From Gemmatimonadota bacterium (GTDB lineage: Bacteria > Gemmatimonadota > Gemmatimonadetes > Palauibacterales > Palauibacteraceae), in NCBI GenBank assembly GCA_965207805.1, contig OZ242312.1, forward strand, positions 1,068,748 through 1,132,747: a stretch of 64,000 bases of DNA, given 5' to 3'. This document shows positions 1 through 64,000 of this stretch, in pieces; positions within the stretch are counted from its first letter, which is position 1; the number at the start of each line of letters is the position of its first letter. The position numbers and the translations under genes were made by a program. The notes under the pieces were generated by a model, which was given only the letters and a program-made list of their open reading frames with translations, was not told the DNA's origin and ran no database searches.

Positions 1-1
1 G

Positions 2-1003
2 ACGTACGGACGCGGCTACTGGATTCTGGACGACCTGAGCGGGGTGCAGCAGCTCACGCCCGAAATCGCGGCCTCCGACGCGCACCTGTTCGCGCCGCGC
101 GACGCGTACCGCTTCAACGACATCTCCGAACCCCAGGTGATGTACGAGGACTGGTCCGTGGGCGAGAACCCGCCCAACGGGGCGTCGATCAACTACTGGC
201 TCGGCGACGGCGAGGGGCGCGAGGTGCAGGTCCGCGTCGAGAACGCCGAGGGCGACACGCTCGCCACGCTCGACGGCTCCAGCCACGACGGCTTCAATCG
301 CGTGTGGTGGAACTTCCGGGGCCCCGATGCGAAGCCGATCCAGTACCGCACGAAGCCGCAGTTTGCCGACTGGATGCCGATGCCGGAGGTCGCCCGCCAG
401 GCCGGCGGCGGCTTCTTCGGCTTCGGCGGCGGGCCGCGCGAGCCCCCGGGCACGTACACCGTCGCGCTCGTCGTGGACGGAGAGGATGTGGGGTCCGAGG
501 AGCTGACGGTTCTCCAGGACCCGAGTTCCGAGGGTTCGATGGCGGACATCCTGGCCCAGAAGGCGCTGCTCGACGAGATCGTCGATGACCGGAACCGGCT
601 TGCCGACCTCGTCAACCAGATCGAACTCCTGCGCCGCCAGATCCACGACCTGCGCCCCGTGCTCGAAGACGCGGGCGACGCGGAAGATGTGATCGAGGCG
701 GGAGAGGCGCTCGACGAGTCGCTCATCGAAGTGGAGGGCGATCTCGTGCAGCTCAAGAACACCGGGCCCGACGGGGTTCGCTGGCCCTCGATGATCGGCG
801 GCCGTCTGACCTATCTCCAGAGCGCCGTCGGCACGGCCGATTTCCCGCCCACCGACCAGCACGCCGAGGTGGCGCAGCTCCTGAGCGACCAGATCGACGA
901 GGTGGAAGTGCGGCTGCAGGCGGTGCTGGCCGACGAACTCGCGGAGTTCAACCAGATGCTCCAGGCGAGGGTGGGCCGCGTCATTACCACGGAGCAGGAC
1001 TAG
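2..1003 (+). CDS. Hypothetical protein, C-terminal fragment (ORF open to window edge); C-terminal part is coiled-coil-like
   Basis: Frame is open from nt 2 (TYGRGYWILDDLSGV...) with no stop before the listed GTG at 44, so the gene continues upstream of the window. No diagnostic motif recognised. Stop at 1001-1003. Confidence 0.5.
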   Translation, partial: TYGRGYWILDDLSGVQQLTPEIAASDAHLFAPRDAYRFNDISEPQVMYEDWSVGENPPNGASINYWLGDGEGREVQVRVENAEGDTLATLDGSSHDGFNRVWWNFRGPDAKPIQYRTKPQFADWMPMPEVARQAGGGFFGFGGGPREPPGTYTVALVVDGEDVGSEELTVLQDPSSEGSMADILAQKALLDEIVDDRNRLADLVNQIELLRRQIHDLRPVLEDAGDAEDVIEAGEALDESLIEVEGDLVQLKNTGPDGVRWPSMIGGRLTYLQSAVGTADFPPTDQHAEVAQLLSDQIDEVEVRLQAVLADELAEFNQMLQARVGRVITTEQD

Positions 1004-1007
1004 CGCA

Positions 1008-1973
1008 GTGCGCCGGGCGATCCTCCGGCTGGCGGCCGCGGGGGCGCTGGCCGGGGGCACGCTCGCCTGCGCGCCCGGTGGCGACTCGGCCCCCGAATTG
1101 CGCGGCGCGACGGCGGGGTTCTGCTCGAACGTGCCCCGCTCGCAGTACGCCGACCTCGAGCGCGTCGGGGTCACGGATGACTGGTTCGAGGTCTATCGCG
1201 TCGCCGCGGGCGTGTACGCGATCTACGAGCCATTCCAGTTCCAGGAGGTCATCTCCTACCTGATCCTCGGCGAGGAGGGCGCCCTCCTGTTCGACACGGG
1301 GATGGGGATCGGCCGCATCCGCGCCGTGGTGGACGAGCTCACGACGCTGCCCGTGACCGTCCTCAACTCGCACACGCACATGGACCACGTCGGGGGCAAC
1401 GCAGAGTTCGAGCGCGTGCTCGCCATGGACACGGAGTTCACCCGCACGCGCGCCCGTGGCCGCGCGAACGCCGAAGTGCGGGGAGAGGTGGACGCGAGCG
1501 CGCTCTGCCGGGCCCTGCCCGCGGGGATCACCGAGGACACGTACCACACGCCCGCCTTCGAGATCGACGCCTTCGTCGACGACGGACACCGGATCGACCT
1601 GGGGGGACGCACGCTCGAAGTCGTCGCCGTCCCGGGCCACACGCCCGACGCGATCGCTCTCCTCGACCGTGAGGCCGGCTTCCTCTGGACCGGGGATTCC
1701 TTCTACGAGGGTCCGATCTGGCTCTTCGCGCCCGAGACGGACCTGGAGGCGTACCGGGCCTCGGTCGCCCGGCTCGCCGAACTCGCTCCCGAGCTGACAA
1801 CGCTGTTCACGGGGCACAACACGCCCGTTGCGCAGCCCTCGCGGCTGCTCGAGCTGAACGATGCGGTGGAGGCCATGTTCGAGGGCATCGCCGTCGGCAA
1901 CCGGCTCCAGGACGGCGGGGTCGAGTTCGTGTTCGAGGCGTTCTCGATCATACTCCGCCCGGACCAGCTTTGA
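1008..1973 (+). CDS. MBL-fold metallo-hydrolase, probable lipoprotein/secreted
   Basis: Signal peptide (MRRAILRLAAAGALAGGTLACAP). Metallo-beta-lactamase motif HTHMDH (HxHxDH), later VPGHTPDAI and a conserved Asp/His region. 4-nt overlap with the downstream gene. Confidence 0.8.
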   Translation: MRRAILRLAAAGALAGGTLACAPGGDSAPELRGATAGFCSNVPRSQYADLERVGVTDDWFEVYRVAAGVYAIYEPFQFQEVISYLILGEEGALLFDTGMGIGRIRAVVDELTTLPVTVLNSHTHMDHVGGNAEFERVLAMDTEFTRTRARGRANAEVRGEVDASALCRALPAGITEDTYHTPAFEIDAFVDDGHRIDLGGRTLEVVAVPGHTPDAIALLDREAGFLWTGDSFYEGPIWLFAPETDLEAYRASVARLAELAPELTTLFTGHNTPVAQPSRLLELNDAVEAMFEGIAVGNRLQDGGVEFVFEAFSIILRPDQL

Positions 1974-2905
1974 CCGACCCGATCCGCGACTTCATCGAGC
2001 GGGAGGGCTTTCTCGTTCTCGATGGGGGGCTGGCGACGGAACTCGAAACGCTCGGCTGCGACCTCGACGATCCTCTGTGGTCCGCCCGCGCCCTCATCGA
2101 TGACCCCGAGGCGATCCGCACCGCGCACCGCCGGTTCCTCGAGGCGGGCGCCGGCTGTATCGCCACCGCGACCTACCAGGCGACGTTCGAGGGCTTCCGG
2201 GCCCGGGGTCTGGATGCAGCCGACACGGCTCGCCTGCTCGAGCGGGCCGTCCGGCTCGCCGTCTCCGCGCGCGACGAGTTCGTGGCCGACCGCGCCATCA
2301 AGCCGGTCGGCCGCACGCGACCGCTCGTGGCCGCGAGCGTCGGCCCGTACGGCGCCTATCTCGCCGACGGGTCGGAGTACACGGGCGACTACGGACTCTC
2401 CGCCGCCGAACTGTACGACTTCCACGCCCGGCGCTGGGAGGTCCTCGCCGAGACCGAGGCCGATGTCCTCGCGTGCGAGACGACCCCGTCCGCGGAGGAG
2501 ACGCGCGCCTACTGCCGGCTCGCCGCCGTGTCCCACCGCCCTACGTGGATCAGCTTCCAGTGTCGCGACGGCGCCCACCTCGCGGACGGAACGGCACTGG
2601 AGGCCGCCGTCGCGACGTGCGACGCCGAACCGCACGTCGTGGCGGTCGGCGTCAATTGCACGGATCCGGGCTTCACCGTGTCTCTCATCGGGGAAGCGCG
2701 CCGCGCGACCGCGAAACCGATCCTCGTCTACCCCAACTCGGGGGAGGTATGGGACGCCGGGACGAAGCGCTGGACCGGACCGGCGACCCCGATGGACTGG
2801 GCCCGGAGCGCTACCGAGTGGCGCGTCGCGGGCGCCGACGGCATTGGCGGTTGCTGCCGCGTCGGCCCCGCCGACATCGCCGCGATCCGGCAGGAGACTG
2901 GATGA
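1970..2905 (+). CDS. mmuM: Homocysteine S-methyltransferase (MmuM/HMT family, Pfam S-methyl_trans)
   Basis: N-terminal FLVLDGGLATELE...LWSARAL signature. C-terminal Zn-binding GGCCRVGP motif. TTG start overlapping the upstream stop (tTGA). Confidence 0.85.
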   Translation: MTDPIRDFIEREGFLVLDGGLATELETLGCDLDDPLWSARALIDDPEAIRTAHRRFLEAGAGCIATATYQATFEGFRARGLDAADTARLLERAVRLAVSARDEFVADRAIKPVGRTRPLVAASVGPYGAYLADGSEYTGDYGLSAAELYDFHARRWEVLAETEADVLACETTPSAEETRAYCRLAAVSHRPTWISFQCRDGAHLADGTALEAAVATCDAEPHVVAVGVNCTDPGFTVSLIGEARRATAKPILVYPNSGEVWDAGTKRWTGPATPMDWARSATEWRVAGADGIGGCCRVGPADIAAIRQETG

Positions 2906-3016
2906 CCGCTCCCGGTGCGTAGCTCGATGCGGCCGGGCACCGGGCTGTATATCGTGTGGAACAACCTGACCGGGTAGCCCGGCGAGCGGGCCCCGGCGCA
3001 AGAGAGGTCAACTTTC

Positions 3017-4396
3017 ATGTGGCACGAGGACATCCTGGGCACGATCGGCGGCACGCCGCTGGTGCGCGTAAACCGCCTCGCCGCGCACCTGCCCGGCACC
3101 GTCCTCGCGAAGCTCGAGTACTTCAACCCCGGCGGCTCCGTCAAGGACCGGATCGGGATTTCGATGCTCGACGACGCCGAGGCGCGGGGTGAGATCGAAC
3201 CCGGCGGCACGATCGTCGAGGGCACGAGCGGCAACACCGGCGTCGGCCTCGCGCTCGCCGCCATCGCGCGCGGCTACACGTGCATCTTCGCGACGACGGA
3301 CAAGCAGAGCCCCGAGAAGATCGCCATCCTGCGGGCGCTGGGGGCGGAGGTCATCGTCTGCCCCACCGCGGTGGACCCCGAGGATCCGCGCTCCTACTAC
3401 CAGGTTTCGCGCCGGCTCGCGGAGGAAACCCCCAATTCCTTCTACATGAACCAGTACGACAACCCCGCCAACACGCTCGCCCACCTGCGGACGACGGGTC
3501 CGGAACTGTGGGAGGGGACCGAGGGGAGGATCACGCACCTCTTCGTCGGCTCCGGCACCGGCGGCACGATCTCGGGCTCCGCCGCCTACCTCAAGGAACG
3601 GAACCCCGACGTGCGGATCATCGGCGTGGACCCGTACGGCTCCGTTTACTGGAAGTACTTCCACACCGGCGAGTTCGACGAGGACGAAATCTATCCCTAC
3701 GTCACCGAAGGGGTGGGAGAGGACATCCTCGCGGGCAACATGAACTTCGACATCGTGGACGACTACGTGCGCGTCACGGACCGCGAGTCGATGCTCATGA
3801 CGCGGCGTCTCGCGCGCGAGGAGGGGATGTTCCTCGGCGGCTCGTGCGGCATGGCGATGGCGGGTGCGCTCCAGTGGATGGAGGCGAACCGCGACGCGAT
3901 CTCCGACGAGGATGTGCTCGTCGTGATCATGCCGGACGGCGGCTACCGCGCGCTCGGCAAGGTCTACAACGACGTCTGGATGCAGGAGCACGGCTTCCTC
4001 GAGGAGGGCGAGACCCTCACCGCGGGAGCGCTCGTCGCGCGCCGTTCGACCGAGAGGCCGCTGGTGTCGGCCCCGGTCGACATGTCCCTGGAGGATGCGA
4101 TCGCGTCCATGCGTGAGCATGCGATTTCGCAGCTGCCGGTGATGGAGGGAGGAGAAGTCGTCGGGAGCCTCGTCGAGCAGAACATCCTGCGCTTCCTCAT
4201 GGGGGATCCCGACGCGCGGGGACGCCTCGTGCGCGACCTCATGGGCCCGCCCTTCCCGGTCGTCGACGCCTCGAGCCCCGTGCACGCCTTCGCGAACGCG
4301 CTCAGTGGAGACCAGCCCGCCGTGCTCGTGCGGCGGGAAGACGGCACGCTGGGCATCCTCACCCGCTCCGACCTGATCTCCGCCCTCGGCGCGTAG
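3017..4396 (+). CDS. Cystathionine beta-synthase (PLP-dependent CysK-fold domain plus C-terminal CBS-domain pair)
   Basis: PLP-lysine motif GGSVKDRIG, glycine loop GTSGNTGVGLA, GSGTGGTISG; C-terminal region of ~120 aa resembles tandem CBS domains. 459 aa. Confidence 0.85.
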   Translation: MWHEDILGTIGGTPLVRVNRLAAHLPGTVLAKLEYFNPGGSVKDRIGISMLDDAEARGEIEPGGTIVEGTSGNTGVGLALAAIARGYTCIFATTDKQSPEKIAILRALGAEVIVCPTAVDPEDPRSYYQVSRRLAEETPNSFYMNQYDNPANTLAHLRTTGPELWEGTEGRITHLFVGSGTGGTISGSAAYLKERNPDVRIIGVDPYGSVYWKYFHTGEFDEDEIYPYVTEGVGEDILAGNMNFDIVDDYVRVTDRESMLMTRRLAREEGMFLGGSCGMAMAGALQWMEANRDAISDEDVLVVIMPDGGYRALGKVYNDVWMQEHGFLEEGETLTAGALVARRSTERPLVSAPVDMSLEDAIASMREHAISQLPVMEGGEVVGSLVEQNILRFLMGDPDARGRLVRDLMGPPFPVVDASSPVHAFANALSGDQPAVLVRREDGTLGILTRSDLISALGA

Positions 4397-4418
4397 AAGA
4401 GTCCGACGCGCCCGGGAG

Positions 4419-4436
4419 ACGTTCCCGCGGGAACGT
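4419..4436. terminator. Perfect 18-nt palindrome ACGTTCCCGCGGGAACGT, 23 nt after the CBS stop and followed by GTTTGCTTG; putative intrinsic terminator and copy 1 of a dispersed palindromic motif
   Basis: Read directly from the sequence; the reverse complement is identical. Other copies are listed in findings. Confidence 0.5.
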
Positions 4437-4447
4437 GTTTGCTTGCG

Positions 4448-4476
4448 AAATGATGTCGTTTATGTCAAAATGATGT
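4448..4476 (+). promoter_or_regulatory. Direct repeat AAATGATGTC (x2, 9-nt spacer) immediately upstream of vapB; candidate antitoxin operator/promoter in a locally AT-rich segment
   Basis: gaAAATGATGTCgtttatgtcaAAATGATGTCatgagcg; the second repeat abuts the vapB start codon. Confidence 0.45.
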
Positions 4477-4477
4477 C

Positions 4478-4714
4478 ATGAGCGTGCAAATCACGATTCG
4501 AGACGTTCCCGAGGAAGTGCGTGACCGGCTGAAAGTGCGCGCGGCTTCTCGCGGCCAGTCGATGCAGCGGTATCTGCGCGGCGAACTCACGCGGTTGGTA
4601 GCGAAACCGACCGTTGAGGAGTGGGTCGAGAGCGTTCGCGCCCGCAAGCGGCTGTCGACCAATCGGGTGACCACCGAGAGCATCCTGCAGGCGCGAGACG
4701 CCGACCGGCGGTGA
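4478..4714 (+). CDS. vapB: Type II antitoxin, ribbon-helix-helix (VapB/FitA-like, 'plasmid stability protein' family)
   Basis: 78 aa; N-terminus MSVQITIRDVPEEVRDRLKVRAASRGQSMQRYLRGEL is typical of RHH antitoxins. Overlaps the downstream PIN gene by 4 nt (GTGA). Confidence 0.8.
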   Translation: MSVQITIRDVPEEVRDRLKVRAASRGQSMQRYLRGELTRLVAKPTVEEWVESVRARKRLSTNRVTTESILQARDADRR

Positions 4715-5166
4715 CGGTCGTCGTTGATGCCTCGGTCCTCGCGGCGGCGGTAGCCGACCTCGGGACGGAGGGCGCCTGGTCGGAAGCTGCCATAGCGGAG
4801 GCGACTCGCGAAGGCCGTGCCCTGGCGGGCCCACAGATCGCCCTCGCGGAAGCGAGCAACGTTCTTCGCCGGCTGGAGCTTGCCGAGCGGCTGGAGACCT
4901 CCGAGGCCAATCTCGCCCGTCGCGATCTGCTGACGCTCGGTATCGAGCCGTTCCCGTTCGAACCTCTAGCCGATCGCGTCTGGGAACTGCGCCACAACGT
5001 CAGCGTTTACGATGGCTGGTACGTGGCGCTCGCCGAAGCGCTTTCCTGCCCCTTGCTGACGCTTGATTGCCGACTTGCGCGGGCTCGCGGGCCCGCCTGC
5101 CGCATCATCACTCCGCCCGCCTCGCAAGTCGTCCACGAGCGGGCCGTCGCGCGCCCCGCGGAGTAG
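4711..5166 (+). CDS. vapC: PIN-domain toxin VapC
   Basis: GTG start overlapping the vapB stop. N-terminal VVVDASVL (PIN D1), conserved acidic residues (E, D...YDGWYVALAEAL); ~150 aa. Confidence 0.75.
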   Translation: MTVVVDASVLAAAVADLGTEGAWSEAAIAEATREGRALAGPQIALAEASNVLRRLELAERLETSEANLARRDLLTLGIEPFPFEPLADRVWELRHNVSVYDGWYVALAEALSCPLLTLDCRLARARGPACRIITPPASQVVHERAVARPAE

Positions 5167-5176
5167 CGCCGCGCCG

Positions 5177-5653
5177 CTAGCCTTCGCCGGGGAGGGAGTA
5201 GAGGTGGGCGGTGACGAGGGCGGCGACGAGCAGGAGGAGGGCGACGACCCAGAGTTGTCCGGCGGCGAACACGGCCGAGACGAGGATCGCGCTCCACAGG
5301 AAGATGGTCGCGCCGCGCCGTACGCGGGTGGAAATCACGCCGCGCTCCCGGTAGGCGGCGAGGTAGCGGCCGAAGAGGCGGTTCTCGTACAGCCAGCGCT
5401 CGGCGCGAGGGGAGCTGCGCGCGAAGCACCACGCGGCGAGCAGGAGGAAACAGGTCGTGGGCCATAGCGGCACCACGATGCCGATGATGCCGGCGCTCAC
5501 GCTGAGGCTCCCCACGCCCAGGAAGACGGCCCGTCGCACGGGGCCGGGCAATGACCGCGCGGCGCGCTCCGCCGCCGCGTGATCGATCGGACACCGGGCG
5601 GCCGGCGAAGGGATCGCGGGCCGGCTGTGTCGCGTGTCTGGACTCGATTTCAT
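5177..5653 (-). CDS. DUF454/YbaN-family inner-membrane protein
   Basis: C-terminal ~120 aa (PLWPTTCFLLLAAWCFARSSPRAERWL...) matches YbaN/DUF454 topology. Start chosen at ATG 5653 (MKSSPDT...) because the longer listed ORF would run through the tRNA gene. Confidence 0.6.
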   Translation of the reverse strand: MKSSPDTRHSRPAIPSPAARCPIDHAAAERAARSLPGPVRRAVFLGVGSLSVSAGIIGIVVPLWPTTCFLLLAAWCFARSSPRAERWLYENRLFGRYLAAYRERGVISTRVRRGATIFLWSAILVSAVFAAGQLWVVALLLLVAALVTAHLYSLPGEG

Positions 5654-5708
5654 GTCTGCGGAGTCACCGGAATCGAATGAGTCGCTGGCGTCATCGACCG
5701 GGGGATCA

Positions 5709-5782
5709 TGCGCCCGGGAGGACTCGAACCCCCAGCCTTCTGATCCGAAGTCAGACGCTCTATCCAATTGAGCTACGGGCGC
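5709..5782 (-). tRNA. tRNA-Arg (anticodon TCG)
   Basis: The reverse complement folds as a cloverleaf: acceptor GCGCCCG, D-arm GCTCAATTGGATAGAGC, anticodon stem TCTGA/TCAGA with loop CTTCGGA (anticodon TCG), T-arm GGGGGTTCGAGTCCTCC. CCA is not encoded. Confidence 0.85.
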
Positions 5783-5903
5783 AGGTGGCGCGAGCGAAAA
5801 ACGGTAGAACCGGCCCGCGTCCGATGCAACCGGGACCGCTCGCGGGGTTCCGAGACAGCACGCTAGATTCGTGGACGCCAACCACCTCACCCGGAGCTGA
5901 CCG

Positions 5904-6503
5904 ATGCGACGACTGCGTACACTCTTCCTCCTCGGCGCGCTGACCGCCGGCCCACTGGCGCTCGCGACGCCCGCCCCCTCCCTCGCCCAGAGCCGCGCGA
6001 ACGTGGCCATGGCGGAGAGCTGGCCGGAGGCCGATCCCGACGACGTGGAGTCGGTCGACAGCATCCTGACCGCCCTCTACGACGTGATCTCGGGCCCGGC
6101 CGGGCAGGCGCGCGACTGGGACCGCTTCCGCTCCCTGTTCATCCCGGAGGCCCGCCTCATTCCCACGGGCCGGTCCCCCGAGGGAGAACACGGCTACCAG
6201 GTGTGGAGCCCGGGCGAATACGCGGAACAGGCGGGCGGCTTCCTCGAACAGAACGGATTCTTCGAGCGGGAGATCGCCCGCACCGAGGAGCGCTTCGGCC
6301 CCGTGGTGCACGCGTTCTCGACCTACGACTCGAAGCGCACGGCGGACGACCCCGAGCCGTTCGCCCGCGGCATCAACTCGATCCAGCTCATGCACGACGG
6401 CGGCCGCTGGTACGTCGTCACGATCTACTGGGCCGCGGAACGGCCGGATCTGCCGATCCCGGGACCGTATCTGCCGTCCGGGAACGGAGGAGGTACCCCG
6501 TGA
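5904..6503 (+). CDS. Secreted NTF2-like/SnoaL-like small protein (hypothetical)
   Basis: Signal peptide MRRLRTLFLLGALTAGPLALATPAPSLAQS. C-terminal ...MHDGGRWYVVTIYW is typical of an NTF2-like fold. First gene of a 3-gene coupled operon. Confidence 0.55.
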   Translation: MRRLRTLFLLGALTAGPLALATPAPSLAQSRANVAMAESWPEADPDDVESVDSILTALYDVISGPAGQARDWDRFRSLFIPEARLIPTGRSPEGEHGYQVWSPGEYAEQAGGFLEQNGFFEREIARTEERFGPVVHAFSTYDSKRTADDPEPFARGINSIQLMHDGGRWYVVTIYWAAERPDLPIPGPYLPSGNGGGTP

Positions 6504-9031
6504 AGTTCTCCCCGAAGCTCCGCCCCCCCGCCGCCCGGCCCGCCGTCTCGTGGCGCGTCGCCGCGTGGACCGCCACGGCCGCCGTCGCGCTGGCGGCCGC
6601 ACCACCGCTCCAGGCGCAGAACCTCGCCGGCTTCGAGCCCGCCCCCGCGCGCGACAACGCCTTCGCGCTCACGCTCGAGTCCATCATGCGGGGCTCCGAG
6701 CACGTCGGGCAGGCGCCCGTCGGCGTGAGCTGGTCCGACGACGGCGAGTGGATCTACTTCCGCTGGCTCCCCGGCGGCGCCGAATGGCACGAGCCGCGCG
6801 CCCTCTACCGCGTCCGTTCGACCGGCGGCACGCCCGAACGCGTCGATGACGAGGAAGAGCTTCGCCTCGGTCCCATCCTGGCGCAGGGCGACGTCTCCCC
6901 GGACGGCCGCTGGCGCGTGACGTCCTCCGACGGAGATCTCTATCTCATCGAACGGGACGGCGCCGCGACACGCCGGCTGACCCACACGCAGGACTTCGAG
7001 GCAGGACCCGTCTTCTCCGGCGACGGCGCCTCCATCTTCTTCCGCCGCGGGAACAACCTCTTCGCGTTCGACATCGACGACGGCGAGATCCGGCAACTCA
7101 CTTCGATCGGCGGCCCGGAACAGCCCGAGGACCCGGAGGCCGAGGGGCACAAGGCCTTCCTCGAGGAGCAGCAGCGAGAGCTGTTCGAGCACGTCCGCGT
7201 CCAGGACATTCGGGAGGAGCGGGCCGACGAGCGGCGCGAACTCCGGGAGGCCGGGCAACGCGAAACCCTCCACCTCGCGCAGGGCGAGCGCGCGCAGTTC
7301 TTCGTCGCCGACCCCACGGGAAGCCACGTCGCGGTCACCGTCACCCGCGGCGATTTCAACCAGGGTGGCCGACGCACGGATATTCCTCTCTGGATCACGC
7401 AGTCCGGCTATACCGAGAACACCGAGATGCGCCCCAAGGTCGGCGACGAGCAGGGCGTCTCCAGGCTCGCCGTCGTGGACACGGATTCGGGCGAGGCGAC
7501 GTGGCTCGACCTCACCGCGGACGGCTCGGACGCGGACCCGGAGGAGACGGAACCGGAAGACGCGGAGGCCGACGGCGACGAAGCCGAGTCGGACGAGGCG
7601 GCATCCGACGACCGGCTTGCCGTCGCGAGCTTCGCGGGCTGGAACGACGCGGGCACGCACGGGCTCGTGTTCGCCGTGGACTTCGACTACAAGACGTGGC
7701 GCCTCTACGCCTACGAAGCGGCGAGCGGCTCGCTGACGTTGCTCGACACGCATCACGACGAGGCGTGGGTCGGCGGCCCCTGCTTCGGCTTCCAGGGCGC
7801 GGGCTGCATCGGCTGGCTCCCGGCGGAGACGGCGGGCGAGATGCCGCGCGCCTGGTACGTGAGCGAGGAGACGGGTTACTCGCATCTGTACGCGATCGAC
7901 GCCGATGGCGGGAACCGGGAGGCGCTCACGGCCGGCGACTGGGAAGTTCTCGGAGCGACGATCCCCGATGGGTGGGACACGTTCCTCCTCCAGACGAGCG
8001 AACTCTCCCCCTTCGACCAGCATCCGTGGCGCATGGATTTCGACGGCTCGGACCGGGTCCAGCTCCTCGAGGGTGAGGGCTCGTTCACCGTCACGCCGTC
8101 GCCCGACGGGCGCCGCTTCGCGGTCCTCCATTCGCGCGCGAACCGGCCGCCCGAACTCTACGTCGCCGACGCCGCCCCGGGCGCCGCCATGACCCAGGTC
8201 ACGACCTCGCCCACCGAGACGTGGCTCGGCTTCCCCTGGCTCAAGCCCGAGATCGTGCACTTCGAGGCCCGCGACGGGACGCCGGTGCCCGCCCGCATCT
8301 ACCGGCCCGCCGACTTCGGCGTCGAACCCAACGGGGCCGGCGTCATCTTCGTCCACGGGGCGGGGTACCTGCACAACGTCCACAACTGGTGGTCGAACTA
8401 TTACCGCGAATTCATGTTCCACCACTTCCTGGCGGCCCAGGGCTACACGGTGCTCGATATCGACTACCGCGGCTCCGCCGGGTACGGGCGCGACTGGCGC
8501 ACGGCGATCTACCGGCACATGGGCGGCTGGGACCTCTCCGACCAGGTGGACGGCGCCGCGTACCTCGTTCGCGAAGAAGGCGTCGACCCCGACCGCATGG
8601 GGATCTACGGCGGATCCTACGGTGGCTTCATCACGCTGATGGCGCTCTTCACGGCGCCCGAGTCCTTCGCGGCGGGCGGCGCGCTCCGCGCCGTGACCGA
8701 CTGGGCGCACTACAACCACTGGTACACGAGCCGCATCCTCAACCTCCCGCACGAGGACGAGGAGGCGTACCGCCAGTCCTCCCCCATCTACTTCGCCGAG
8801 GGGTTCGAGGGACACCTCCTCATCGCGCATGGGATGTACGACACGAACGTGCATTTCTCCGACGTCGTGCGCCTCGCCCAGCGTCTCATAGAACTGGGGA
8901 AGGAGAACTGGGAGATGGCCGTGTACCCGGTGGAGAACCACGGTTTCGCGGAGCCCTCGTCGTGGACCGACGAATACCGGCGCATCTACGAGTTGTTCGA
9001 GCGCGTGATCGGCGGCGGCCGCGGGGGGTGA
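6500..9031 (+). CDS. S9-family serine peptidase (prolyl oligopeptidase / dipeptidyl-peptidase-like) with N-terminal beta-propeller
   Basis: GTG start overlapping the upstream stop (GTGA), SD ggagg at 6487-6491. Signal peptide. C-terminal alpha/beta hydrolase domain with GGSYGG (nucleophile Ser) and downstream Asp/His (MYDTNVHF...ENHGF). Acidic low-complexity insert near 7510-7620. Confidence 0.8.
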   Translation: MKFSPKLRPPAARPAVSWRVAAWTATAAVALAAAPPLQAQNLAGFEPAPARDNAFALTLESIMRGSEHVGQAPVGVSWSDDGEWIYFRWLPGGAEWHEPRALYRVRSTGGTPERVDDEEELRLGPILAQGDVSPDGRWRVTSSDGDLYLIERDGAATRRLTHTQDFEAGPVFSGDGASIFFRRGNNLFAFDIDDGEIRQLTSIGGPEQPEDPEAEGHKAFLEEQQRELFEHVRVQDIREERADERRELREAGQRETLHLAQGERAQFFVADPTGSHVAVTVTRGDFNQGGRRTDIPLWITQSGYTENTEMRPKVGDEQGVSRLAVVDTDSGEATWLDLTADGSDADPEETEPEDAEADGDEAESDEAASDDRLAVASFAGWNDAGTHGLVFAVDFDYKTWRLYAYEAASGSLTLLDTHHDEAWVGGPCFGFQGAGCIGWLPAETAGEMPRAWYVSEETGYSHLYAIDADGGNREALTAGDWEVLGATIPDGWDTFLLQTSELSPFDQHPWRMDFDGSDRVQLLEGEGSFTVTPSPDGRRFAVLHSRANRPPELYVADAAPGAAMTQVTTSPTETWLGFPWLKPEIVHFEARDGTPVPARIYRPADFGVEPNGAGVIFVHGAGYLHNVHNWWSNYYREFMFHHFLAAQGYTVLDIDYRGSAGYGRDWRTAIYRHMGGWDLSDQVDGAAYLVREEGVDPDRMGIYGGSYGGFITLMALFTAPESFAAGGALRAVTDWAHYNHWYTSRILNLPHEDEEAYRQSSPIYFAEGFEGHLLIAHGMYDTNVHFSDVVRLAQRLIELGKENWEMAVYPVENHGFAEPSSWTDEYRRIYELFERVIGGGRGG

Positions 9032-12000
9032 TGATGCGGCCGGCCCGCGCGCGGCCGGTTCTGGCGCTGGCCCTCGTCGCCTCGGCCTGCGGGGCGCCGG
9101 ACCCCGGACCCTGGGTCGAGGCGGACGGATACCGCTGGCGGGAGCTGCGGCCGCGGGGCTCGGGCGGCTTCCGGCCGCTCGACGGTTCCGACCGCGGCGT
9201 GTCCTTCCTGTACGACGTGGACGAGGAAACGCGCCTTCGCAACCGGGTGCTCGCGGAAGGGCAGGGCGTCGCGATCGGGGACGTCGACGGCGACGGCCTG
9301 GCGGACCTCTTCCTCGCCGGCTTCGGCCGCGCGAGCGCCCTCTACCGCAACCTCGGCGGCTGGCGCTTCGAGGAGATCACGCCGCCCGCCCTCGCGCTCG
9401 CGGACGTGCTCGCGAGAGGCGCCGCGCTCGTCGACGTCGATGGAGATGATGACCTCGATCTCGTGATCGCGGTCCACGGGGGCCGGAACCGGATCTTCCT
9501 CGGCGACGGCGCGGGCGGCTTCGCCGAACTCGAGGACGCGGGTTTCGCCGGGGCGTGGGGGAGCACGACGTCCACGCTGGCCGACGCCGATGGCGACGGC
9601 GACCTGGACCTCTACATCGCCAACTACAAGACGCGGCAGGTCGACGACCTCTATCCGCCGGACGTTCTCGACATCAACCACCTGCAGCGCGGCGACGACG
9701 GAAATCTCGTCATCCCACCGGAACTGCGGGAACTCTACGACGAGCACTACCGCGTGGAGTTCGATGGCCGCTTCGTGCGCCGGTTCGAGCTTGGAGAGCC
9801 GGACGAGTATTACACCGGACTCGGGGACGGACGCTTTGTGCCCGCAGCCCCCGGCGCGCCGCTCACGCGTTCCCGCGGGAACGTCTCGACGCCGGCTCGC
9901 GACTGGGGACTCGCGGCGAGGTTCAGCGACTGGGACGAGGACGGCGACCCGGATCTCTACGTGGCGAACGACTTCAACAGCGAGGACGGAATCTGGATCA
10001 ACCGCGGCGACGGGACGTTCGCGCCCGCTCCGGCGGAGGCCGTCCGCACGACGAGCCTCTCCTCGATGGCCGTCGATGTCGGAGATCTCGATCGCGACGG
10101 AGACCTCGATCTCCTCACCACCGACATGCTTGCCCGGGACGCGGAGGAGCGCCTCGCCCAGACGCCGAGCTACGAGGCCGTCCCCGAGCGGCCGGGCGTC
10201 ACGGACACGAGAGTCCAGGTGAACCGGAACGCGGTGCAGCTTAACCGCGGCGACGGCACGTTCGCCGAGGCCGCGTGGGAGCTCGGGCTCGCCGCCTCCG
10301 ACTGGACGTGGGGCGCGCTCATCATGGACGCGGACCTGGACGGCTGGAACGACATCCTCGTGACGACGGGACACGCGTGGGACCAGTTGGACGGCGATGC
10401 GAACGCCCGCGTGGCCGCGATCCCCGGGCTGCCGGCAGATCAGGCTCTGCGCATGTTCCCGTCGCTCCCGCAGCCGAACGTCGCCTACCGCGGAGGGTCG
10501 GACGGCTTCACGGATGTGAGCGAGAGTTGGCGCTGGGGACACGAGGCCGACATCTCGCACGGTCTCGCGGCGGGCGATCTCGACCGCGACGGCGACCTCG
10601 ACGTCGTCGTGACCCGGCTCGGCGCGCCCCCCGTCCTGTACCGGAACGACGCTCCGGCGCCCCGCATCCTGGTGCGTCTGCGGGGGTCGGGCCCGAACAC
10701 GCGCGGAATCGGCGCCCGGATCCGCCTCGAGGGGTCCGACGGGGTTCCCGCCCAGGTGCGGGAGATCACCGCGGGCGGCGCCTATCTCTCCTCTTCGGAA
10801 CCCGCCGCCAGCTTCGCCGCGGAGTCGGACGGGGAGATGGTCCTCACCGTCGACTGGCCGGACGGCCGCCGTACGCGGCTGGAAGGCGTCGTCACGAACC
10901 GGGAATACGTGATCGATGCTGCCGCTGCGGAGCCGGTGGCTCCCGACCCGGACGGCCACGCCGCGGCGGCGACAGCCGAGGCCGGCGCCCACTTCGTGGA
11001 CATTTCGGAGCGGCTCGGGCACCGGCACGTCGAATCGCCCTTCGACGACCGGCTCCGGCAGCCGCTCCTGCCCCACTCGCTCGATCGCCTCGGCCCGGGC
11101 GTATCGTGGATCGACGTGGAGGACGATGGCGACGCGGATCTCGTGGTCGGGAGCGGCCGGGGGGGCAGCCCGGTCGTGATTCGGAACGAGGGCGACGGGT
11201 TCGCCGCCCCGCGCGCCCTCGTGCCCGCGCTGGCGTGGGACGCGACCGCCGTGCTGCCGCATCGCGCGGCCGACGGTCGCGTCGCGCTGCTCATCGGCAC
11301 GAGCGCGTACGAGGCGGGCTCGCCCGCGGAGGCCGCGGCCGTGCCCGCGGTCATCGCGGCGCCGCTCGGCGCCTCCGCGCCGGCGCCCCCGCTCATCGAA
11401 GCTCCCGGCACCTCGCCCGGGCAGCTCCCCGCCGCGACCGGCCCCCTCGCCCAGGCCGACATCGACGGCGACGGCGACCTCGACCTCTTCGTGGGCGGAC
11501 GCGTCGCCCCCGGCGCCTACCCCATTGCGGTCGACTCCCGCCTGCTGATCCACGATGGCGACGCCCTGCGCGTCGATGCGGAGCGCTCTCTCCCCTTCGC
11601 GCGTCTCGGGCTCGTCTCCGCCGCGCTCTTCACGGACTACGACCTCGATGGCGACCCCGACCTCGCGCTCGCCCTGGATTGGGGCAGCGTCCGCCTCTTC
11701 CGCAACGAGGAGGGCCGTTTCACCGACGTGAGCGACGCGCTCGGGCTCACGCGTCTCAGGGGACGCTGGAACGGCCTCGCCGCCGCGGACTTCGATGAGG
11801 ACGGCCGGCCCGACCTCGTCGCCACCGGCTGGGGCGCGAATCTCGACGTCCCGCCCGCCTACTCGCTCATCTACGGCGACATGAACCGCGACGGCATCGT
11901 CGATCTCGTCGAGGCCCGGATGGAATCCGGCACGTGGCGTCCGCTACGGGGAAGAGATGCGCTCGCCGTCCCCGGCGGACTCTCGGCGCTCCTCCGCGTG

Positions 12001-12762
12001 ACGTACGAGCGATTCGCGAACACGCCTCTGACCGACGTCATCGGCGGCCTGGACCCTGAGCGCCGGCTGGACGTCAACGAACTGCGCCACACCGTGTGGC
12101 TCAACCGCCCTTCCGGCTTCGAGAGCGCCCCGCTGCCCGCGGCGGCCCAGCGCGCGCCCGCGTTCGGGGTCGCCGGCGCCGACCTCGACGGGGACGGCCA
12201 CGAAGATCTCGTGCTCGCGCAGAACTTCTACGCCGGCCGGCCGGGCGCGCCGCGCCACGACGCGGGGCGCGGGCTCTGGCTGAGAGGGGACGGCGAGGGA
12301 GGCTTCGAGCCCGTGCCGGGATCCCGGTCCGGGATCGCGGTCTACGGGGACGCGCGGGCCATCGCGCTCGCGGACCACGACCGCGACGGACGGGTGGATG
12401 TGGCCTTCGGCGTCAACGGCGGCGAGACCCGGCTCTATCGCAACGTCGGTGCGACGCCCGGTCTGAGGGTCACGCTCGAAGGCCCACCCGCGAACCCGCG
12501 GGCCATCGGCGCCCGCCTCCGGCTCGAATACGCGGACGGCACGTTCGGTCCGGCGCGGGAGGTCCGGTCGGGGGAGGGTTACCTGGCCCGCCACGAATCG
12601 ACGCAGACGCTGGGCATGGCGGGTGCGGCCGACACGGCTCCCGCGCCCGCGACGCTGCATGTCGTGTGGCCGGATGGCGAGGAGACGTCCGTTTCGATCG
12701 CGCCCGGGACTCTGGAAGTGCGCGTCCCGCCCGCCGGGACGGGAGGCTCGTCCGGCCTCTGA
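9031..12762 (+). CDS. CRTAC1-family protein, tandem double unit (2x [FG-GAP/VCBS repeats + ASPIC/UnbV domain]), lipoprotein
   Basis: ATG overlapping the upstream stop (ATGA). Lipoprotein signal ...LALALVASAC. Repeated GDVDGDGxxDL / DxDGDGDLDL FG-GAP motifs. Two ASPIC/UnbV-like C-terminal modules (RLEGSDGVPAQVREITAGGAYLSS... and RLEYADGTFGPAREVRSGEGYLARHES...). Confidence 0.75.
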   Translation: MMRPARARPVLALALVASACGAPDPGPWVEADGYRWRELRPRGSGGFRPLDGSDRGVSFLYDVDEETRLRNRVLAEGQGVAIGDVDGDGLADLFLAGFGRASALYRNLGGWRFEEITPPALALADVLARGAALVDVDGDDDLDLVIAVHGGRNRIFLGDGAGGFAELEDAGFAGAWGSTTSTLADADGDGDLDLYIANYKTRQVDDLYPPDVLDINHLQRGDDGNLVIPPELRELYDEHYRVEFDGRFVRRFELGEPDEYYTGLGDGRFVPAAPGAPLTRSRGNVSTPARDWGLAARFSDWDEDGDPDLYVANDFNSEDGIWINRGDGTFAPAPAEAVRTTSLSSMAVDVGDLDRDGDLDLLTTDMLARDAEERLAQTPSYEAVPERPGVTDTRVQVNRNAVQLNRGDGTFAEAAWELGLAASDWTWGALIMDADLDGWNDILVTTGHAWDQLDGDANARVAAIPGLPADQALRMFPSLPQPNVAYRGGSDGFTDVSESWRWGHEADISHGLAAGDLDRDGDLDVVVTRLGAPPVLYRNDAPAPRILVRLRGSGPNTRGIGARIRLEGSDGVPAQVREITAGGAYLSSSEPAASFAAESDGEMVLTVDWPDGRRTRLEGVVTNREYVIDAAAAEPVAPDPDGHAAAATAEAGAHFVDISERLGHRHVESPFDDRLRQPLLPHSLDRLGPGVSWIDVEDDGDADLVVGSGRGGSPVVIRNEGDGFAAPRALVPALAWDATAVLPHRAADGRVALLIGTSAYEAGSPAEAAAVPAVIAAPLGASAPAPPLIEAPGTSPGQLPAATGPLAQADIDGDGDLDLFVGGRVAPGAYPIAVDSRLLIHDGDALRVDAERSLPFARLGLVSAALFTDYDLDGDPDLALALDWGSVRLFRNEEGRFTDVSDALGLTRLRGRWNGLAAADFDEDGRPDLVATGWGANLDVPPAYSLIYGDMNRDGIVDLVEARMESGTWRPLRGRDALAVPGGLSALLRVTYERFANTPLTDVIGGLDPERRLDVNELRHTVWLNRPSGFESAPLPAAAQRAPAFGVAGADLDGDGHEDLVLAQNFYAGRPGAPRHDAGRGLWLRGDGEGGFEPVPGSRSGIAVYGDARAIALADHDRDGRVDVAFGVNGGETRLYRNVGATPGLRVTLEGPPANPRAIGARLRLEYADGTFGPAREVRSGEGYLARHESTQTLGMAGAADTAPAPATLHVVWPDGEETSVSIAPGTLEVRVPPAGTGGSSGL

Positions 12763-12771
12763 CCCGCGGAA

Positions 12772-13431
12772 CTAACGGAAGCGGTAGCCGAAGCCGATCG
12801 TGACGCCGATGTCGTTCTGCAGCTTCGACGCGTCCGTCGCGGCGGAGATGTAGTAGGACGCCATGTCCCGGAGTTCGCCCCGGAACCAGAGCGCTGACAT
12901 CAGTTGCACCCGGACCCCGATCGCGGCCGTCGCCATCGGATCCGTCGCGCTGAGTTTCGGCACTTCGGCACCGTAGAACTTCAACTGCCGGAGCCCGCCG
13001 CCCATCGTGAAGTAGGGTTCGAGCGCGCCCGCCGAGCCCGACGACCGAAGCCGGAACGTCAGGTTCACCGTGCCCGCCAGGTACTCCATTTCGCCGAGCG
13101 TTCCGGGACCCCGTCCGGGTCCGCCGCCGACGCCTTCGAGCGTCGCCGGGGAATAGAGACCCATGACGCCGATCCCGACCGCGCGCGAAGCCCAGTAGGT
13201 CAGCTCGCCCCCCATCATCACGTCCGGCGGCATCACGGTGCCGTACGCGCCGGTGTTGTCCGTGAGGTTGTTGAGGGGCTGGATGACGCCGGCGAGTCCG
13301 AACAACTCCGGACCGGTATCATCGCCGAACGGGGCCGCGGGAGCCATCTGGGCCGTCAGGTTCGACGCTCCGGGAGCGAGCCCCCACAGAAGGAAAACGA
13401 GAAAGAGAAGAACGCCGGACGGGCGTCTCAT
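12772..13431 (-). CDS. Outer-membrane beta-barrel protein (OmpA/OmpW-like porin family, hypothetical)
   Basis: Signal peptide MRRPSGVLLFLVFLLWGLAP. Alternating hydrophobic beta-strand pattern and aromatic-rich C-terminus (IGFGYRFR). ATG overlaps the upstream stop (ATGA). Confidence 0.6.
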   Translation of the reverse strand: MRRPSGVLLFLVFLLWGLAPGASNLTAQMAPAAPFGDDTGPELFGLAGVIQPLNNLTDNTGAYGTVMPPDVMMGGELTYWASRAVGIGVMGLYSPATLEGVGGGPGRGPGTLGEMEYLAGTVNLTFRLRSSGSAGALEPYFTMGGGLRQLKFYGAEVPKLSATDPMATAAIGVRVQLMSALWFRGELRDMASYYISAATDASKLQNDIGVTIGFGYRFR

Positions 13432-16307
13432 TTGGTCCTCACGATCGTGATTAGCGGTTCCGCGGTCTCACCCGCCGGGGTTCCTCCCGCCGTTTCCAGC
13501 GACAGCGACAGGCCCGGCGCGCCGGGAGCCGAGGCGAGTGAGAAGTACTGTACGCTCGACGGCCCTACGTCGAGGCTCAGCACCCGGGTTTCAAACCCCA
13601 GCGGCTCGGCCCGCAGCGCGATCGCGGTCGGAAGACCCGACCGGGCGTCCGCATCCTGATTCAACGATCGGAACACGTCCGTGGCGTCCCACGTTGCCGC
13701 GGCAAGCGGCGGCGCCTCCTCCGGCCCCGCCTCCGGCGCGTCGAGGTCCTCCTCCGCGGGATCCTCCGACCCGTCCTCCAGCGTTCCCGCGCCGAGCGCC
13801 AGCGAGACCGACACGTCCGCCAGAATGTTCGCCCACTCCCTTCCCGTGACCCGCTCCAGGTTCGCGATCCCGCGTCCGTAGTTCTGTCCGCCCCCGACGA
13901 CGGATCGGAAGAAGGCCCGTTCATCCCCCCCCGCCTGGTCCGCGAGCCGTCGCAGGAGGAACCAGCCGAATCCCCGCATCTGCAACCCGCCGACGCCGTC
14001 CGGGTCGTCCGTCGAGACGGTGGGAGCTCCGGGGAGTCCGAGCATGTACAGGCCGAGGTTGCGGAAGTTGGTCAGCATGTAGGCATTGAAGGTGTCGAGT
14101 GCCTCGGGCGTCGCGGATACGCGATCGAAGGTGAGGCGGTCGCCCACCGGGAGCCCCAGCGCGGCGAGCCCCGCCACCTCCTCGGCCAGACTCGAAAGCG
14201 CCTCATCCAGCCAGACTTCCTCCGCCGCCCCGAAACCCGCCGAAGAAACCGGCACCCGGCGCCCGGCGCTGACGATATGCTGGACTTCATGCGCCACGAG
14301 CGCGGGCGTCTCGCGCAGCAGATCCTCCGTCGAGATGGCGCGGCCGAGCGTCGCATCGGGGTCCGCGCTCACGCTGTAGACGATCTCTGCCTCGTTGCTC
14401 GCCGGGCAGATCCCGCCGTCCGGGTCCGACAGCTCGCCGTCGCCCCGTCCCGATGCGGCAAGATCCTGGGGGAGGGAGAACCCGCCGACGCCCGCCTCGC
14501 CGTCGCCGAGCCGGTTCACGGCGGGCGTGAACAGGATGACGACGCGGCCGTTCCGGTCGATGTCTTCTGGGGGACCGAAATAGGAGGTCACGGCCGGAAG
14601 CACCGTCCCGTCCAGTTCCTGCGCGAGCCCGAGCCACTCTTCCTCCGTCGGGCCTCCGGCGGGTGCGGTGAGATCCTCCACCAGGACCACGCCGTCGCCC
14701 ACGGCTCGCACCGTTCCGCGTACCGTGCTCATGGGGTCGACGCAGGTGGCCGCCAGCTCCGGGCCGACGGAGAAGAAGTACTCGAGCGTGTCTCCCGGGA
14801 CCGGCGCGGAAACCGCTGTCGATCCGTCGGACCGAAGGGGCGAGACCCTGGCCTGAACAAGTCGGGCAAGCGTGCGTGCGCGAATCCCGATGTCCCTGCG
14901 CGTGCCGGAGAGCGCGGCCTCCGCGACCTGAGGGTCGATCGTCCCGCGGCCCACCGCGGTCGCCGGGCCATCGCCCGACATGTCGGCAGGCGTCCGCAGC
15001 GTGAGCCGGAGCGGGAGTTCGCTCGAAGCGGTCCGCCCCGTATTGCCGATGACGATTCGATACTCCCGCGTCTCGGGCTCGATGTCTTCCGGCGCCCCCG
15101 GTTCTCCCGCCTCGCCCGCATCCACGGGCGCTCCGGGCCGGAACTGGACGCATTCGACCTCGACGGGTCCGCGCAGCGTGATCGATTCGCCGACGTCGAG
15201 ACCTACGCGCAGGTTCGCCGGTTCGATCGGCAGCAGAAGACCGTTGCTGGCGTCGGAACCCACGAGCACCCGCACGCCGACCTCGCGCTCGGGCAGGCAC
15301 GTGCGGGCGAAGGCCGGCACTTCCACCGTGAGTTCCGTCTCCGTGGCGCTCACCACCGTCGCCGCCGTGCCTTCGATCCAGACCTCGTTGTCGGCCGGAA
15401 CCGAGCGGAAGCCGCTGCCGTAGAGAAGCGCCCGCGTGCCCGCGGCAAGTCTTCCGTTCCCGATCGAGTCGAGTTGTACGGCCCCGCCCGGCGCTGCGAG
15501 CGCCGTGGCCGAAAAGGAGAGCGTGTCCGAGTACACGCCGCCCGAAGCGAAGACGCGGATCCGGTAGTCGCCCGGCCGCGAGCCCAGCGTGAAGACGGCG
15601 CCGCCCCGTCCGTCCGCGTCCGTCATCACGATGTCGTGCGTGAGGGCGCCTGCGCTTTCCGGCGTCTCCTCCGGCGCAGGCGGTTCCCCCGGCTCCGCCA
15701 CGGCCATCGTATCCGCCGCCTCCGGCAGTCCCGGCGTGTCCTCCGCTTCCGCCCCGTCCGGGGTGTCCTCCGGCACCGTCCATTCGAAGGCGAGGCGGAC
15801 GCCGCCGGCCGGAGCGCCGCTCGTCGTCTCCGCCCGGATGGAGAACGGGAGCGGCAGCTGGCTTCCCGCCTCCGCCCGCTGGCCGTCTCCCTCCACGATG
15901 CTGAGAAGGACCGTGTCCGCGGCCTCGGCGAGGACGAGGAAGCGGAGCGGCGGGACGTTCGCGGCGCTCGGGATGTCCGCCTGGATCTCCGCCTCGCCCG
16001 GCGTGGGCCCCGCGCGGTAGACCGATTCCGCGACGCCGTTCTGCCCCGCGACGGCGACCCCCGGCGACAGCTCCCCCTCGCCCCGCACGATGACGAAGCG
16101 GACCGGGGCCCCTTCGACCGCGTTCCCGAGCGCATCCTCGACCCGGACCGCGATCGGGGGGTCCGTGGCCTCACCCGTCACGATCGTGTCCACGGCGGCG
16201 GAGACGGGGACGAGCGTCGTCGGCGGAGAGCCGACCTCCGTGCTGCCACCGTCCCCGCACCCGATCGCGAGCACGCCCGCGAGCATGGCCAGCGCGCCGC
16301 GCCTCAC
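13428..16307 (-). CDS. Large lipoprotein zinc metalloprotease candidate (gluzincin-like HEVQH...E) with Ig-like/Big and IPT/TIG domains
   Basis: GTG start 16307 overlapping the upstream stop (GTGA). Lipobox ...LAIGCGDGG. N-terminal Big-like Ig domains, an IPT/TIG-like segment, HExxH (ALVAHEVQHIV) with Glu ~19 aa downstream. Acidic linkers. 959 aa. Confidence 0.65.
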   Translation of the reverse strand: MRRGALAMLAGVLAIGCGDGGSTEVGSPPTTLVPVSAAVDTIVTGEATDPPIAVRVEDALGNAVEGAPVRFVIVRGEGELSPGVAVAGQNGVAESVYRAGPTPGEAEIQADIPSAANVPPLRFLVLAEAADTVLLSIVEGDGQRAEAGSQLPLPFSIRAETTSGAPAGGVRLAFEWTVPEDTPDGAEAEDTPGLPEAADTMAVAEPGEPPAPEETPESAGALTHDIVMTDADGRGGAVFTLGSRPGDYRIRVFASGGVYSDTLSFSATALAAPGGAVQLDSIGNGRLAAGTRALLYGSGFRSVPADNEVWIEGTAATVVSATETELTVEVPAFARTCLPEREVGVRVLVGSDASNGLLLPIEPANLRVGLDVGESITLRGPVEVECVQFRPGAPVDAGEAGEPGAPEDIEPETREYRIVIGNTGRTASSELPLRLTLRTPADMSGDGPATAVGRGTIDPQVAEAALSGTRRDIGIRARTLARLVQARVSPLRSDGSTAVSAPVPGDTLEYFFSVGPELAATCVDPMSTVRGTVRAVGDGVVLVEDLTAPAGGPTEEEWLGLAQELDGTVLPAVTSYFGPPEDIDRNGRVVILFTPAVNRLGDGEAGVGGFSLPQDLAASGRGDGELSDPDGGICPASNEAEIVYSVSADPDATLGRAISTEDLLRETPALVAHEVQHIVSAGRRVPVSSAGFGAAEEVWLDEALSSLAEEVAGLAALGLPVGDRLTFDRVSATPEALDTFNAYMLTNFRNLGLYMLGLPGAPTVSTDDPDGVGGLQMRGFGWFLLRRLADQAGGDERAFFRSVVGGGQNYGRGIANLERVTGREWANILADVSVSLALGAGTLEDGSEDPAEEDLDAPEAGPEEAPPLAAATWDATDVFRSLNQDADARSGLPTAIALRAEPLGFETRVLSLDVGPSSVQYFSLASAPGAPGLSLSLETAGGTPAGETAEPLITIVRTK

Positions 16308-17437
16308 CGCGGCTCCACCTTCCAGAAGGCGATGCCGCCCGCCTGCTTGCCCACGTCCACGCTCGCCGCCCGGACCCCGTCCCGGAGGTCGATCACGTCC
16401 ACCGTTCCGGGCTCGCCGCCCACGCCCTCCACGCTCACGAAGGCGTACCGCGAGTCCGGAGAGATTGCGATCCCGTGCGGCAGCGTCCGCGTGTTCGGAA
16501 CCCGGGCCACCTCCGTGCCGCCGGCCAGATCCCAGACGCCGGTCGCCTGCCCGCCCTTGTACGTCACGACGAGGTAGGCGCCGTCCGGAGACACATCGAG
16601 ATTGTACGGACCTTCGCCCGTCTCGAACCGCCGCGTCACCCGCCACGACTGCACATCGATCTCCAGCACCTCCGCGTTCCGGTTGCACGCGACGTACACA
16701 TGGCGTCCGTCCACGGCCGGGTGCGCCCACGTCGGGCTGCACGCGGCCGCTCCCACGGGCTGTGTCGGGAGCCAGTCGTACGGCCAGGCCTGCTCCGAGC
16801 CCGGGGAGAGGAGAAAGCGCTGCGTGACCTCGAGCCGGTGCGCGTCGACCTCCACGAGCATCTCATCCATCATGCACACCGAGTAGTGCAGCGCCCCGTC
16901 CGCCGTGAGTCGCGAGCCGTGCGGCATCGTGCAGGTCGGGATCTGCGCGACCTCGATCATCGCGCCGACGTCCACGACGGACACCGAACTCGGCTCGTGT
17001 TCGCCGTGCAGGTTGAAGTTCGCCGCGAAGAGCAGGCCCGCCGGCGTCACCTGCATGGTGGCGGGGAAGAGCCCCAGTTCGGCGCTCCCCAGCGGACGGT
17101 TCGTCTCCGTGGAATAGGCGACGACCGTGCCGAAGGGATTCCCGTGCGCGAGCGTCACGTACCACCGTTCCCCGCTCGGATCGACCGCCAGGCCGTGCGG
17201 CCCGTCGATTTCCGTCGGGAAGCGGCCCACGAAGACGGAATCCAGCACCGACGCACCGGTGCCATCGAACCGGACGAGATCGACGCGATCCTCCGATTCC
17301 GCCGCCACGTAGACGTAATACGACGACTGGCCGTCGGGGCTGTTTTCCTGGGCGGCCGCGGGCGGAACCGCCGCGACCGTCATTCCCAGCGCCCACAAGG
17401 CCATCGCCATGCGGGGTGTTGTAGACTCGGCTGGCAT
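16304..17437 (-). CDS. YVTN-family beta-propeller repeat protein, secreted
   Basis: Signal peptide (MAMALWALGMTVAAVPPAAAQ). Multiple ~40-aa repeats with the PHG(L/I)A(V/I)(D/S)PDG...YV(T/A) pattern. Confidence 0.7.
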   Translation of the reverse strand: MPAESTTPRMAMALWALGMTVAAVPPAAAQENSPDGQSSYYVYVAAESEDRVDLVRFDGTGASVLDSVFVGRFPTEIDGPHGLAVDPSGERWYVTLAHGNPFGTVVAYSTETNRPLGSAELGLFPATMQVTPAGLLFAANFNLHGEHEPSSVSVVDVGAMIEVAQIPTCTMPHGSRLTADGALHYSVCMMDEMLVEVDAHRLEVTQRFLLSPGSEQAWPYDWLPTQPVGAAACSPTWAHPAVDGRHVYVACNRNAEVLEIDVQSWRVTRRFETGEGPYNLDVSPDGAYLVVTYKGGQATGVWDLAGGTEVARVPNTRTLPHGIAISPDSRYAFVSVEGVGGEPGTVDVIDLRDGVRAASVDVGKQAGGIAFWKVEPR

Positions 17438-17565
17438 ACGATTTACGCGCGTTCGCGACTCCTTCTCCGAGAAGACTCCGGGCCCGGCAAACGGCTCCGC
17501 CGGACACTCCACCACCTACCCTTAGAGTAGACAATTCCTCAAGGGGTTGCCAATCGGTTAGGTTG

Positions 17566-17952
17566 TCGTCGGCGGAGGGAGAAGAGGTCGCGGACGGGTG
17601 CTCCGCACGCCGTTCGAGGAAAGTCCGGGCTCCGCAGGGCACGGCGCCGGGTAACGCCCGGGCGTCGCAAGGCGACGGAAAGTGCCACAGAGAGCAGACC
17701 GCCGATGGCGGCTTAGGCCGCACAGGCAAGGGTGAAAGGGTGGGGTAAGGGCCCACCGCGTTTCCTGGTAACAGGAGACGGCACGGCAAACCCCGCCGGG
17801 AGCAAGGCCAAGCAGGAACGAGCGGCGGCCCGTCGCGTTCGAGTTCCGGGTAGGCCGCACGAGGCCTCGGGAAACCGCAGGCCCCAGATAGATGACCTCG
17901 CCGCGGGCCTGGCCCGCCGGTAACAGAACCCGGCTTATCTCCCTCCGCCTCA
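17566..17952 (+). ncRNA. rnpB: RNase P RNA (rnpB), bacterial type A
   Basis: Universally conserved GAGGAAAGTCCGGGCTCC...AGGGCA; ...ACAGAACCCGGCTTA near the 3' end. 5' GGCGGAGGGAG pairs with 3' CTCCCTCCGCC (P1). Ends are approximate (+/-10 nt). Confidence 0.85.
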
Positions 17953-17974
17953 CTTCAATGAAAGGGAAGGGTCC

Positions 17975-19264
17975 TTGGCTTCAACGTCCTCCGCCGCGAT
18001 GAGGTTCGACATTCGCGAGCACGTGCTCGACAACGGGTTGAGAGTCGTCCTGCAGCCGGATGCGTCGGCTCCCCTCGTCGCCGTTCACGTCATGTACCAC
18101 GTGGGATCGAAGAACGAGCGCGCCGGCCGCACCGGCTTCGCGCACCTCTTCGAGCATCTCCTCTTCCAGGGCTCCGAGCACGTACCGCGCGAGCACCACT
18201 TCAAGCTCGTCCAGGATGCCGGCGGCACGCTCAACGGGACGACGTGGTTCGACCGCACGAACTACTTCGAGACGCTGCCCGCGAACGAACTGGATCTCGG
18301 CCTGTGGCTGGAGTCCGACCGCATGGGGTTCTTCAAGCCGGGGATTACACAGGAGAAGCTCGACAACCAGCGCGAGGTCGTGAAGAACGAGCGGCGGCAG
18401 TCGTACGAGAACCGCCCCTACGGCCTTGCGTTCGAGGCCCTGCTCGAGCGCGCCTATGACGAGGGACACCCCTACCGTCATCCGACCATCGGCTACATGC
18501 CCGACATCGACGCGGCCCGGCTCGAGGACGTACACGAGTTCTTCGACCTCCACTACGGACCCAACAACGCGACCCTCGTCCTGGTCGGCGATTTCGACCC
18601 GGCTGCGGCGCTGGCGCGCGTCGAGGCCTGGTTCGGGGAGATTCCTCCGCGACCCGTGGCGCCGCGCCCGGACGTACCCCTCCCGGTGCGCGGCGGCGAG
18701 CGGCGCACCCTCCTTCGAGACCGCGTCCAGATGCCCCGCGTGTACCTCATGTATCATTCGCCGCGCTACGCGGACCCCGATTTCGAGGCCGTCGTCATCC
18801 TCAACTACCTGCTCGCCGACGGGAACAGTTCCCGCTTCGAGAAGACGCTCGTGTATGAAAAGCGGATGGCGGCGGACGTGACCTCCTTCACCTGGCCGAC
18901 CGAGAGTGCCGGGATGTGCTTCGTCGTCGCGACCGCCCGCCCCGGCGTCGCCGCCGCCGACCTCGAGACCGAGGTGAGGGACGTCCTCGATGACCTGCTT
19001 CGCGGCGGCGTCGAGGAGGAAGAGTTGGAGGGGGCGCGCAACCGGGCGCGGCGCGGGCTCCTGAACGGACGCGCCGGCTTCGGCGACCGCGCGGACGCGA
19101 TCGCGCACGCCGCCGTGTTGCGGGGCGACGCCGGCTACGTGAACGACGCCTTCACGCGCTACGGAGCCGTCGGCCGCCCGGACGTGGAGCGCGTGGCCCG
19201 CGCCGTGCTCGACCCGGGCGGGCTCACGGTCCTCCACGTCGTTCCCGAGGAGGAGACGTCTTGA
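17975..19264 (+). CDS. M16-family zinc peptidase (pitrilysin/insulinase-like), active subunit
   Basis: Inverted zinc motif HxxEH (GFAHLFEHLLFQGSE) plus downstream Glu. TTG start as listed; ATG alternative at 17999. Confidence 0.85.
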   Translation: MASTSSAAMRFDIREHVLDNGLRVVLQPDASAPLVAVHVMYHVGSKNERAGRTGFAHLFEHLLFQGSEHVPREHHFKLVQDAGGTLNGTTWFDRTNYFETLPANELDLGLWLESDRMGFFKPGITQEKLDNQREVVKNERRQSYENRPYGLAFEALLERAYDEGHPYRHPTIGYMPDIDAARLEDVHEFFDLHYGPNNATLVLVGDFDPAAALARVEAWFGEIPPRPVAPRPDVPLPVRGGERRTLLRDRVQMPRVYLMYHSPRYADPDFEAVVILNYLLADGNSSRFEKTLVYEKRMAADVTSFTWPTESAGMCFVVATARPGVAAADLETEVRDVLDDLLRGGVEEEELEGARNRARRGLLNGRAGFGDRADAIAHAAVLRGDAGYVNDAFTRYGAVGRPDVERVARAVLDPGGLTVLHVVPEEETS

Positions 19265-20607
19265 CCCCCGACCGCGCGGTGCGCCCGGCACCGGCGGCCC
19301 CGCGCGCGCTCGCGCTCCCGCGCTTCGAGCGGCACACGCTCGACAACGGCCTCCGGGTCGAATACGCCGAACGACGCGGTCTGCCCGAGGTGTCGCTCCA
19401 CCTCGTCCTCGAATGCGGCGCGGGCGCCGAACCGCCGCATCTCGGTGGTCTCAGCGAGCTGACCGCCCGGCTCCTCACCGCCGGCACTCCGGGGCGGGAC
19501 GCCATCGAGATGGCACGCTGGCTCGACCGCCTCGGCGTCGGCTACCGCGCCACGGTGGGCTACGCCGTCGGGGCCGTCTCCATGCACTTCCTGTCGGAGG
19601 TGTTCGAGGAAGCGCTCGATTTCCTCGCCGCGACCATCCTCGATTCCGACTTCCCCGAGCACGAAGTCGAACGCATCCGCGGAGAGCGCATCGACGAAAT
19701 CGAACGCCAGGCGGACGATCCGGCGACCGTCGCGGGGCTCGCCACCATCGCCGAACTCTACGGCGACCGCCTGTACGGTCGGCCGGTCGCCGGCACCGCC
19801 GCCACCGTGTCGGAGATCGGCCCCGAAGCGGTACGGGAGTTCCACGACGCGCGCCATCGCCCCGGCGGCGCACTCCTCATCGCGTGCGGCGACCTCGACC
19901 GCGACCGTCTCATGTCCGCCACGGAGGCGCGTTTCGGCGCCTGGAGCGGCGAGGCCGCCCCGGTCCCGCCCCCGGAAACGCCGGAGCCGCGGGGGGGCGA
20001 TGTCATCCTCATCGACCGTCCCGGCAGCGCCCAGAGCGAGATCCGCGTCGCGACGGTGGGCGTGCCCTATAACACCGAGGACCATCACGCGATCATCGTG
20101 GCCAACGCGATCCTCGGCGGTCTCTTCAACTCCCGGATCAACCTCAATCTGCGCGAGGAGAAGGGGTGGACCTACGGGGCGAGATCGAGTTTCCGGTTCC
20201 GCCGGGGCGCGGGACCCTTCGTCGCGCGCACGGCCGTCGAGACCGGCCGGACCGGCCCCGCGTTCGAGGAGATCCTGCGCGAGATCGAGACCATGCGCGC
20301 GACGCCCGTCACCGACGATGAAATGAAACTGGCCCGCAACGCCCTCACGCTCTCGCTCCCGCTCCAGTTCGAGACCGCGGTGCAGATCTGCGGAAAGGTG
20401 AGCCGTCAGCGCGTATTCGGCCTCGCCGACGACTACTGGGAGACGTACCGCTCCCGCATCGAGGCCGTGACGCCGGACGAGGTGCGGGAGGTCTGCCGCA
20501 CGTACCTCGACCCCGACCGCCTCACGCTCCTCGCCGTGGGCGACGCGGCGACGGCCGCGCCCACGCTGGACGGCCTCGGGCCCGTGGACGTCCGGCCGGT
20601 CGCGTGA
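19261..20607 (+). CDS. M16-family peptidase, probable non-catalytic partner subunit
   Basis: M16 fold (LDNGLRVEY... with a downstream glycine-rich loop) but no HxxEH. Start overlaps the upstream stop (TTGA). Typical M16B pair. Confidence 0.8.
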   Translation: MTPDRAVRPAPAAPRALALPRFERHTLDNGLRVEYAERRGLPEVSLHLVLECGAGAEPPHLGGLSELTARLLTAGTPGRDAIEMARWLDRLGVGYRATVGYAVGAVSMHFLSEVFEEALDFLAATILDSDFPEHEVERIRGERIDEIERQADDPATVAGLATIAELYGDRLYGRPVAGTAATVSEIGPEAVREFHDARHRPGGALLIACGDLDRDRLMSATEARFGAWSGEAAPVPPPETPEPRGGDVILIDRPGSAQSEIRVATVGVPYNTEDHHAIIVANAILGGLFNSRINLNLREEKGWTYGARSSFRFRRGAGPFVARTAVETGRTGPAFEEILREIETMRATPVTDDEMKLARNALTLSLPLQFETAVQICGKVSRQRVFGLADDYWETYRSRIEAVTPDEVREVCRTYLDPDRLTLLAVGDAATAAPTLDGLGPVDVRPVA

Positions 20608-20614
20608 CGACGCC

Positions 20615-21250
20615 GTGACCGACGGCGCGCGCGAAGACGCCGGGCGCGGCGGCTCGACGGGCCGCGTGGACGGAGAGCGCGTCTACTCCGGCCGCAGGAT
20701 CCATGTCGACGTGGATCGCGTGCGGTTCCCGGACGGATCCATCGGGCGGCTCGAACTCATCCGCCACCCCGGCGCCGCCGCGGTCGTCGCGCTGGACCTG
20801 CCCGACCCTCCCGGCAAAGCCGCGGCCCCGCCCTCGCGCGAACCCGTCGTCACGCTCGTGCGTCAATACAGGTACGCCGCCGGCGGATTCATCTGGGAGG
20901 TGCCGGCCGGGAACCTGGAGCCCGGCGAGCCTCCCGAAGCGTGCGCGCTCCGCGAACTGGAAGAGGAGGCGGGCCTGCGGGCCGGACGTCTGGAGCGGCT
21001 GGCCTCCGTGCGCACGACGCCGGGTTTCACGGACGAGGTCATCCACCTCTTCGCGGCGTGGGATCTCGAGGCGGGGGAGACGCGTCACGAGGCGAGCGAG
21101 TTCATGGATGTGCATCGGCTGCCCCTGCGCCGTACCATCGAGATGATCGATGCGGGAGAGATCAGCGACGGCAAGACGATCTGCGCGCTGACCCTCGCGG
21201 CGCGCTGGGTGGCCCGACGGATGGATCGAATCGGCGGCACCGGGGTTTAA
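20615..21250 (+). CDS. NUDIX hydrolase (ADP-ribose pyrophosphatase-like)
   Basis: Nudix box GNLEPGEPPEACALRELEEEAGL (Gx5Ex7REUxEExGU). Confidence 0.8.
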   Translation: MTDGAREDAGRGGSTGRVDGERVYSGRRIHVDVDRVRFPDGSIGRLELIRHPGAAAVVALDLPDPPGKAAAPPSREPVVTLVRQYRYAAGGFIWEVPAGNLEPGEPPEACALRELEEEAGLRAGRLERLASVRTTPGFTDEVIHLFAAWDLEAGETRHEASEFMDVHRLPLRRTIEMIDAGEISDGKTICALTLAARWVARRMDRIGGTGV

Positions 21251-21291
21251 CGCGTCGAATCGCCTGCAATGGAAGCGGCAAAGGGAGCGGC

Positions 21292-21948
21292 ATGGACACG
21301 AAGCCGAACCTCGAAGTGACGAGTCAATACGCGACGCCCGGTGAGATGGAAAAGCTCGGGCGCGGGGAGTTGAAGCGTCTCGAGGATGCGGAACTCGTCA
21401 CTCATTACCTGGGCGGACAGCGCTTCGCGTTCAACGAAATCGCCGACCGCTATCAGGACCGCCTGCTGAATTTCATCTACCGGACCATCGGAGACCGGGA
21501 CCGTGCCGAGGATCTCGTGCAGGAGACCTTCGTGCGCGTCTACCGGCACCTCCATCGGTTCGATCCCTCGCGGAAGTTCTCGACCTGGATCTATACGATC
21601 GCCAGCAACCTGGCGAAGAACGAACTGCGGAACCGGGCGCGCAACCCGCTCGTGCTCTTCCATTCGCTCCGGAAGAGTTGGGAAGCCGACCACCGGCCGC
21701 TTGAATTCGAGGACACGGCCTACCGGCCCGACGATCTGTTCCGCAAGCGGCGCGTGCGCGAACAGGTCGAGGCCGCAGTCGCGGAACTTCCCGAGCATCA
21801 CCGTGTCGTATTCGTGCTGCGCGAACTGGAAGGGAAGAGCTACGAGGAGATTTCGGAGATCACGGGAGTGACGCTGGGCACCGTCAAGTCGCGCCTGAAT
21901 CGGGCGCGGAACCGCTTCGCCTGCATCATCGCCCCGATGCTCGATTGA
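21292..21948 (+). CDS. ECF (sigma-70 group 4) RNA polymerase sigma factor
   Basis: Region 2 (DLVQETFVRVYRHLHRFDPSRKFSTWIYTIASNLAKNELR) and region 4 (YEEISEITGVTLGTVKSRLNRAR). GC lower than surroundings. Confidence 0.85.
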   Translation: MDTKPNLEVTSQYATPGEMEKLGRGELKRLEDAELVTHYLGGQRFAFNEIADRYQDRLLNFIYRTIGDRDRAEDLVQETFVRVYRHLHRFDPSRKFSTWIYTIASNLAKNELRNRARNPLVLFHSLRKSWEADHRPLEFEDTAYRPDDLFRKRRVREQVEAAVAELPEHHRVVFVLRELEGKSYEEISEITGVTLGTVKSRLNRARNRFACIIAPMLD

Positions 21949-22004
21949 ACCCTGGCGCCCGCTGGAAGGAACCCTGGCACGCGATTCAGAGTAGATGAGC
22001 CCGA

Positions 22005-22604
22005 ATGGACGTTTTTCGTGATGGTGCAATGATGGTTTGCAAAGAGTTTATCGAGCGACACACCGAATACCATGACGGTGCGCTTGCCGCAGGCGAGCGC
22101 CGTCGTTTCGACGCGCATCTGAAGGAATGCCGGTCGTGTCGGCGTTATCAGCGGGTCCTGACTCGCGGGCTCGCTGCATGGCGGGCTCTCCCTCGCGTCA
22201 CCGCCTCTCCGGATTTCCTTCCCCGCCTGCAGCATCGCCTCTACCACGTCGACGAGTCTCCGAAGCGGTCCTGGCGCGGCCAGTTGGGCCGAGCCGCGGC
22301 CATCGCCGTGGCGTCGGCGGGACTCTTCACGCTCGGCGTGTCGAACGGAAGCCAGCCCCTGCTCGTCGAAGTGCAGCTTCCGCCGGTGATGGCGGACGTG
22401 CCCGCGGAAGCCGTGGCCGAGAGCCAGGGGAGCCGGTTCGCCGACGACCCGTATGTGCCCGACTGGTTCCTCGTCCCGTTCGCTCCCGCGCTCGATGACG
22501 GAGGCGGACTGTTCGGTCAGACGTACGCGGTGCCGATCGCGACGAGGGACTCCATTTCCCTGCCGGTCGAGCGACGCTCCGGCCAACTCGACGAGTCTCG
22601 CTGA
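22005..22604 (+). CDS. Anti-sigma factor, zf-HC2 type, single-pass membrane
   Basis: N-terminal H...HLKECRSCRRY zinc-finger motif, central hydrophobic TM segment (AAAIAVASAGLFTLGV); immediately downstream of the ECF sigma gene. Confidence 0.75.
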   Translation: MDVFRDGAMMVCKEFIERHTEYHDGALAAGERRRFDAHLKECRSCRRYQRVLTRGLAAWRALPRVTASPDFLPRLQHRLYHVDESPKRSWRGQLGRAAAIAVASAGLFTLGVSNGSQPLLVEVQLPPVMADVPAEAVAESQGSRFADDPYVPDWFLVPFAPALDDGGGLFGQTYAVPIATRDSISLPVERRSGQLDESR

Positions 22605-22644
22605 CCCACCGCCGCGGCCCGCGGCACGGGTCTCTCCCGGGGCC

Positions 22645-23655
22645 GTGAGCGCGCCCCTCGACCCGCGGCTCTCGCGAGTCCTGGGCCAAGGTCCCCCCAC
22701 CGGCGCGTGGTTCCTGCACGGAGACGCGATCCGCCTGCGGGACGAAGCCGCGCACCAACTCGTCGAGGCCGCCGTCGACCCGGCCACGCGCGACTTCAAC
22801 TACGACCAGTTCCACGCCGAGGACGTGACGGACGAGCAGCTCGCCGCCACCCTGGCCATGCCCCCGATGATGGCGGAACGCCGTGTCGTCTTCGTGCGCG
22901 ATGTGGAGCGGCTGGGGACGAAGGCCCGCGCGGTCCTGCAGCGGGCCGCGGCGGCGGCCCCCCCCGACCTCGCCCTCATCGTCACGGCGCGCATCCCCAA
23001 GGGGTCGCGCGCGGCATTCTACCGCGACCTGAGGAAGGTCTGCCGCACGCTGGAGTGGAATACGCCGCGGGCGGCGGAGATCCCCGGATGGATCCACGAC
23101 CGGGCGCGGAGCCGCTGGAAGCTCGACCTGTCGACGGCGGCGGCCCAGTGGATCGCCGGGGCCGTCGGGTCGGACCTCTCGACGCTGGACGCCGAGCTCG
23201 AAAAGCTCGCCTCGCTTCCCGCCGACCGCCGGACCGACGCGGACATCCGCGACATCGTTCCCCGGACGCATCGGATCGATCGCTGGAGCTGGCTCGATCT
23301 CGTGGCCTCGCGCGACTACGCGCGCGCCTTGCGCGAGTTGGAAAACGTGCTCACTTCGGAACGGGGGGTTGGGCTGGTTGCCGGACTCGTGGAACAGCAC
23401 CTTCTGCTTGGTCTGGCCCTCGAAGCGGGACCCGCCGGCTTGCGCGCCGCTCTTTCGGAAACCGGGCGCGGCTATCTCTCCTGGAAGGCGAACGCCTACG
23501 CGAAGCAGGCGAGGGGATGGACCGTACACGAACTCGATCATGCGCTGCGGGTGCTCCACCGCGCCGACCGGCACCTCAAATCGGGGCGCGGAGACCAGGC
23601 GGCGCTCGCCGAGATGCTCCTGGAACTGGGGCAGGCGAAACACGCCGGGAGATGA
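22645..23655 (+). CDS. holA: DNA polymerase III delta subunit
   Basis: GTG start. ~336 aa. Typical HolA organisation (WFLHGDAIRLRDEA...; C-terminal helical domain); position near mutS. Confidence 0.75.
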   Translation: MSAPLDPRLSRVLGQGPPTGAWFLHGDAIRLRDEAAHQLVEAAVDPATRDFNYDQFHAEDVTDEQLAATLAMPPMMAERRVVFVRDVERLGTKARAVLQRAAAAAPPDLALIVTARIPKGSRAAFYRDLRKVCRTLEWNTPRAAEIPGWIHDRARSRWKLDLSTAAAQWIAGAVGSDLSTLDAELEKLASLPADRRTDADIRDIVPRTHRIDRWSWLDLVASRDYARALRELENVLTSERGVGLVAGLVEQHLLLGLALEAGPAGLRAALSETGRGYLSWKANAYAKQARGWTVHELDHALRVLHRADRHLKSGRGDQAALAEMLLELGQAKHAGR

Positions 23656-23714
23656 CCCCGCGCCGCCGAAGCCGCGGGAGGCGCCTCCCGGGCCGTAGAA
23701 GCTGCCGCGCATGG

Positions 23715-24503
23715 ATGCTGGCGCTTCTCGCCGGCGCGCCGTGCTGGGGACTTTCCGTTCCCTCCGCCGCGCAAGCCGCGCAAGCCGGCGCTTCCGTGGA
23801 TCTCGACGTTCTCGAGGCGCGGATCGAGGCCGGGAGGTTCGAGGGCGCCGCAGAGGCGATCGAGAACTGGTTCGCCGCGGAGGCGCGGGACGCGGCTCGC
23901 GCCGACGTGCTGCGTGCGCGGTATCTACGGGCGCGCCTCCTCGCCGACCCCGACTCCGCGCGCGCGGAACTCCTCTCGGTCGCCATGGACGGTAGCTCGC
24001 GCCATGGATCCCGGGCATGGCTGCGGCTCGCGCAACTGGACCTGGCGCTCGACGAGCCCTCCCGCGCGGCGGCCGATCTCGAGCGCCTGCGGGCGGACCA
24101 TCCGCGGAGCGCGGAGGCCATCGAGTCCTGGTACTGGACGGCGCGGACGTTCGAGGACCGGGGCCTGATCGATCGGGCGTGCGAGGCGTGGCAGCGGGCC
24201 GCCGCGGAGGGCCGGCGCGTCGGCGCCACGGAGACCGAGCGTCTCGCGGAGGTCGCATCGCTCGGCTGCGCGCCGGGCGCCCCTCGCTTCGCGATACAGG
24301 TCGGGGCGTTCTCGCGCCGGGATCCGGCGGAGGAGATGCGCGGACAGTTGGAAGCCGCCGGCTTCTTCTCCCGCGTCGTCGAGTACGACGGCCTTCACCG
24401 CGTTCGACTGGGCCGCTTCGCCCGCCGGGAGGCGGCGGAGAGCCTCGCGCGCCGACTCCGCGACGCGGGCTTCGAGCCGGCCGTCATCCCCGTCGTCTCG
24501 TGA
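23715..24503 (+). CDS. SPOR-domain protein with TPR-like N-terminal region (cell-division / peptidoglycan-binding)
   Basis: Signal peptide MLALLAGAPCWGLSVPSAAQA. C-terminal SPOR-like segment (FAIQVGAFSRRDPAEEMRGQLEAAGFFSRVVEYDGLHRVRLGRFARREAAESLARRLRDAGFEP). Confidence 0.7.
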   Translation: MLALLAGAPCWGLSVPSAAQAAQAGASVDLDVLEARIEAGRFEGAAEAIENWFAAEARDAARADVLRARYLRARLLADPDSARAELLSVAMDGSSRHGSRAWLRLAQLDLALDEPSRAAADLERLRADHPRSAEAIESWYWTARTFEDRGLIDRACEAWQRAAAEGRRVGATETERLAEVASLGCAPGAPRFAIQVGAFSRRDPAEEMRGQLEAAGFFSRVVEYDGLHRVRLGRFARREAAESLARRLRDAGFEPAVIPVVS

Positions 24504-24510
24504 GACGCTG

Positions 24511-27162
24511 ATGGCCGCGACGACCACGGGCCCGGAGGCGTACTCGCCGCTCATCCGGCAGTACCTCGACATCAAGTCGCGCCACCCCGATTCGCTCCTC
24601 TTCTTCCGGGTCGGCGACTTCTACGAGATGTTCTTCGAGGATGCGGAGGAGGGGAGCGGCCTGCTGGGACTCACGCTCACCGCGCGCAACAACGGCGGAA
24701 AACGGGACGTTCCTCTCGCGGGCGTCCCCGTAAAGGCCGTGGACGAGTATGTCTCGCGCCTGCTCGAGATGGGCCGCCGCGTGGCGATCTGCGAGCAGCT
24801 CGAGGACCCGGCCGAGGCCCGGGGAATCGTGCAGCGGGACGTCGTCGAGATCATCACTCCCGGCACCGTCCTCGAGGACAGGCTGCTCGCGGCGCGCCGC
24901 AACAACTACGTGCTCGCGATCGCCGGGGACGCCCCGTTCGGGCTCGCTGCCGTCGACCTCTCGACCGGCGAGTTCGAGCTTCGCGAGGTGGCCGCCGCGG
25001 ATCTCAACGACGAACTCGGGCGGATCGAGCCCGCCGAGATCGTGATCCCCGAGGAGACGGAGGCGCCGGCCGGCCCCTGGCACCTGACCGCGCGGCCCGC
25101 CTGGCGCTTCGACGCTTCGCTCGGGGACGAGCGGCTCCGGGAGTGGTTCGGGGTCGCCTCCTCCACCGGCTTCGGCCTCGACGCCGCGCGCGACCCGCTT
25201 CTCCTCGCGGCGAGCGGCGCCCTCCTCGGCTACCTGGAGGAGGTGCGGCCGGCCGGCCTCGACCACCTGCGCCCGCCGCGCGTGGATCGGGCCGGCCGCG
25301 TCATGTACCTCGACGAGATGACCCGGCGGAACCTCGAACTCGTGGAACCCCTGCGGCCGGGCGAGGGGGCGTCGCTTCTCGCCCTCCTCGACCGCACGCG
25401 GACGCCGATGGGGGCGCGTCTGCTGCGCCGGCGCCTGCTGCGGCCGCTCGTCGTCCGCGGCGAAATCGCGGCGCGCCTCGACGCCGTGCAGGAACTCGTC
25501 GAGCGGGCGGAGGCACGCAAGCGCATCCGAAGCGCGCTCCGTCCGATCCGCGACCTGGAGCGGCTCGCCGCCCGCGTCTCCACCGGTCGGGCGGCGCCCC
25601 GGGAACTCCTCGGTCTCGGCCTCTCGCTCGACGCGCTGCCGGGGTTGGCGGCCGCCGTCGAGCGGCTGGAGGCCGGCCGGCTCGCCGAGCTTCGTTCCGG
25701 CTTCGACGCGCTCCCCGACGTCGCGGCCCGCATCGAAGAAGCCATCGACCCCGAGTCCCCCCACGCCCTCAAGGACGGGGGCGTGATTCGAGAGGGCTTC
25801 TCCGCCGACCTCGACGAGCTGCGCGGCATGCGCGGCAGCGCCGTCGAGTTCATCGCCGGAATGCAGGTGAGGGAGCGCGAGCGCACCGGCATCGACACGC
25901 TGAAGATCGGGTTCAACAAGGTGTTCGGGTACTATCTCGAGGTCACGCGCTCCAAGGTCGACCGCGTTCCGGAGGAGTGGACCCGCAGGCAGACGCTCAC
26001 CAACGCCGAGCGCTATCTCACGCCGGAACTCAAGGAGTGGGAGGCGAAGGTCCTCGGGGCCGACGACCAGATCGCGACGCTCGAGGCGCGTCTCTTCCAC
26101 TCGGTGCGCGATGCCGTCGCCGCCGAGGTCGGGCGGATCCAGGCGGCCGCCGCCCACGTCGCCGAGATCGACTTCCTCGCCTGCCTCGCCGAGGTCGCCG
26201 CCGCCGAGGACTACGTGCGGCCGCGGCTCAGCGACGACATCGTCTTCGATATCGAGGAAGGCCGGCACCCCGTCGTCGAGACCACGGTCGCGAGGGACAC
26301 GTTCATCCCGAACGACATGCGGCTGGACGACGAACGCCGGACGCTGATCGTCACCGGTCCGAACATGGCGGGGAAGTCCACGGTGCTGCGCCAGGCGGGG
26401 CTCATCGCGCTCCTGGCGCACATCGGTTCCTTCGTCCCGGCTCGTCGCGCACACATCGGGGTATGCGACCGCGTGTTCACGCGGGTGGGCGCCAGCGACA
26501 ACCTCGCGGCGGGGCAGAGCACCTTCATGGTGGAGATGACGGAAACCGCGACCATCCTGCACAGCGCCACGGAGCGCTCACTCGTCCTCCTCGACGAGAT
26601 CGGGCGGGGCACGTCGACGTACGACGGCCTCTCGATCGCGTGGGCGGTGACGGAGCGGCTGCACGAACTCGGCGCGCGCACGGTGTTCGCCACCCATTAC
26701 CACGAACTCGTCGGCCTCGCGGAATCACTGCCGCGCGCGGCCGCATTCAACGTCGCCGTGCGGGAGACGGGTGAGGACATCGTCTTCCTCTACCGGCTGC
26801 AGCCGGGGGGCTCGGATCGTTCCTACGGCGTACACGTCGCGCGGCTGGCCGGGTTGCCCCCCGACGTCGTGGGGCGCGCCGCCCGCATCCTCCACGTGCT
26901 CGAGAGCGGCCCGTGGGGCGCGGGCGGCCGCAGAGCCGCGCTCGCCGAAGCGGGGATGGGGCAACTCTCCCTCTTCGAGGCCGCCGCCCCCGGCCCGGAG
27001 GGCGGCCCGGCGCCGTCCGAAGCGCCGGGGCACGCCGACAGCGCGGACATCGCGGCCGCGCGGGAGGTGCTCGAGAAGCTGGCCGGGCTCGAACTCGATG
27101 GGATGACGCCGCTCGAAGCGCTGAACACGCTCGCCGAATGGAAGGCGTTCGGCGATGCATAA
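24511..27162 (+). CDS. mutS: DNA mismatch repair protein MutS
   Basis: N-terminal mismatch-binding region (TPLIRQYLDIKSRHPDSLLFFRVGDFYEMF), Walker A GPNMAGKST, signature STF(M/L)VEM, C-terminal dimerisation region. 883 aa. Confidence 0.92.
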   Translation: MAATTTGPEAYSPLIRQYLDIKSRHPDSLLFFRVGDFYEMFFEDAEEGSGLLGLTLTARNNGGKRDVPLAGVPVKAVDEYVSRLLEMGRRVAICEQLEDPAEARGIVQRDVVEIITPGTVLEDRLLAARRNNYVLAIAGDAPFGLAAVDLSTGEFELREVAAADLNDELGRIEPAEIVIPEETEAPAGPWHLTARPAWRFDASLGDERLREWFGVASSTGFGLDAARDPLLLAASGALLGYLEEVRPAGLDHLRPPRVDRAGRVMYLDEMTRRNLELVEPLRPGEGASLLALLDRTRTPMGARLLRRRLLRPLVVRGEIAARLDAVQELVERAEARKRIRSALRPIRDLERLAARVSTGRAAPRELLGLGLSLDALPGLAAAVERLEAGRLAELRSGFDALPDVAARIEEAIDPESPHALKDGGVIREGFSADLDELRGMRGSAVEFIAGMQVRERERTGIDTLKIGFNKVFGYYLEVTRSKVDRVPEEWTRRQTLTNAERYLTPELKEWEAKVLGADDQIATLEARLFHSVRDAVAAEVGRIQAAAAHVAEIDFLACLAEVAAAEDYVRPRLSDDIVFDIEEGRHPVVETTVARDTFIPNDMRLDDERRTLIVTGPNMAGKSTVLRQAGLIALLAHIGSFVPARRAHIGVCDRVFTRVGASDNLAAGQSTFMVEMTETATILHSATERSLVLLDEIGRGTSTYDGLSIAWAVTERLHELGARTVFATHYHELVGLAESLPRAAAFNVAVRETGEDIVFLYRLQPGGSDRSYGVHVARLAGLPPDVVGRAARILHVLESGPWGAGGRRAALAEAGMGQLSLFEAAAPGPEGGPAPSEAPGHADSADIAAAREVLEKLAGLELDGMTPLEALNTLAEWKAFGDA

Positions 27163-27589
27163 CGGGCCTTCGTCGGGGGCGGCCGGGTCCGGCGTCCTTG
27201 CGGTTCTCGTCGTCCTCGCCGGCGCAGCGTCCACCGGATGCGCGGACGAACCGGGCCCCGAGGTCGGCGCGCTGCGCGTCGACCAGCTTCGCGAGGGGGG
27301 CCTCGTGATGCCCGTCCTCGAGTCCCGGTCCTCTTCCGCGTTCCCCTACCCGGCCGAGGCCCTGGAAGAGGGCGCGGGCGGCGAGACCCTCCTCCGCATT
27401 CGGATCTCCGACGCCGGAAGCGTCGACTCGGTCGCCGTGGTGACCTCGTCGGGACATGCCGTCCTCGATTCGGCCGCGGTGGAAGGCGCCCGCCTCCTCC
27501 GCTACCGGCCGGCGCGGCACCGCGGTGCCCCCACCGCCATCTGGGCGCGGCTCGAAATCCGCTACCCCGTGCCGGCGTCCGGTGGCTGA
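27155..27589 (+). CDS. TonB C-terminal domain lipoprotein (energy-transducer TonB family)
   Basis: Lipoprotein signal ...AGAASTGC. TonB_C-like segment (ETLLRIRISDAGSVDSVAVVTSSGHAVLDSAAVEGARLLRYRP). Overlaps the mutS 3' end by 8 nt. Confidence 0.7.
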   Translation: MHNGPSSGAAGSGVLAVLVVLAGAASTGCADEPGPEVGALRVDQLREGGLVMPVLESRSSSAFPYPAEALEEGAGGETLLRIRISDAGSVDSVAVVTSSGHAVLDSAAVEGARLLRYRPARHRGAPTAIWARLEIRYPVPASGG

Positions 27590-28748
27590 CCCCCGTCGGC
27601 GCGTCGGCGTTCTCTTCGGAGGCGAGTCGCCGGAGCACGAGGTATCGCTCCGCTCGGCGAAGAACGTCATCGAGGCGATCGACCGGGAGCGCTACGACAT
27701 CGTGCTCATCGGCATCGACCGCCGCGGCCGCTGGCATCTCGCCGACGAATCCCGCTTCCTGCGGCACGCCTCGGATCCGCGGCGCATTCGTCTCCCCCAC
27801 GCCCCGGTCAGGCTCGCCCTGACCCCCGGCCGCCGCCCCCGGATCGTACCTGTAGGCCCGACCGGCTCGGAAGATCCCGGCGAGGGCCCGGAGCCGGCCG
27901 AGCTGCCGGAGCTGGACGTCGTCTTTCCCGTCCTGCACGGCCCCTTCGGCGAGGACGGCACCGTCCAGGGGCTACTGCGGCTCGCGCACCTGCCGTTCGT
28001 CGGGCCCGGGATCCTCGGCTCGGCCGTATGCATGGACAAGGACGTGGCCAAGCGGCTGCTGCGCGACGCGGGCATCCCCGTCGCGCCCTTCATCACGGTC
28101 CTGTCCCGGGCCGAAGCCCCCCCCTGGGACGAGGCCGTGGCCGCGCTCGACGCCCCCATCTTCGTGAAGCCGGCGAACATGGGCTCTTCCGTCGGCGTGT
28201 CGAAGGTCGAGACGGACGCCGACTACCGGCGGGCGCTCGACGAGGCCTTCTCCTTCGACACCAAGGTGCTCCTCGAGCGGACGATCCGGGGCCGTGAGAT
28301 CGAGATCTCCGTGCTCGGGAACGAGACCCCCGAAGCCTCGATTCCCGGGGAGATCGCCCCTACGCACGCCTTCTACTCCTACGAGGCCAAGTACCTGGAT
28401 CACGACGGCGCGGACCTGCTCATTCCCGCGGACCTCGATGCCGAGACCACCGCGCGGGCCCGGGATATCGCCGTCCGCGCCTTCCGCACGCTATGCTGCG
28501 AGGGGATGGCGCGAGTCGACCTCTTCCTTGCGACGAGAGCCTGCGGCGCGTTGCCGGCGGGTTCGCTGGTGGTGAACGAGATCAACACTCTTCCGGGCTT
28601 CACGCGGATCAGCATGTACCCCAAGCTCTGGGATGCGACCGGCGTGTCCTACCCGGAACTCATCAACCGCCTCATCGGGCTCGCGATCGAGCGCGCGGAG
28701 CGCGACGAGCGGCTCGCCTCCGCGATCGACCTCCAGGGCGACGGATGA
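27582..28748 (+). CDS. ddl: D-alanine--D-alanine ligase
   Basis: RVGVLFGGESPEHEVSLRSA N-terminus, ATP-grasp motifs (FVKPANMGSSVG..., ...EINTLPGFT). GTG start at 27582 chosen; the track's upstream Met is out of the alignable region. Confidence 0.85.
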   Translation: MADPRRRVGVLFGGESPEHEVSLRSAKNVIEAIDRERYDIVLIGIDRRGRWHLADESRFLRHASDPRRIRLPHAPVRLALTPGRRPRIVPVGPTGSEDPGEGPEPAELPELDVVFPVLHGPFGEDGTVQGLLRLAHLPFVGPGILGSAVCMDKDVAKRLLRDAGIPVAPFITVLSRAEAPPWDEAVAALDAPIFVKPANMGSSVGVSKVETDADYRRALDEAFSFDTKVLLERTIRGREIEISVLGNETPEASIPGEIAPTHAFYSYEAKYLDHDGADLLIPADLDAETTARARDIAVRAFRTLCCEGMARVDLFLATRACGALPAGSLVVNEINTLPGFTRISMYPKLWDATGVSYPELINRLIGLAIERAERDERLASAIDLQGDG

Positions 28749-29626
28749 TGAGACGGCCCGCGTACCAGACCGGCGGGGTCCGCTTCGGCCACGGCTTCCC
28801 GATGAGTCGCTGGGTCCTGCGGCTCATGGTCGCGAACTTCGCGATCTTCCTCCTGATGGCGACGCGGCTCCTGCCCGCGGCGGCGATCGACTGGCTCGGC
28901 TTCGCCGTGCCCGGCTTCCTCACGCGCCCGTGGACCCTCGTCACCTACATGTTCGTGCATGGCGGCTTCATGCACCTGTTCATGAACATGCTCGCCCTCT
29001 TCTTCTTCGGTCCGCCGCTGGAGCAGAAGTGGGGCAGCCGTTTCTTCCTCCGCTTCTATCTCGCGACCGGGCTCGGCGGGGCCGCGTTCTCCGTGCTCCT
29101 CTACTCGCTCACCGGGCCGACGATCATGGTGGGCGCCTCCGGGGCGATCTTCGGCCTCCTCGTGGCCTTCGCCCTCAACTGGCCGGACGCGAAGATCTTC
29201 CTCTACTTCGTCTTCCCCGTGCCCGCGAAATGGTTCGTGGCCGCGCTCGGCGCCTTCACCCTCCTCTCGACCGTACAGGGGTCGGCGGACGGCGTGGCGC
29301 ACTGGGCGCACCTCGGCGGACTCGTGACCGGGTTCGTCTATCTCCGATACGGAGAACGCATCGGTCGCCTCGCCAACAGGATGCTCTACAAGGAGCGGCC
29401 GGCGCCCAGGCCGCGGAGGACGAAGCGTCCCGCGCCGCCCCCGCCCTCACCCCGCCGGCGACGCCGGGTGGACGGGGACTCCCTCGATGAAGTGGACCGG
29501 ATCCTCGACAAGATCCGCGCGGACGGCATGGACTCCCTCTCGGCGCGCGAGCGCGCCTTCCTCGACGAGGTGAGTCGGCAGTACAAGCAGACACAGGGGA
29601 CGGAGAAGAAGACCCGCACCCACTAG
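28745..29626 (+). CDS. Rhomboid-family intramembrane serine protease with basic/Pro-rich linker and C-terminal helical extension
   Basis: ATG overlapping the ddl stop (ATGA). GASGAIFG (catalytic Ser) and AHLGG (catalytic His) motifs, 6 TM. C-terminal ...PRPRRTKRPAPPPPSPRRRRR... followed by an acidic ~50-aa domain. Confidence 0.8.
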   Translation: MMRRPAYQTGGVRFGHGFPMSRWVLRLMVANFAIFLLMATRLLPAAAIDWLGFAVPGFLTRPWTLVTYMFVHGGFMHLFMNMLALFFFGPPLEQKWGSRFFLRFYLATGLGGAAFSVLLYSLTGPTIMVGASGAIFGLLVAFALNWPDAKIFLYFVFPVPAKWFVAALGAFTLLSTVQGSADGVAHWAHLGGLVTGFVYLRYGERIGRLANRMLYKERPAPRPRRTKRPAPPPPSPRRRRRVDGDSLDEVDRILDKIRADGMDSLSARERAFLDEVSRQYKQTQGTEKKTRTH

Positions 29627-29803
29627 GCGTTCGGCGGCCGGGTCCGGCGGCCGAGCCCGGCGGCTGGAGTTTTTCGCCGCCGGTTTCTACAATGTCCGCC
29701 CCGCGCGAGCCCCCGGCCGGGAGCGTCGCGCACGGAACGGCCCGTGGCCGGAGCAAGCGCCTGTCGCGGGTCGCCGGCCCCGGTTCCATCCCTGGAGGAG
29801 TAC

Positions 29804-31891
29804 ATGGCGCCTGCCGCCTCGGAATATCAAACGCCGAACCTTCGTAACGTCGTCTTCTTCGGGCACGGCGGGGCGGGGAAGACGACGCTCGTGGACTCCA
29901 TGTGCTACATCGCCGGCGGAGCCACGCGGAAGGGCGATGTCCAGAAGGGGAACGCGCTCACCGACTTCACGCCGGAAGAGACCGGCCACAAGATCTCGAT
30001 CAACCTCGCCGTCGCCCACGCCGTCCGGAACGACGTGCGGATCAACCTCATCGACACTCCCGGTTACCTGGATTTCCTGGGCGAAGTCATGGCGGGGATC
30101 CGCGTGGCGGACGCGGGCATCTGCGTCGTCGATGCGATCTCCGGCGTCGAAGTGGGGACAGAAAAGACCTGGGCCGCCGCGGAGGCCGCGAGCCTGCCGC
30201 GCGCCGTCTTCGTCTCGATGATGGACCGGGACAACGCGGACTTCCGCAACACGCTCGGCCAGATCCGGGACGAACTCACGTCCGCCGCGATGCCGGTCCA
30301 CGTCCCGGTCGGGGCGGGCCCCGACTTCAGCGGCTTCGTCGACCTCCTCGCGATGAAGGCCCACACCTTCAAGGGAGGGGACAAGGGGGCGGCCGGGGTC
30401 ACCGACGCGCCCGAGGACGTCGCCTCGGAGGTGGAGGACCTCAGGGAGGAACTCATCGAGGCGATCGTGTCGGGGGATGACGACCTGCTCGAAGCCTATT
30501 TCGAGGGAGAGGACCTCGATCCCGGCCGACTCGGCGAGGTGTTCGCGGAGGCGATCCGTTCCGGCGACATCGTCCCGGTGTTCTGCGGTTCATGCCAGAC
30601 GAGCGCGGGAGTGCCGGCCCTCATGGACCGCATCGTGGAGCTCTTCCCCTCGCCCGACCGCGCCGCGTCCCAGACCGCGCATGACGGGAACGGCGAAGTG
30701 TCGCTGGAGCCGGGAGCCGGGGCGCCCGTCGCGGCGCTCGTCTTCAAGACGACATCGGAACCCCACGTCGGCGACCTGAGCTATTTCCGCGTCTTCTCCG
30801 GCCGGATCACGAACGGCGTCACGCTCGCGAACCCCGACCGTTCCGCGAGCGAGCGCATCGCGCACCTCGCGATTCCGCACGGGGCGCGCCGCATCGACGT
30901 CGACGCGCTGAACCCCGGCGACATCGGGGTCGTGACGAAACTCAAGGACACGCACACCGGGGACACGCTCTGCGACAGCGGGAGCCGGCTCTCGTTCGGC
31001 GGGATCGAGTGGCCCCAACCCGATCTTTCCCTCGCCGTCACCGCCCGCACGCGGGCCGACGAGGACAAGATCGGCAGCGGCCTCGCGAAGCTGCACGAGG
31101 AAGATCCGACCTTCTCCTCCGGCTACGATCCCGAGCGGGGACAGACGATCATCCGCGGTCTGGGGGAGATCCACCTCAACATCTCGCTGGAGAAGATGAC
31201 CCGGAAGTACGGGGTCAACGTGGACACGCACCAGCCGAACATCGCCTACCGCGAGACGATCACGAAGACCGCGGAGGGGCAGGGGCGCCACAAGAAGCAG
31301 TCGGGCGGGCGCGGGCAGTTCGGCGACTGCCACATCCGGCTCAGCCCGTTGCCGCGCGGAGAAGGGTACAAGTTCGTCGACTCGATCAAGGGCGGCGTGA
31401 TCCCGACCAAGTTCGTCCCGGCCGTGGGGAAAGGGATCGGGGAGGCCTCGAACAGGGGGGTCCTCGCCGGCTACCCGCTCGTCGACTTCCAGGCCGAGTG
31501 CTACGACGGTTCGCATCACTCCGTGGACAGCTCGGACATCGCCTTCCAGATCGCGGGGTCCATCGCGTTCCAGAAAGTCGCGCGGGACGCGAACCCCGTG
31601 ATCCTCGAGCCGATCATGGAGGTCGAGGTCGAGACGCCCGAGGAGTACATGGGCGAGGTGATGGGAGACCTCAACCAGCGGCGCGGCCGCGTGCTCGGCA
31701 TGGATTCCAAGGGGCGGCGGCAGGTCGTGAAGGCCCACGTCCCCCAGGCGGAACTCTACAAGTACTCCGCCGCGCTGCGCTCCCTGACGCACGGAAAGGC
31801 GACGCACACGCGCAGCCTGGCTGCGTACGAGCAGGTTCCTCCGCATGTTCAGGAGAAGGTGATCGCCGAGTCGCAGCGCGACGACGACTAG
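29804..31891 (+). CDS. Elongation factor G-family GTPase (EF-G paralog, divergent G1 motif)
   Basis: SD ggaggag before ATG 29804. G1 = GHGGAGKTT (canonical AHIDAGKTT), G3 DTPGYLDF, G4 region; EF-G domains II-V, e.g. the conserved region IV/V segment HKKQSGGRGQFG. 695 aa. Confidence 0.8.
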   Translation: MAPAASEYQTPNLRNVVFFGHGGAGKTTLVDSMCYIAGGATRKGDVQKGNALTDFTPEETGHKISINLAVAHAVRNDVRINLIDTPGYLDFLGEVMAGIRVADAGICVVDAISGVEVGTEKTWAAAEAASLPRAVFVSMMDRDNADFRNTLGQIRDELTSAAMPVHVPVGAGPDFSGFVDLLAMKAHTFKGGDKGAAGVTDAPEDVASEVEDLREELIEAIVSGDDDLLEAYFEGEDLDPGRLGEVFAEAIRSGDIVPVFCGSCQTSAGVPALMDRIVELFPSPDRAASQTAHDGNGEVSLEPGAGAPVAALVFKTTSEPHVGDLSYFRVFSGRITNGVTLANPDRSASERIAHLAIPHGARRIDVDALNPGDIGVVTKLKDTHTGDTLCDSGSRLSFGGIEWPQPDLSLAVTARTRADEDKIGSGLAKLHEEDPTFSSGYDPERGQTIIRGLGEIHLNISLEKMTRKYGVNVDTHQPNIAYRETITKTAEGQGRHKKQSGGRGQFGDCHIRLSPLPRGEGYKFVDSIKGGVIPTKFVPAVGKGIGEASNRGVLAGYPLVDFQAECYDGSHHSVDSSDIAFQIAGSIAFQKVARDANPVILEPIMEVEVETPEEYMGEVMGDLNQRRGRVLGMDSKGRRQVVKAHVPQAELYKYSAALRSLTHGKATHTRSLAAYEQVPPHVQEKVIAESQRDDD

Positions 31892-31926
31892 CAAACGAGG
31901 ACCAGGACACGAGCGGGCGGTAGCCG

Positions 31927-32679
31927 GTGGCGGGCCATTCGAAGTGGTCGAAGATCAAGCGCCAGAAGGCGGTAACCGACAAGGCGAAGGGGAAGCTCTT
32001 CTCCAAGCTCGGTCGCGAAATCGCCGTGGCGGCGCGGGAGGGCGGAGGAGATCCGGACTTCAATCCGCGCCTGCGGACCGCGATCGACAACGCGAAGAGC
32101 CAGCGCATGCCCGCCGACAACATCGATCGCGCGGTGCGGCGCGGGACGGGCGACCTGCCGGGCGCGAGCTTCGAAGAGGTCACGCACGAGGGCTACGCGC
32201 CGGGCGGCGCGGCGCTCTACCTCGAGTGCCTGACGGACAACCCCCGGCGCACGCTGGCCGAACTCCGGCACCTGCTCGACAAGCGGGGCGGCAACCTGGG
32301 CCAGAGCGGCTCCGTCGCGTGGATGTTCGAGCGCAAGGGCCAGATCCTCGTACCCGCCGACGAGTGGGACGAGGACGCGGCGCTCGACGCGGCGCTCGAG
32401 GCGGGGGCGGAGAACTTCGAGTCCGAGGACGGGATGTACGTCGTGACGACGACGGCGCCGGACTTCCACGACGTGCTGGGTGCGCTGCGCGACGCCGGTG
32501 TCCCGGTGGAGGAGGCGGAACTCGCGATGGTGCCCAACAACACGGTGAAACTCGAGGGGCGCGACGCGGAGAAGGTGCTCGCCGTCCTGCACGCGCTCGA
32601 CGAGCACGACGACGTGCTGAAGGTGAATACGAACGTGGATCTGGAGGAGGCGGAGGGGGCGGACTGGGAAGCCCCCTGA
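31927..32679 (+). CDS. yebC: YebC/PmpR-family probable transcriptional regulator
   Basis: MAGHSKWSKIKRQKAVTDKAKGKLFSKLGREI... is the canonical YebC N-terminus. Confidence 0.9.
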   Translation: MAGHSKWSKIKRQKAVTDKAKGKLFSKLGREIAVAAREGGGDPDFNPRLRTAIDNAKSQRMPADNIDRAVRRGTGDLPGASFEEVTHEGYAPGGAALYLECLTDNPRRTLAELRHLLDKRGGNLGQSGSVAWMFERKGQILVPADEWDEDAALDAALEAGAENFESEDGMYVVTTTAPDFHDVLGALRDAGVPVEEAELAMVPNNTVKLEGRDAEKVLAVLHALDEHDDVLKVNTNVDLEEAEGADWEAP

Positions 32680-32681
32680 AG

Positions 32682-33158
32682 GTGCTCGGCGTCGACCCGG
32701 GCACGCGGGCGACCGGATACGGCTTCGTCGAAGGGCGCCGTCCGGGAGGGCCCGCGTATCGCCTCATCGAGTGCGGCGTCGTGCGGCCGCGCGGCGAGAA
32801 CCTCACGGAGCGCCTCGTGGACATCCACACCGCGGCGCTCGAACTCATCGACCGGCTCGAGCCGACGTGCGTCGCGATCGAAAGCGCCTTTCACGGACGG
32901 AACGCGCGCACCGCGCTCGTGCTCGGTCACGCGCGCGGCGTCCTCGTGCTCGCGGCCGGGCTGCGGGAACTGCCGGTGCACGAGTACGCGCCGCGCGAAA
33001 TCAAGAAGCGCGTCGTGGGGACGGGCGCCGCGAGCAAGGAGCAGGTCGGCTTCATGGTCAAGCACCATCTGCGGCTCGGCGAGCCGCCGCGTCCGGCGGA
33101 TGCGGCGGACGGCTGCGCGGTCGCGCTCTGCCACCTCCTCGGCGGGCCGATCCGGTGA
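32682..33158 (+). CDS. ruvC: Holliday junction resolvase RuvC
   Basis: GTG start. [14 protein letters not shown] (catalytic Asp), ...[10 protein letters not shown]..., C-terminal GCAVALCHL. Confidence 0.85.
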
Positions 33159-33757
33159 TCCGGCGTCTCCGGGGCGAACTCGTCGGGCGCGAGGAGGGCG
33201 TCGTCGAGGTCCTCACGGGCGACGGCGTCGGCTACGAGATCGGCGTGCCGCTCGGGCTCGCCGGACGCCTGCCGCCCGAGGGCTCCGAGGTCGAACTGCA
33301 CACCGTCCTCGTCGTGCGCGACGACGCCTTCGAGCTGTTCGGGTTCGAGACCCCGCGCGACCGCGAACTCTTCCAGCGGCTCCGCGTCCCGAGCGGCGTG
33401 GGCCCCCGGCTCGCGCTCGCGATCCTGGGTGCGCTGCGGCCCGAGCGCGTCGTGCAGGCGATCCGGGCCAAGGACCACCGCACGCTCCAGACCGTGAGCG
33501 GCGTCGGCAAGAAGACCGCCGAGCGCATCGTGATCGAACTCGCGGACAAGCTCGACGACCTCGGCGACATGGGCGACGACCCGGTGCCGGGCGGCGGGGT
33601 CGCCGCGGCGGCCGTACAGGCGCTGCGCGGCCTCGGCTACCCGCGCTCCCAGAGCGAGAACGCCGTCAGCCGGGCCCTGCAGGGGCTCGCGCAGGCGGGC
33701 GGGGACCCCGACGTCGCCGTCGAGGAACTCGTGCGCCGCGCGCTTCAGCACGTATGA
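33155..33757 (+). CDS. ruvA: Holliday junction DNA helicase RuvA
   Basis: GTGA overlap with ruvC. HhH region ([16 protein letters not shown]...[16 protein letters not shown]), C-terminal domain III. Confidence 0.85.
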
Positions 33758-34884
33758 CCGCGCCGGGGCCGCCGGGCCGACCCGGCGACACGCGGAACCC
33801 GGGCGACGCCGGCGCCGGAGACGAGGCCCGTCCGCGCACGGAGATCACGACGCCCGAGGTGCTCGAAGGCGACGAGCGTCCGGACGCCTCGCTGCGCCCG
33901 CGGCGGCTCGACGAGTTCATCGGGCAGGCGCGGGTCAAGGAGAGCCTCTCCGTCTTCGTGGAGGCGGCGCTCGGTCGCGAGGAAGCCCTCGACCACACCC
34001 TCTTCTACGGCCCTCCGGGCCTCGGGAAGACGACGCTCGCCCTCCTCCTCGCGGAGGAACTCGGCGTCGGGATCAAGCTCACCTCCGGCCCCGTGCTCGA
34101 GAAGCCGGGCGACCTCGCCGGGCTGCTCACGAACCTCCCGCCGCGCGGGATCCTCTTCATCGACGAGATCCACCGCCTTCGGCCCGTGATCGAGGAGTTC
34201 CTCTATCCCGCGATGGAGGACTATCGCATCGAGATCCGACTCGGCGACGGACCTCGCGTGGAGACGTTCTCGATGAAGCTCGAGCGCTTCACGCTCGTGG
34301 GCGCGACGACCCGTTTCGGGCTCCTGACGGCCCCGATGCGCGCACGCTTCGGCGTCATCGAGCGCCTCGGCTACTACCCGCCGGATGAACTCGCGCGCAT
34401 CGTCACCCGCTCCTCGAGCCTCCTCGACATCCCGATCACGCCCGGAGGGGCCGGCGAGATCGCCCGCCGCGCGCGCGGCACCCCCCGCATCGCGAACCGC
34501 CTCCTGCGCCGCGTGCGCGACTACGCGCAGGTGCGGAGCGACGGCACGATCGATTCCGAGACGGCCGAGAAAGGCCTCACGCTGCTCAACGTCGACGAGT
34601 ACGGCCTCGACGAGATGGACGGGCGCGTGCTGAAGGCGATCATCGAAACCTTCGACGGGGGGCCGGTGGGGCTCGCCTCCCTCGCGGTCGCCGTGGGCGA
34701 GGACGCGGGGACGCTCGAGGAGGTGTACGAGCCGTACCTGATCCAGAACGGGTACATGCAGCGCACGTCACGCGGCCGCGTGGCCACCCGGAAGGCGTAC
34801 GCGCGCTTCGGTTACGCCCTCCCGAGCGACGGGGAGGGGTCGGAGGGCGGGGCACAGGGTGCGCTGTTCGGCGATGGCGGATGA
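33754..34884 (+). CDS. ruvB: Holliday junction DNA helicase RuvB
   Basis: ATGA overlap with ruv[15 protein letters not shown], Walker [10 protein letters not shown], Walker [11 protein letters not shown], sensor-2 region; N-terminal ~35-aa low-complexity extension. Confidence 0.9.
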
Positions 34885-36004
34885 GCGGGCGGGCCGGACG
34901 GAGGCGTACGACTACGAGTTGCCGGCCGAGCTGATCGCGGCCCGCCCGGCCGCGCGGCGCGATGCGAGCCGCCTCCTCGTGCTGGACCGGGCGCGCGGCC
35001 GCTGCACGGACGCGGCCTTTCCCGCGCTGCTCGAGCGCCTCTCCGCCGGCGATGCGGTCGTCGTCAACGACAGCCGCGTCTTCCCGGCCCGGCTGCTGGG
35101 CCGCAAGCCGACCGGCGCCCGCGCCGAGATCCTCCTCGTCCGCCCGGAATCCGACGCGCTCCGGCCGTTCGCCCCTTTCGACGAAACGGACACCCGCCTC
35201 TGGCGCGCCATGGTCCGCCCCGGCGGCAAGCTCAAGCCCGGCCGCACCGTGGACGTCGCGGACGGGTTCGCGGTCGAGATCCTCGACTCCGCCTCCGACG
35301 GCACTCGCCTCGTCCGGCTGGCCGGCGACGACGACCCGTGGAGCCTGATCCAGCGCCACGGCCGCGTCCCCCTCCCCCCGTACATCGTCCGCGACGAACC
35401 GGGCGGCGAGCGGCGCGCGTACGACGATGCCGAGGACCGGGAGCGCTATCAGACCGTGTACGCGGCTCCGTCCGGCAGCGTCGCCGCCCCGACGGCGGGA
35501 CTTCACTTCACCCGGGAGATGCTCGCCGCGATCGAGGCCCGCGGCGTCCGTCTCGTGTCCCTCACGCTCCATGTCGGGTTCGGCACCTTCCGTCCCGTGA
35601 CCGCGGACCGGATCGACGAGCACGAGGTCGCCCCCGAGGCGTACAGCTTCTCCTCCGCGGCGGCGGACGCGCTGAACGCGACGCGGACGAGGGGCGGGCG
35701 CGTATTCGCCGTCGGCACGACCTCCTGCCGCGTGCTGGAGACGGTCGCCGCGGGCGCCGGCGCCGGTGCCGCGGCGGGCGGCCCCTTCCAGCCGGGGCGG
35801 GGATGGACGAACCTCTTCATCCGTCCCCCGTACGCCTTTCGCGCCGTAGACGCTCTCGTGACGAACTTCCACCTGCCGCGCTCCAGCCTGCTCATGCTCG
35901 TCGCGGCATTCGCGGGCCGGGAACTCACGCTCGAGGCCTACGCGCACGCGATCCGCGCGAAGTACCGCTTCTATTCCTACGGCGACGCGATGCTCATCAC
36001 ATGA
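34874..36004 (+). CDS. queA: S-adenosylmethionine:tRNA ribosyltransferase-isomerase
   Basis: [26 protein letters not shown]..., conserved ...LPPYI..., ...GLHFT.... Start ambiguous (ATG 34859 or 34874); overlaps the ruvB 3' end. Confidence 0.85.
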
Positions 36005-36028
36005 AACTCATCACATGAGAACGATCCC

Positions 36029-37219
36029 GTGACCGGACCCGCGGACGGCGGACGTTTCGACGTCGAGGGCACGAGCGGGCGGGCGCGCGCCGCGACGCTC
36101 CGCCTGTCGCGCGGCACGATCCACACGCCGTGCTTCATGCCCGTCGGGACGCTGGGGACGGTGAAGTCGCTCACCCCCGGCGAACTCCGCGACGCCGGGG
36201 TGGAGGTGCTGCTCGGGAACGCCTATCACCTCTACCTGAGGCCGGGCACGCGCGTGATCGAGGAACTCGGCGGACTCCACCGGTTCATGGGATGGGACGG
36301 TCCCATCCTCACCGATTCGGGCGGATTCCAGGTCTTCTCGCTCGCCCGCATCAACCGGATCGACGACGAGGGCGTCACCTTCCGCAGCCACCTGGATGGG
36401 AGCCTGCACCGGCTCACGCCGGAACTCTCGATGGAAATCCAGGCCGCGATCGGCTCCGACATCCGCATGGCCTTCGACGAGTGTCCCCCCGGCGAATCCT
36501 CCCCCGAGGCCGCTCGGACCGCGGTCGAACGCACGCTCGCCTGGCTGGCGCGGTGCCGGGCGAGCCACGAGGCGCTCGCGGATGCGCACCCCGAAGGGGA
36601 CGGGCTCCTCTTTCCCATCGTCCAGGGCGCCTCCTACGACGACCTTCGCCTAGAATCCGTCGAACGCACGCTCGCCCTGGGCGAGTGGCCGGGCGTCGGG
36701 ATCGGCGGACTCTCCGTGGGCGAGGAGAAGGAGGTGACGCACCGCGTGCTCGACGCCATCGAACCCGCCCTCCCCCCAGACCGGCCCCGCTACCTGATGG
36801 GCGTCGGCTATCCCGACGACGTCATCGAGGCGGTGCGGCGCGGCGTGGACATGTTCGACTGCGTGGCCCCGACCCGGAACGGGCGCAACGGCACCGCCTT
36901 CACGGCCGAGGGCCGCCTCAACATCAAGGGCGCGCGCTTCGCATCCGATCCCGCGCCGCTCGACGAGACGTGCGACGGCCCCTGCTGCGCCGGCTACAGC
37001 CGCGCCTACCTGCGGCACCTCTTCGTGAGCGGCGAACTGCTCGGCCTGCGGCTCCTCTCCCTGCACAACGTGCGCTTCCTGATCCGATTGACTTCCCGGG
37101 CGCGCGCGGCGATCCTCCGGGGCGAATACGACCGCTGGGCCGACGACTGGCTCGCCACCTACCGGCGCGGCTCCCCGCGCCCCGCGACCGAACACGAAGG
37201 TGAGGACGGACGATGCTGA
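36029..37219 (+). CDS. tgt: Queuine tRNA-ribosyltransferase
   Basis: ...GTIHTPCFMPVGT..., LTDSGGFQVFSL (catalytic Asp), Zn-site CxCxxC...H (CDGPCCAGYSRAYLRHL). Confidence 0.9.
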   Translation: MTGPADGGRFDVEGTSGRARAATLRLSRGTIHTPCFMPVGTLGTVKSLTPGELRDAGVEVLLGNAYHLYLRPGTRVIEELGGLHRFMGWDGPILTDSGGFQVFSLARINRIDDEGVTFRSHLDGSLHRLTPELSMEIQAAIGSDIRMAFDECPPGESSPEAARTAVERTLAWLARCRASHEALADAHPEGDGLLFPIVQGASYDDLRLESVERTLALGEWPGVGIGGLSVGEEKEVTHRVLDAIEPALPPDRPRYLMGVGYPDDVIEAVRRGVDMFDCVAPTRNGRNGTAFTAEGRLNIKGARFASDPAPLDETCDGPCCAGYSRAYLRHLFVSGELLGLRLLSLHNVRFLIRLTSRARAAILRGEYDRWADDWLATYRRGSPRPATEHEGEDGRC

Positions 37220-37509
37220 TGCTGAACCTCATGGGCGCCCCCGAGGGAGGGACGGCGAATCCGGCCGCCACCATGATGATGATGTTCGGATTCATCGCCA
37301 TCTTCTACTTCATCTTCTTCCGTCCGCAGCGAAAGCAGCAGAAAGAGCACGCGGAACTGGTCAAGAACCTGAAGCGGGGGGACAAGGTCTCGACGATCGG
37401 CGGCATCGTGGGCGAGATCGTCCACCTCACGAACGACATCGTCACGATCAGGAGCGGCGACACCCGAATCGAGGTCGAGCGCTCCAAGATCGGAAGAGTC
37501 AACCCGTAG
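37213..37509 (+). CDS. yajC: Preprotein translocase subunit YajC
   Basis: TM helix then ...RPQRKQQKEHAELVKNLKRGDKVSTIGGIVGEIV...; conserved queA-tgt-yajC synteny. Confidence 0.85.
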   Translation: MLMLNLMGAPEGGTANPAATMMMMFGFIAIFYFIFFRPQRKQQKEHAELVKNLKRGDKVSTIGGIVGEIVHLTNDIVTIRSGDTRIEVERSKIGRVNP

Positions 37510-37543
37510 ACCCCACTCTCCGTGTTCGACGCGTGGTCCGGCC

Positions 37544-38038
37544 GTGATCCTCGACATCCGCATCTTTGGAGACCCCGTCCTGCGGGAGAAGTGCGCCCCC
37601 GTGACGGAGATCGACGATGAGGTCCGCCGGCTGGCCGCCGACATGCAGGAGACGATGTACGACGCGGACGGGATCGGTCTCGCGGCGCCCCAGGTGGGGG
37701 TGCCGATCCGTCTCTTCGTTTACGACGTGCGGGAAGAGGGGGTCTCGCCGGGCGTCCTCGTGAACCCCGAGATCGTCGAGGAGGAGGGCGCGGTCAAGGA
37801 GGAAGAGGGGTGTTTGAGCATCCCCGGGCTGTCGGAGACCGTCGAACGGAGCGAGTCCATCGTCGCGCGCGGCCTCGGCCTGGATGGAGAGCCGGTGGAG
37901 ATCCGCGCCGACGGCATTCTGAGCCGCTGCATCCAGCACGAGAGGGACCACCTCGACGGGATCCTCTTCCTGGACCGCGTGAGTCCGCTCAAGCGCAAGA
38001 TCCTGCTCGCGAAGTGGCGGAAACAGGAGCGGGACTGA
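37544..38038 (+). CDS. def: Peptide deformylase
   Basis: Motifs GIGLAAPQVG, EGCLS, HERDHLDG. Confidence 0.9.
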   Translation: MILDIRIFGDPVLREKCAPVTEIDDEVRRLAADMQETMYDADGIGLAAPQVGVPIRLFVYDVREEGVSPGVLVNPEIVEEEGAVKEEEGCLSIPGLSETVERSESIVARGLGLDGEPVEIRADGILSRCIQHERDHLDGILFLDRVSPLKRKILLAKWRKQERD

Positions 38039-38054
38039 AGCGGCTGCGGGCGGC

Positions 38055-39035
38055 ATGAGGGTCCTCTTCTGGGGTACGCCGGAGTTCGGACTCCCCTCGC
38101 TGGAAGCGATGCGGGGGGCGGGGCACGACATCGCGGGCGTCGTCACGAACCCGGACCGGCCGGCCGGCCGGGGGAGGCGTCCGCGCACGAGTCCGGTGAA
38201 GGCGTGGGCGCTCGAGGCCGGGCTCCCCGTGCTCCAGCCCGAACGTCCCGGCGAGGAGGCCTTCCTCGCCGCCGCCCGCCGCCTGCGCCCCGACATCTCC
38301 GTCGTCGCGGCGTACGGCCGTCTTCTCCCGATGGTGGCGCTCGACCTGCCTCCGCTCGGATCGCTGAACGTGCACGCGTCGCTGCTGCCCGCGCTGCGCG
38401 GCGCGGCCCCCATCAACTGGGCCATCATCCGGGGACACCGCGAGTCCGGGATCAGCATCCAGCGCATGGTCGCGGCACTCGATGCCGGCCCCGTGCTCGG
38501 ACAGACGCGGATCCCCATCCCGGCGACGATGACGGCCGGGGAACTCTACGCGGAGGCCGCGGCGGCGGGGGGCGCCCGGCTCGTCGCGGTGCTCGACGAC
38601 CTGGCGTCCGGGCGTGCGGTGGAGCGGGCCCAGGACGACGCGCGCGCGACGTGGGCGCCGAAGCTCGACCGCGAGGCGGCGCGCATCGACTGGTCGCGCC
38701 CCGCGGCCGAAGTCGCGAACTGGCTCCGCGGCTGCGACCCGTGGCCCGCCGCCTGGACGTCGCTCGCCGCGCCCGCCGCCCTCGCCGGGAGAACCCTGCA
38801 GTGCTTCGAACCGGGCGTCGACGGTCCCCCCGCGGAGGGCGCCGACGCCGGAAGCACCGGCTCGGCGACGGCGCCCGGCACGGTCGTGCGGGCGGATCCC
38901 GTTCGGGGACTGCGCGTCGCGACGGGGTCGGGCACGGTCACCGTCGGCGCCGTGAAACCGGCCGGCCGCCGCCGCATGAGCGCGGCCGAGTGGGTGCGGG
39001 GCCTCCCGGATCCGAAGGAGGTCCGCTTCGACTGA
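38055..39035 (+). CDS. fmt: Methionyl-tRNA formyltransferase
   Basis: MRVLFWGTPEFGLPSLEAM..., formyltransferase core (SLNVHASLLPALRGAAPINWAI), C-terminal Fmt_C domain. Confidence 0.9.
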   Translation: MRVLFWGTPEFGLPSLEAMRGAGHDIAGVVTNPDRPAGRGRRPRTSPVKAWALEAGLPVLQPERPGEEAFLAAARRLRPDISVVAAYGRLLPMVALDLPPLGSLNVHASLLPALRGAAPINWAIIRGHRESGISIQRMVAALDAGPVLGQTRIPIPATMTAGELYAEAAAAGGARLVAVLDDLASGRAVERAQDDARATWAPKLDREAARIDWSRPAAEVANWLRGCDPWPAAWTSLAAPAALAGRTLQCFEPGVDGPPAEGADAGSTGSATAPGTVVRADPVRGLRVATGSGTVTVGAVKPAGRRRMSAAEWVRGLPDPKEVRFD

Positions 39036-39051
39036 ATCACGACTCCCGCGA

Positions 39052-39741
39052 TTGCACGTCCTCGTCTCCGAGCGGGAGCTGGGCGACCCGCGCGGCCCGG
39101 GCGGGCTGGCGGCGGTCGAGCGCGTGCTGGAGCGCGCGGCCCCGCTCGCGATCCACCTGCGGGCCCGGATCAGCGCCCGGCGGCTGTTCGACGTCGCGGC
39201 CCGGCTCGCTCCCATCGCGTCCCGCGCCGGGAGTTGGCTCGTCGTGAACGGGCGGCCCGATGTGGCGCTGGCGGCGGGTGCGCGGGCCGTACAACTTGGG
39301 CGCGCGGCGCTTGGAGTGGAGGAGACACGCCGGGTGGTCCAGGCGTGCGGGAGACGCCTCGCGATCGGGGCTTCCGTGCACGATGCGGAGGGGGCGTTGC
39401 GAGCGGTCCGGGAGGGCGCCGACTACCTCGTGCTCGGCACGATCTACGCGACGCCCTCGCACCCGGGGGTCGAGGGAAGCGGTCCCGCCGCAGTGTCCGC
39501 GGTCCGCCGCCGACTGACCGCCCACCGGCTCGCCGTCCATCGGCCGTCCGCCCGGCGTCCGCCTCCCATCCTCGCGATCGGAGGCGTCGACGCGGATCGG
39601 ATCGAGGAGGTGACGGGGGCCGGGGCGCACGGCATCGTAGTGGGGCGGGCCGTGTGGTCCGCACGCGACCCGGCGCGAGCCGCGCGCGACCTCCGCGGAC
39701 AGCTCGACCGGCTGGACCGGCTGGACCGGCGGGATCGTTGA
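39052..39741 (+). CDS. thiE: Thiamine-phosphate synthase
   Basis: TIM-barrel TMP-TENI family (...VQLGRAALGVEETRRV..., ...DYLVLGTIYATPSHPG..., ...ILAIGGV...). TTG start; no intergenic space for a TPP riboswitch. Confidence 0.75.
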   Translation: MHVLVSERELGDPRGPGGLAAVERVLERAAPLAIHLRARISARRLFDVAARLAPIASRAGSWLVVNGRPDVALAAGARAVQLGRAALGVEETRRVVQACGRRLAIGASVHDAEGALRAVREGADYLVLGTIYATPSHPGVEGSGPAAVSAVRRRLTAHRLAVHRPSARRPPPILAIGGVDADRIEEVTGAGAHGIVVGRAVWSARDPARAARDLRGQLDRLDRLDRRDR

Positions 39742-39790
39742 CCGGATGCGAACGCACCGCCGGACGGACGGCGAACCGGATACGGACTTC

Positions 39791-40000
39791 ATGGAGATCA
39801 TGCAGATACAGGTGAACGGACGGGAGCGAGACATTCCCGCGGGAACGTCCGTCGCGGCGTTGCTCCGCGACCTCGGACTCGATGGACGCACGCTCGTCGT
39901 CGAACTCAACCGGCGGATCGTCCGGCCGCCCGAGGTCGAGAGCGTGCGACTGGAGGCGGGGGACCGCGTCGAACTCGTCCATTTCGTGGGAGGCGGATGA
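39791..40000 (+). CDS. thiS: Sulfur-carrier protein ThiS
   Basis: ~66-69 aa, MQIQVNG..., ends ...VGGG (C-terminal Gly-Gly). Start ATG 39791 or 39800. Confidence 0.8.
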   Translation: MEIMQIQVNGRERDIPAGTSVAALLRDLGLDGRTLVVELNRRIVRPPEVESVRLEAGDRVELVHFVGGG

Positions 40001-40001
40001 G

Positions 40002-40778
40002 ATGGCCCCCCTCGAAATCGCCGGCCGCACGTTCGCGTCGCGGCTCATCGTCGGAACCGGGAAATACCCGAGTCCAGAGATCATGCTCGAAGCGATCCGG
40101 GCCTCCGGCGCCGACATGGTCACCGTCGCCGTGCGCCGGGTCGACATCGAGAACCCGGATCGCGACGACATCCTCCGTACGCTGAGCCCGGACGAGTTCA
40201 GCCTCCTGCCGAACACCGCCGCCTGCTACAGCGCCGAGGAGGCGATCCGCGCGGCGCGGCTGGGGCGGGCGGCGGGCATGAGCGACTGGGTGAAGCTCGA
40301 AGTCATCGGTGACTCCGACACGCTCCTCCCCCATACCGAGGAGCTGATCGAGGCCACGCGCGTACTCGTCGCGGAGGGGTTCGTCGTGCTCCCGTACACG
40401 AACGACGATCTCATCACGGCGTTGCGGCTCGAGGAGGCCGGGGCCGCCGCCGTGATGCCGCTCGCCTCGCCGATCGGGAGCGGCCTGGGACTCCTCAACC
40501 CGCTCAACATCCGCATCATCAAGTCCCGCCTGTCCGTGCCCGTCATCGTCGACGCCGGTGTGGGCACGGCATCGGACGCGTGCGCGACGATGGAGCAGGG
40601 CGTCGACGGGATCCTCATGAACACGGCGATCGCGGAGGCGGAGGATCCGGTGGAGATGGCCGGCGCCATGCGGCTGGCGGTGGAAGCCGGACGGCGCGCC
40701 TACGTCGCCGGCCGCATGCCGCGGCGTGAATGGGCGGTGCCTTCGAGCCCGCTCGAGGGCGTGCCGCCGCCGGCTTGA
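40002..40778 (+). CDS. thiG: Thiazole synthase ThiG
   Basis: ...FASRLIVGTGKY..., ...KLEVIGDSDTLLP..., ...VMPLASPIGSG.GL..., ...VIVDAGVGTASDA.... Confidence 0.9.
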   Translation: MAPLEIAGRTFASRLIVGTGKYPSPEIMLEAIRASGADMVTVAVRRVDIENPDRDDILRTLSPDEFSLLPNTAACYSAEEAIRAARLGRAAGMSDWVKLEVIGDSDTLLPHTEELIEATRVLVAEGFVVLPYTNDDLITALRLEEAGAAAVMPLASPIGSGLGLLNPLNIRIIKSRLSVPVIVDAGVGTASDACATMEQGVDGILMNTAIAEAEDPVEMAGAMRLAVEAGRRAYVAGRMPRREWAVPSSPLEGVPPPA

Positions 40779-42085
40779 ACCCCCGCGCGGCGGCCCACCG
40801 GATTCTGGGCGAGGTACGGCGCGGGGCGCTCTCGGACCGCGCGGCATCCCGCATCCTTCCGGCGGTGGACCCGGCCGACCGCGGACTCGCGCTGGACATC
40901 GCGTTCGGCTGCCTCCGCCTGCGCGCCCGCCTCGATGCCTGGATCCGGGCCTGCGCGGACCGGCCGCCGTCCCGCATGGACCGGGCCGTGCGCGACTGGC
41001 TTCGCATCGGCGCGTACCAGTTGACGGAGTTGCGGACGCCGGACCACGCGGCGGTGGGCGAAACCGTCGGCGCGGCGCGTGCCGCCCTGGGGCGCCGACG
41101 CGCGGGGTACGTGAACGCCGTCCTCCGGGCGCTCGCGAGGCGCCGAGGCGCCGCTTCCGGCGACGGTGCGGAGGCGCTTGCCGGTGACGATCCGTTTCCC
41201 GATCCGGACGTGGATCCGGTGGGGCACCTGTGCTCGTGGGGTTCGCACCCGGAGTGGCTCGTCCGGCGGTGGCTCGCGCGCTGGGAGCTGGCGGACGTGC
41301 GGCGGCTCGTGGAACAGCAGAACCGGCCGCCGGATGTCGTCGTACGCATGCTGACCGGGGAAGATCCGGCCCCGCCCGACGGCGTGGAACTCGAGCCGGT
41401 GCCCGGTTGGCCGCGCTCCTTCCGGCTCGAGAGGGGACTGCCGGAGACGGCGCTCTCCGGCCTGCGGGCCGTGATTCAGGACCCTGCGGCCTCCGCCGTG
41501 GTAGATTACGCAGGGGACGGGCTCGCGGAGCCCGTGCTCGACGTGTGCGCGGCGCCGGGAACGAAGACCCTCGGGCTCGCCGCGGAGTACGGGGTGCGGG
41601 TCGTGGCGCTCGACATCTCGCACCGGCGGCTGGCCCGCCTCGGCGCGCCGGCCCGACGGCTCGGGCTGCCGGTGAGCGCGGCCGTCGCCGACGCGCGTCG
41701 GCTTCCGGTCGCCGAGGCCGGGACCGTGCTGGCCGACGTGCCCTGCACGGGCACCGGAGTGCTGCGGCGGCGGGCCGACGCCCGCTGGCGGCTCGGACAA
41801 CAGGGCCTCGACGACCTCGTGGCGCTGCAGCGCGAGATCGTGGACGCGTGCGCCGCGGCCGTGAGGCCGGGCGGGCTGCTCGTATACAGCACGTGTTCGC
41901 TCGAACGCGAGGAGAACGAAGAACAGGTGGACGCCTTCCTGGACCGCAGGCCCGACTACCGGCGCGAGCCGCCCGGCGCGGACGCGCGCAGCGATTGCGT
42001 GACGCCGCGCGGCGACCTCTTCGTGCGCCCGTGGCTCACCGGCACGGACGGCGCCTACGCCGCTCGTCTGCGGCGGATCGCGTGA
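40775..42085 (+). CDS. rsmB: 16S rRNA (cytosine967-C5)-methyltransferase RsmB (NusB-like N-domain + SAM MTase)
   Basis: TTG start overlapping the thiG stop (TTGA). NusB-like N-terminus, DVCAAPGTKT (SAM binding), DVPCTGTGVLRRRAD, TCS(L/I) catalytic Cys motif. Confidence 0.8.
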   Translation: MNPRAAAHRILGEVRRGALSDRAASRILPAVDPADRGLALDIAFGCLRLRARLDAWIRACADRPPSRMDRAVRDWLRIGAYQLTELRTPDHAAVGETVGAARAALGRRRAGYVNAVLRALARRRGAASGDGAEALAGDDPFPDPDVDPVGHLCSWGSHPEWLVRRWLARWELADVRRLVEQQNRPPDVVVRMLTGEDPAPPDGVELEPVPGWPRSFRLERGLPETALSGLRAVIQDPAASAVVDYAGDGLAEPVLDVCAAPGTKTLGLAAEYGVRVVALDISHRRLARLGAPARRLGLPVSAAVADARRLPVAEAGTVLADVPCTGTGVLRRRADARWRLGQQGLDDLVALQREIVDACAAAVRPGGLLVYSTCSLEREENEEQVDAFLDRRPDYRREPPGADARSDCVTPRGDLFVRPWLTGTDGAYAARLRRIA

Positions 42086-42092
42086 GCGTCCC

Positions 42093-42893
42093 GTGAAACT
42101 CCTGCGCGCGGTCCTTCTCTTCGCCGTCCTGTTCGGCGCCGGCTACCTGTACGCCGCGGTCCGGCTCTTCCCGGCGGCGGAAGATCCGACCGACGTGGAC
42201 TTCACCGAGATCCCGGACCTCACGGGCGTATCCCTGGCCGAGGCCGGCGAACGCCTCTCCGCGCTGGGGCTCGTCTCCGCCGAACAGGGCCGTCTCCATC
42301 ACGGCGAGATTCCCGCCGGCGCCGTCGTCGCCCAGCGACCGCTCCCCGGCCAGCTCGCCCGCGCCGGGGACACGATCGTGCTCACGGCGAGCGCCGGCAT
42401 CGAAACGCGCCGCGTGCCCGATCTCGCCGGACTACCGGGCGGCGAGGCCGCGACCCTCCTCACCCGTCTCGGCTTCGAGATCGATATCGAGGAGACGGAC
42501 GAGAGCGCCGTCGCCGGCGCGATCCGGACCGAGCCCGCCGCGGGGACGAGCCTCCCTCTCCCCGCCCGCGTCCGCCTCTTCGTCAGCCAGGGGAAGGCGA
42601 TCGTCTCCGTTCCCGATCTTCAGGGCCGCCACGTGGACGACCTCGAGCTTCTCCTCGAGGAGGTCGACCTGCGGCTCGGCGCCGTCCGCTACCAGGTCGA
42701 GGCCCCGGAGGTGCAGGGCCGCGTCATCTTTCAGAGTCCGGCCCCCGGCTCCGCCCTGCGGGGGGAGGGGCTCGTCTCCGTGATCGTGGCCGGGACGCCG
42801 CCCGACTCGGCCTCCGCGGATCTCGCGAGGGACGCCGCCCGCGACACGGTTCCCGCGGCCCCCGGCGATCGGGAGGGCCAGGTGGAGGGTTAG
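42093..42893 (+). CDS. PASTA-domain protein (3 PASTA repeats, N-terminal TM anchor, no kinase/PBP domain)
   Basis: TM helix MKLLRAVLLFAVLFGAGYLYAAV, then three ~65-aa repeats of the form (V)PDLxGxxxxEAxxxLxxxGL... Confidence 0.7.
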   Translation: MKLLRAVLLFAVLFGAGYLYAAVRLFPAAEDPTDVDFTEIPDLTGVSLAEAGERLSALGLVSAEQGRLHHGEIPAGAVVAQRPLPGQLARAGDTIVLTASAGIETRRVPDLAGLPGGEAATLLTRLGFEIDIEETDESAVAGAIRTEPAAGTSLPLPARVRLFVSQGKAIVSVPDLQGRHVDDLELLLEEVDLRLGAVRYQVEAPEVQGRVIFQSPAPGSALRGEGLVSVIVAGTPPDSASADLARDAARDTVPAAPGDREGQVEG

Positions 42894-43841
42894 ATGGACT
42901 TCAAGAGCGCGTTCACGAAGAACTGGCCCTACAAGCTCGCGGCGATCGTGCTGTCGGTCCTGCTCTGGCTCAGCGTGTCGGCCGAGGCCGAGATCGCCGA
43001 GCAGCCGGTGTCGACGCTGCTCGAGATCCAGGTGAGCGATTCCGCGTGGAGTCTGCGCGAGGTCCGGCCCGCCGAGATCACGACGACGTTCCGCGGCCGC
43101 CGGAACCAGATGTTCGCCGCCCGCTTCGAGCGACCCGTGATCCGGAAGGTTCTCGACCAGATCGAGGACACCGTGGTCCAGGTTCCGCTCTCGACCTCGG
43201 AGGTCATCTACGACCGCGAACTCGGACTCGATCCCGTGGGAGTCTCTCCGGGAGCCGTCACCGTGTATCTCGAGGAGCGGGTGACGAAGCGGGTCGCGGT
43301 CTCCGGCCGAACGGATGCGAGGGCGGCGGCGGGCGTGCTCGTCGTCGGCATGCAGGTCGCCCCCGACAGCGTGTGGCTCCAGGGGCCCGCGTCCTTCGTC
43401 AACCAGATCTCCGAGGTGACGACGGCCACGCTCCAGGTCGGCGCCGTCTCCACGCGCGTGACCCAGCAGCTCGAGATCGCGCTGCCACCGGACCTCGCGG
43501 GACTCTCGGTCGAGCCCGCCACCGTGATCGCGACCGTCGACGTCGACTCTCTCCGCACCCGCCTGTTCGCGAGCGAAGTCGTCACCACGGGCCCGCGGGC
43601 CCTCATGGCTGCGGTGGATCCGCCCACGGTCACCGTGGCCGTCACCGGACCCGCGGCCATCGTGGACGGACTCGATCCGGCGGATGTGCGCGTGACGGTC
43701 GACATCCCCATTTCCTTCGAATCGACGGGCTCCTATCCCGTGCGCGCCCAATTGCCCGACGCCGTGGCCGGCACGGTGACCATCGACCTCATTCCGGAGC
43801 GGGTGAGCGCGGGCATCGCCTCCGACCCGCCCGACCGATAG
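42894..43841 (+). CDS. YbbR-like domain protein (CdaR-like)
   Basis: N-terminal TM (KLAAIVLSVLLWLSV) followed by repeated YbbR-like beta-rich modules. Confidence 0.65.
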   Translation: MDFKSAFTKNWPYKLAAIVLSVLLWLSVSAEAEIAEQPVSTLLEIQVSDSAWSLREVRPAEITTTFRGRRNQMFAARFERPVIRKVLDQIEDTVVQVPLSTSEVIYDRELGLDPVGVSPGAVTVYLEERVTKRVAVSGRTDARAAAGVLVVGMQVAPDSVWLQGPASFVNQISEVTTATLQVGAVSTRVTQQLEIALPPDLAGLSVEPATVIATVDVDSLRTRLFASEVVTTGPRALMAAVDPPTVTVAVTGPAAIVDGLDPADVRVTVDIPISFESTGSYPVRAQLPDAVAGTVTIDLIPERVSAGIASDPPDR

Positions 43842-43909
43842 ACACCCCGGCCGCGCCGGGCGCCGCCCCGCGCCCCGATGCGCCCGCCGCCGGCTTCCGG
43901 GACGGGCCG

Positions 43910-44947
43910 GTGCTCGGAATCGAGACCTCGTGCGACGAGACCTCGGCCGCCGTCGTGGACGAGAACGGGATCCGGGGTCTCGCGATCGCCTCGCAGGACG
44001 CGCACGCCGCGTTCGGGGGCGTCGTGCCGGAGATCGCCGCCCGCGAGCACATCCGCTCGCTCGACGTGATGGTGCGGCACGCCATGAGCGAGGCGGAGGT
44101 CGACCACGCGGACATCGCCGGGGTCGGCGTGACGGCGGGGCCCGGACTCGTCGGCGCCCTGCTCGCGGGCGTGAACTGGGCCAAGGCCTATGCCTTCGCG
44201 CGCGGGCTTCCTCTCCTCGGCGTCCACCACATGGAGGGACACCTGTTCGGCACCGCGCTCGAGCACGAAGATGCGCATCCGCCCTTCATCGGCCTCCTCG
44301 TATCGGGCGGACACACGCTCCTGCTCGAGGCGCGCGCGTGGGGGCGCTACCGCCTCCTGGGCCAGACGCGGGACGACGCCGCGGGCGAAGCGTTCGACAA
44401 GGTCGCGCGGCGGCTCGGGTTGCCGTATCCGGGCGGGCCCGAGATCCAGCGCGCGGCGGAGAGGAGCGCGGCGGCGGGCGGCGCGGCGGGACGCTTCCGG
44501 CTCCCGCGCCCGATGCTGAGCCGACGCGACCTGCCCGGCGATCCCGCGTACTACGACATGTCCTTTTCCGGCCTGAAGACCGCCGTGGCGCGGATCGCCG
44601 AACAACTGGAGGCGGAGGGCGCCCTCGCCGACGCCGTCGACGATCTCGCGGCGGACTTTCAGGAGGCCGTCGTCGACGTCCTCGCCGAGAAGACGCGACG
44701 CGCGGTGGAACAGACGGGCTGCCGGCGGGTCGTGCTGGGCGGGGGAGTGGCGCGGAACTCCCGTCTTCGTGAAGGTTTAGCCGAGCGTCTGGGCTCGTCC
44801 GGGGAGTTGTACGCCCCTTCCCCACGCCTCGCGACGGACAACGCGGCGATGATCGCCGCGGCCGCGCGGTTCCGCCTGGCGAGAGGGGAACGCAGCCCGT
44901 GGTCGCTCAACGCCGAAGCGGCGCTCGCCTTCCCCGGTCTCGCGTAA
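43910..44947 (+). CDS. tsaD: tRNA N6-adenosine threonylcarbamoyltransferase TsaD
   Basis: VLGIETSCDETSAAVV..., metal-site H..H (LGVHHMEGHL), ...GGVARN.. C-terminus; GTG start. Confidence 0.88.
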   Translation: MLGIETSCDETSAAVVDENGIRGLAIASQDAHAAFGGVVPEIAAREHIRSLDVMVRHAMSEAEVDHADIAGVGVTAGPGLVGALLAGVNWAKAYAFARGLPLLGVHHMEGHLFGTALEHEDAHPPFIGLLVSGGHTLLLEARAWGRYRLLGQTRDDAAGEAFDKVARRLGLPYPGGPEIQRAAERSAAAGGAAGRFRLPRPMLSRRDLPGDPAYYDMSFSGLKTAVARIAEQLEAEGALADAVDDLAADFQEAVVDVLAEKTRRAVEQTGCRRVVLGGGVARNSRLREGLAERLGSSGELYAPSPRLATDNAAMIAAAARFRLARGERSPWSLNAEAALAFPGLA

Positions 44948-45002
44948 CGGCGGGCGCGGAAGCCGGGACCGCCAACGAGCAGCACAGCAGCCAACGAGGA
45001 GC

Positions 45003-45845
45003 GTGCGAGACGTGTATCCCGAACTCTTCACACTGACGCTGCCGGTTCTCGGCGAATTCACGATCACCAGCTTCGGCGTCATGATGGCGCTCGCCTTTCT
45101 GTGCGGGTACCTGGTGCTGCGCGCGGAAACGGCGCGTCTCGGCGCGGGGCGCGACCTGGCGGCGGACATGCTCATGGCGGCGCTGATCGGCGGCATCGTC
45201 GGGGCGAAGATCTATTATGTGCTCCTCTACTGGGACCGGACGGTGCTCGATCCGCTGGGGATGATCTTCTCGCGCAGCGGGCTCGTCTGGTACGGCGGGT
45301 TCATCGGCGGGTTCATCGGAGTCATGTGGGTGCTGTACCGGCGCCCCGTCACCCCCGGGCTCGGGGTGGACGCGATCGCCCCCGCGCTCCCGCTCGCCTA
45401 CGGGATCGGCCGCATCGGCTGTTTCCTCGTCGGCGACGACTACGGAGGCCCGACGGAGTCGTGGGTCGGCATCGCCTTCCCCAACGGCCTTCCGCCCACG
45501 ACGGCCGGTAATTTGAGGGGTTTCGGGGCGGAGGTGGACCCCGCGATCCCGGACACGGAGGTCCTCGCCGTCCACCCCACGCAGCTCTACGAGACGGGAC
45601 TCTCGTTCATCATCTTCTTCCTCCTGTGGCGGCTGCGGCGGCACCCGCACGTCCAGGGGTGGCTGTTCGGCTTGTGGCTCGCGATGGCCGGGGCCGAGCG
45701 CTTCATCATCGAGGTCTTCCGCGCCAAGGACGACCGCTTCTTCGGAGGCTTCACGCTCGCCCAGGTGATCTCGGTCCTGCTGGTCGCGGGGGGCATCGCG
45801 CTCGTCCTCAGGTTGCGCCGCCGGGCCGCAGAGGCGGCGGTGTGA
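45003..45845 (+). CDS. lgt: Prolipoprotein diacylglyceryl transferase
   Basis: Lgt signature region (...GRIGCFLVGDDYG...), multi-TM; SD aggag upstream of GTG. Confidence 0.88.
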   Translation: MRDVYPELFTLTLPVLGEFTITSFGVMMALAFLCGYLVLRAETARLGAGRDLAADMLMAALIGGIVGAKIYYVLLYWDRTVLDPLGMIFSRSGLVWYGGFIGGFIGVMWVLYRRPVTPGLGVDAIAPALPLAYGIGRIGCFLVGDDYGGPTESWVGIAFPNGLPPTTAGNLRGFGAEVDPAIPDTEVLAVHPTQLYETGLSFIIFFLLWRLRRHPHVQGWLFGLWLAMAGAERFIIEVFRAKDDRFFGGFTLAQVISVLLVAGGIALVLRLRRRAAEAAV

Positions 45846-48058
45846 AACGCGCGGCTCTGGCCGGGCTGGCGCTGGCCGTCAACCTCGCCGGGCCGCCTTC
45901 GTTCGCCGGGCCGTCTTCGCTTCTTGGGCCGGCTCCACTCAGCGGGCAGGCAGCCGGAGAGGCGGGACCGCGCCGCGCCGAAGTGACGTCCCTCCGCTTC
46001 CGCGGCAACGAGACGATCTCGGACGGTGAGTTGCGCACGGTGATCCGCACGCGCAGCACCGAGTGCACAAGCCTCCTGCTGTCGCCTTTCTGCCTGCTGA
46101 CGAACTGGGGGTTCGCGCACCGCCGGGCCTATCTCGACACGCTCGACGTCAGGATCGACGCCGACCGGCTCCGCCTGTACTACAACTTCCGCGGCCATTT
46201 CGAGGCGGAGGTCGAGCACGTCGTCCGCACGAACGGCGTCGACGCCAGCGTCTCGTTCATCATCGCGGAAGGTCCGGCGACCCTCATCGACGAGTTCTCC
46301 ATCGAGGGGCTGCCCGGGGCCCTCGGCGCGGAGGAGGCCGCGGCCCTCGTCGACATCGGCGTCGGCGACCCCTTCGATCGCAACCGGCTCCAGGCCGGCG
46401 TGGACAGTCTCATAGGGTCGCTGCGCCGGCAGGGCTACGTCTACGCCATGGCGCTGGAAGACTACCAGCGCAGCCGCGACGGGACCGCGCAGGTGGCGCT
46501 CGATGTCCGCCCCGGCGCCCGCTATCGCCTGGGGGAGATCCGGATCGAGGGCGGCGAAGCGATCGGCGAGGACGTGATCCGCGACCTCCTCCCCCTGCGC
46601 ACGGGAGACTACTACAACCAGGAGGCCGAGCAGGAGGGGCAGCGGAACCTCTTCGGCCTCGAGGCCGTCCGCTTCGCCTCGATCCTCCGGGAATCGCCCG
46701 GCCCCGAGGCCGCCACCGCCGATTCGACCCTGGATCTCGTCGTCCAGGTCACGCCCGCCTCGCCGCAGGCGGCCCGACTCGGCGTCGGATGGAGCACCGA
46801 CCAGTGTCTCCGGACCGAGACGCGGTTGACGCACCGCAACTTCTTCGGCGGGGCCCGGCGGCTGCAGATCACCGGCCAGCTCGGGAACATCTTCGCGGAC
46901 CAGCTCGACGGGTCCTTCCCGTGCTCCCAGGTGGGCACCGACCCCGACTTCCGGAAGCTGAACTACCTGCTCCAGGCGGAAGTGCTCCTCCCCGTCGCCT
47001 TTTCGGCCGAGAACACCTTCAGCGCCCGGGTCTTCCTCGAGCGGGAGACGATTCCCGACGTCTTCATCCAGGAGGGCTTCGGGGCCGAGATCGGCCTGAC
47101 GCGCCGACTCGGGCGCAGGGCCTCCGCCACCCTCTCGTACTCTCCGGGCTACACCGGTTTCGGCGAGCAGTCCGCGGACATCTTCTTCTGTGTCAACTTC
47201 GGTTTCTGCGAGCCCGAGGACATCGTCACCGTGACGAGATCGCGCTGGTTGGCGCCCCTCACCCTCGCCTGGCTCTACAACGAGACGGACGACGCGCTCC
47301 GTCCCACCCGCGGCCACTACCTGACGGCGGAGGGGGAGGTCGCCCACGAGACGACGGGATCGCACTACCGGTACGCGCGCATCGTGGCGGAAGCCGCGCT
47401 CTTCCGGGAACTCGAACCGGGTCTCGTGCTCGCGGCGCGTGCGCGCGTCGGGGCGGTCCGCTTCCCGGGCACCCGCATCTTCACTCCCGGCGCGCCCCGC
47501 ACCGACCGGCTCATCCATCCATCCCGACGCTTCTTCGTCGGCGGCTCGCAGAGCGTCCGCGGCGTCGGCCAGAACCTCCTCGGCCCCCGCGTGCTCGTGG
47601 CCGATCAGGTGGAGGACTGCCCGGCGGGAGATTTCGAGGCGTGCGTGCAACGGCTCGCGACGCAGAACCCCGGCGCCTTCGACGAGCGGCCCCGCGGCGG
47701 CGATGCCCAGCTGGAACTGAGTATCGAGCTGCGCCGGTACCTCAGCGAGCGCTGGAGCCTGGTCTTCTTCGGGGACGCGGGAAGCGTCTCGCAGCGCATC
47801 ACGGACCTTCGCGAGATCCAGTGGACGCCCGGCATGGGACTCCGGTACGCGAGCCCGATCGGTTCCATCCGGCTCGATATAGGGTACAATACGACATTCG
47901 CGACCGAGTTACCGGCAATTGTATCGATGGAGGACGGAACCTTGGTCCAGATGCCGCAGCCGGTGATGTTCGACCCCTTTCGGTTCGACGATCCGCACCC
48001 CCTGCTCGAACTCTGGCGCCGCGTGCAGATCCACGTGTCCATCGGAGAAGCGTTTTGA
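45842..48058 (+). CDS. Omp85-family outer-membrane protein (TamA/BamA-like: POTRA domains + 16-strand beta-barrel)
   Basis: GTG overlapping the lgt stop. POTRA repeats (...VTSLRFRGNETISDGELRTVI...), C-terminal Omp85 barrel ending ...GMGLRYASPIGSIRLDIGYN.... Paired with the downstream TamB-like gene, so TamA is favoured. Confidence 0.8.
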   Translation: MKRAALAGLALAVNLAGPPSFAGPSSLLGPAPLSGQAAGEAGPRRAEVTSLRFRGNETISDGELRTVIRTRSTECTSLLLSPFCLLTNWGFAHRRAYLDTLDVRIDADRLRLYYNFRGHFEAEVEHVVRTNGVDASVSFIIAEGPATLIDEFSIEGLPGALGAEEAAALVDIGVGDPFDRNRLQAGVDSLIGSLRRQGYVYAMALEDYQRSRDGTAQVALDVRPGARYRLGEIRIEGGEAIGEDVIRDLLPLRTGDYYNQEAEQEGQRNLFGLEAVRFASILRESPGPEAATADSTLDLVVQVTPASPQAARLGVGWSTDQCLRTETRLTHRNFFGGARRLQITGQLGNIFADQLDGSFPCSQVGTDPDFRKLNYLLQAEVLLPVAFSAENTFSARVFLERETIPDVFIQEGFGAEIGLTRRLGRRASATLSYSPGYTGFGEQSADIFFCVNFGFCEPEDIVTVTRSRWLAPLTLAWLYNETDDALRPTRGHYLTAEGEVAHETTGSHYRYARIVAEAALFRELEPGLVLAARARVGAVRFPGTRIFTPGAPRTDRLIHPSRRFFVGGSQSVRGVGQNLLGPRVLVADQVEDCPAGDFEACVQRLATQNPGAFDERPRGGDAQLELSIELRRYLSERWSLVFFGDAGSVSQRITDLREIQWTPGMGLRYASPIGSIRLDIGYNTTFATELPAIVSMEDGTLVQMPQPVMFDPFRFDDPHPLLELWRRVQIHVSIGEAF

Positions 48059-51000
48059 ACGCGTCCGGGTCGGACGGGTCCGCGCTCGAGTCCGGCGAGT
48101 CCGGCGGGACGGAGTCCGCGCCGCCGCGGCGCCGGCGCCGGATCGCCCTGCCGCTGGCCGTCGTCGCGAGCGTGCTCGTGTTCGCGGTCTTCATCGTGGT
48201 CACACAGACCGCCAGGGGCCGGGACGCCGCGCTTTCGCTGCTCGAGAGCGCCATTGCGCGCAGCGTGAACGGGGAGGTGCGCATCGGCCACGCCATCTCC
48301 GGCAATCTCCTCAACGACCTCACCGTCTCCCGCTTCGAGATCGTCGACGCGGACGGGGAACTGTTTCTGGCGCTCGACACCGTCACGATCGAACACGACC
48401 CGGTGGCCCTCCTGCGGCAGCGACTCGATGTGGGCCGACTCCACGCCCGCGGCCTGGACCTCCGTCTCCGGCAGTATCCGGACGGCCGCTGGAACTACGA
48501 CCGCGTCTTCGAACCGCCCCCGCAGCCGGAGCCGCCACCGCCGTCCGTGACGGCCTCGCTCCTCCAGGGACCGCAGGTGTCCGGAGCGCCGGACGCCGCG
48601 CTCGGCATCCTCCTGCATGACGCGACGGTCGCCTCCGGCCGCATCGAGATCCGTACGCCGTGGACAGAGACGATGACCGGAGCGGCAAGGGCGGAGGCGT
48701 TGCGCGAGGCGCGGGCGGGGGAGTCGCCGTGGGCCCTGCAGGAGACCGCGGACGGCGAATTCGAGCGCGTGGTCGAACTCACGAATCTCAGCGGCCGGTT
48801 CCCGGTCGCCCGGGTGACGGATCCCGAGGCCCCCTTCATGATCGAGGTCGAGGAGGCGACCGCCACGCTCCTCGCCGTGAACCAGCCGCTGGAACTCTCG
48901 AGCCTGCGGATGCATCTGACGATCGGGGACACCGCCCTCATCGACGTAGAGAGATTCGAGACGGATCAGTCGACGATCCGCGGGGAAGGGTGGATGGCCT
49001 CGAACGGCGTCGACTTCGAGTTCGCGCTCGAAGCCGACCCGCTCGACGTCCGGGACCTCCGCTGGCTGCCCATCGACCTGCCCGAGACCGGCGGCGGCCC
49101 CATGTCCATCGACCTCAGCGGCCGCGGCGGAAATACGGTCGTGGACGTCACGAACGGAGACTTCCGGACGGGCGACACCCGCATGACCGGAGGGTTCGCG
49201 CTCACCGTCGAGCGGCGTCCCAGGTTCCGCCGCATCGGCGTCACGCTGGATCCCTTCGAACTCGCGCACCTGGGCCTCCTCCTCGGACGCGACACCCTGC
49301 CCGGCCCGGCTGCCGCCGCGGCGCCGGAGACGATGCCGGGGGAGATACGCGGCACGCTGCGCGGCTCGGGCTATGTCGATGACCTGACGGTCGTCGCCGA
49401 TCTCACCCTGCACGACCCCGATCCGGACATCCCGCCGTCCAGCCTGCAGGCGCGCGGCGGCGTCGGCATCGGCGAGGAGTTCCTGAGCCTCCGTCGCCTC
49501 GGCGTGGACGTCGACGCCTTCGAGTCCCGCTGGACCCGTCTCATCGGCATGGACCTGGGGATCGACGGGCGCTTCCAGGGGACGCTCACCCTCGACCGCG
49601 AGCAGGACAGCGGCGTCGCGTTCGAGGGCGCCGTCGAGCATCTGACGCCGGCCGGCGATCGCTCGCGCTTCTCGGGTTCCGGGTTCCTGAACCTCGCCCG
49701 GTCGCAGGTCGATGCGGCGATCGACGCGAACCCGCTGGCGCTCGCGCTGCTGCGCCCGTGGGCCCCCGGAATCGAACTGGCCGGCGCGGTGACCGGTCCC
49801 ATTCGGGCGCGCGGGAGTCTCGAGGCGCTGGCCCTCGAGGCGGAACTCGAATCGGAACGCGGCCGACTCGTCCTGAACGGAGACTTCGACCTCGCCTCCG
49901 AGGAACTGCGCTACGACACGGAGATCGAGGGCACGGATCTTTCGCTGGACCAGTGGGTCGAAGGCGCTCCGGCGTCGCGGCTCGCCGTCCGGGGGCGCGT
50001 GCAGGGAGAGGGAATCGACCCCGCGACGCTCGAGGCGACGTTCGACCTCGAAGTCCTCGCCTCCCGGGTGGACCAGGCCGAGATCTTCGACAGCCGCGTG
50101 CGGCTGCGGGTGGCCGACGGCGTGGCGACGATCGACAGCGCGTTCCTCGCCTCCGACGTCGGGACGCTTTCGGTGCTGGGCGACTTCGGACTCGCGGAGG
50201 GCCGGAGCGGGCAGATCGCCTTCGAGGCCGAAGCCGCCGACCTCTCCGACTGGGACCGCTGGTTCGTGGATGAGATTCCGGGCGGCGCGGAGGCCGAGGC
50301 CGGCGAAGCGCTGTTCGAAAGCGTCGAGGAGTTGCTCGGCCGCGGCCAGCGGACGCGGCGGCCGACCGAGGGGCTGGACGGCCGGCTGGAGGCGCGGGGG
50401 ACCGCCACGGGCCGCTGGGGGGACTTCACGCTCGACGCCCGCATCGAGGCCTCGGACGCGCGTTTCCGGGGCTACCGCGCCGGAGACTTCTCGGCCCGCG
50501 TCGAACTGTTCGACCCGCCGCGCATCGGCGACCTGCGGTCCCGGTTCACCGCGACGAACGTCGAGTTGGATGGACGCCGGGTGGATTCGCTCACGGTGCT
50601 GCTGGCCCGCTCAGGTGCCGGCGAGCCCGGCGCCGACGCGCTGGACGCCGAATTCTACGCGCAGCGCGACTCCAGCCTCGAGGTCTCGGGTCGCGGCGTC
50701 GTGGTCGGCGGCGACGTCTGGAGCGCGGGCCTGACGGACCTCCGCCTCCGCCTCGGCAAACTCGAGTCCACGCTCGTGACGCCCGCCCGGCTCGTCTACT
50801 CCGACTCGGCGCTGCTCGTCGAGGGCCTCTACCTGAACGGTCAACTCGGCCGGCTCGAAGCCGACGGCCTCATCCCCGCCGCCGGCGAGGGATCGCTCGA
50901 CGTGGAGATCTTCGGCGTCCGCGTGGACCAGTTCGGCTACCTGCTCTCGGAGCAACCGATCCTCGGAGGCACCCTCGGGGGAGAAGTGAGAGCGACGGGC

Positions 51001-52722
51001 ACGCTGGCCGAACCCCTCGTCACGGCGGAATTCGAGGTCCTCGATCCGTCCCTCCAGCACCAGGCCTACGACGCGCTTAACGCGCGGGTCGGCTACGCCG
51101 GCCGCGAACTCGCGGGCGAGATCGACCTCTTCGACGGCGGCGCCCTCCTGGGGCGGCTCGGCGGCGCCGTGGCGACGGACCTCGCGATCCTCCCCGTGGA
51201 GCGCCGCCTCCTCGACGACCCGTTCGACCTCGACCTGACCGGCGACCGCCTCCCGCTGGCGCTCGTCGAACTCGTGCTGCCGACCTTCGAGGAGGTGACC
51301 GGCACCGCCGAGACCGACCTCTCGATTCGCGGCGCCCCCGGCGCCCTCCGCTACGATGGCGCCCTGCGCATCGTGGACGGGCGGGGCTGGGTGCCGGACC
51401 TCGGCGTCTGGCTCACCGATACCGGCGCCCGCGTCGCCTTCCGGGGCTCCTCGCTCGCTTTCGTCGATTCGGCCTACGTGGGGTCGGACCTCGGCGGTTC
51501 GCTGCGGACGCGCGGCACCGTGGACATCGCCCGGATCACCAACCCCGTCTTCGCCCTCGATTTCGAGGCGAACGAGTTCCACGGCATCGTGCGCAACGAC
51601 ATGGCGTTCGCCGTGAGCGGCCAGGCGCGGCTCGACAGCGCCTACGCGAGACCCTGGGTGAGCGGCGACGTCGTCCTCTCCGACGGATACCTGGAGCAGG
51701 ACGAGTTCCTCCGCGGACTCGAGGTCTTTAATCCCGGCGACATGGAAGCCTTCGACTTTCTCGGCGCCTCCGCGGAAGGCGTGCTGGCGCAGTTCCGGAA
51801 CCCGTTCCTCGACAACCTCGTCCTCAACGCGAACGTCGATCTCGGCTCCGGCCTCTCGCTGCGGTCGGCGCGGCTCGATGCGGAGGTCGTGGGGGAGGGG
51901 ATTTCCGTCCACATGGACCGCCGCTTCGACGTGCTCGACATCAGCGGAAGCGCGGAGATGCCGCGGGGCACATACCTCTTCGACCAGGTGCCGCCCTATG
52001 TCCGGCCCCTCCGAATCACCGCGGGAAGCATGCAGTTCGCGGGGGGCAACGGCTTTAATCCGATCATCGACATCACCGCCGAATACCGGGACCGCACCGT
52101 CGACGGCCCCGTGTTCGTCGAGGCCCGGATCACCGGCACCGCCATCGAGCCGCAGGTCCTCCTGACGAGCAACCCGCCCATGAGCGACACCGACCAGTAC
52201 TGCCTGCTCGCCGTCGGCACGCCATGCTACCGCTCCGCCGACCCGCAACTGGGCCAGAGGATCGGGCAGCAGCTCCTCTTCGGTCCGCTGAGTTCCGGGC
52301 TCACGTCCGCTCTCGGAGCGACCGGCATCTCCTACCTCAACCTGACGTCGATCGCGGCCGGGCGCGGGGCCGGAGGCATCGCGGCGAACCGGAGCCTGTT
52401 CGAGCGCACGGCGCTGGAAGTCGGGTGGTATGCGAACAGCGCGCTCTTCCTCTCCTCCTGGCTGCCGCTGGGCGGCGGACCTCCGCGGGCGGCGCTGGAG
52501 TGGGCGTTCCTCCCCGGCTGGTCCGTCGAAGCCGGCACCGCGAGCCGGTTCGACGAGCGGCTGTTCGGTCTCAGCGTGGGCACGAACGTCGCCAACGACC
52601 GCACCTACAGCCTCTTCCTCTTCCGCGAGTGGGAGTTCGGCGAGGGCAGCGGCAGCGGCGGCGATTCCGAAGAGGACTCCGGCTCCGGCTCCGGCAACGG
52701 CTCCGGCAGCGGTTCCCGGTAA
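48055..52722 (+). CDS. TamB-like translocation and assembly module protein (AsmA-like N-terminus, DUF490 C-terminus), 1555 aa
   Basis: TTG overlapping the upstream stop (TTGA). N-terminal TM anchor (IALPLAVVASVLVFAVFIVV), very long beta-rich body, DUF490-like C-terminus, terminal Gly/Ser-rich tail (GSGSGGDSEEDSGSGSGNGSGSGSR). Confidence 0.75.
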   Translation: MNASGSDGSALESGESGGTESAPPRRRRRIALPLAVVASVLVFAVFIVVTQTARGRDAALSLLESAIARSVNGEVRIGHAISGNLLNDLTVSRFEIVDADGELFLALDTVTIEHDPVALLRQRLDVGRLHARGLDLRLRQYPDGRWNYDRVFEPPPQPEPPPPSVTASLLQGPQVSGAPDAALGILLHDATVASGRIEIRTPWTETMTGAARAEALREARAGESPWALQETADGEFERVVELTNLSGRFPVARVTDPEAPFMIEVEEATATLLAVNQPLELSSLRMHLTIGDTALIDVERFETDQSTIRGEGWMASNGVDFEFALEADPLDVRDLRWLPIDLPETGGGPMSIDLSGRGGNTVVDVTNGDFRTGDTRMTGGFALTVERRPRFRRIGVTLDPFELAHLGLLLGRDTLPGPAAAAAPETMPGEIRGTLRGSGYVDDLTVVADLTLHDPDPDIPPSSLQARGGVGIGEEFLSLRRLGVDVDAFESRWTRLIGMDLGIDGRFQGTLTLDREQDSGVAFEGAVEHLTPAGDRSRFSGSGFLNLARSQVDAAIDANPLALALLRPWAPGIELAGAVTGPIRARGSLEALALEAELESERGRLVLNGDFDLASEELRYDTEIEGTDLSLDQWVEGAPASRLAVRGRVQGEGIDPATLEATFDLEVLASRVDQAEIFDSRVRLRVADGVATIDSAFLASDVGTLSVLGDFGLAEGRSGQIAFEAEAADLSDWDRWFVDEIPGGAEAEAGEALFESVEELLGRGQRTRRPTEGLDGRLEARGTATGRWGDFTLDARIEASDARFRGYRAGDFSARVELFDPPRIGDLRSRFTATNVELDGRRVDSLTVLLARSGAGEPGADALDAEFYAQRDSSLEVSGRGVVVGGDVWSAGLTDLRLRLGKLESTLVTPARLVYSDSALLVEGLYLNGQLGRLEADGLIPAAGEGSLDVEIFGVRVDQFGYLLSEQPILGGTLGGEVRATGTLAEPLVTAEFEVLDPSLQHQAYDALNARVGYAGRELAGEIDLFDGGALLGRLGGAVATDLAILPVERRLLDDPFDLDLTGDRLPLALVELVLPTFEEVTGTAETDLSIRGAPGALRYDGALRIVDGRGWVPDLGVWLTDTGARVAFRGSSLAFVDSAYVGSDLGGSLRTRGTVDIARITNPVFALDFEANEFHGIVRNDMAFAVSGQARLDSAYARPWVSGDVVLSDGYLEQDEFLRGLEVFNPGDMEAFDFLGASAEGVLAQFRNPFLDNLVLNANVDLGSGLSLRSARLDAEVVGEGISVHMDRRFDVLDISGSAEMPRGTYLFDQVPPYVRPLRITAGSMQFAGGNGFNPIIDITAEYRDRTVDGPVFVEARITGTAIEPQVLLTSNPPMSDTDQYCLLAVGTPCYRSADPQLGQRIGQQLLFGPLSSGLTSALGATGISYLNLTSIAAGRGAGGIAANRSLFERTALEVGWYANSALFLSSWLPLGGGPPRAALEWAFLPGWSVEAGTASRFDERLFGLSVGTNVANDRTYSLFLFREWEFGEGSGSGGDSEEDSGSGSGNGSGSGSR

Positions 52723-52741
52723 CGGCGCCTAGTTTCCCTCC

Positions 52742-53668
52742 ATGTCCGGTGCGCACCTCTATCCCGATTCGGAGCGGTTCCTCGTGCTCCTCAACCCCGG
52801 CGCGGGCGGCGGAACCGCCGAGCCCGAGACGCTGCGCCGTCGGCTGGGAGGCGCCTTCGCCGCGAGGGGTGTCCCCTTCGACATCGTCGAGGCCGCGAAT
52901 TCCGAGGAAGGCCTGGACGTCACCCGCACGGCCGCGGAACGGGGATACCGGGCCATCGTCGCCGCGGGGGGCGACGGCACCGTGAGCGTGGCCCTGCGCG
53001 GCGTCGCCGGCACGTCCGTGCCCGTCGCGATCGTCCCCTTCGGCACCGCCAACCAGCTCGCCCTCAACTTCGACATCCCCACGTCGCTGGAGGACAGCGT
53101 GCGGGTCGCCGTCGAGGGGAAGGTGACCAGTATCGACCTCGCGGAGGCGAACGGAGAGACGTTCGCGCTCATGGCCGGCGCGGGCCTCGACGCGCAGGTG
53201 ATGGCCGACGCCACCGCCGAACTCAAGAGCCGCCTCGGCTTCGGGGCCTACATCTACAGCGGACTCAAGAACGTCATCAACCGCCCCGGCGCCGACTTCC
53301 GGATCACCGCCGACGACCAGGAAGTGAAGGTGAAGGCGTCGATGGTGCTCGTCGCGAACGCGGGCCAACTCGGGGCCGGTCCGCTTCCCGTGGAGTTCCG
53401 GATGGCGCCCGGGGCCTCGTTCCAGGACGGCCTCATCGACGTGTGCATCTACGCCCCCAGCAACCTCCCGGAGGTCGCCCGCATCATCTGGCGCGTCACG
53501 CGAAACCGGTTCTCGGGGGACGACAAGATCATCTACTTCCAGGCCCGCAGCGTCCGGATCGAGGCCGACCCGCCGGTCGCCATAGAAATCGACGGCGACC
53601 CGCGCGGCGAGACGCCGATGGAGGCGAAGGTCTCGCCGATGGCCGCCCGGATCATCGTCCCCCGGTAG
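52742..53668 (+). CDS. Diacylglycerol-kinase-family lipid kinase (YegS/BmrU-like)
   Basis: LVLLNPGAGGG..., ...IVAAGGDGTV (GGDG motif), ...PFGTANQLA.... Confidence 0.85.
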   Translation: MSGAHLYPDSERFLVLLNPGAGGGTAEPETLRRRLGGAFAARGVPFDIVEAANSEEGLDVTRTAAERGYRAIVAAGGDGTVSVALRGVAGTSVPVAIVPFGTANQLALNFDIPTSLEDSVRVAVEGKVTSIDLAEANGETFALMAGAGLDAQVMADATAELKSRLGFGAYIYSGLKNVINRPGADFRITADDQEVKVKASMVLVANAGQLGAGPLPVEFRMAPGASFQDGLIDVCIYAPSNLPEVARIIWRVTRNRFSGDDKIIYFQARSVRIEADPPVAIEIDGDPRGETPMEAKVSPMAARIIVPR

Positions 53669-53674
53669 CCGCCG

Positions 53675-53692
53675 CGTTCCCGCGGGAACGTC
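53675..53692. terminator. Palindrome GCGTTCCCGCGGGAACGT, 7 nt after the DAG-kinase stop in a convergent intergenic region; putative bidirectional terminator and copy 3 of the dispersed palindromic motif
   Basis: Read directly from the sequence; shares a 22-nt exact stretch with a site inside thiS and a 20-nt stretch with a site inside the CRTAC1-like gene. Confidence 0.5.
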
Positions 53693-53722
53693 CGTCGCTC
53701 CGGCCGCCCGCCGTGCCGCGGG

Positions 53723-55027
53723 TCAGCGGGCGTAGAGCAGGTAGGGGCGGCGGAGCGCCTCGAAGGCGGCGACATCAGCCGCCCATTCCGACGTGATTTC
53801 GTCGAGCGGGGCGCCGCGGTCGATGGCGAGCCGGAGCCGGTCCGAGCCCGCGAGACGGTCGAAGTGCCGCACCCTCCACTCCCACGCGTCGCCGGAGAGC
53901 CGGCGCGCGGCGAGCAGCGCCGCCACCGCGGTCCGCACCGGATCGTAGGCCGACCGGTCCGTGACCGTGAGGCGGATCCCCGAGATCTCCTCCCCCCCGA
54001 ACCTTCCGTCGCTCGGCGACTCCGGCGTGAAGGTGATCGCCCGGATCTCGACCCCCGGCAGCGATGGGGCCACGGCCCCGATCTCGGCCACCCAGGCCTC
54101 GCCGTCCAGCCACGGCGCGCCGAGCACCTGGAACGCGGTCGGCGTCCCGCGGCCGACGGAGAGGTTCGTCCCCTCGAACAGACAGGTGCCGGGATAGTGC
54201 GTGGCGCTCTCCAGCGAAGGCATGTTGAGCGACGGCGCGATCCAGGGAAGGCTCGTCTCATCGAACCAGCGGTCCGCGGACCAGCCCGCCGCCGGGACCA
54301 CGTGCAACTCCACCTCCACGCCGAACGCCCCCCGATACAGGCGCGCGAGTTCTCCCGCCGTGAGTCCGTGCCGCGTCGGCACCGGGTACAGGCCAACGAA
54401 GGTCGCGTAGGCGGGGTCCAGCACCGGGCCCTGCGTGAGGCCGCCGATGGGATTCGGGCGATCGAGAACAATCATGGGGATGCCCGCGCCCCCGGCCGCC
54501 TCCATCGCGAGCGCCATCGTCGACACGTAGGTGTAGTAGCGCGAGCCGATGTCCTGGATATCGAACGCGAGCACGTCGATCGAAGCGAGCATTTCCGGCG
54601 TGGGCGACCGCGTCTCGCCGTACAGCGAGTAGATCGGCAGCCCCGTCCCTTCGTCCGTCGCGTCGTCGATCGCGGAGCCCTCCGCCTCCGTGCCCCGGAT
54701 CCCGTGCTCGGGCGCGAAGAGCGCCGCGAGTTCCGCGCCCGCGTAGCCGTGCAGGAGGTCGATGGAACTCGTGCCGTCGCGCCCCACGCCGCTCCGGTTC
54801 GTGATCAGCCCCACCCGCCGCCCGTCGATGAGATGCGAGGAGTCGGCGAGCAGCACATCGATCCCGGGCCGCACCGCCGATACCGGCGCGTCCGCCGCAG
54901 CGGGTCCCCCCTCCGCCTCGCCGCCCGCCGCTCTCGCCCCCGCCGCGTCGGCTCCCGCTTCCGGCCCCCCGCACGCGGCGACAGTAAGAAGGAAAAGAAG
55001 AGAGAGGAAACCGGCGAGCGGATTCAT
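53723..55027 (-). CDS. DUF1343-family exo-beta-N-acetylmuramidase (NamZ/YbbC-like), lipoprotein
   Basis: Start at the internal Met (MNPLAGFLSLLFLLTVAACGG, lipobox). DUF1343 family by length and architecture; the homolog of B. subtilis YbbC/NamZ. Confidence 0.7.
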   Translation of the reverse strand: MNPLAGFLSLLFLLTVAACGGPEAGADAAGARAAGGEAEGGPAAADAPVSAVRPGIDVLLADSSHLIDGRRVGLITNRSGVGRDGTSSIDLLHGYAGAELAALFAPEHGIRGTEAEGSAIDDATDEGTGLPIYSLYGETRSPTPEMLASIDVLAFDIQDIGSRYYTYVSTMALAMEAAGGAGIPMIVLDRPNPIGGLTQGPVLDPAYATFVGLYPVPTRHGLTAGELARLYRGAFGVEVELHVVPAAGWSADRWFDETSLPWIAPSLNMPSLESATHYPGTCLFEGTNLSVGRGTPTAFQVLGAPWLDGEAWVAEIGAVAPSLPGVEIRAITFTPESPSDGRFGGEEISGIRLTVTDRSAYDPVRTAVAALLAARRLSGDAWEWRVRHFDRLAGSDRLRLAIDRGAPLDEITSEWAADVAAFEALRRPYLLYAR

Positions 55028-55145
55028 CTCGCCCTTCGTAGGTTCGGGGCAGCGAGCGCGACACGCGGGGCGGGCGGAGGTCGACATGGTGCGGAGACTA
55101 GAGACGTCGGACGACCCCCGAAAGCGGGACGCGAGGGGGCGGGGG

Positions 55146-58100
55146 ATGGCGCGGGGGCGGATGGCCGCCCCGAGGCCGGCGGTTGCCACGGGGCGGACGG
55201 TCGTCGCCCTCGGGCTGGTCGCGCTCCTGGCCCTCGGCTCGTTCGCCTGCCGCTCCTCCTCCGCTCCCGCCGCTTCGGGTCCCGGCGGCCCGGGTCTCGC
55301 CGCCTCGGGCGCCGCCGGTGCGGGTCCCGCCGGGGTGGGCGCCGCGAATGCCGCCCCCTCCGCCCCCGGTGCCGCCTCCGATCCCGCTGCGACCGGAGTC
55401 GCCGCCGCCGATCCCGCCGGTTCGGGCCCCTCCGCCCCCGGCGGCCGTCCGGTCGAGTCCGTCCTTTCCGCCGACGCACGGGCCTGGGTGGAGGAGACGC
55501 TCGCCGGCCTCAGCCTGCGGGAGCGGGTCGCGCAGCTCGTGATGGTGTGGATGAGCGGCGGCTACGCCCCGAGCGACGACGAAGAGTTCACGCGGATCCA
55601 GTCCCTCGTACGGGACGACGCGATCGGCGGGATCGTGATCTCGCTCGGGACCCCCCTCGGATACGCGGCGCGGTTGAACCGGCTGCAGGCTTCCGCCGAT
55701 GTGCCCCTGCTCGTCGGCGCGGACTTCGAGTCCGGCGCCGGGTTCCGCGTGAGCGGCGTGTTCGCGCTGCCGAACATGCTCGAGATGCCCGGCGCGACGG
55801 TCCTCCCCCCCGCGATGGCGCTCGGCGCGGCGGACGACGAGGACTACGCCTACTCCGCGGGCCGGATCACCGGCATCGAGGCCCGGGCCCTCGGCGTCCA
55901 CATCACCTTTTCGCCCGTGCTCGACGTCAACAACAACCCCGCCAACCCCATCATCAACACCCGCTCCTTCGGGGAGGATCCGCAGCGCGTGGCGGCGCTG
56001 GGCGCGGCGTTCATCCGGGGCGCGCGCGACGTCGGCCTCCTCGCCACCGCCAAGCACTTCCCCGGCCACGGAGACACCGGGACGGATTCCCACGTCGCCC
56101 TCCCCATCATTCCCGGCGACCGCGCCCGCCTCGACAGCCTCGAACTCGTCCCCTTCCGCCGCGCGATCGCGGAGGGCGTCGACGCGGTGATGACGGCCCA
56201 CGTCGCGGCCCCCGGCATCCTCGGCGCCGGCGCCCCGCCCGCCACGCTCTCGCCGTACTTCATGACGGACATGCTGCGCGACGACCTGGGCTTCGACGGC
56301 GTCCTCTTCACCGACGCACTCGACATGGCCGCGATCGCGGACGACTACGGGGCCAGCGAAGCCGCGATCCGCTCGCTGGAGGCCGGGAGCGACGTCCTGC
56401 TCATGCCGCGCGAGCCGCTGCGGGCGATCGCGGCCGTCGTCGGCGCCGTCCGTTCCGGCCGGCTCACCGCCGAGCGCATCGACGCCTCCGCCCGGCGCGT
56501 GCTGGAGTTGAAGGCGCGGGCCCGCCTGCACGAAGGCGCCGAGGTCGACCCCGACGCCATCCCGCGGCTCGTCGGCACCCAGTGGCACGAGTCCTTCGCC
56601 CGCGGGGTCGCCGCGCGCTCCATCACCCTCGTCCGCAACGAGGCCGACGTCGTGCCCCTCGAGTCGCGCTCCGTGCTGTCCGTGACCTTCGCCGGATCGA
56701 ACGACCTCGCCGCGGGACGCGTCTTCAACCGCGAACTCGGCCGCGCCATGCGGGTCCGCCGCGCCCGGATCGGGTTCGACACCCACTCCGCCGTCTACGA
56801 CTCGCTCCTCCGGCGCGCCCGCTCCGTCGACGCCGTGATCTTTTCCGCCTACGTCCGGCCGGGCGCCGCCAGCGATTCCACCGACCTCCCGGACGAGGTC
56901 CGTGGCTTCTTCGACCGCCTCGACGCCGCCGGCCGCACCTCCATGCTCGTCTCCTTCGGCAGCCCCTACCTCCTCACGTCCGTGCCGGAGGCGAAGACGT
57001 ACCTCATCGCGTGGGGCGGGGCGGACGCCTCGCAGGGAGCCGCCGCGCTCGCGCTCCTCGGCGCGCCGATTTCCGGCCGCCTGCCGATCTCTCTCCCGCC
57101 ACGCCACGCGCTCGGCGATGGCCTGGTCAGCGGGAGCCCGGAAGCGGAAGCGGGACCGGGGCCCATCAACACGCAGGGTCCCCCGCTCGAGGGCGGACGC
57201 ATGCGGCTGGCGTGGGAGGAGTGGCCCGTCAATGTGGGGATGGATGGAGATTCCCTCGCCCGCGTGGACCGGATCATCGATGCGGCGATCCGCGACGGGG
57301 CTGCGCCCGGCGCGGTGCTCGCGGTGGGGCGGGGAGACCGCGTCGTCCGGCTGCGCGGCTACGGAAACCTGGATTGGGCGTCTTCCGCCACGCTCCCGCC
57401 CGGGACCGCCGCGACCGATTCGAGCCTGTACGACCTCGCGTCGCTCACGAAGGTCGTCGCGACGACGACGGGCGTGATGCAGCTCATCGACAGCGGCCGT
57501 CTCTCCCTCGACACCCGCATCGGCGAGCACCTGCCGGAGTGGTCGCGGGGCTGGAAGCGCGACGTCACCGTCCGCCACCTGCTGACGCACCAGGGGGGCC
57601 TGCCGCCCTTCCTTCCCTTCTGGCGCACCCTCCGTGGAGAAGAGGCCTACCGCGAGGCATTCGCCGCCCTCGACCCCGATTACGAACCGGGGGAACGGAC
57701 GGTCTACTCCGACATCGGGTTCATGACGCTGGGGTTCCTGATCGAGGAGATCACGGGACAGCCCCTGGACTACTACCTGAACGAGTCCGTCTTCCGTCCG
57801 CTGCGGATGACGGAGACCTGGTTCGATCCGCCCCGCTCGCTGTACCGCCGCACGGCGCCGACCGAGGTGGATACCGTCTACCGGCACCGGCACGTGCACG
57901 GGGAGGTGCACGACGAGAACGCCCACGCGCTGGCCGGCGTGGCGGGGCACGCGGGACTCTTCTCATCGGCCCGGGACCTCTCGAAGTTCGCCGCCTGGAT
58001 CCTCGCCGCCGCGCGCGAAGGCCGGAATCTCGCCGCCGCCGCCCGCCCCGCGCCCGGGCCGTATACGCGTTCCTTCTCCGCCCGTCTCGACTCGCCCTCG

Positions 58101-58442
58101 CCGGAGACCGTCGCGCGGTTCACGGCGCGGGCCGCTCCCGCCTCGAGCCGGGCGCTGGGCTGGGACACCCCCTCGGGGCGCTCGTCGGCGGGGGACTACT
58201 TCGGTGAAGGCGCATTCGGGCACACCGGCTTCACCGGCACGAGCTTCTGGGTGGATCCGGAACTGGACCTCTTCGTCGTCCTGCTCACGAACCGCGTGAA
58301 TCCGACCCGGGACAACCGGAAACACATCGCGCTGCGGCGCGCGGTGCACGACGCCGTCGCGACCTCGATCCGCGACCAGCCGGTACGCCCCCGCGATCCG
58401 GGTGGCGCGGGCGGCCCGGCGCCCGAGGGACGCGACCGCTGA
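55146..58442 (+). CDS. Fusion protein: GH3 beta-N-acetylglucosaminidase (NagZ-like) + beta-lactamase-fold serine hydrolase (AmiE/PBP4-like)
   Basis: Single uninterrupted frame. GH3 N-domain (...KHFPGHGDTGTDSHV..., ...VMTAHV...), GH3 C-domain (...GRLPISLP), linker, then SxxK (ASLTKVV), YxN-like (YSDIG) and ...HTGFTGTSFWVDPE... Start uncertain (ATG 55086, 55146 or 55161); signal peptide ...VVALGLVALLALGSFAC. Confidence 0.8.
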   Translation: MARGRMAAPRPAVATGRTVVALGLVALLALGSFACRSSSAPAASGPGGPGLAASGAAGAGPAGVGAANAAPSAPGAASDPAATGVAAADPAGSGPSAPGGRPVESVLSADARAWVEETLAGLSLRERVAQLVMVWMSGGYAPSDDEEFTRIQSLVRDDAIGGIVISLGTPLGYAARLNRLQASADVPLLVGADFESGAGFRVSGVFALPNMLEMPGATVLPPAMALGAADDEDYAYSAGRITGIEARALGVHITFSPVLDVNNNPANPIINTRSFGEDPQRVAALGAAFIRGARDVGLLATAKHFPGHGDTGTDSHVALPIIPGDRARLDSLELVPFRRAIAEGVDAVMTAHVAAPGILGAGAPPATLSPYFMTDMLRDDLGFDGVLFTDALDMAAIADDYGASEAAIRSLEAGSDVLLMPREPLRAIAAVVGAVRSGRLTAERIDASARRVLELKARARLHEGAEVDPDAIPRLVGTQWHESFARGVAARSITLVRNEADVVPLESRSVLSVTFAGSNDLAAGRVFNRELGRAMRVRRARIGFDTHSAVYDSLLRRARSVDAVIFSAYVRPGAASDSTDLPDEVRGFFDRLDAAGRTSMLVSFGSPYLLTSVPEAKTYLIAWGGADASQGAAALALLGAPISGRLPISLPPRHALGDGLVSGSPEAEAGPGPINTQGPPLEGGRMRLAWEEWPVNVGMDGDSLARVDRIIDAAIRDGAAPGAVLAVGRGDRVVRLRGYGNLDWASSATLPPGTAATDSSLYDLASLTKVVATTTGVMQLIDSGRLSLDTRIGEHLPEWSRGWKRDVTVRHLLTHQGGLPPFLPFWRTLRGEEAYREAFAALDPDYEPGERTVYSDIGFMTLGFLIEEITGQPLDYYLNESVFRPLRMTETWFDPPRSLYRRTAPTEVDTVYRHRHVHGEVHDENAHALAGVAGHAGLFSSARDLSKFAAWILAAAREGRNLAAAARPAPGPYTRSFSARLDSPSPETVARFTARAAPASSRALGWDTPSGRSSAGDYFGEGAFGHTGFTGTSFWVDPELDLFVVLLTNRVNPTRDNRKHIALRRAVHDAVATSIRDQPVRPRDPGGAGGPAPEGRDR

Positions 58443-59875
58443 CCTCTCTCGACCTCGCGATCCTCGTCGTCTACCTCGGCGGGATCACCGCCTGGGGAGC
58501 GTGGCTCGGCAGGGGCGCGCGCGGGGGCGAGGAGTATTTTCTGGGCCGGCGCGACCTGCCGTGGGTCGTCGTCCTCCTGTCCGTCGTGGCGACGGAAACG
58601 AGCACGCTCACCTTCCTCTCGATCCCCGGCATCGCGTACGGAGGGTCGCTCGCCTTCGTGCAGATCGCGGCGGGCTACGTGCTCGGACGGATCGCCGTCG
58701 CCGCCTGGCTGCTGCCGGCGTATCGCGAGGGGCGGCTGCGGACGGCCTACGAACTGCTGGAGGCCCGTTTCGGGACGGAGACCCGACGGCTGACCTCCGG
58801 CATCTTCATGATCACGCGCCTCCTCGCGGATTCCGTGCGGCTCTTCGCGACGGCGATTCCGCTCACGCTCGTCACGGGGTGGCCGCTCATCGCCTCCGTG
58901 CTCGTGATCGGGGCCGTCACCTTCATCTATACCTTCATCGGCGGCATCCGCGCGGTCGTCTGGGTCGACGCCTCGCAGATGGCGCTCTACCTGGCCGGCG
59001 GGCTCATCGCGCTCGTCGTCCTCGGCGGCGCCGTGCCCGGCGGATGGCCCGAGATCCTCGCCCGCGCCGGGGAGGCCGGGAAGCTCACCGTCATCGACCC
59101 GTCGCTCGACTTCGGGCGACCCTACACGCTGTGGGCCGGACTCCTCGGCGGCGCCTTCCTCTCCATGGGTTCGCACGGCGCGGACCAGCTCATCGTCCAG
59201 CGCCTTCTCGCCTGCCGCGACCTCGCCGCGAGCCGCCGCGCCCTCGTCGGCAGCGGCTTCGCCGTCCTCCTCCAGTTCACCCTTTTCCTCTTCGTTGGCT
59301 TGGGCCTCTGGGCGTGGTACGACGGAGCCGCCTTCGTGCGCGCCGACGAGATCTTCGCCGGGTTCATCGTTGAAGCGCTCCCGGCCGGCGTCCGCGGCCT
59401 GCTCATCGCGGGCGTGTTCGCGGCCGCCATGTCTACGCTCTCCAGTTCGATCAACGCGCTCTCATCGGCGGCGGCCTACGACTTCTGGGCGGCGTCCCGT
59501 CCGGAGGCGGACGAGCGGCGGATCCTGCGCGTAGGGCGGATCTGGGCCGTGGTGTGGACGGCCCTGCTCGTGGCGGCGGCGATAGGGTTCATCCCCCTGA
59601 GCGAGGAGAGCACCGCGGTGGAGGTGTCGCTGGGGATCGCGTCGCTCGTCTACGGCGGGCTGCTGGGCGCGTTCGCGCTCGCCCGCTTCTCGCGCCGGGC
59701 CACGAGCCGCTCGACCCGGCTCGGGATCGTGTTCGGGATCGGATCCGTCACCGCGATATGGATCGGGGCGCGGGCCGCGGTCGCCTGGCCGTGGTTCGTC
59801 CTCATCGGCACGGCGGTCACGGTGGCGGTCGGCCTCCTCGCCGGCTCCCGCCGCGGTTCGCCCGCGTCGGAATGA
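58439..59875 (+). CDS. Sodium:solute symporter (SSS) family transporter
   Basis: Typical SSS N-terminus (LDLAILVVYLGGITAWGAWLGRG...EEYFLGRRDLPWVVVLLSVVATETSTLTFLSIPG) is encoded upstream of the first canonical start (GTG 58586). The only in-frame candidate is CTG 58439, overlapping the upstream TGA (cTGA). 12-13 TM predicted. Confidence 0.65.
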   Translation: MTSLDLAILVVYLGGITAWGAWLGRGARGGEEYFLGRRDLPWVVVLLSVVATETSTLTFLSIPGIAYGGSLAFVQIAAGYVLGRIAVAAWLLPAYREGRLRTAYELLEARFGTETRRLTSGIFMITRLLADSVRLFATAIPLTLVTGWPLIASVLVIGAVTFIYTFIGGIRAVVWVDASQMALYLAGGLIALVVLGGAVPGGWPEILARAGEAGKLTVIDPSLDFGRPYTLWAGLLGGAFLSMGSHGADQLIVQRLLACRDLAASRRALVGSGFAVLLQFTLFLFVGLGLWAWYDGAAFVRADEIFAGFIVEALPAGVRGLLIAGVFAAAMSTLSSSINALSSAAAYDFWAASRPEADERRILRVGRIWAVVWTALLVAAAIGFIPLSEESTAVEVSLGIASLVYGGLLGAFALARFSRRATSRSTRLGIVFGIGSVTAIWIGARAAVAWPWFVLIGTAVTVAVGLLAGSRRGSPASE

Positions 59876-62220
59876 AGTCGCGGGAAGTCGCGGGGATGAG
59901 GTCGCGGCGGGCGAAGTCGCGGGGAGCACGCCTGCTGGCGGCGACCGCCGTCCTCTGGGCCGCCGCCTGCGGCGATGGGGAGCCGGACGTCATGGGACCC
60001 GCCCCCGTGCCGAATCGCGCGCCGGAGGCGGTGGGGACGATCCCCGGGCGGACGCTGCCCGTCGGCGAGGCGGCGACGGTGGACGTGTCGGCCCACTTCC
60101 GCGACCCCGATGGCGACGCCCTTTCCTTCACGGCGGCATCGTCGAACGCGGATTTCGTCGGCGTTTCCCTGTCCGGCAGTACCGTCACCATCACCGCCGC
60201 CGCCCGGGGCGTGGCCACGATCACGGTGACCGCCAGCGATCCACGGGGTCTCGCCGCCCAGCAGCGCTTCGAGGTCACGGTGCCGAACCGGGCGCCCGAG
60301 GCCGGGGACGCGATCCCGGCGCAGACCCTGTTCGTCGGCGAGACGGCAACCGTGGACGCGTCCGCCCACTTCGGAGACCCGGACGGCGACGCGCTCACCT
60401 ACGCGGCGACCTCGTCGAACGCCGAGATCGCGACAGTCACGGTCTCCGGGGCCACGCTGACGATCCAGGCCATCGCCGCCGGCGCCGCGACGGTCACCGT
60501 GACCGCGAGCGATCCCGACGGCGCCGGGGCGGAGCAGCGCTTCGAGGTGACGGTGCCGAACCGCGAGCCGGAGGCCATCGGGACGTTGCCCCCGCGGACG
60601 CTCGCAGTGGGCGAGACGGAATCCGTCGTCGTGTCCGCGTTCTTCCGCGACCCGGACGGAGACTCGCTCGCCTACACGGCGGCCTCGTCGAATGCCGAGG
60701 TCGCCACCGTCTCCGTGTCGGGCGACTCGGTGGCGGTCACGGCGCTCGCGAAGGGCCTGGCGACGATCACCGTGACGGCCACCGACGGAGAAGGCCTGGC
60801 CGCGGAGCAGCGCTTCGAAGTCACGGTGCCGAACCGCGCGCCCGAGGCCGTCGGGACGCCGCCGCATCGGACGCTCGAGGTGGGCAAGACGGCATCCGTG
60901 GTCGTGTCCCCGTTCTTTGGCGACCCGGACGGAGACGCCCTCACCTACGCGGCGGCCTCGTCCAATGCCGAGATCGCCGCCGTCGCCGTGTCGGGCGACT
61001 CGGTGGCGGTCACGGCGGTCGCGAAGGGCCTGGCGACGATCACGGTGACGGCCCGCGACGAAGAGGGCCTGGCCGCGGAGGTGCGCTTCGAGGTCACGGT
61101 GCCGAACCGCGCCCCGGAGACCGGGGACGCCATCCCGGCCCAAACGCTGTTCGAGGGCGACACGGCATCCGTGGACGCGTCCGCCCACTTTCGGGACCCG
61201 GACGGCGACCCGCTCACCTACGCGGCCAACTCGTCCAGTCCCGATGTCGCGACGGTCGAGGTCTCCGGCGATACGCTGACGATCCGCGCGGCCGCCGCGG
61301 GCGTCGCGCTGGTGACGGTGACCGCGACCGATCCGGAGGAGGCCGCCGTCGCCACATCGTTCTCGGTGACCGTCGTGCCTCCCGCGACCCCATTCGAGAT
61401 CGAACTCGTGTTCGCGTCGTCCATGACCCGGGCGCAGGAGGCCGCGTTCCAACGGGCGGCGGAGCGTTGGATGGCGATCCTGGCGCCGACGGACCTCCCC
61501 GACGTGCGGCTGAACCGGACGCTGGGCTGCCCGGGCGATCCGTTCGAGCAGCATGTCGACACGGTCGACGACCTGATGATCGTGGTCTCGGTGGCCGAAA
61601 TCGACGGTCCGCTCGGGACCCTGGGACGCGCCGGGCCCTGCTGGGTCCGGACCGCGACATCGCTGCCCCTCTACGGCCGGATCCTGATGGACGCCGCCGA
61701 CCTCGACCGGCTCGAGACCCGCGACCTGGAGGAGGTGATCCTGCACGAAATGGGGCATGTGCTCGGCATCGGCCTCATCTGGGATCGTCTCGACCTGCTC
61801 CGGAACCCCGCCTCGGCAACGTCGACACCGGACACGCACTTCGCGGGCCCGCTGGCCATCGCGGCGTTCGACGAGGCGGGCGGCACGGGCTACCCCGGCG
61901 CCAAGGTGCCCGTGCACAACGAGGACGGTCAGGGATCGCGGAACAGCCACTGGAGGGAAGCCGTCTTGACGCTGGAACTCATGACCCCGTTCCAGCACCT
62001 CGGGGTGGCCGACCCGCTGAGCGCGATCACCATCCAGTCGCTCGCGGATCTCGGCTACGAAGTCGACCCGACACTGGCCGACCCCTTCCGGCTGCCGGGC
62101 GCGGACCTCGCGCGCGCCATCGAGGCCGCGCCCAGAATCCCCTACGGCGACGACATCTGGACCGGCCCCCTGATCTTCGTCGACCCCAACGGCCGCATCA
62201 CCCGCGTGATCCCCAGGTAA
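59872..62220 (+). CDS. Surface lipoprotein: 5 tandem Ig-like (He_PIG/cadherin-like) repeats + C-terminal leishmanolysin-like (M8) zinc metallopeptidase domain
   Basis: ATG overlapping the SSS stop (ATGA). Lipobox ...LWAAACGDG. Five 91-aa repeats each containing DPDGDxL(T/S)(Y/F). C-terminal HEMGHVLGIG (HExxH) plus ...SHWREAVLTLELMTP matching the M8 third-His/Met-turn region. Confidence 0.75.
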   Translation: MKSREVAGMRSRRAKSRGARLLAATAVLWAAACGDGEPDVMGPAPVPNRAPEAVGTIPGRTLPVGEAATVDVSAHFRDPDGDALSFTAASSNADFVGVSLSGSTVTITAAARGVATITVTASDPRGLAAQQRFEVTVPNRAPEAGDAIPAQTLFVGETATVDASAHFGDPDGDALTYAATSSNAEIATVTVSGATLTIQAIAAGAATVTVTASDPDGAGAEQRFEVTVPNREPEAIGTLPPRTLAVGETESVVVSAFFRDPDGDSLAYTAASSNAEVATVSVSGDSVAVTALAKGLATITVTATDGEGLAAEQRFEVTVPNRAPEAVGTPPHRTLEVGKTASVVVSPFFGDPDGDALTYAAASSNAEIAAVAVSGDSVAVTAVAKGLATITVTARDEEGLAAEVRFEVTVPNRAPETGDAIPAQTLFEGDTASVDASAHFRDPDGDPLTYAANSSSPDVATVEVSGDTLTIRAAAAGVALVTVTATDPEEAAVATSFSVTVVPPATPFEIELVFASSMTRAQEAAFQRAAERWMAILAPTDLPDVRLNRTLGCPGDPFEQHVDTVDDLMIVVSVAEIDGPLGTLGRAGPCWVRTATSLPLYGRILMDAADLDRLETRDLEEVILHEMGHVLGIGLIWDRLDLLRNPASATSTPDTHFAGPLAIAAFDEAGGTGYPGAKVPVHNEDGQGSRNSHWREAVLTLELMTPFQHLGVADPLSAITIQSLADLGYEVDPTLADPFRLPGADLARAIEAAPRIPYGDDIWTGPLIFVDPNGRITRVIPR
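60004..61371 (+). repeat. Five tandem 273-nt (91-aa) coding repeats inside the lipoprotein gene; copies 3 and 4 are ~90% identical at the DNA level
   Basis: Repeat units begin with ccgaaYcgNgNgccNgag (PNRAPEA/PNREPEA) at about 60004, 60277, 60550, 60823, 61096. Long exact stretches are shared between units 3 and 4 (gtgtcgggcgactcggtggcggtcacggcg; tcgcgaagggcctggcgacgatcac). Confidence 0.8.
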
Positions 62221-62236
62221 GAGGACGACGCCGGCG

Positions 62237-62707
62237 TCAGGAAGGGTCCGGCTTGCCGAACCCGTGTACCACTGTCTCGGAGAGGGTGGCGAACTGCGCG
62301 GCGGCCTCCGTGGCCATCGAGTCGAGTCGCGCCTCGAACCCATCCATCCGCGCGTTGACGTTCTCATGCAGACGGACGACGTGCTCGCGGACATCGGCGT
62401 GGCCAACCCGCAGTTTGGACATCTCGTCGGCGAGAGCGACGAACCGGCCCTCCCACTTCACGTCCAGCGCTCCGAAGCGGTTGCCGATGGCCTCGAAACG
62501 AAGGTCCATCTGCTTGAAGCGGCGATCCACCGCCTCGAAGCGGTTGTCGAAAGCCTCGAAGCGGCGGTCGATGGCTTCAAAGCGGCGGTCGATGGCCTCG
62601 AAGCGCGGCTCGAGCGCCCGCACGATGGTGGCCGCCAGGGCGGCGTCGCGCCCGTTACGTGTGAATCTGCGGATCAACGATGTCCTCCTCGCACCCGGGA
62701 GTTGCAT
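62237..62707 (-). CDS. Small coiled-coil protein with seven tandem heptads (RFEAIDR-like), hypothetical
   Basis: EPRFEAIDRRFEAIDRRFEAFDNRFEAVDRRFKQMDLRFEAIGNRFGALDVKWEG...; 21-nt periodicity at the DNA level; no signal peptide; 156 aa. Confidence 0.55.
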   Translation of the reverse strand: MQLPGARRTSLIRRFTRNGRDAALAATIVRALEPRFEAIDRRFEAIDRRFEAFDNRFEAVDRRFKQMDLRFEAIGNRFGALDVKWEGRFVALADEMSKLRVGHADVREHVVRLHENVNARMDGFEARLDSMATEAAAQFATLSETVVHGFGKPDPS

Positions 62708-62743
62708 GACGCCCGAAACATGCCCGGCGCCATCAACGGGCCA

Positions 62744-63064
62744 TCAACCGGATGCCGCTCCCCGCTGGTCGCCACGGTCGGCGGCCGGAGCGCCGGCCGG
62801 CTCGCCCCGCCGGAGCGCGGCGACCTCCCTGGTCAACTCGTACAGCTTCCTGTTCAGCCGGAACAGTTGGTCCTGTACGTATTCGTGCAGATTGAGGACC
62901 TCCCACCGCACGGCGACCACGTCGTTGCGCAGTTCGCCGTTCCTGAGCCCCGAGTCCAGGTTCATCCTTTCGAGCTTGCGGTCGAGCGCGTCGAACTTCG
63001 ACTCCAACCCCTTCGCGGCCGTCGTGCCGCTTGCCTCTTCGTGTAAATCGCTGGTGGTCAACAA
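62744..63064 (-). CDS. Small coiled-coil protein, paralog of the downstream heptad-repeat protein, hypothetical
   Basis: ...SKFDALDRKLERMNLDSGLRNGELRNDVVAVRWEVLNLHEYV... parallels ...RFEAIGNRFGALDVKWEGRFVALADEM... in the neighbour (shared (R/K)F(D/E)A(L/I)D..., (K/R)WE + coiled coil). 106 aa. Confidence 0.5.
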   Translation of the reverse strand: MLTTSDLHEEASGTTAAKGLESKFDALDRKLERMNLDSGLRNGELRNDVVAVRWEVLNLHEYVQDQLFRLNRKLYELTREVAALRRGEPAGAPAADRGDQRGAASG

Positions 63065-63218
63065 TTATCCCCCCATCCCCCGGGTAACGTCTGTTCCGCC
63101 CGGCGGCCTCTCGCTTCGCCGACGGCCCGCCTCACCAACGTAGCCGGTCCGGCCCTCGGGCGCGCACCGCACCCGCAAGCTGGCGCGGGGGCGGCGGGCG
63201 CGTCTACGATCCCCGGCT

Positions 63219-64000
63219 ATGGAAGACTCGAACGCTCTCATCGTGCGGGGGGCGCGGGAGCACAACCTCCGCGACGTCGACGTCGAACTGCCGCGCGACC
63301 GGCTCATCGTCGTCACCGGGCTCTCCGGCTCCGGCAAGTCCTCGCTCGCCTTCGACACCATCTACGCGGAGGGGCAGCGCCGCTACGTCGAATCCCTCTC
63401 CGCCTACGCCCGGCAGTTCCTCGGCGTCATGGAGAAGCCCGACGTCGACGTCATCGAGGGACTCTCGCCCGCCATCGCGATCGAGCAGCGCACCGCGGGC
63501 GGCAACCCCCGCTCCACCGTCGGCACCGTCACCGAGATCTACGACTACCTCCGGCTCCTGTGGGCCCGCGCCGGCACCCCCCACTGTCCCTCGTGCGGCA
63601 GCCCCGTGCGCCCGCAGTCCCCGTCGGAGATCGCGCAGCAGATTCTCGGCTGGCCCGCCGGTGCCCGCATCGAGGTCCGAGCCCCGCTCGTCAGGGGACG
63701 GAAGGGGGAGTTCCGCGACCTGTTCGAGCGCACGCTCAGTGAAGGCTTCGTGCGCGCGCGCGTGGACGGCGAACTCATCGACCTCTCCGACCCGCCCCTC
63801 CTGAACCGGCGCCGCAACCACGACATCTCCGTCGTCGTGGACCGGCTCCTCGTGCGCGCCTCCGACCGCGAGCGGCTGGCCGACTCCGTGGCGACCGCCC
63901 TCCGCATGGCCGACGGCGTCGTCGAGGTCGCCCTCCACACGGGCGACGGGGAGGCCACCGAGGGGGGGGCGAACGGAAAAAGGGAGACGCGGCACCTGTT
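63219..64000 (+). CDS. uvrA: Excinuclease ABC subunit A (UvrA), N-terminal fragment; continues past the window end
   Basis: ...[63 protein letters not shown]... (Walker A, ABC signature region, Zn-finger CPSCG). Confidence 0.92.

Follow-up and report, generated by a model that had tools for sequence, protein, structure and literature searches.

Cartilage acidic protein 1 of vertebrates (CRTAC1/ASPIC; 9etn) is built from an FG-GAP/VCBS propeller with DxDxDG loops and a following UnbV_ASPIC domain, and vertebrate CRTAC1 proper carries a C-terminal EGF-like calcium-binding domain. Bacterial dipeptidyl peptidases IV (MEROPS S9B) join a propeller to an alpha/beta-hydrolase domain with a Ser-Asp-His triad; in the DPP4 propeller, a double-Glu motif holds the N-terminus of the substrate and defines dipeptidyl-aminopeptidase action. 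Members of the NTF2-like superfamily share a cone fold in which three helices precede a curved sheet. The UnbV_ASPIC domain also occurs in the UNBV/E4 proteins of enediyne polyketide cassettes, the origin of 'UnbV' in the Pfam domain name. A sequence-only reading of the DNA analysed here had stated that CRTAC1/ASPIC proteins have no established function in bacteria, and the literature that we searched agrees: searches on bacterial UnbV/ASPIC/CRTAC1 returned no function and met the names only in passing, in Solibacter paralog tables and in work on repeat proteins of Poribacteria and on ice-binding proteins. A search on UNBV and enediynes returned nothing, and searches for a CRTAC1 structure paper and for bacterial homologs returned nothing useful.

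We investigated a cluster of three genes, all on the plus strand, in a window of 64,000 nucleotides (the whole stretch of DNA analysed) from a Gemmatimonadota bacterium (Table 1). GC3 lies between 0.81 and 0.90 in the frames of ORF1, ORF2 and ORF3, which matches the expectation for real genes at 70% GC.

Table 1. Positions, strands and main properties of the features described in the window
Feature	Coordinates	Strand	Description
tRNA-Arg(TCG)	5708..5783	-	ARAGORN; Rfam tRNA 71.9 bits; upstream boundary of the cluster
Gap between tRNA-Arg and ORF1	5784-5903		120 nt; putative promoter region of the cluster
ORF1	5904..6503	+	199 aa, ATG start; Sec-exported, signal peptide, NTF2-fold
ORF2	6500..9031	+	843 aa from GTG 6500; secreted S9 peptidase, signal peptide
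Acidic low-complexity insert in ORF2 propeller	7478..7615	+	aa 327-372
Codon of catalytic Ser706 (GGSYGG)	8615..8617	+	triad completed by Asp781 and His814
ORF3	9031..12762	+	1243 aa from ATG 9031
ORF3 N-terminal part	9031..10950	+	lipoprotein signal (Cys20), 7-bladed FG-GAP propeller with 7 DxDxDG loops, then UnbV_ASPIC (aa 559-626)
ORF3 C-terminal part	10951..12762	+	second CRTAC1-like unit: 7 more DxDxDG loops, second UnbV_ASPIC
Convergent neighbour operon (Pfam)	12772..17515	-	OMP beta-barrel, 12772-13431; Ig-like Big_1/TIG protein, 13428-about 16300; YNCE-like propeller, 16304-17515

Domain structure of the three proteins

The sequence of ORF2 is that of an S9 peptidase whose catalytic domain is DPP4-like and whose triad is intact. 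Pfam returned Peptidase_S9 (1.4e-50), DPPIV_N (1.2e-15, two stretches) and PD40; the last two support an N-terminal beta-propeller, and orthologs match Tricorn_N/DPPIV_N. The catalytic half matched btDPP4 in the PDB at 4e-50 (5.6e-64 with a profile), and S706, D781 and H814, aligned with the btDPP4 catalytic domain, are invariant across eight orthologs. The acidic insert that had been read in this protein is present, with 19 Asp or Glu per 40 residues (aa 327-366), and its length varies among orthologs (missing in L083, short in L012). At the apparent double-Glu position, L221-E222-E223 stands about 32 residues past the 'NNLFAF' strand, where the alignment to btDPP4 is non-significant (domain 1, i-E 17), and orthologs read EA, EQ or RE against EE in the window. 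Peptide trimming by the S9 enzyme is the best supported of the functions proposed for the cluster. A hint of peptide nutrition comes from 11 metagenome loci, where CstA precedes the S9 ortholog by about 200 nt; a pair of M16 peptidases near the cluster in the window is a second such hint.

ORF3 is a lipoprotein of two CRTAC1-type units, in each of which a UnbV/ASPIC sandwich accompanies a 7-bladed FG-GAP propeller bearing calcium-type DxDxDG loops. Pfam matches were FG-GAP_3 (1.8e-72, eight stretches) and UnbV_ASPIC (PF07593, 8.9e-22, two stretches, the best in the N-terminal unit), the DxDxDG-type motifs number 14, and the NCBIfam search was empty. The two tandem units proposed by the sequence-only reading are borne out by aligning the halves to each other (aa 66-615 against 672-1219, about 550-615 aa, 28% identity; E 1e-29, or 2e-13 with composition correction), and the lipoprotein call by a lipobox, MMRPARARPVLALALVASAC20, read by eye against a PROSITE-type pattern, whose Cys20 is invariant in 22 homologs. 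The duplication, previously judged notable, turned out to be standard in a large family: each of the 120 best homologs, with identities as low as 44%, has the double unit. The AF2 model of the N-unit is an all-beta propeller (pLDDT 86.7, pTM 0.89), which Foldseek matched to murine CRTAC1 (9etn_A) with E 1.3e-23, TMq 0.61 and TMt 0.70, the second-best match being an integrin alpha headpiece (3.9e-11). Since EGF families are missing from its Pfam matches, ORF3 is CRTAC1-like in its core but is not orthologous to animal CRTAC1. NCBI names its homologs 'CRTAC1 family' or 'FG-GAP-like repeat-containing'. The JGI label 'enediyne biosynthesis protein E4', attached to some of them, is annotation carry-over.

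ORF1 belongs to a family in which 7,695 of the 8,000 candidates scored matched at E<=0.001, and whose alignment contains 39 invariant columns. The invariant polar residues are peculiar to the family; invariant positions include Y59, R70, E121, E123 and Y141. Pfam and NCBIfam matches to ORF1 are absent even at E<=1; among the 26 family members searched, one gave DUF4440 of the Pfam NTF2 clan at 0.073, the window protein giving none. The AF2 model (pLDDT 85.6, pTM 0.76) nevertheless adopts an NTF2-like alpha+beta cone fold, and Foldseek paired it with NTF2-like structures at a probability of 1.0 and TMt values reaching 0.77, with 159 PDB matches at E<=0.001; the best 50 of these 159 are almost all NTF2-like. 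Among the domain calls made earlier, Peptidase_S9 and FG-GAP with UnbV_ASPIC were recovered and NTF2 holds at the level of the fold, while the expected SnoaL match in Pfam was not found. ORF1 represents a very large, well-conserved family of secreted NTF2-fold proteins lacking a Pfam or NCBIfam model. Two leads were discarded: the profile matches of ORF1 to PDB sequences (Rv1155, 0.02; a lytic transglycosylase, 0.3) were marginal and implausible, and the enediyne link suggested by its match to SgcJ together with the 'UnbV = enediyne E4' label was rejected because SgcJ does not stand out among the 159 NTF2 matches, which are alike, and because PKS genes are absent nearby.

Gene junctions and putative co-transcription

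The ORF1/ORF2 junction is a true GTGA overlap (6500-6503), as had been read, with GGAGGAGG just upstream; both this overlap containing the GTG start of ORF2 and its Shine-Dalgarno sequence are conserved in nine genomes (L001-L009, with ATGA in L008). The ATGA overlap proposed at 9031 did not hold. The ORF2/ORF3 junction reads GTGATGATG, the ORF2 stop TGA occupying 9029-9031 and the ORF3 ATG starting at 9031, which leaves an overlap of 1 nt (TGATG); an alternative GTG start at 9028 would extend it to 4 nt. The ATGATG start of ORF3 (MMRPAR) is kept in L003, L006 and L009; the exact overlap between the S9 and CRTAC1 genes is seen in the window alone, spacers elsewhere measuring 0-45 nt. Operon features are present: the genes are gapless on one strand, their order is kept in L001-L009, and neither terminator-like nor promoter-like sites were seen between them in a scan with E. 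coli-type consensus, a weak instrument at 70% GC. Transcription would start in the gap after tRNA-Arg, ORF2 would be translationally coupled to ORF1 through GTGA and the Shine-Dalgarno sequence, and ORF3 to ORF2 through TGATG. Start-stop overlaps are, however, possible at 13 of the 25 close same-strand junctions within the window, and in compact high-GC genomes they should not be taken as evidence of functional coupling. An overlap-capable junction also joins an apparently unrelated pair, a metallo-beta-lactamase gene followed by a homocysteine methyltransferase gene.

Linkage of the three families across genomes

Co-occurrence outside the source genome was confirmed, with the trio present in nine Palauibacter assemblies. 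In a scan of 80 loci anchored on ORF1, the complete trio was found solely in these Ca. Palauibacter genomes (L001-L009) and ORF1 was loosely linked in L012 and L014; at about 68 of the 80 loci both S9 and CRTAC1 were missing nearby, and no neighbour of ORF1 recurred across phyla. In the scan anchored on S9, a CRTAC1 gene stood downstream of the ortholog in one of 80 metagenome loci and ORF1 was nearby in none; at least 1.5 kb of downstream sequence was available in 57 of these 80. Since short contigs are frequent in the scans, part of the absences come from a missing flank and not from a missing gene. Among CRTAC1-anchored loci, S9 was present in L082, L083 and L166 and absent in L081 and L167, both of which keep the ORF3 ortholog, and L084, L085 and L168 had unrelated contexts. 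The convergent operon beyond ORF3 is repeated in L081, L082, L166 and L167; it lies outside the trio, but the number of lineages in which it stays with the ORF3 ortholog is larger than for S9. The trio was not found outside Palauibacter, and the ORF1-, S9- and CRTAC1-anchored tests all show independent distribution. Roseivirga spongicola (L074), in which ORF1 and S9 are convergent and 2.8 kb apart, was rejected as a second case of linkage because the Roseivirga loci L027 and L051 lack ORF1-S9 proximity.

The conservation of an S9 and CRTAC1 neighbourhood, put forward as a check by the sequence-only reading, was recovered in part: adjacency is restricted to a small Gemmatimonadota clade, and one of the 80 metagenome S9 loci shows it. 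Within that clade, S9 is followed at 0-45 nt by at least one CRTAC1-like gene in at least six non-Palauibacter lineages (L012, L014, L082, L083, L086, L166), whose upstream flanks differ (rml genes, DUF454 or ORF1). In most of these relatives the gene after S9 is a paralog, CRTAC1a, and not the ORF3 ortholog; in L012, L083, L086 and L166, rml genes precede the series S9-CRTAC1a-(single unit)-CRTAC1b. Such recurrent adjacency exceeds the expectation from random drift, and a real functional link inside the clade would be consistent with it. An ancestral array of rml genes, S9, CRTAC1a and CRTAC1b, with ORF1 a few kb upstream, may have been compacted in Palauibacter, where loss of the rml genes and CRTAC1a would have brought ORF1, S9 and CRTAC1b together.

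Interpretation and comparison with known systems

We consider it moderately probable that the locus, on the chromosome of a Ca. Palauibacter-like member of the Gemmatimonadota, is a lineage-specific cluster and not an obligate three-part machine; its genes are probably co-transcribed, and their three products, envelope or extracellular proteins, would be exported separately. Each family is mostly found without the other two elsewhere, which argues for an ordinary lineage-specific cluster. The S9 peptidase would serve nutrition by trimming oligopeptides that enter through its propeller, ORF3 with its lipid anchor and double propeller is a candidate calcium-dependent binding platform, and the NTF2-fold protein may have a separate small-molecule function. 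The sequence-only reading had instead taken obligate co-translation as the sign of a dedicated extracellular processing or binding module. In such a module, the CRTAC1-like lipoprotein would capture a substrate for the S9 enzyme, or would itself be matured by it, with the NTF2-fold protein as third partner and translational coupling fixing their proportion. The overlapping junctions, the ORF1/ORF2 junction kept in nine genomes and the S9-CRTAC1 succession in six other lineages despite differing upstream genes would fit such a module, but about 68 of 80 genomes show no linkage of ORF1, 79 of 80 metagenome S9 loci lack a CRTAC1 neighbour, ORF3 orthologs occur without S9 in two lineages, the gene touching S9 is usually CRTAC1a, and overlaps are commonplace in the window; we regard the module as rather unlikely.

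Nor do we find it easy to see ORF3 as a eukaryote-like matrix-protein mimic of a sponge symbiont, with the peptidase digesting proline-rich host matrix peptides. In its favour, the nearest relatives are Ca. Palauibacter MAGs that come from sponges, where Palauibacterales are abundant (PMC10469786); Poribacteria, which are sponge-associated, carry several copies of UnbV_ASPIC domains (PMC3909097); and the N-unit is folded like animal CRTAC1. However, full-length double-unit homologs (44-63% identity) are widespread in Gemmatimonadota, also in other contexts such as TonB-receptor loci, the Gemmatimonadota MAGs recovered include isolates whose names indicate soil or sediment sampling, and identity to CRTAC1 is just 17%, with the EGF domain absent; a role in host interaction is very unlikely. 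Equally doubtful is an enzymatic role of ORF3 in place of a binding one, perhaps as a carbohydrate-active propeller of the kind seen in PL11 rhamnogalacturonan lyases, with its adjacency to S9 being incidental: Foldseek did match YesW/YesX (2zux, 2zuy, E ~1e-7) and aldos-2-ulose dehydratase (4a7k), and some paralogs adjoin TonB-dependent receptor, GSDH, sulfatase-maturing and sulfotransferase genes, but these enzyme matches are far weaker than that to CRTAC1 (TMq 0.27-0.29 against 0.61) and CAZyme or other catalytic family models did not match ORF3.

Our preferred reading, that of a lineage-specific cluster, is of limited significance, as the families already have names in public annotation ('FG-GAP-like repeat-containing', 'CRTAC1 family', Peptidase_S9, 'hypothetical protein') and their linkage is narrow. 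The clade-restricted S9-CRTAC1a/b array nonetheless offers a concrete place for testing binding by bacterial CRTAC1-like proteins. It is distinctly improbable, on present indications, that in the Palauibacter-related clade the array of S9 and CRTAC1-like double-propeller lipoproteins works at the surface as a 'capture and trim' system, acting on glycoproteins or proline-rich peptides (for example of sponge or sediment matrix). The S9-to-CRTAC1 spacing of 0-45 nt, kept across lineages whose flanks differ, would be compatible with such a system; if true, this would be the first functional handle on a large, functionally blank bacterial CRTAC1/ASPIC family.

Compared with the NTF2-like structures SgcJ (4ovm), CaMKII-association-domain-like 3gwr and JCSG 3blz and 2rgq, ORF1 has the same cone fold of three helices then a curved sheet, but it lacks a match to the Pfam NTF2 clan, carries a signal peptide and is 8-17% identical to solved structures. 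With the enediyne UNBV/E4 proteins, ORF3 has the UnbV_ASPIC domain in common, whereas the polyketide synthase and other cassette genes are absent from the window and related loci. ORF2 shares the propeller, the alpha/beta-hydrolase domain and the triad of bacterial DPP IV (btDPP4 8hay/7y4g, PmDAP IV 5yp1, Stenotrophomonas 2ecf), but its N-terminal 450 residues scarcely align with them and it adds a 40-residue acidic insert. Finally, ORF3 has the propeller, loops and UnbV_ASPIC domain of vertebrate CRTAC1, in the same order, but differs from it by two units per chain, a lipoprotein anchor, the absence of the EGF-like domain and an identity of about 17%.

Layout of the three genes

All three genes proposed by the sequence-only reading were found on the plus strand: ORF1, for a small NTF2-fold protein; ORF2, for an S9 peptidase; and ORF3, for a double CRTAC1-like lipoprotein. 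G+C content is 68–75% along the entire window; third-position G+C of the three frames, at 0.81–0.90, marks them as real genes of this genome. The start-to-stop overlaps claimed for them stood at one junction. ORF1 and ORF2 share a genuine GTGA, preceded by GGAGGAGG; the ORF2/ORF3 junction reads GTGATGATG, and since the ORF2 stop occupies 9029–9031 and the ORF3 ATG begins at 9031, it is a one-base overlap (TGATG) rather than ATGA. Between the genes, a scan with E. coli-type consensus, which is weak evidence, returned neither sigma-70-like promoters nor plus-strand terminator-like hairpins, in keeping with an operon-like layout. On the 3' side, only 9 nt separate the ORF3 stop from the end of a convergent gene for an outer-membrane beta-barrel.

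Overlaps of 1, 4 or 8 nt are possible at 13 of the 25 close same-strand junctions of this window, including TamA-like/TamB (functionally related) and metallo-beta-lactamase/homocysteine S-methyltransferase (apparently unrelated). Overlap alone is therefore no evidence for a dedicated module. Core chromosomal genes make up the rest of the window, among them those for MutS, EF-G, RsmB, a TamA/TamB-like pair and two M16 peptidases. The TamA/BamA-like and TamB genes resemble the trio in overlap style, the GH3/beta-lactamase-like ORF may encode a fusion enzyme for recycling of the cell wall, and a sodium:solute symporter gene lies upstream of the Big/PKD protein gene, with a possible 4-nt start–stop overlap.

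Positions of features in the window and in homologous loci (L-numbers) of other genomes or metagenome contigs
Feature	Sequence	Positions	Strand	Remarks
PIN-domain protein gene	window	4621–5166	+	just upstream of tRNA-Arg
tRNA-Arg(TCG)	window	5708–5783	-	upstream limit of cluster
ORF1	window	5904–6503	+	199 aa
ORF2	window	6500–9031	+	843 aa, counted from GTG 6500
ORF3	window	9031–12762	+	1243 aa, counted from ATG 9031
OMP beta-barrel, ~1,000-aa Big_1/TIG Ig-like protein, YNCE-like propeller	window	12772–17515	-	convergent operon
M16 peptidase pair, NUDIX, sigma-70 gene	window	17924–20607	+	beyond that operon
Omp85/POTRA (TamA/BamA-like) gene, then 1,555-aa TamB/DUF748 protein	window	45512–52722	+	possible 4-nt overlap
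GH3 (NagZ-like) + serine beta-lactamase/transpeptidase-like domain	window	54747–58442	+	single 1,231-aa ORF
948-aa protein: Big_9, Big_2, cadherin-like, PKD repeats	window	59374–62220	+	weak leishmanolysin (M8) match, E 1.3e-4
rml genes upstream of S9	L012	1654–4733
rml genes upstream of S9	L083	2146–2775
rml genes upstream of S9	L086	5059–7827
rml genes upstream of S9	L166	1138–1770

Conservation of the neighbourhood

The neighbourhood was scanned from each gene in turn. For ORF1, a search of one-genome-per-species GTDB contigs with a homolog alignment (A1) gave 590 relatives, of which the best 80 were probed by tblastn with ORF2 and ORF3. Among these 80, the complete trio occurs only in nine Ca. 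Palauibacter assemblies (L001–L009), all of which keep the ORF1/ORF2 GTGA and its SD (ATGA in L008). An ORF1 homolog lies upstream of an S9–CRTAC1 pair in L012 (3.4 kb) and L014 (1.9 kb). None of the ~68 other loci, which belong to Gemmatimonadota, Acidobacteriota, Bacteroidota and Rhodothermales, shows S9 or CRTAC1 at full length within the available flank, and the ORF1-anchored loci revealed no recurrent neighbour across phyla. ORF1–S9 proximity in a Roseivirga locus (L074) was rejected as a second linkage, being absent from L027 and L051.

For S9, an ortholog alignment (A2) was run against metagenome contigs, and the best 80 of 553 relatives (full length, 41–65% identity) were inspected; in 57 of them the contig extends 1.5 kb or more downstream. 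CRTAC1 genes follow S9 only in the closest (L086, 65%), and ORF1 accompanies it in none of the 80; other S9 lineages have other neighbours, such as CstA, a carbon starvation, peptide/pyruvate transporter. The CstA gene lies ~200 nt upstream of ORF2 orthologs (45–51% identity) in 11 metagenome loci (L103, L105, L106, L108, L111, L114, L115, L117–L120), which hints at a peptidase family serving peptide nutrition.

The surroundings of eight CRTAC1 homologs were compared. L082, L083 and L166 contain S9; L081 (67% identity) and L167 (53%) lack it, yet both retain the downstream OMP/Big_1 operon, the M16 pair and the sigma factor; L084, L085 and L168 have unrelated contexts (other CRTAC1 paralogs, TonB-dependent receptors, GSDH and sulfatase-maturation genes). 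The expected conservation of the trio thus holds in nine Palauibacter assemblies and is complete nowhere else in the scans; S9–CRTAC1 pairing recurs in L082, L083, L086, L166, L012 and L014 but is not seen at 79 of 80 metagenome S9 loci or in L081 and L167. The OMP/Big_1/YNCE-like and M16/NUDIX/sigma-70 set accompanies the ORF3 ortholog in L081, L082, L166 and L167, two of them S9-less (L081, L167). The Ig-like gene probably starts near 16300, because its listed start (16742) overlaps the YNCE-like gene by >400 nt.

Relatives outside Palauibacter carry rml genes for dTDP-rhamnose biosynthesis (RmlA-, RmlB-, RmlC- and RmlD-like) directly upstream of S9, which is followed by CRTAC1a (45–47% identical to ORF3) and then by CRTAC1b, the ORF3 ortholog (59–63%). 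L086 carries an extra single-unit CRTAC1 between the two, and L012 and L166 a small cytochrome-c/TPR protein gene upstream of S9. The rml genes and CRTAC1a would have been lost from the site in Palauibacter, a loss that would have brought ORF1, S9 and CRTAC1b into contact. The S9/CRTAC1 junction is variable, with the one-base overlap in the window only and elsewhere spacers of up to ~20–45 nt.

The ORF1 protein and the role of the cluster

ORF1 matched no Pfam or NCBIfam model, and a PDB sequence search returned marginal matches only; its AF2 model is an NTF2-like cone (pLDDT 85.6). The proposed NTF2-like identity is therefore kept by predicted fold, without a Pfam model, SnoaL included. An enediyne link (SgcJ match and UnbV label) was dropped, PKS genes being absent and SgcJ one of 159 NTF2 matches. 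The family, publicly labelled 'hypothetical protein', is very large (7,695 matches at E<=0.001 among 8,000 candidates scored), with ~190-aa signal-peptide members in Gemmatimonadota, Acidobacteriota, Bacteroidota (Roseivirga) and Rhodothermales; it likewise combines an NTF2-like predicted fold with no Pfam or NCBIfam model. Its 39 invariant columns hold many polar residues (including Y59, S63, R70, W72, R74, E121, E123, R126, S139, Y141, N158 and Q161). Members are mostly standalone genes, and in nine Acidobacteriota loci the neighbour is a divergent MFS_3 transporter gene. The homolog on L010 (JAJDZN010000071.1), binned 'Bryobacterales', is 85% identical to the Palauibacter protein; the contig is probably mis-binned Gemmatimonadota.

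We favour, with some reserve, a single transcript for three independently exported proteins. ORF2 would be a propeller-gated serine peptidase trimming oligopeptides, as suggested by the family it belongs to, by the CstA genes linked to its orthologs and by the M16 pair close by; ORF3 would be a lipid-anchored, calcium-loaded double propeller, a putative binding platform given its integrin-type and CRTAC1-type fold; and ORF1 may have a separate, small-molecule-binding or enzymatic function. The dedicated module first proposed, a real clade-specific S9–CRTAC1 link, draws on an arrangement recurrent and tightly spaced in about six lineages with differing flanks; given the S9 loci lacking CRTAC1, we consider it unlikely. 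For each of the three proteins the nearest relatives come from Ca. Palauibacter and further Gemmatimonadota MAGs, many of them sponge-derived; PMC10469786 describes the Palauibacterales. A role in sponge host interaction seems quite improbable. Equally doubtful is a carbohydrate-active ORF3, whose sole hint is weak fold matches to PL11 lyases.

Comparison with DPP4 and animal CRTAC1

ORF2 is an S9 peptidase, as predicted, and DPP4-like by sequence (Peptidase_S9 1.4e-50, DPPIV_N 1.2e-15, PD40), with Ser706 (GGSYGG), Asp781 and His814 invariant across eight orthologs. The acidic insert, also confirmed (19 D/E within 40 residues), is a loop of variable length, short in L012 and absent in L083. 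Among solved structures, bacterial DPP4 enzymes come closest (btDPP4, 4e-50; 5.6e-64 with the ortholog profile). The N-terminal 450 residues barely align with DPP4, however, and the position seemingly matching the double-Glu motif, in this hardly alignable region, is EE in ORF2 and EA, EQ or RE in orthologs; we therefore name it only DPP4-like, its specificity putative.

ORF3 is indeed a lipoprotein of two tandem CRTAC1-type units, with eight FG-GAP_3 stretches, two UnbV_ASPIC domains, fourteen DxDxDG-type loops (seven per half), a lipobox Cys20 unvaried among 22 homologs and halves 28% identical over ~550–615 residues. The duplication had been thought notable; yet the 120 best homologs measure 1175–1330 aa (except P0158, labelled partial, 905 aa), all carry UnbV_ASPIC and FG-GAP repeats down to 44% identity, and eight of eight with inspected loci have two UnbV_ASPIC domains, so the double unit is the family norm. 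Names given to ORF3 homologs in public annotation are 'CRTAC1 family protein' and 'FG-GAP-like repeat-containing protein'. The literature searched yielded no bacterial function for CRTAC1/ASPIC proteins, as had been stated. Modelled with AF2 (pLDDT 86.7, pTM 0.89), the first unit best matches the murine CRTAC1 crystal structure (9etn, E 1.3e-23, TMt 0.70), with integrin alpha next and far below (4e-11). By repeats, UnbV domains and fold, the ORF3 core is CRTAC1-like; unlike animal CRTAC1, it lacks the EGF domain and is doubled and lipidated.

Follow-up and report, generated by a model that had tools for sequence, protein, structure and literature searches.

The window, that is, the whole stretch of 64,000 nucleotides that was analysed, derives from a marine Gemmatimonadota genome (Candidatus Palauibacter) with a G+C content of 71%. 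Three minus-strand genes follow one another in it, and they are those of the original prediction: a propeller (16304-17437), a 959-aa lipoprotein with Ig/TIG domains and an HExxH motif (13428-16307), and an outer-membrane beta-barrel (12772-13431). The features of the locus are listed below from the upstream side.

17572 to 17952, plus strand: rnpB, the bacterial RNase P RNA of class A (Rfam RF00010, 253.6 bits), divergent from the operon
16304 to 17437, minus strand: first gene of the operon, encoding a YVTN/YncE-type beta-propeller of 377 aa with a Sec signal peptide (MPAES...AAVPPAAAQ)
13428 to 16307, minus strand: gene of the 959-aa lipoprotein, with a GTG start, encoding a signal peptide with lipobox, three Ig-like domains, a predicted M30-like zinc metallopeptidase module, and a C-terminal beta-sandwich
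16257 to 16307, minus strand: signal peptide with the lipobox LAIG/C (Cys17), from the translation
15222 to 16217, minus strand: Ig-like stalk, from Pfam TIG and Big_1, AF2 strands and pLDDT, and Foldseek
13785 to 15185, minus strand: predicted M30-like gluzincin module (aa ~375-841), an N-terminal beta subdomain followed by a helical catalytic domain, from profiles and Foldseek against lugdulysin
14277 to 14291, minus strand: HEVQH zinc-binding and catalytic motif (aa 673-677; His673, Glu674, and His677), from the translation
14202 to 14204, minus strand: Glu702 in WLDEAL, the predicted third zinc ligand, aligned with WLNEAL of lugdulysin
13437 to 13610, minus strand: C-terminal beta-sandwich (aa 900-957), from AF2 strands at 909-957 (block pLDDT about 80-92)
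12772 to 13431, minus strand: gene of the 219-aa outer-membrane beta-barrel, encoding a signal peptide and eight predicted transmembrane strands

Direct reading of the sequence confirmed the 4-nt overlaps that had been claimed for both junctions: GTGA at 16304-16307 between the propeller and lipoprotein genes (..GAG CCG CGG TGA / GTG AGG CGC..), and ATGA at 13428-13431 between the lipoprotein and barrel genes (..ACC AAA TGA / ATG AGA CGC..). Both overlaps occur in this genome and within the genus. The divergent rnpB gene was likewise found where it had been placed, 134 nt from the ATG of the propeller gene, and a scan of the intergenic regions of the locus for promoters and terminators gave no usable site. 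We concluded that all three are real genes rather than chance open reading frames of a genome with 71% G+C, because each has many homologues and because the structure predictions for lipoprotein and barrel reach a usable confidence (AF2 pLDDT of 83.5 for the lipoprotein, and a moderate 74.5 for the barrel, which was modelled from a shallow alignment). As had been remarked from the sequence, no named multi-gene system fits the locus, and the paper describing the Palauibacterales mentions neither peptidases nor outer-membrane proteins.

Translation from the GTG start gave an N-terminus of VRRGALAMLAGVLAIGC, in which the stretch VRRGALAMLAGVLAIG directly precedes C17, as in bacterial lipoproteins that are substrates of Lgt and LspA. 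This cysteine is nearly invariant in the homologues (consensus ACGD), and so are four more at positions 337, 386, 522, and 634, which could pair as disulfides. From the lipobox with its nearly invariant Cys17 and from the further conserved cysteines, the lipoprotein is predicted to be extracytoplasmic. Its stalk region begins with a Big_1-like domain (aa 31-128), continues with another Ig-like domain (aa 132-270), into which a disordered acidic stretch is inserted at aa 181-215, and ends with a TIG/IPT domain (aa 278-362). The Pfam TIG model scored above threshold at aa 285-353; the Big_1 model scored below threshold in the window lipoprotein (aa 49-112), and was found in 23 of 23 homologues. 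At the other end of the protein, the C-terminal domain is conserved through the terminal IVRTR motif in the homologue alignments.

The structural matches of the stalk, which included intimin, invasin, FdeC, and the MG domains of alpha2-macroglobulin, bear on the side of the membrane to which the lipoprotein is exposed. Periplasmic bacterial alpha2-macroglobulin is among the proteins with such MG domains, and neither an export signal nor a secretion system was found nearby; the lipoprotein might accordingly be exposed to the periplasm from an anchor in either membrane and act in the turnover or quality control of envelope proteins rather than as a surface protease. However, arrays of Big_1 and TIG domains are characteristic of adhesins at the cell surface (intimin, invasin, and FdeC, for example), and the partner gene encodes an integral outer-membrane barrel with conserved predicted external loops. 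Moreover, the residue at +2 after the lipidated cysteine is Gly, not Asp, although sorting rules may differ in this phylum. We regard the periplasmic orientation as doubtful, while giving it some weight.

The original prediction had pointed to the HExxH region as a possible metalloprotease. Single-sequence scans of the lipoprotein against Pfam and NCBIfam returned no peptidase family, and the Pfam model of Peptidase_M30 (PF10460) gave no match to it at E<=1; among the homologues, PF10460 matched one of 23 (E 0.043) and none of ten sampled family representatives. Per-member Pfam scans of the homologues gave only sub-threshold hints of M30 and MA_2; in the family members scanned, the catalytic module went unmatched by any Pfam or NCBIfam model. 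The residues themselves are strongly conserved. Across 73 homologues, Glu674 and His677 of the HExxH motif are invariant and His673 is kept in at least 90%, and Trp699 and Glu702 are invariant as well; Glu702, which is also invariant in alignments A1, A2, A5, and A6, lies at the distance of about 20-30 residues past HExxH at which the third zinc ligand of such gluzincins, set in an xxNEAxS-like helix, is sought. An LQMRGFGW motif in the lipoprotein is likewise strongly conserved. Profile comparisons with lugdulysin (7bb8) were significant with A1 (E 1.4e-15) and with A6 (E 4.4e-28, 101 bits, chain residues 25-250), and the alignment takes in both HExxH and WLxEALS and ends before the Tyr315 region. 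In addition, 7bb9 and 7bb8 were the best Foldseek matches of the AF2 model outside the Ig-repeat proteins (E 1.8e-12, target-normalised TM 0.60-0.63), in keeping with an M30 fold. On these profiles and this structure model, we concluded that the HEVQH...WLDE segment is a true metallopeptidase module, of which M30 is the closest solved relative. The suspected metalloprotease fold was thereby recovered by profile and by structure, and of the family assignment that had been proposed through MEROPS, homology to M30 held through the lugdulysin profiles, whereas the Pfam M30 model did not match. The lipoprotein is presumed to be proteolytically active. The family to which it belongs comprises more than 4,000 clusters, with members in Gemmatimonadota, Rhodothermales, and Myxococcaceae.

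The propeller was recognised by the family models Cytochrom_D1 (PF02239, 32.5 bits, cut-off 25.5) and YNCE (PF21783, 32.1 bits, cut-off 27.1), with the TIGR02276 repeat slightly under its cut-off; its best solved relative is the YVTN propeller 1l0q (E 3.4e-18). A relationship to nitrous-oxide reductase or hydrazine synthase was rejected, as the NCBIfam scores of 51-53 bits, against cut-offs of 560-700, reflect a generic propeller likeness. The protein probably plays an accessory part, either in the periplasm or after secretion. We then compared gene order at 59 related ortholog loci of Gemmatimonadota, 55 of which are informative for the barrel. The propeller gene lies directly upstream of the lipoprotein gene at 27 of the 59 loci, all within the Palauibacter-like clade; at seven it is displaced 2.5-3.3 kb downstream, and at the rest it is absent. 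By contrast, the barrel gene follows directly downstream of the lipoprotein gene on the same strand at 52 of the 55 informative loci, down to about 31-33% identity, and the ATGA overlap of this pair is retained in many lineages. Thus, the conserved unit consists of two genes, the lipoprotein and the barrel, and the triad suggested by the arrangement in the window did not hold up as a conserved unit. Judged from this distribution, the propeller is a lineage-specific addition at the front of the operon, outside the ancestral module.

The barrel differs in kind from the porin-like protein that had been envisaged. The AF2 model places eight long strands in the segment from aa 40 to aa 217, and together with the signal peptide these predict a small eight-stranded outer-membrane barrel of the OmpA/OmpW/OmpX type. 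Foldseek matched it to the transmembrane domain of OmpA (TM 0.79), OprG (E 6.6e-8), OmpW (E 3.1e-7), NspA, and Ail; autotransporter barrels appeared only as weak matches of low TM. The protein scored below the cut-offs of Pfam OMP_b-brl (PF13505, 22.0 bits against 28.7) and NCBIfam OMP_myx_plus (24.4 against 60), precomputed PF13505 matches exist in three of its homologues, and a look-up of the exact protein sequence found none on record. Conserved charged residues (Arg, Glu, and Asp) are held in the strands, like those of OmpA, OmpX, and OmpW, and the predicted extracellular loops, among whose conserved motifs are PLxNLT, TDP, and LQND, are about as conserved as the strands. An enzymatic barrel of the PagP or PagL type was rejected: those enzymes require a catalytic His, and the 75%-consensus list of the barrel contains none.

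These properties also bear on a role in export. In the most elaborate scheme, the three genes would make up one obligate system, with the barrel exporting the lipoprotein or flipping it to the surface in the manner of Slam and the propeller serving as a periplasmic chaperone, as the 4-nt overlaps at both junctions here and in the genus might suggest. However, the propeller is absent or displaced at most ortholog loci, and a barrel of just 219 aa with eight predicted strands lacks the size of a protein translocon. Known translocons of lipoproteins and other proteins have 12 or more strands as well as periplasmic domains; Slam itself, a DUF560 barrel, has 14 strands and carries TPR repeats. The window barrel has no additional domain of the POTRA or TPR type. 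Strand number and size exclude export by this barrel of the Slam-like, two-partner, or autotransporter type, and the suggestion that it might be the translocon of the 959-aa lipoprotein failed on these grounds and on the charged residues in its strands. The three-gene export scheme is, in our view, hardly credible.

The structural matches to OprG and OmpW raise a different role, that of a channel taking up the small hydrophobic products or amino acids that the protease sets free, so that the coupling of the two genes would be functional and not physical; the adjoining conserved pair of M16 peptidase genes suggests a neighbourhood of peptide processing. Nevertheless, closed barrels of the OmpA type match equally well or better, and the conserved Arg, Glu, and Asp in the strands resemble the salt-bridge network in the lumen of closed barrels. 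We consider such a channel improbable.

A more serious question is whether the barrel belongs with the lipoprotein at all. Adjacency alone is weak functional evidence here, because synteny across the lineage extends to the whole block M16b-M16a-rnpB-lipoprotein-barrel, and one member of it, rnpB, which was detected upstream by nhmmer at nearly all ortholog loci, is surely functionally unrelated; it is a conserved neighbour and not a functional part of the module. The barrel could likewise be an independent small outer-membrane protein, such as a structural one of the OmpA/OmpX kind, linked to the lipoprotein only through a frozen chromosomal region in which rnpB and the two M16 peptidase genes are kept at the same loci. 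Its fold is generic, and related M30-like lipoproteins occur without it: in the Ig-stalk subgroup of loci L050, L052, and L053 there is no barrel, and a DUF5818-like lipoprotein of ~170 aa follows instead; some proteins of this architecture thus do without the barrel. Several observations argue against mere linkage. The two genes share a strand and either overlap or stand a short gap apart, an arrangement suggestive of an operon. Rearrangements fall around the pair and never inside it: the propeller insertion separates rnpB from the lipoprotein gene, not the lipoprotein gene from the barrel gene, and the genes 3' of the barrel differ among lineages. The barrel HMM gave exactly one match per ortholog locus and none elsewhere (83 loci and the window), and the two proteins diverge at similar rates. 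To the question whether the barrel is a generic OmpA/OmpW homologue found in unrelated contexts, the answer is therefore divided, since the sequence family is specific to this context but the fold is generic; the pairing with the lipoprotein stood up at the loci compared, and the barrel family was seen nowhere else in the DNA examined. On balance, we think an independent barrel doubtful and give that explanation considerable weight.

Taken together, we proposed as most likely, with moderate confidence, that the lipoprotein and the barrel form a two-gene envelope module, a protease associated with the outer membrane and paired with a barrel of its own, to which the propeller was a later addition. 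In this model, the three Ig-like domains of the lipoprotein (Big_1-like, Ig-like, and TIG) would serve as a stalk bearing a gluzincin-type zinc endopeptidase module, which is a distant homologue of M30 with HExxH and a downstream Glu. The barrel, translationally coupled through the ATGA overlap, would be the dedicated membrane partner of the protease rather than its export channel; a role in anchoring or docking is plausible, so that the two proteins may interact physically, and the lipoprotein would presumably be located at the outer membrane or the cell surface. The YVTN propeller gene would have joined the front of the operon in the Palauibacter-like lineage. A bolder version, which we think unlikely, holds that the lipoprotein and its private barrel make up a previously undescribed two-component module of surface display, presenting an M30-like protease on a stalk of three Ig domains at the surface of Gemmatimonadota cells; the conserved external loops or the lumen of the barrel would hold or thread the lipoprotein, as Omp barrels hold RcsF, the sister cassettes with the DUF5818-like protein would be an alternative solution, and the family of more than 4,000 clusters would represent a large group of envelope proteases, so far without annotation, in lineages of the FCB group and the myxobacteria.

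A testable annotation, that of an M30-related zinc metallopeptidase, is thus available for a large family labelled 'hypothetical' or 'IPT/TIG / Ig-like domain-containing protein', and it concerns a protease family abundant in Gemmatimonadota, including the uncultured sponge- and marine-associated Palauibacterales. If the barrel proves to be a docking partner, the locus would provide, outside Proteobacteria, a new way of pairing an enzymatic lipoprotein with a barrel of the outer membrane; if it proves unrelated, the locus would be an ordinary operon with a divergent protease.

Among known systems, the barrel resembles the eight-stranded barrels (the N-terminal domain of OmpA, OmpX/Ail, NspA, and OmpW/OprG) in predicted strand number and fold and in its weak match to PF13505, which stays below the Pfam threshold. 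It differs from them in having no periplasmic OmpA_C domain, in the conservation of its extracellular loops, and in the strict tie of its gene to one lipoprotein gene. Dependence of lipoprotein display or function on an outer-membrane barrel is known from the complexes of RcsF with OmpA, OmpC, and OmpF and from Slam-dependent surface lipoproteins. No homology to RcsF or Slam was found, and the likeness is that of a model only, a lipoprotein that would cooperate with an outer-membrane barrel; the barrel described here would be a dedicated, presumably co-transcribed partner and is predicted to have eight strands. For the protease, SslE (YghJ) of E. coli offers a parallel: it is a large lipid-anchored surface gluzincin, M60-like, with Ig-like accessory domains and an HExxH...E site, and it is exported via a type II secretion system encoded nearby. 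The two share the lipid anchor, the Ig-like domains, the HExxH...E zinc protease domain, and a presumed surface role, but the module here is M30-like rather than M60-like, and it is accompanied by a dedicated small barrel instead of a secretion system. The closest known relatives are the MEROPS M30 enzymes of clan MA(E), hyicolysin of Staphylococcus hyicus and lugdulysin of S. lugdunensis (PDB 7bb8/7bb9), with which the lipoprotein shares HExxH and the downstream Glu in a WLxEALS context, profile homology over ~225 residues (from the N-terminal beta subdomain into the helices of the catalytic domain), and a similar predicted fold. Whereas the M30 enzymes are secreted Gram-positive pre-pro-enzymes, the window protein, which lies below detection by PF10460, is a lipoprotein of a diderm, extended by three Ig-like domains at the N-terminus and by a beta-sandwich at the C-terminus, and its family, with more than 4,000 clusters, is a separate one.

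Three overlapping open reading frames (ORFs) were confirmed on the minus strand, as the original prediction had described, and the 4-nt overlaps at both junctions (GTGA at 16304-16307 and ATGA at 13428-13431) were read from the sequence. The genes and their divergent RNA neighbor were as follows:

16304-17437, minus strand: propeller gene (ORF), 377 aa from the ATG at 17437
13428-16307, minus strand: lipoprotein gene (ORF), 959 aa, GTG start
12772-13431, minus strand: barrel gene (ORF), 219 aa
17572-17952, plus strand: rnpB, class-A RNase P RNA (Rfam)

The propeller start lies 134 nt from rnpB. The G+C content of the window is approximately 71%, and thus long chance ORFs are common; each of the three ORFs has numerous homologues, and lipoprotein and barrel, the two proteins modeled, fold at usable confidence. 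The closest proteins (97-99% identity) belong to Candidatus Palauibacter soopunensis and to related Gemmatimonadota MAGs of sponge or marine origin; the order Palauibacterales was described in PMC10469786, in which peptidases and outer-membrane proteins are not discussed. A gene for a ~1,243-aa FG-GAP/VCBS and UnbV_ASPIC lipoprotein (9031-12762, plus strand; likely start at 9031, MMRPARARP...ACGAP) converges on the minus-strand barrel gene at 12772, with 9 nt between the two stop codons and no terminator-like hairpin between the genes.

The lipoprotein N-terminus (VRRGALAMLAGVLAIGC) comprises a signal peptide and a lipobox with Cys17. Pfam recognized only TIG (aa 285-353) and Big_1 (aa 49-112) domains, NCBIfam matched nothing in the C-terminal 600 residues, and Pfam Peptidase_M30 was not passed by the lipoprotein and matched 1 of 23 members (E 0.043). 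The profile of 23 full-length homologues matched lugdulysin, an M30 zinc metallopeptidase of Staphylococcus lugdunensis (PDB 7bb8/7bb9), with an E-value of 1.4e-15 over an alignment spanning HExxH and WLxEALS, and a wider profile, built from 45 family members, matched chain residues 25-250 of the same enzyme (E 4.4e-28, 101 bits). An AlphaFold2 model from 73 homologues (mean pLDDT 83.5, pTM 0.76) predicted the following domains:

aa 31-128 and 132-270: two Big_1-like Ig domains
aa 278-362: TIG domain
aa ~375-841: beta-rich subdomain and helical catalytic domain
aa 900-957: C-terminal beta-sandwich

When this model was compared with the PDB by Foldseek, 7bb9 and 7bb8 were the top matches among non-Ig-repeat proteins (E 1.8e-12 and 2.7e-11; target-normalized TM 0.60 and 0.63, respectively), and the other matches were tandem-Ig proteins (intimin, invasin, FdeC, and alpha2-macroglobulin MG domains). 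HEVQH occupies aa 673-677 and a WLDE motif ends at Glu702; Glu674, His677, Trp699, Glu702, and Glu709 were invariant among the homologues and His673 nearly so. Taken together, the profile homology, predicted fold, and conserved residues indicated that the module is an M30 homologue, a gluzincin with an intact catalytic site, for which we infer proteolytic activity; the predicted metallopeptidase assignment of the HExxH region was thus borne out by both profile and Foldseek. Four non-lipid cysteines (Cys337, 386, 522, and 634) were nearly invariant, a pattern that fits an extracytoplasmic protein with disulfides.

One orthologue (P0035, in the alignment of the 23 full-length homologues; encoded on a 3.07-Mb MAG chromosome) carries AREIQH in place of AHExxH. 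The first zinc-binding His is thereby gone, pointing to either a pseudo-enzyme or an error in the assembly. Palauibacter proteins carry two inserts of acidic, low-complexity sequence rich in Pro, Glu, and Ala (pLDDT below 50) that distant orthologues lack: one within the second Ig-like domain (aa 181-215; 15663-15767) and one separating the catalytic domain from the C-terminal sandwich (aa 845-869; 13701-13775). The segment directly following the lipid Cys (aa 17-33; 16209-16259; consensus ACGDxGSTxxGxPPxxL) showed a conservation unusual for a lipoprotein tether, with the CGD motif also found in paralogues, and could serve as a signal for sorting or docking.

When 1.84 billion representative proteins were searched with a profile of the C-terminal module, 4,282 clusters were recovered at E<=1e-3 (1,465 of them at E<=1e-30), from Gemmatimonadota, Rhodothermales, and Myxococcaceae where members were named. 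Where names were given, these were "hypothetical," "Ig-like domain-containing," or "cadherin domain-containing" proteins. None of ten sampled members carried a Pfam peptidase domain, and some only carried Big_1 or Big_2; no Pfam model fitted the M30-like module in the members scanned, nor did an NCBIfam model in the window protein. The M30-related family is large and effectively unannotated.

One genome per GTDB species was scanned, yielding 80 loci, all in Gemmatimonadota; with one extra locus found via a homologue added, 59 held full-length lipoprotein relatives and the others paralogues. The neighborhoods were compared by tblastn, a barrel HMM, and nhmmer for rnpB. In 52 of the 55 loci with enough sequence, the barrel gene directly followed the lipoprotein gene on the same strand, down to 31-33% identity, and the ATGA overlap was kept in lineages down to ~42% lipoprotein identity. 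The propeller gene adjoined upstream in only 27 of the 59 loci, a Palauibacter-like clade with lipoprotein identity of at least 41%; it lay 2.5-3.3 kb downstream of the barrel, after an LVIVD-repeat lipoprotein, in 7 loci and was not found in the remaining ortholog loci. Thus, the proposed three-gene unit did not hold up, and the near-constant barrel adjacency beside the variable propeller points to lipoprotein plus barrel as the ancestral unit, with the propeller inserted later. The propeller evolves more slowly (67-71% identity where the lipoprotein shows 42-52%).

The M16b-M16a-rnpB block, comprising two M16 peptidase genes and rnpB and divergent from the lipoprotein-barrel pair, was kept almost throughout the ortholog loci, even where lipoprotein identity falls to 33%; in propeller-less loci, rnpB mostly lay a few hundred to ~1,000 nt upstream of the lipoprotein gene, and several kb in two. 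Given this deep synteny, adjacency alone is weak evidence of a functional link, because rnpB too stays as a neighbor without a plausible functional connection, and the barrel might likewise be unrelated to the lipoprotein and kept in place by frozen synteny. However, several features argue for a real link: the two genes share a strand and overlap or lie close together, the genes past the barrel vary, and the propeller went in outside the pair and not within it. We consider frozen synteny rather unlikely. The two M16 genes (17975-19264 and 19261-20607, plus strand, 4-nt overlap) begin 23 nt past rnpB on the same strand; this spacing and the conserved block raise the possibility of co-transcription of rnpB with the M16 pair.

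In a representative of the displaced-propeller clade (L041:11588-17286), the propeller follows a 718-aa LVIVD-repeat lipoprotein and precedes a 750-aa protein with a CxxCH heme-binding motif and TPR-like repeats; because of these neighbors, the propeller may functionally belong to a different, possibly redox-related, gene set. Propeller Cys 169, 188, 233, and 251 also occur in this single distant homologue inspected. Weak matches of the propeller to the NCBIfam lactonase-type NosZ and hydrazine synthase beta models (51-53 bits, far under the cut-offs) most likely reflect generic propeller similarity.

The barrel fell below the cut-off of Pfam OMP_b-brl (22 bits against 28.7) and matched NCBIfam OMP_myx_plus weakly as well. 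Its AlphaFold2 model (pLDDT 74.5, shallow alignment) showed a signal peptide and eight long strands, and Foldseek matched the OmpA transmembrane domain (TM 0.79), OprG, OmpW, NspA, and Ail/OmpX; the protein is therefore of the small 8-stranded type rather than porin-like, as had been suggested. A barrel of this predicted strand number and size would be too narrow for passage of a 959-aa protein, folded or unfolded, and the translocon role was rejected on these grounds; from the original interpretation, the metallopeptidase module and the lipoprotein-barrel pair were retained. That the barrel is a channel of the OmpW/OprG type taking up proteolysis products appears improbable to us. The family HMM found exactly one ORF per ortholog locus and no other match (83 loci and the window), in line with a barrel family specific to this context. 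Arg, Glu, and Asp positions inside the strands were conserved across 31 non-redundant aligned orthologues, and the predicted external loops L1-L4 showed mean conservation of 0.46-0.56, compared with 0.51-0.63 for the strands and ~0.35 for the short periplasmic turns T1 and T3. The external loops of such small barrels are usually hypervariable; thus, this loop conservation is unusual and would be compatible with a conserved external binding surface.

Among the paralogues, the barrel was not universal. Three loci (L050, L052, and L053) retained the Ig stalk and lacked both rnpB and barrel. The barrel was also missing from most of the tandem gene pairs of L058-L080, which encode shorter M30-like lipoproteins; paralogous M30-like genes often come as such pairs without Ig stalks. 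Downstream of the M30-like genes in both groups, a conserved lipoprotein of ~170 aa that matches DUF5818 weakly was found in 18 of 26 paralogue loci (e.g., L052:10678-11208 and L059:11312-11806). These loci look like a second cassette type, and M30-like cassettes tend to carry a small downstream envelope-protein gene; since this partner varies, the barrel is not obligatory for the architecture.

The best-supported reading is a zinc endopeptidase on a lipid-anchored stalk with a private partner barrel, whose activity, location, and physical interaction we infer. The lipid anchor and three-Ig stalk would hold the endopeptidase, the co-expressed 8-stranded outer-membrane barrel would serve as a dock, anchor, or in another joint role, and the propeller would be an accessory in one lineage. 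A protease facing the periplasm seems unlikely. To our knowledge, no described system combines a lipoprotein gluzincin with a dedicated barrel of eight strands. The module is homologous to M30 enzymes and would work like them; however, it fails the curated Pfam model of M30 and differs in architecture and cell-envelope context, and we thus placed it in a divergent M30-related family, apart from the canonical members. The barrel shares a generic fold with OmpA-TM, OmpW, and OmpX, whereas its sequence family is tied to one lipoprotein gene.

Follow-up and report, generated by a model that had tools for sequence, protein, structure and literature searches.

Three genes make up the locus described here, which lies in the window (the whole stretch of 64,000 nucleotides that was analysed, about 71% GC) of a marine, Candidatus Palauibacter-like Gemmatimonadota bacterium: namZ, a divergently transcribed gene in which a NagZ-type GH3 glycosidase is fused to a beta-lactamase-fold serine hydrolase, and a gene for a transporter of the SSS family (Table 1). 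Every part of the cluster falls in known families, and the same gene set is common in many uncultured bacteria. Relatives whose fusion protein is as little as 54% identical still show the order of fusion gene, SSS gene and divergent namZ (where the upstream flank is present). In alignments, conservation of the spacer that separates namZ from the fusion gene is limited to close, near-identical relatives; a promoter and terminator scan of this spacer returned no sigma-70-like site and was uninformative.

Table 1. Genes, domains and junctions of the locus, in positions of the window.
Feature	Position	Strand	Basis
namZ, exo-beta-N-acetylmuramidase-like (GH171/DUF1343) lipoprotein, 434 aa	53723..55027	-	Pfam, PDB match, N-terminus
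Divergent spacer between namZ and fusion gene, 58 bp (118 bp with a fusion start at 55146)	55028..55085	.	Start positions
nagZ-amiE-like fusion gene, 1118 aa (ATG 55086) or 1098 aa (alternative ATG 55146)	55086..58442	+	Pfam, NCBIfam, relatives
Fusion: basic N-terminal extension, hydrophobic signal segment and conserved Cys (…LLALGSFAC), probable lipoprotein signal	55086..55250	+	
Fusion: low-complexity Ala/Gly/Pro/Ser tether, ~65 aa	55251..55445	+	Sequence reading
Fusion: GH3 catalytic (N-terminal) domain, NagZ type	55515..56510	+	PF00933, 1.4e-86; alignments to 6k5j, 3sql, 3bmx
Fusion: second GH3 domain (alpha/beta sandwich), divergent	56622..57104	+	PF01915, 8.7e-4, below cut-off; 6k5j alignment
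Fusion: beta-lactamase-fold serine hydrolase domain, AmiE/PBP4B type	57264..58343	+	PF00144, 7.3e-67; NCBIfam PBP4B; YfeW BLASTP
CTGA junction: SSS CTG initiation codon overlapping the fusion TGA stop	58439..58442	+	
SSS family transporter, 478 aa, proposed MurNAc and/or GlcNAc importer	58439..59875	+	Pfam SSF, TIGR00813, synteny, fusion proteins

The two hydrolases

The NamZ (DUF1343) identity given in the preliminary description is borne out by strong matches to both Pfam domains of the family (NamZ_N, 1.6e-78, 263.2 bits for a cut-off of 26.9; NamZ_C, 3.4e-47, 161.4 bits for a cut-off of 25). The protein also matched the solved structures of Bacteroides fragilis NamZ orthologues (4k05, 3.8e-75, residues 44-432; 4jja, 2.9e-52). 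Its N-terminus, MNPLAGFLSLLFLLTVAAC, has a signal peptide and a canonical lipobox (VAAC), behind which lies a tether rich in Ala, Gly and Pro, in line with the divergent lipoprotein gene that had been described. Characterised NamZ members are all MurNAc-specific (bioRxiv 10.1101/2021.12.02.470905; PMC8054146), and the protein is predicted to release MurNAc exo-lytically from non-reducing ends.

The fused polypeptide of about 1100 residues that had been proposed is indeed a single open reading frame, ending at 58442. We favour the start at 55086, because relatives start at the equivalent position and share a conserved N-terminus (MVRRLET..RKR). The closest homologues are P0001 (94% identity over 100% of the query) and the partial P0003 (97% identity, 90% of the query). 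Nearly all of the full-length relatives that were inspected have a Cys behind the hydrophobic stretch (SFAC, AFAC, LAAC, LGGC, VVGC), the more distant ones with more canonical lipoboxes, and this conservation suggests that the fusion is likely to be a lipoprotein. As the organism is diderm, the fusion and NamZ are presumably both periplasmic lipoproteins.

The first part of the fusion matched Glyco_hydro_3 strongly (291 bits) and Glyco_hydro_3_C weakly; structure 6k5j aligns with residues 21-550 of the GH3 part, i.e., with both GH3 domains. The NagZ signature, KH(F/I)PG(H/L)G-x4-D(S/T)H, occurs as KHFPGHGDTGTDSH (56052-56093) and is aligned to the same motif in Bacillus subtilis YbbD (3bmx), 6k5j and 3sql. 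Further on, FTDALDM (56307-56327) aligns with VTDALNM of the B. subtilis NagZ/YbbD (3bmx), a TDAL segment that we take to hold the nucleophile Asp. The NCBIfam NagZ equivalog PRK05337 was not reached (166.1 bits, cut-off 207). This model describes the single-domain cytoplasmic NagZ, so that the two-domain YbbD, also a GH3 lipoprotein, is the better comparator; the GH3 part aligns with it at 1.6e-59.

The C-terminal domain carries the motifs SLTK (57441-57452, SLTK766), YSD (57705-57713, YSD854) and HTGFTG (58221-58238, HTG1026) in the right order, each aligned to the same motif in Escherichia coli YfeW (PBP4B). With the NagZ signature, all four motifs quoted in the preliminary description are thus present. 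BLASTP aligned the domain end-to-end with YfeW (30% identity, E-value 2e-50). The best NCBIfam model was PBP4B (159.8 bits, under its equivalog cut-off of 385), followed by LipE (57.3), class C (51.8) and AmpH (49.5). The PBP4B score is about three times those of the class C, AmpH and lipase models, which places the domain nearer to PBP4B than to esterases or beta-lactamases of class C, in favour of the preliminary description. The best PDB match reached only 71.5 bits, and the matches include the R61 DD-peptidase and alkaline D-peptidase. By analogy, the domain is a putative MurNAc-L-Ala amidase like AmiE, with PBP4B/YfeW as the sequence comparator used.

The transporter and its overlap with the hydrolase gene

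Read from the CTG at 58439, the transporter matched Pfam SSF (1.6e-35, 123.2 bits, profile positions 1-360) and passed the cut-off of TIGR00813 (202.8 bits, cut-off 184); full-length membership in these families holds only with this reading. The scores for PutP (72.5, cut-off 515.5) and PanF (75.5, cut-off 328) put the protein outside the proline and pantothenate clades, and it passed the cut-off of no substrate-specific model. The mechanically called start, GTG 58586 (429 aa), was rejected, as it loses TM1. For the 49 codons upstream of this GTG, dN (0.01-0.05) and dS (0.29-0.59) indicate strong purifying selection, and their translation lines up with homologues starting at residue 1. The same CTGA junction was found in four other loci (L090, L091, L092, L004), three have TTGA (L001-L003), and two relatives start with ATG (P0125, P0129). 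Since the CTG overlaps the TGA of the fusion gene, the translational coupling claimed in the preliminary description is right, but it involves a non-canonical start and not the GTG. We also considered a programmed -1 frameshift yielding a hydrolase-SSS triple fusion, which was rejected because the codon is ATG, TTG or CTG depending on the relative and the upstream tail of the hydrolase is variable. Other lineages have natural relatives of the transporter that carry NamZ or a beta-lactamase domain on the same chain, as SSS-NamZ, NamZ-SSS and SSS-beta-lactamase(-NamZ) proteins.

Gene neighbourhoods and known systems

A genome scan with an alignment of four SSS sequences returned 80 loci, which span Gemmatimonadota, Acidobacteriota, Planctomycetota, Bacteroidota and others. 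Neighbours were counted in the 35 loci whose flanks reach 9 kb or more on either side: 29 had a MurK-type kinase, 28 a beta-lactamase-fold gene, 27 NamZ, 23 GH3, 12 MurQ and six NagB. GH3 and the beta-lactamase fold shared one reading frame in 27 of the 80 loci. Downstream of the SSS gene, relatives have a BcrAD_BadFG kinase, MurQ or both. Bona fide MurQ adjoins the SSS gene in loci of Acidobacteriota and Planctomycetota, and the Gemmatimonadota relatives have NagB in the cluster and lack MurQ within 10 kb (the MurQ of L040 and the NagB of L011 score above the NCBIfam equivalog cut-offs). The nearest solved structure of the kinase is a dual MurNAc/GlcNAc kinase (8zo3, E-value 4e-32), a stronger match than that to Tf MurK/K1058 (2.5e-6); among NCBIfam models, one for a GlcNAc kinase fits it best, under the cut-off. 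Three Bacteroidota-labelled loci (L017, L029, L057) had no recycling neighbours, and there was no Tannerella locus among the 80. The synteny of kinase, MurQ, NagB, NamZ and GH3-beta-lactamase genes across these loci, together with the SSS fusion proteins, supports the earlier suggestion of a non-PTS uptake of amino sugars by the SSS protein.

The partners typical of a MurT-type operon are reduced to NamZ in the window itself, with kinase and MurQ found in relatives. BLAST with E. coli seeds and seeds from relatives found no murQ, murP, anmK, nagA, nagB, nagK or murK-like kinase in the 64 kb. A Pfam scan that covered 43 of the window's 49 predicted genes revealed no recycling genes outside the locus, the other six (27597-33757) being covered by the seed BLAST only. 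None of the best 120 homologues of the Longimicrobiales kinase was on a contig of the Palauibacter lineage, which is a weak negative.

The same three exo-acting activities are found outside the cytoplasm in B. subtilis, in the cluster murQ-murR-murP-amiE-nagZ-namZ (ybbIHFEDC), where the sequential action of NagZ, AmiE and NamZ has been shown (bioRxiv 10.1101/2021.12.02.470905; PMC8054146). There, NagZ and AmiE are separate and the transporter is the PTS MurP, whereas the present locus has NagZ and the AmiE-like domain in a single polypeptide and a transporter of the SSS family, with neither murQ nor murR adjacent. Tannerella forsythia has a non-PTS MurNAc importer of the sodium-symporter superfamily beside NamZ (PMC5790795, PMC7670621): Tf_MurT, which needs MurK (PMC5790795). 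Its operon namZ1-murT-murK-murQ (Tanf_08370-08385) resembles our locus in the pairing of NamZ and transporter, and we regard the SSS protein as a functional analogue of Tf_MurT (Tanf_08375) by gene context, not by sequence comparison. A NagZ-AmiE fusion is not described there, and our window lacks the kinase and the etherase. The closest precedent for the fusion is RmNag3 of Rhodothermus marinus, which has a signal peptide, both GH3 domains and a C-terminal beta-lactamase domain, and whose beta-N-acetylglucosaminidase activity was shown (PMC6987092). Unlike the fusion gene here, the RmNag3 gene is not beside NamZ or an SSS transporter, and its beta-lactamase domain was not read as an AmiE-type amidase in that study (PMC6987092). 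In E. coli, the full-length homologue of the C-terminal domain is the third gene of the MurNAc catabolic operon murQ-murP-yfeW, but YfeW is stand-alone, the transporter is the PTS MurP and NagZ is cytoplasmic. The novelty of the locus was therefore overstated in the preliminary description, given that RmNag3 is already characterised with the same fusion and T. forsythia already has a non-PTS NamZ-linked importer. The GH3-beta-lactamase architecture has thousands of homologues.

A putative salvage module for peptidoglycan fragments

Taken together, the locus is probably a compact module for the salvage of peptidoglycan fragments in a diderm Gemmatimonadota bacterium. Its most likely role is the extracytoplasmic clipping of sugars from cell-wall fragments, followed by import through a sodium-type transporter that is presumably coupled to Na+. 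Starting at the non-reducing end, NamZ and the fusion protein, both tethered to the membrane outside the cytoplasm, would take apart glycan strands or muropeptides of the cell's own wall or of other cells. The NagZ domain would remove GlcNAc. The beta-lactamase-fold domain, if analogous to AmiE of B. subtilis, would then strip the exposed MurNAc of its stem peptide, and NamZ would release this MurNAc. The free amino sugars would be imported by the downstream SSS protein, which would be translated by reinitiation at the CTG overlapping the hydrolase stop codon. In relatives, the adjacent MurK-type kinase would phosphorylate the sugars before MurQ and NagB act.

Two alternatives concern the C-terminal domain. 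It could be a PBP4B-type DD-carboxypeptidase or endopeptidase that trims or un-crosslinks the stem peptides on glycan ends, leaving the rest of the pathway unchanged. PBP4B is its best curated model, YfeW its full-length homologue, and DD- and D-peptidases are among its PDB neighbours. Descriptions of E. coli PBP4B call it a penicillin-binding protein rather than an amidase; YfeW binds penicillin, and a weak DD-carboxypeptidase activity was reported for it. Yet B. subtilis AmiE, with the same fold and operon context, is a proven MurNAc-L-Ala amidase (bioRxiv 10.1101/2021.12.02.470905; PMC8054146), NamZ requires a peptide-free MurNAc end, and the conserved cluster has no other amidase; we consider a DD-peptidase unlikely. 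It is extremely improbable that the domain is a resistance beta-lactamase or an esterase fused to a glycosidase by chance. The Pfam Beta-lactamase family, the SxxK, YxD and HxG motifs, and weak matches to class C models and esterases would fit such an enzyme, but class C models reach 30-52 bits (cut-offs of 415-870) against 160 for PBP4B, and the fusion and its NamZ, SSS and kinase neighbourhood are kept across phyla, which is unexpected for a chance event.

Other alternatives concern the substrate. The use of chitin, chitooligosaccharides or GlcNAc in general, with a transporter importing GlcNAc only, would agree with the cleavage of chitobiose and chitopentaose by RmNag3 (PMC6987092), with the Gemmatimonadota clusters that have NagB and no nearby MurQ, and with the GlcNAc kinase model. 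It is improbable in view of the MurNAc specificity of characterised NamZ, of MurQ beside the SSS gene in two phyla, and of the dual specificity of the nearest kinase structure; a beta-lactamase-fold partner plays no part in chitin degradation, and the cluster has no chitinase. A transporter that has nothing to do with the hydrolases, taking up proline, pantothenate or some other small solute, seems very improbable. The protein is a general member of the SSS superfamily and passes the cut-off of no substrate-specific model, but PutP and PanF are far under their cut-offs. Its gene shares bases with the stop codon of the hydrolase gene, most loci link it to genes for the kinase, MurQ, NamZ and the beta-lactamase fold, and natural SSS-NamZ and SSS-beta-lactamase fusions exist.

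A more speculative extension of the salvage module, which we hold to be rather doubtful, is that hydrolases and transporter form an obligatorily coupled unit, the SSS protein of this lineage being made only by termination-reinitiation at the conserved CTG of the CTGA. Transporter synthesis would then be tied to that of the NagZ-AmiE lipoprotein. Docking of the enzymes on the transporter, with MurNAc/GlcNAc channelled to it, is a further possibility, hinted at by the natural single-chain SSS-hydrolase proteins of other lineages; no such hydrolase-transporter "salvage complex" has been described so far for peptidoglycan recycling.

The locus reveals no new mechanism. Two known routes, the exo-lytic NagZ/AmiE/NamZ pathway of Bacillus and the non-PTS amino-sugar import of Tannerella, would thereby reach into Gemmatimonadota, Acidobacteriota, Planctomycetota and further phyla that are mostly uncultured, where a fused NagZ-AmiE-like enzyme is the common form. 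This offers a functional annotation for thousands of proteins named "serine hydrolase" or "GH3 domain-containing protein" and for an unnamed SSS subfamily, and bears on the recycling and scavenging of cell-wall necromass by abundant soil and marine bacteria.

Gene content and the two hydrolases

The GC content is about 71% across the whole window, for which third-position GC gene finding gave a continuous gene map. Judged by the names of its NCBI homologues, the organism belongs to Gemmatimonadota, near Candidatus Palauibacter. Three genes make up the region of interest, and Pfam scans show that it is flanked by housekeeping genes. The preliminary description had read the region as a namZ gene divergent from a NagZ-AmiE-like fusion gene followed by a sodium:solute symporter (SSS) gene, and this arrangement was confirmed at the locus. 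Every part of it is a member of a known family. We found none of murQ, murP, anmK, nagA, nagB, nagK or a MurK-like kinase gene in the 64-kb window by local BLAST.

Features of the locus and its flanks, in window coordinates
Feature	Position	Strand	Description
Upstream flank			lgt, TamA/TamB-like genes, YegS-type lipid kinase gene
namZ	53723-55027	-	434 aa; both NamZ Pfam domains
Fusion gene	start 55086 (or 55146), end 58442	+	GH3 + Beta-lactamase; divergent from namZ
N-terminal extension of the fusion protein	55086-55145		highly basic; overlaps the divergent promoter region
CTGA junction	58439-58442		CTG of the SSS gene overlapping TGA of the fusion gene
SSS gene	58439-59875	+	478 aa read from CTG; Pfam SSF, TIGR00813
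Downstream flank, Ig-repeat/leishmanolysin-like gene	59896-62220		lipoprotein (LWAAAC); five Ig-like/Big_9 repeats and a leishmanolysin-like (M8) metalloprotease domain
Downstream flank, uvrA

NamZ was matched by its two Pfam domains at 1.6e-78 and 3.4e-47, and it also hit the two structurally solved NamZ orthologues of B. fragilis (4k05, 3.8e-75). Its N-terminus, MNPLAGFLSLLFLLTVAAC, is a canonical lipoprotein signal. The spacer to the fusion gene measures 58 bp with the ATG at 55086, the start position used in relatives of the fusion gene, and 118 bp with the ATG at 55146.

In the fusion protein, Pfam matched the GH3 catalytic domain at 1.4e-86 and the Beta-lactamase domain at 7.3e-67, with a weak hit to the second GH3 domain, and all four motifs quoted in the preliminary description lie at the expected places. 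The GH3 part aligned across both domains with the two-domain GH3 N-acetylglucosaminidase 6k5j (6e-85) and with NagZ/YbbD of B. subtilis (1.6e-59), and these alignments include both the KHFPGHGDT..DSH signature and the TDAL segment. In B. subtilis NagZ, the TDAL segment holds the nucleophile Asp.

The C-terminal domain had been proposed to be AmiE/PBP4-like, the alternative being a grouping with class C beta-lactamases or esterases. The PBP4B model scored best (159.8 bits, which is below its equivalog cut-off of 385), against 50–57 bits for the lipase, class C beta-lactamase and AmpH models. The domain also aligned end to end with YfeW/PBP4B of E. coli K-12, taken from the murR/murQ-murP-yfeW region (30% identity, E 2e-50), with the SxxK, YSD and HTGxTG motifs of the two proteins in register. 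The model scores and this alignment thus favour a PBP4B-like assignment over the class C or esterase one. There was no close solved structure for the domain, the best match reaching 71.5 bits.

A Cys behind the hydrophobic segment of the fusion protein is kept in nearly all of the full-length relatives inspected, and is followed by an Ala/Gly/Pro tether of about 65 residues; lipoboxes are more canonical in more distant relatives. Given this Cys and tether, and the lipoprotein signal of NamZ, both hydrolases are probably membrane-tethered outside the cytoplasm. The basic extension that precedes the hydrophobic signal segment (MVRRLET..GPRKR…) is conserved in relatives of the fusion protein and gives its lipoprotein signal an n-region of unusual length. 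In locus L092, a contig with 2x coverage, the fusion gene is in two pieces (2626-5857; a 300-aa GH3 ORF and a 752-aa ORF), a split probably caused by a frameshift in the assembly and not by biology.

The start of the transporter gene

Mechanical ORF calling starts the SSS gene at GTG 58586, and the resulting protein lacks the first 18–50 positions of SSS profiles. The frame is open upstream of this GTG and encodes LTSLDLAILVVYLGG…, which matches the N-termini of homologues. With its start at 58439, the protein spans the Pfam SSF profile from position 1 onwards and scores 202.8 with TIGR00813 (cut-off 184). The codon at this position is CTG, and no ATG, GTG or TTG is present at the conserved N-terminus in the window. 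The same CTGA junction was found in four relatives, i.e., L090, L091, L092 (about 5854-5857) and L004 (13162-13165). In the close relatives L001-L003 this position reads TTG (as TTGA), and further relatives begin with ATG. Strong purifying selection acts, in the SSS frame, on the 49 codons that separate the CTG from the first canonical start (dN 0.01–0.05, dS 0.29–0.59, dN/dS ~0.03–0.1).

We therefore rejected GTG 58586 as the real start, because the codons upstream of it are under selection, encode a homologue-like N-terminus and complete the profile coverage. From these sequence comparisons and the conservation of the CTGA, we conclude that the SSS gene is translated from CTG through coupling to the upstream fusion gene. 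The translational coupling proposed from the first reading is thus borne out by the overlap with the fusion stop codon, with a non-canonical start. The lack of a canonical start at the conserved N-terminus leads gene callers to shorten the protein, which is given as 426–433 aa in several database entries.

Conservation of the cluster

Contigs of relatives with 54–97% identity in the fusion protein again carry the fusion gene with the SSS gene behind it, and a divergent namZ precedes the pair in every relative whose upstream flank is present. In L005, a 54% relative, a second GH3 gene lies before the fusion gene and a BcrAD_BadFG kinase gene follows the SSS gene with a 4-nt overlap. Such a stand-alone two-domain GH3 gene directly upstream of the fusion gene, forming tandem GH3 paralogues, was found in L005 (8308-10011), L031, L042 and L077. 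What lies between the SSS gene and uvrA differs from relative to relative: L004 has a D12 methyltransferase and an LRR protein there, L090 has DUF3226 and an AAA ATPase, and L091 has nothing.

A scan with the SSS alignment, using one genome per species, identified at least 80 loci in Gemmatimonadota, Acidobacteriota, Planctomycetota, Bacteroidota (including Balneolaceae and Ignavibacteria-like MAGs), Verrucomicrobiota and others. To count neighbours within 10 kb of the SSS gene, we compared seed proteins by BLAST with the six-frame ORFs of the 80 listed loci, 35 of which have 9 kb or more of sequence on each side. A MurK-like kinase was present in 55 of the 80 loci (29 of the 35), a beta-lactamase-fold gene in 42 (28), NamZ in 41 (27), GH3 in 38 (23), MurQ in 17 (12) and NagB in 14 (6). 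The MurQ and NagB labels were checked with NCBIfam equivalog cut-offs, and the nearest solved structure to the SSS-linked kinase is the MurNAc/GlcNAc kinase 8zo3 (4e-32). A single ORF encodes both GH3 and the beta-lactamase fold in 27 of the 80 listed loci; in four more the two are adjacent genes.

Other Gemmatimonadota carry a longer cluster of NamZ, GH3-beta-lactamase, often NagB, SSS and a MurK-like kinase (L010-L012, L016, L020-L023, L031, L036, L069, L072, L077, L085). The Palauibacter lineage (the window, L004, L090, L091) has only NamZ, the fusion gene and SSS, between the lipid kinase gene and the variable region before uvrA; no kinase, NagB or MurQ gene lies near the locus, and the top 120 kinase homologues include no orthologue from this lineage. 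MurQ was absent within 10 kb in all Gemmatimonadota loci surveyed; Acidobacteriota differ. Five Acidobacteriota loci (L050, L053, L054, L076, L086) have two beta-lactamase-fold genes, one stand-alone beside NamZ (on the minus strand) and the other fused to GH3, which suggests two different peptide-removing or peptide-trimming activities.

Within the SSS family, eight of the 150 best cluster representatives are predicted single chains with a partner domain (P0258, P0269, P0273, P0274, P0277, P0305, P0331, P0375): four SSS-NamZ, one NamZ-SSS and three SSS-Beta-lactamase, one of which also has NamZ. No SSS fusion to NamZ or to the beta-lactamase fold occurred among the 80 listed genomic loci. Together, the neighbour counts, the likeness of the kinase and these predicted single chains tie the SSS subfamily to MurNAc/GlcNAc salvage. 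This comparative evidence supports the peptidoglycan-recycling interpretation of the locus.

Precedents and proposed pathway

The fusion and the proposed SSS uptake route, the two features that had seemed new, both have precedents. One member of the fused architecture has been characterised, RmNag3 of Rhodothermus marinus. The study demonstrated its GlcNAc-ase activity, did not examine the beta-lactamase domain and pointed to similar genes in Salinibacter and Rhodohalobacter (PMC6987092). The RmNag3 gene is not in a NamZ/SSS cluster, whereas the fusion gene of the window is. Public data contain more than 7000 homologues of the fusion protein, with both domains in all of the best 120, and their annotation goes no further than "serine hydrolase" or "GH3 N-terminal domain-containing protein". 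[quoted passage not shown] By superfamily and gene context, the SSS of the window is comparable, sharing its cluster with NamZ. Our literature search found no description of this cluster in Gemmatimonadota.

In B. subtilis, NagZ, AmiE and NamZ work one after another, starting at the non-reducing end (bioRxiv 10.1101/2021.12.02.470905; PMC8054146), and by analogy the locus most likely works by this scheme. The tethered NagZ domain would take off GlcNAc, the fused AmiE-like domain would cut the stem peptide from the now-terminal MurNAc, NamZ would free the MurNAc, and SSS would import MurNAc and/or GlcNAc. Relatives would then pass the sugars into metabolism through a MurK-type kinase and MurQ/NagB. 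The analysis shows the domains, the motifs, the gene overlap and the synteny; we infer all of the substrates, the Na+ coupling and the source of the peptidoglycan, be it the cell's own wall or foreign. A fusion of NagZ with the amidase would be sensible, because the substrate of the latter is the product of the former.

The conserved CTG start within the CTGA overlap stands out as the most unusual detail, together with the predicted transporter-hydrolase single chains found elsewhere. These two features leave room for a coupling between hydrolases and transporter that is tighter than currently described.
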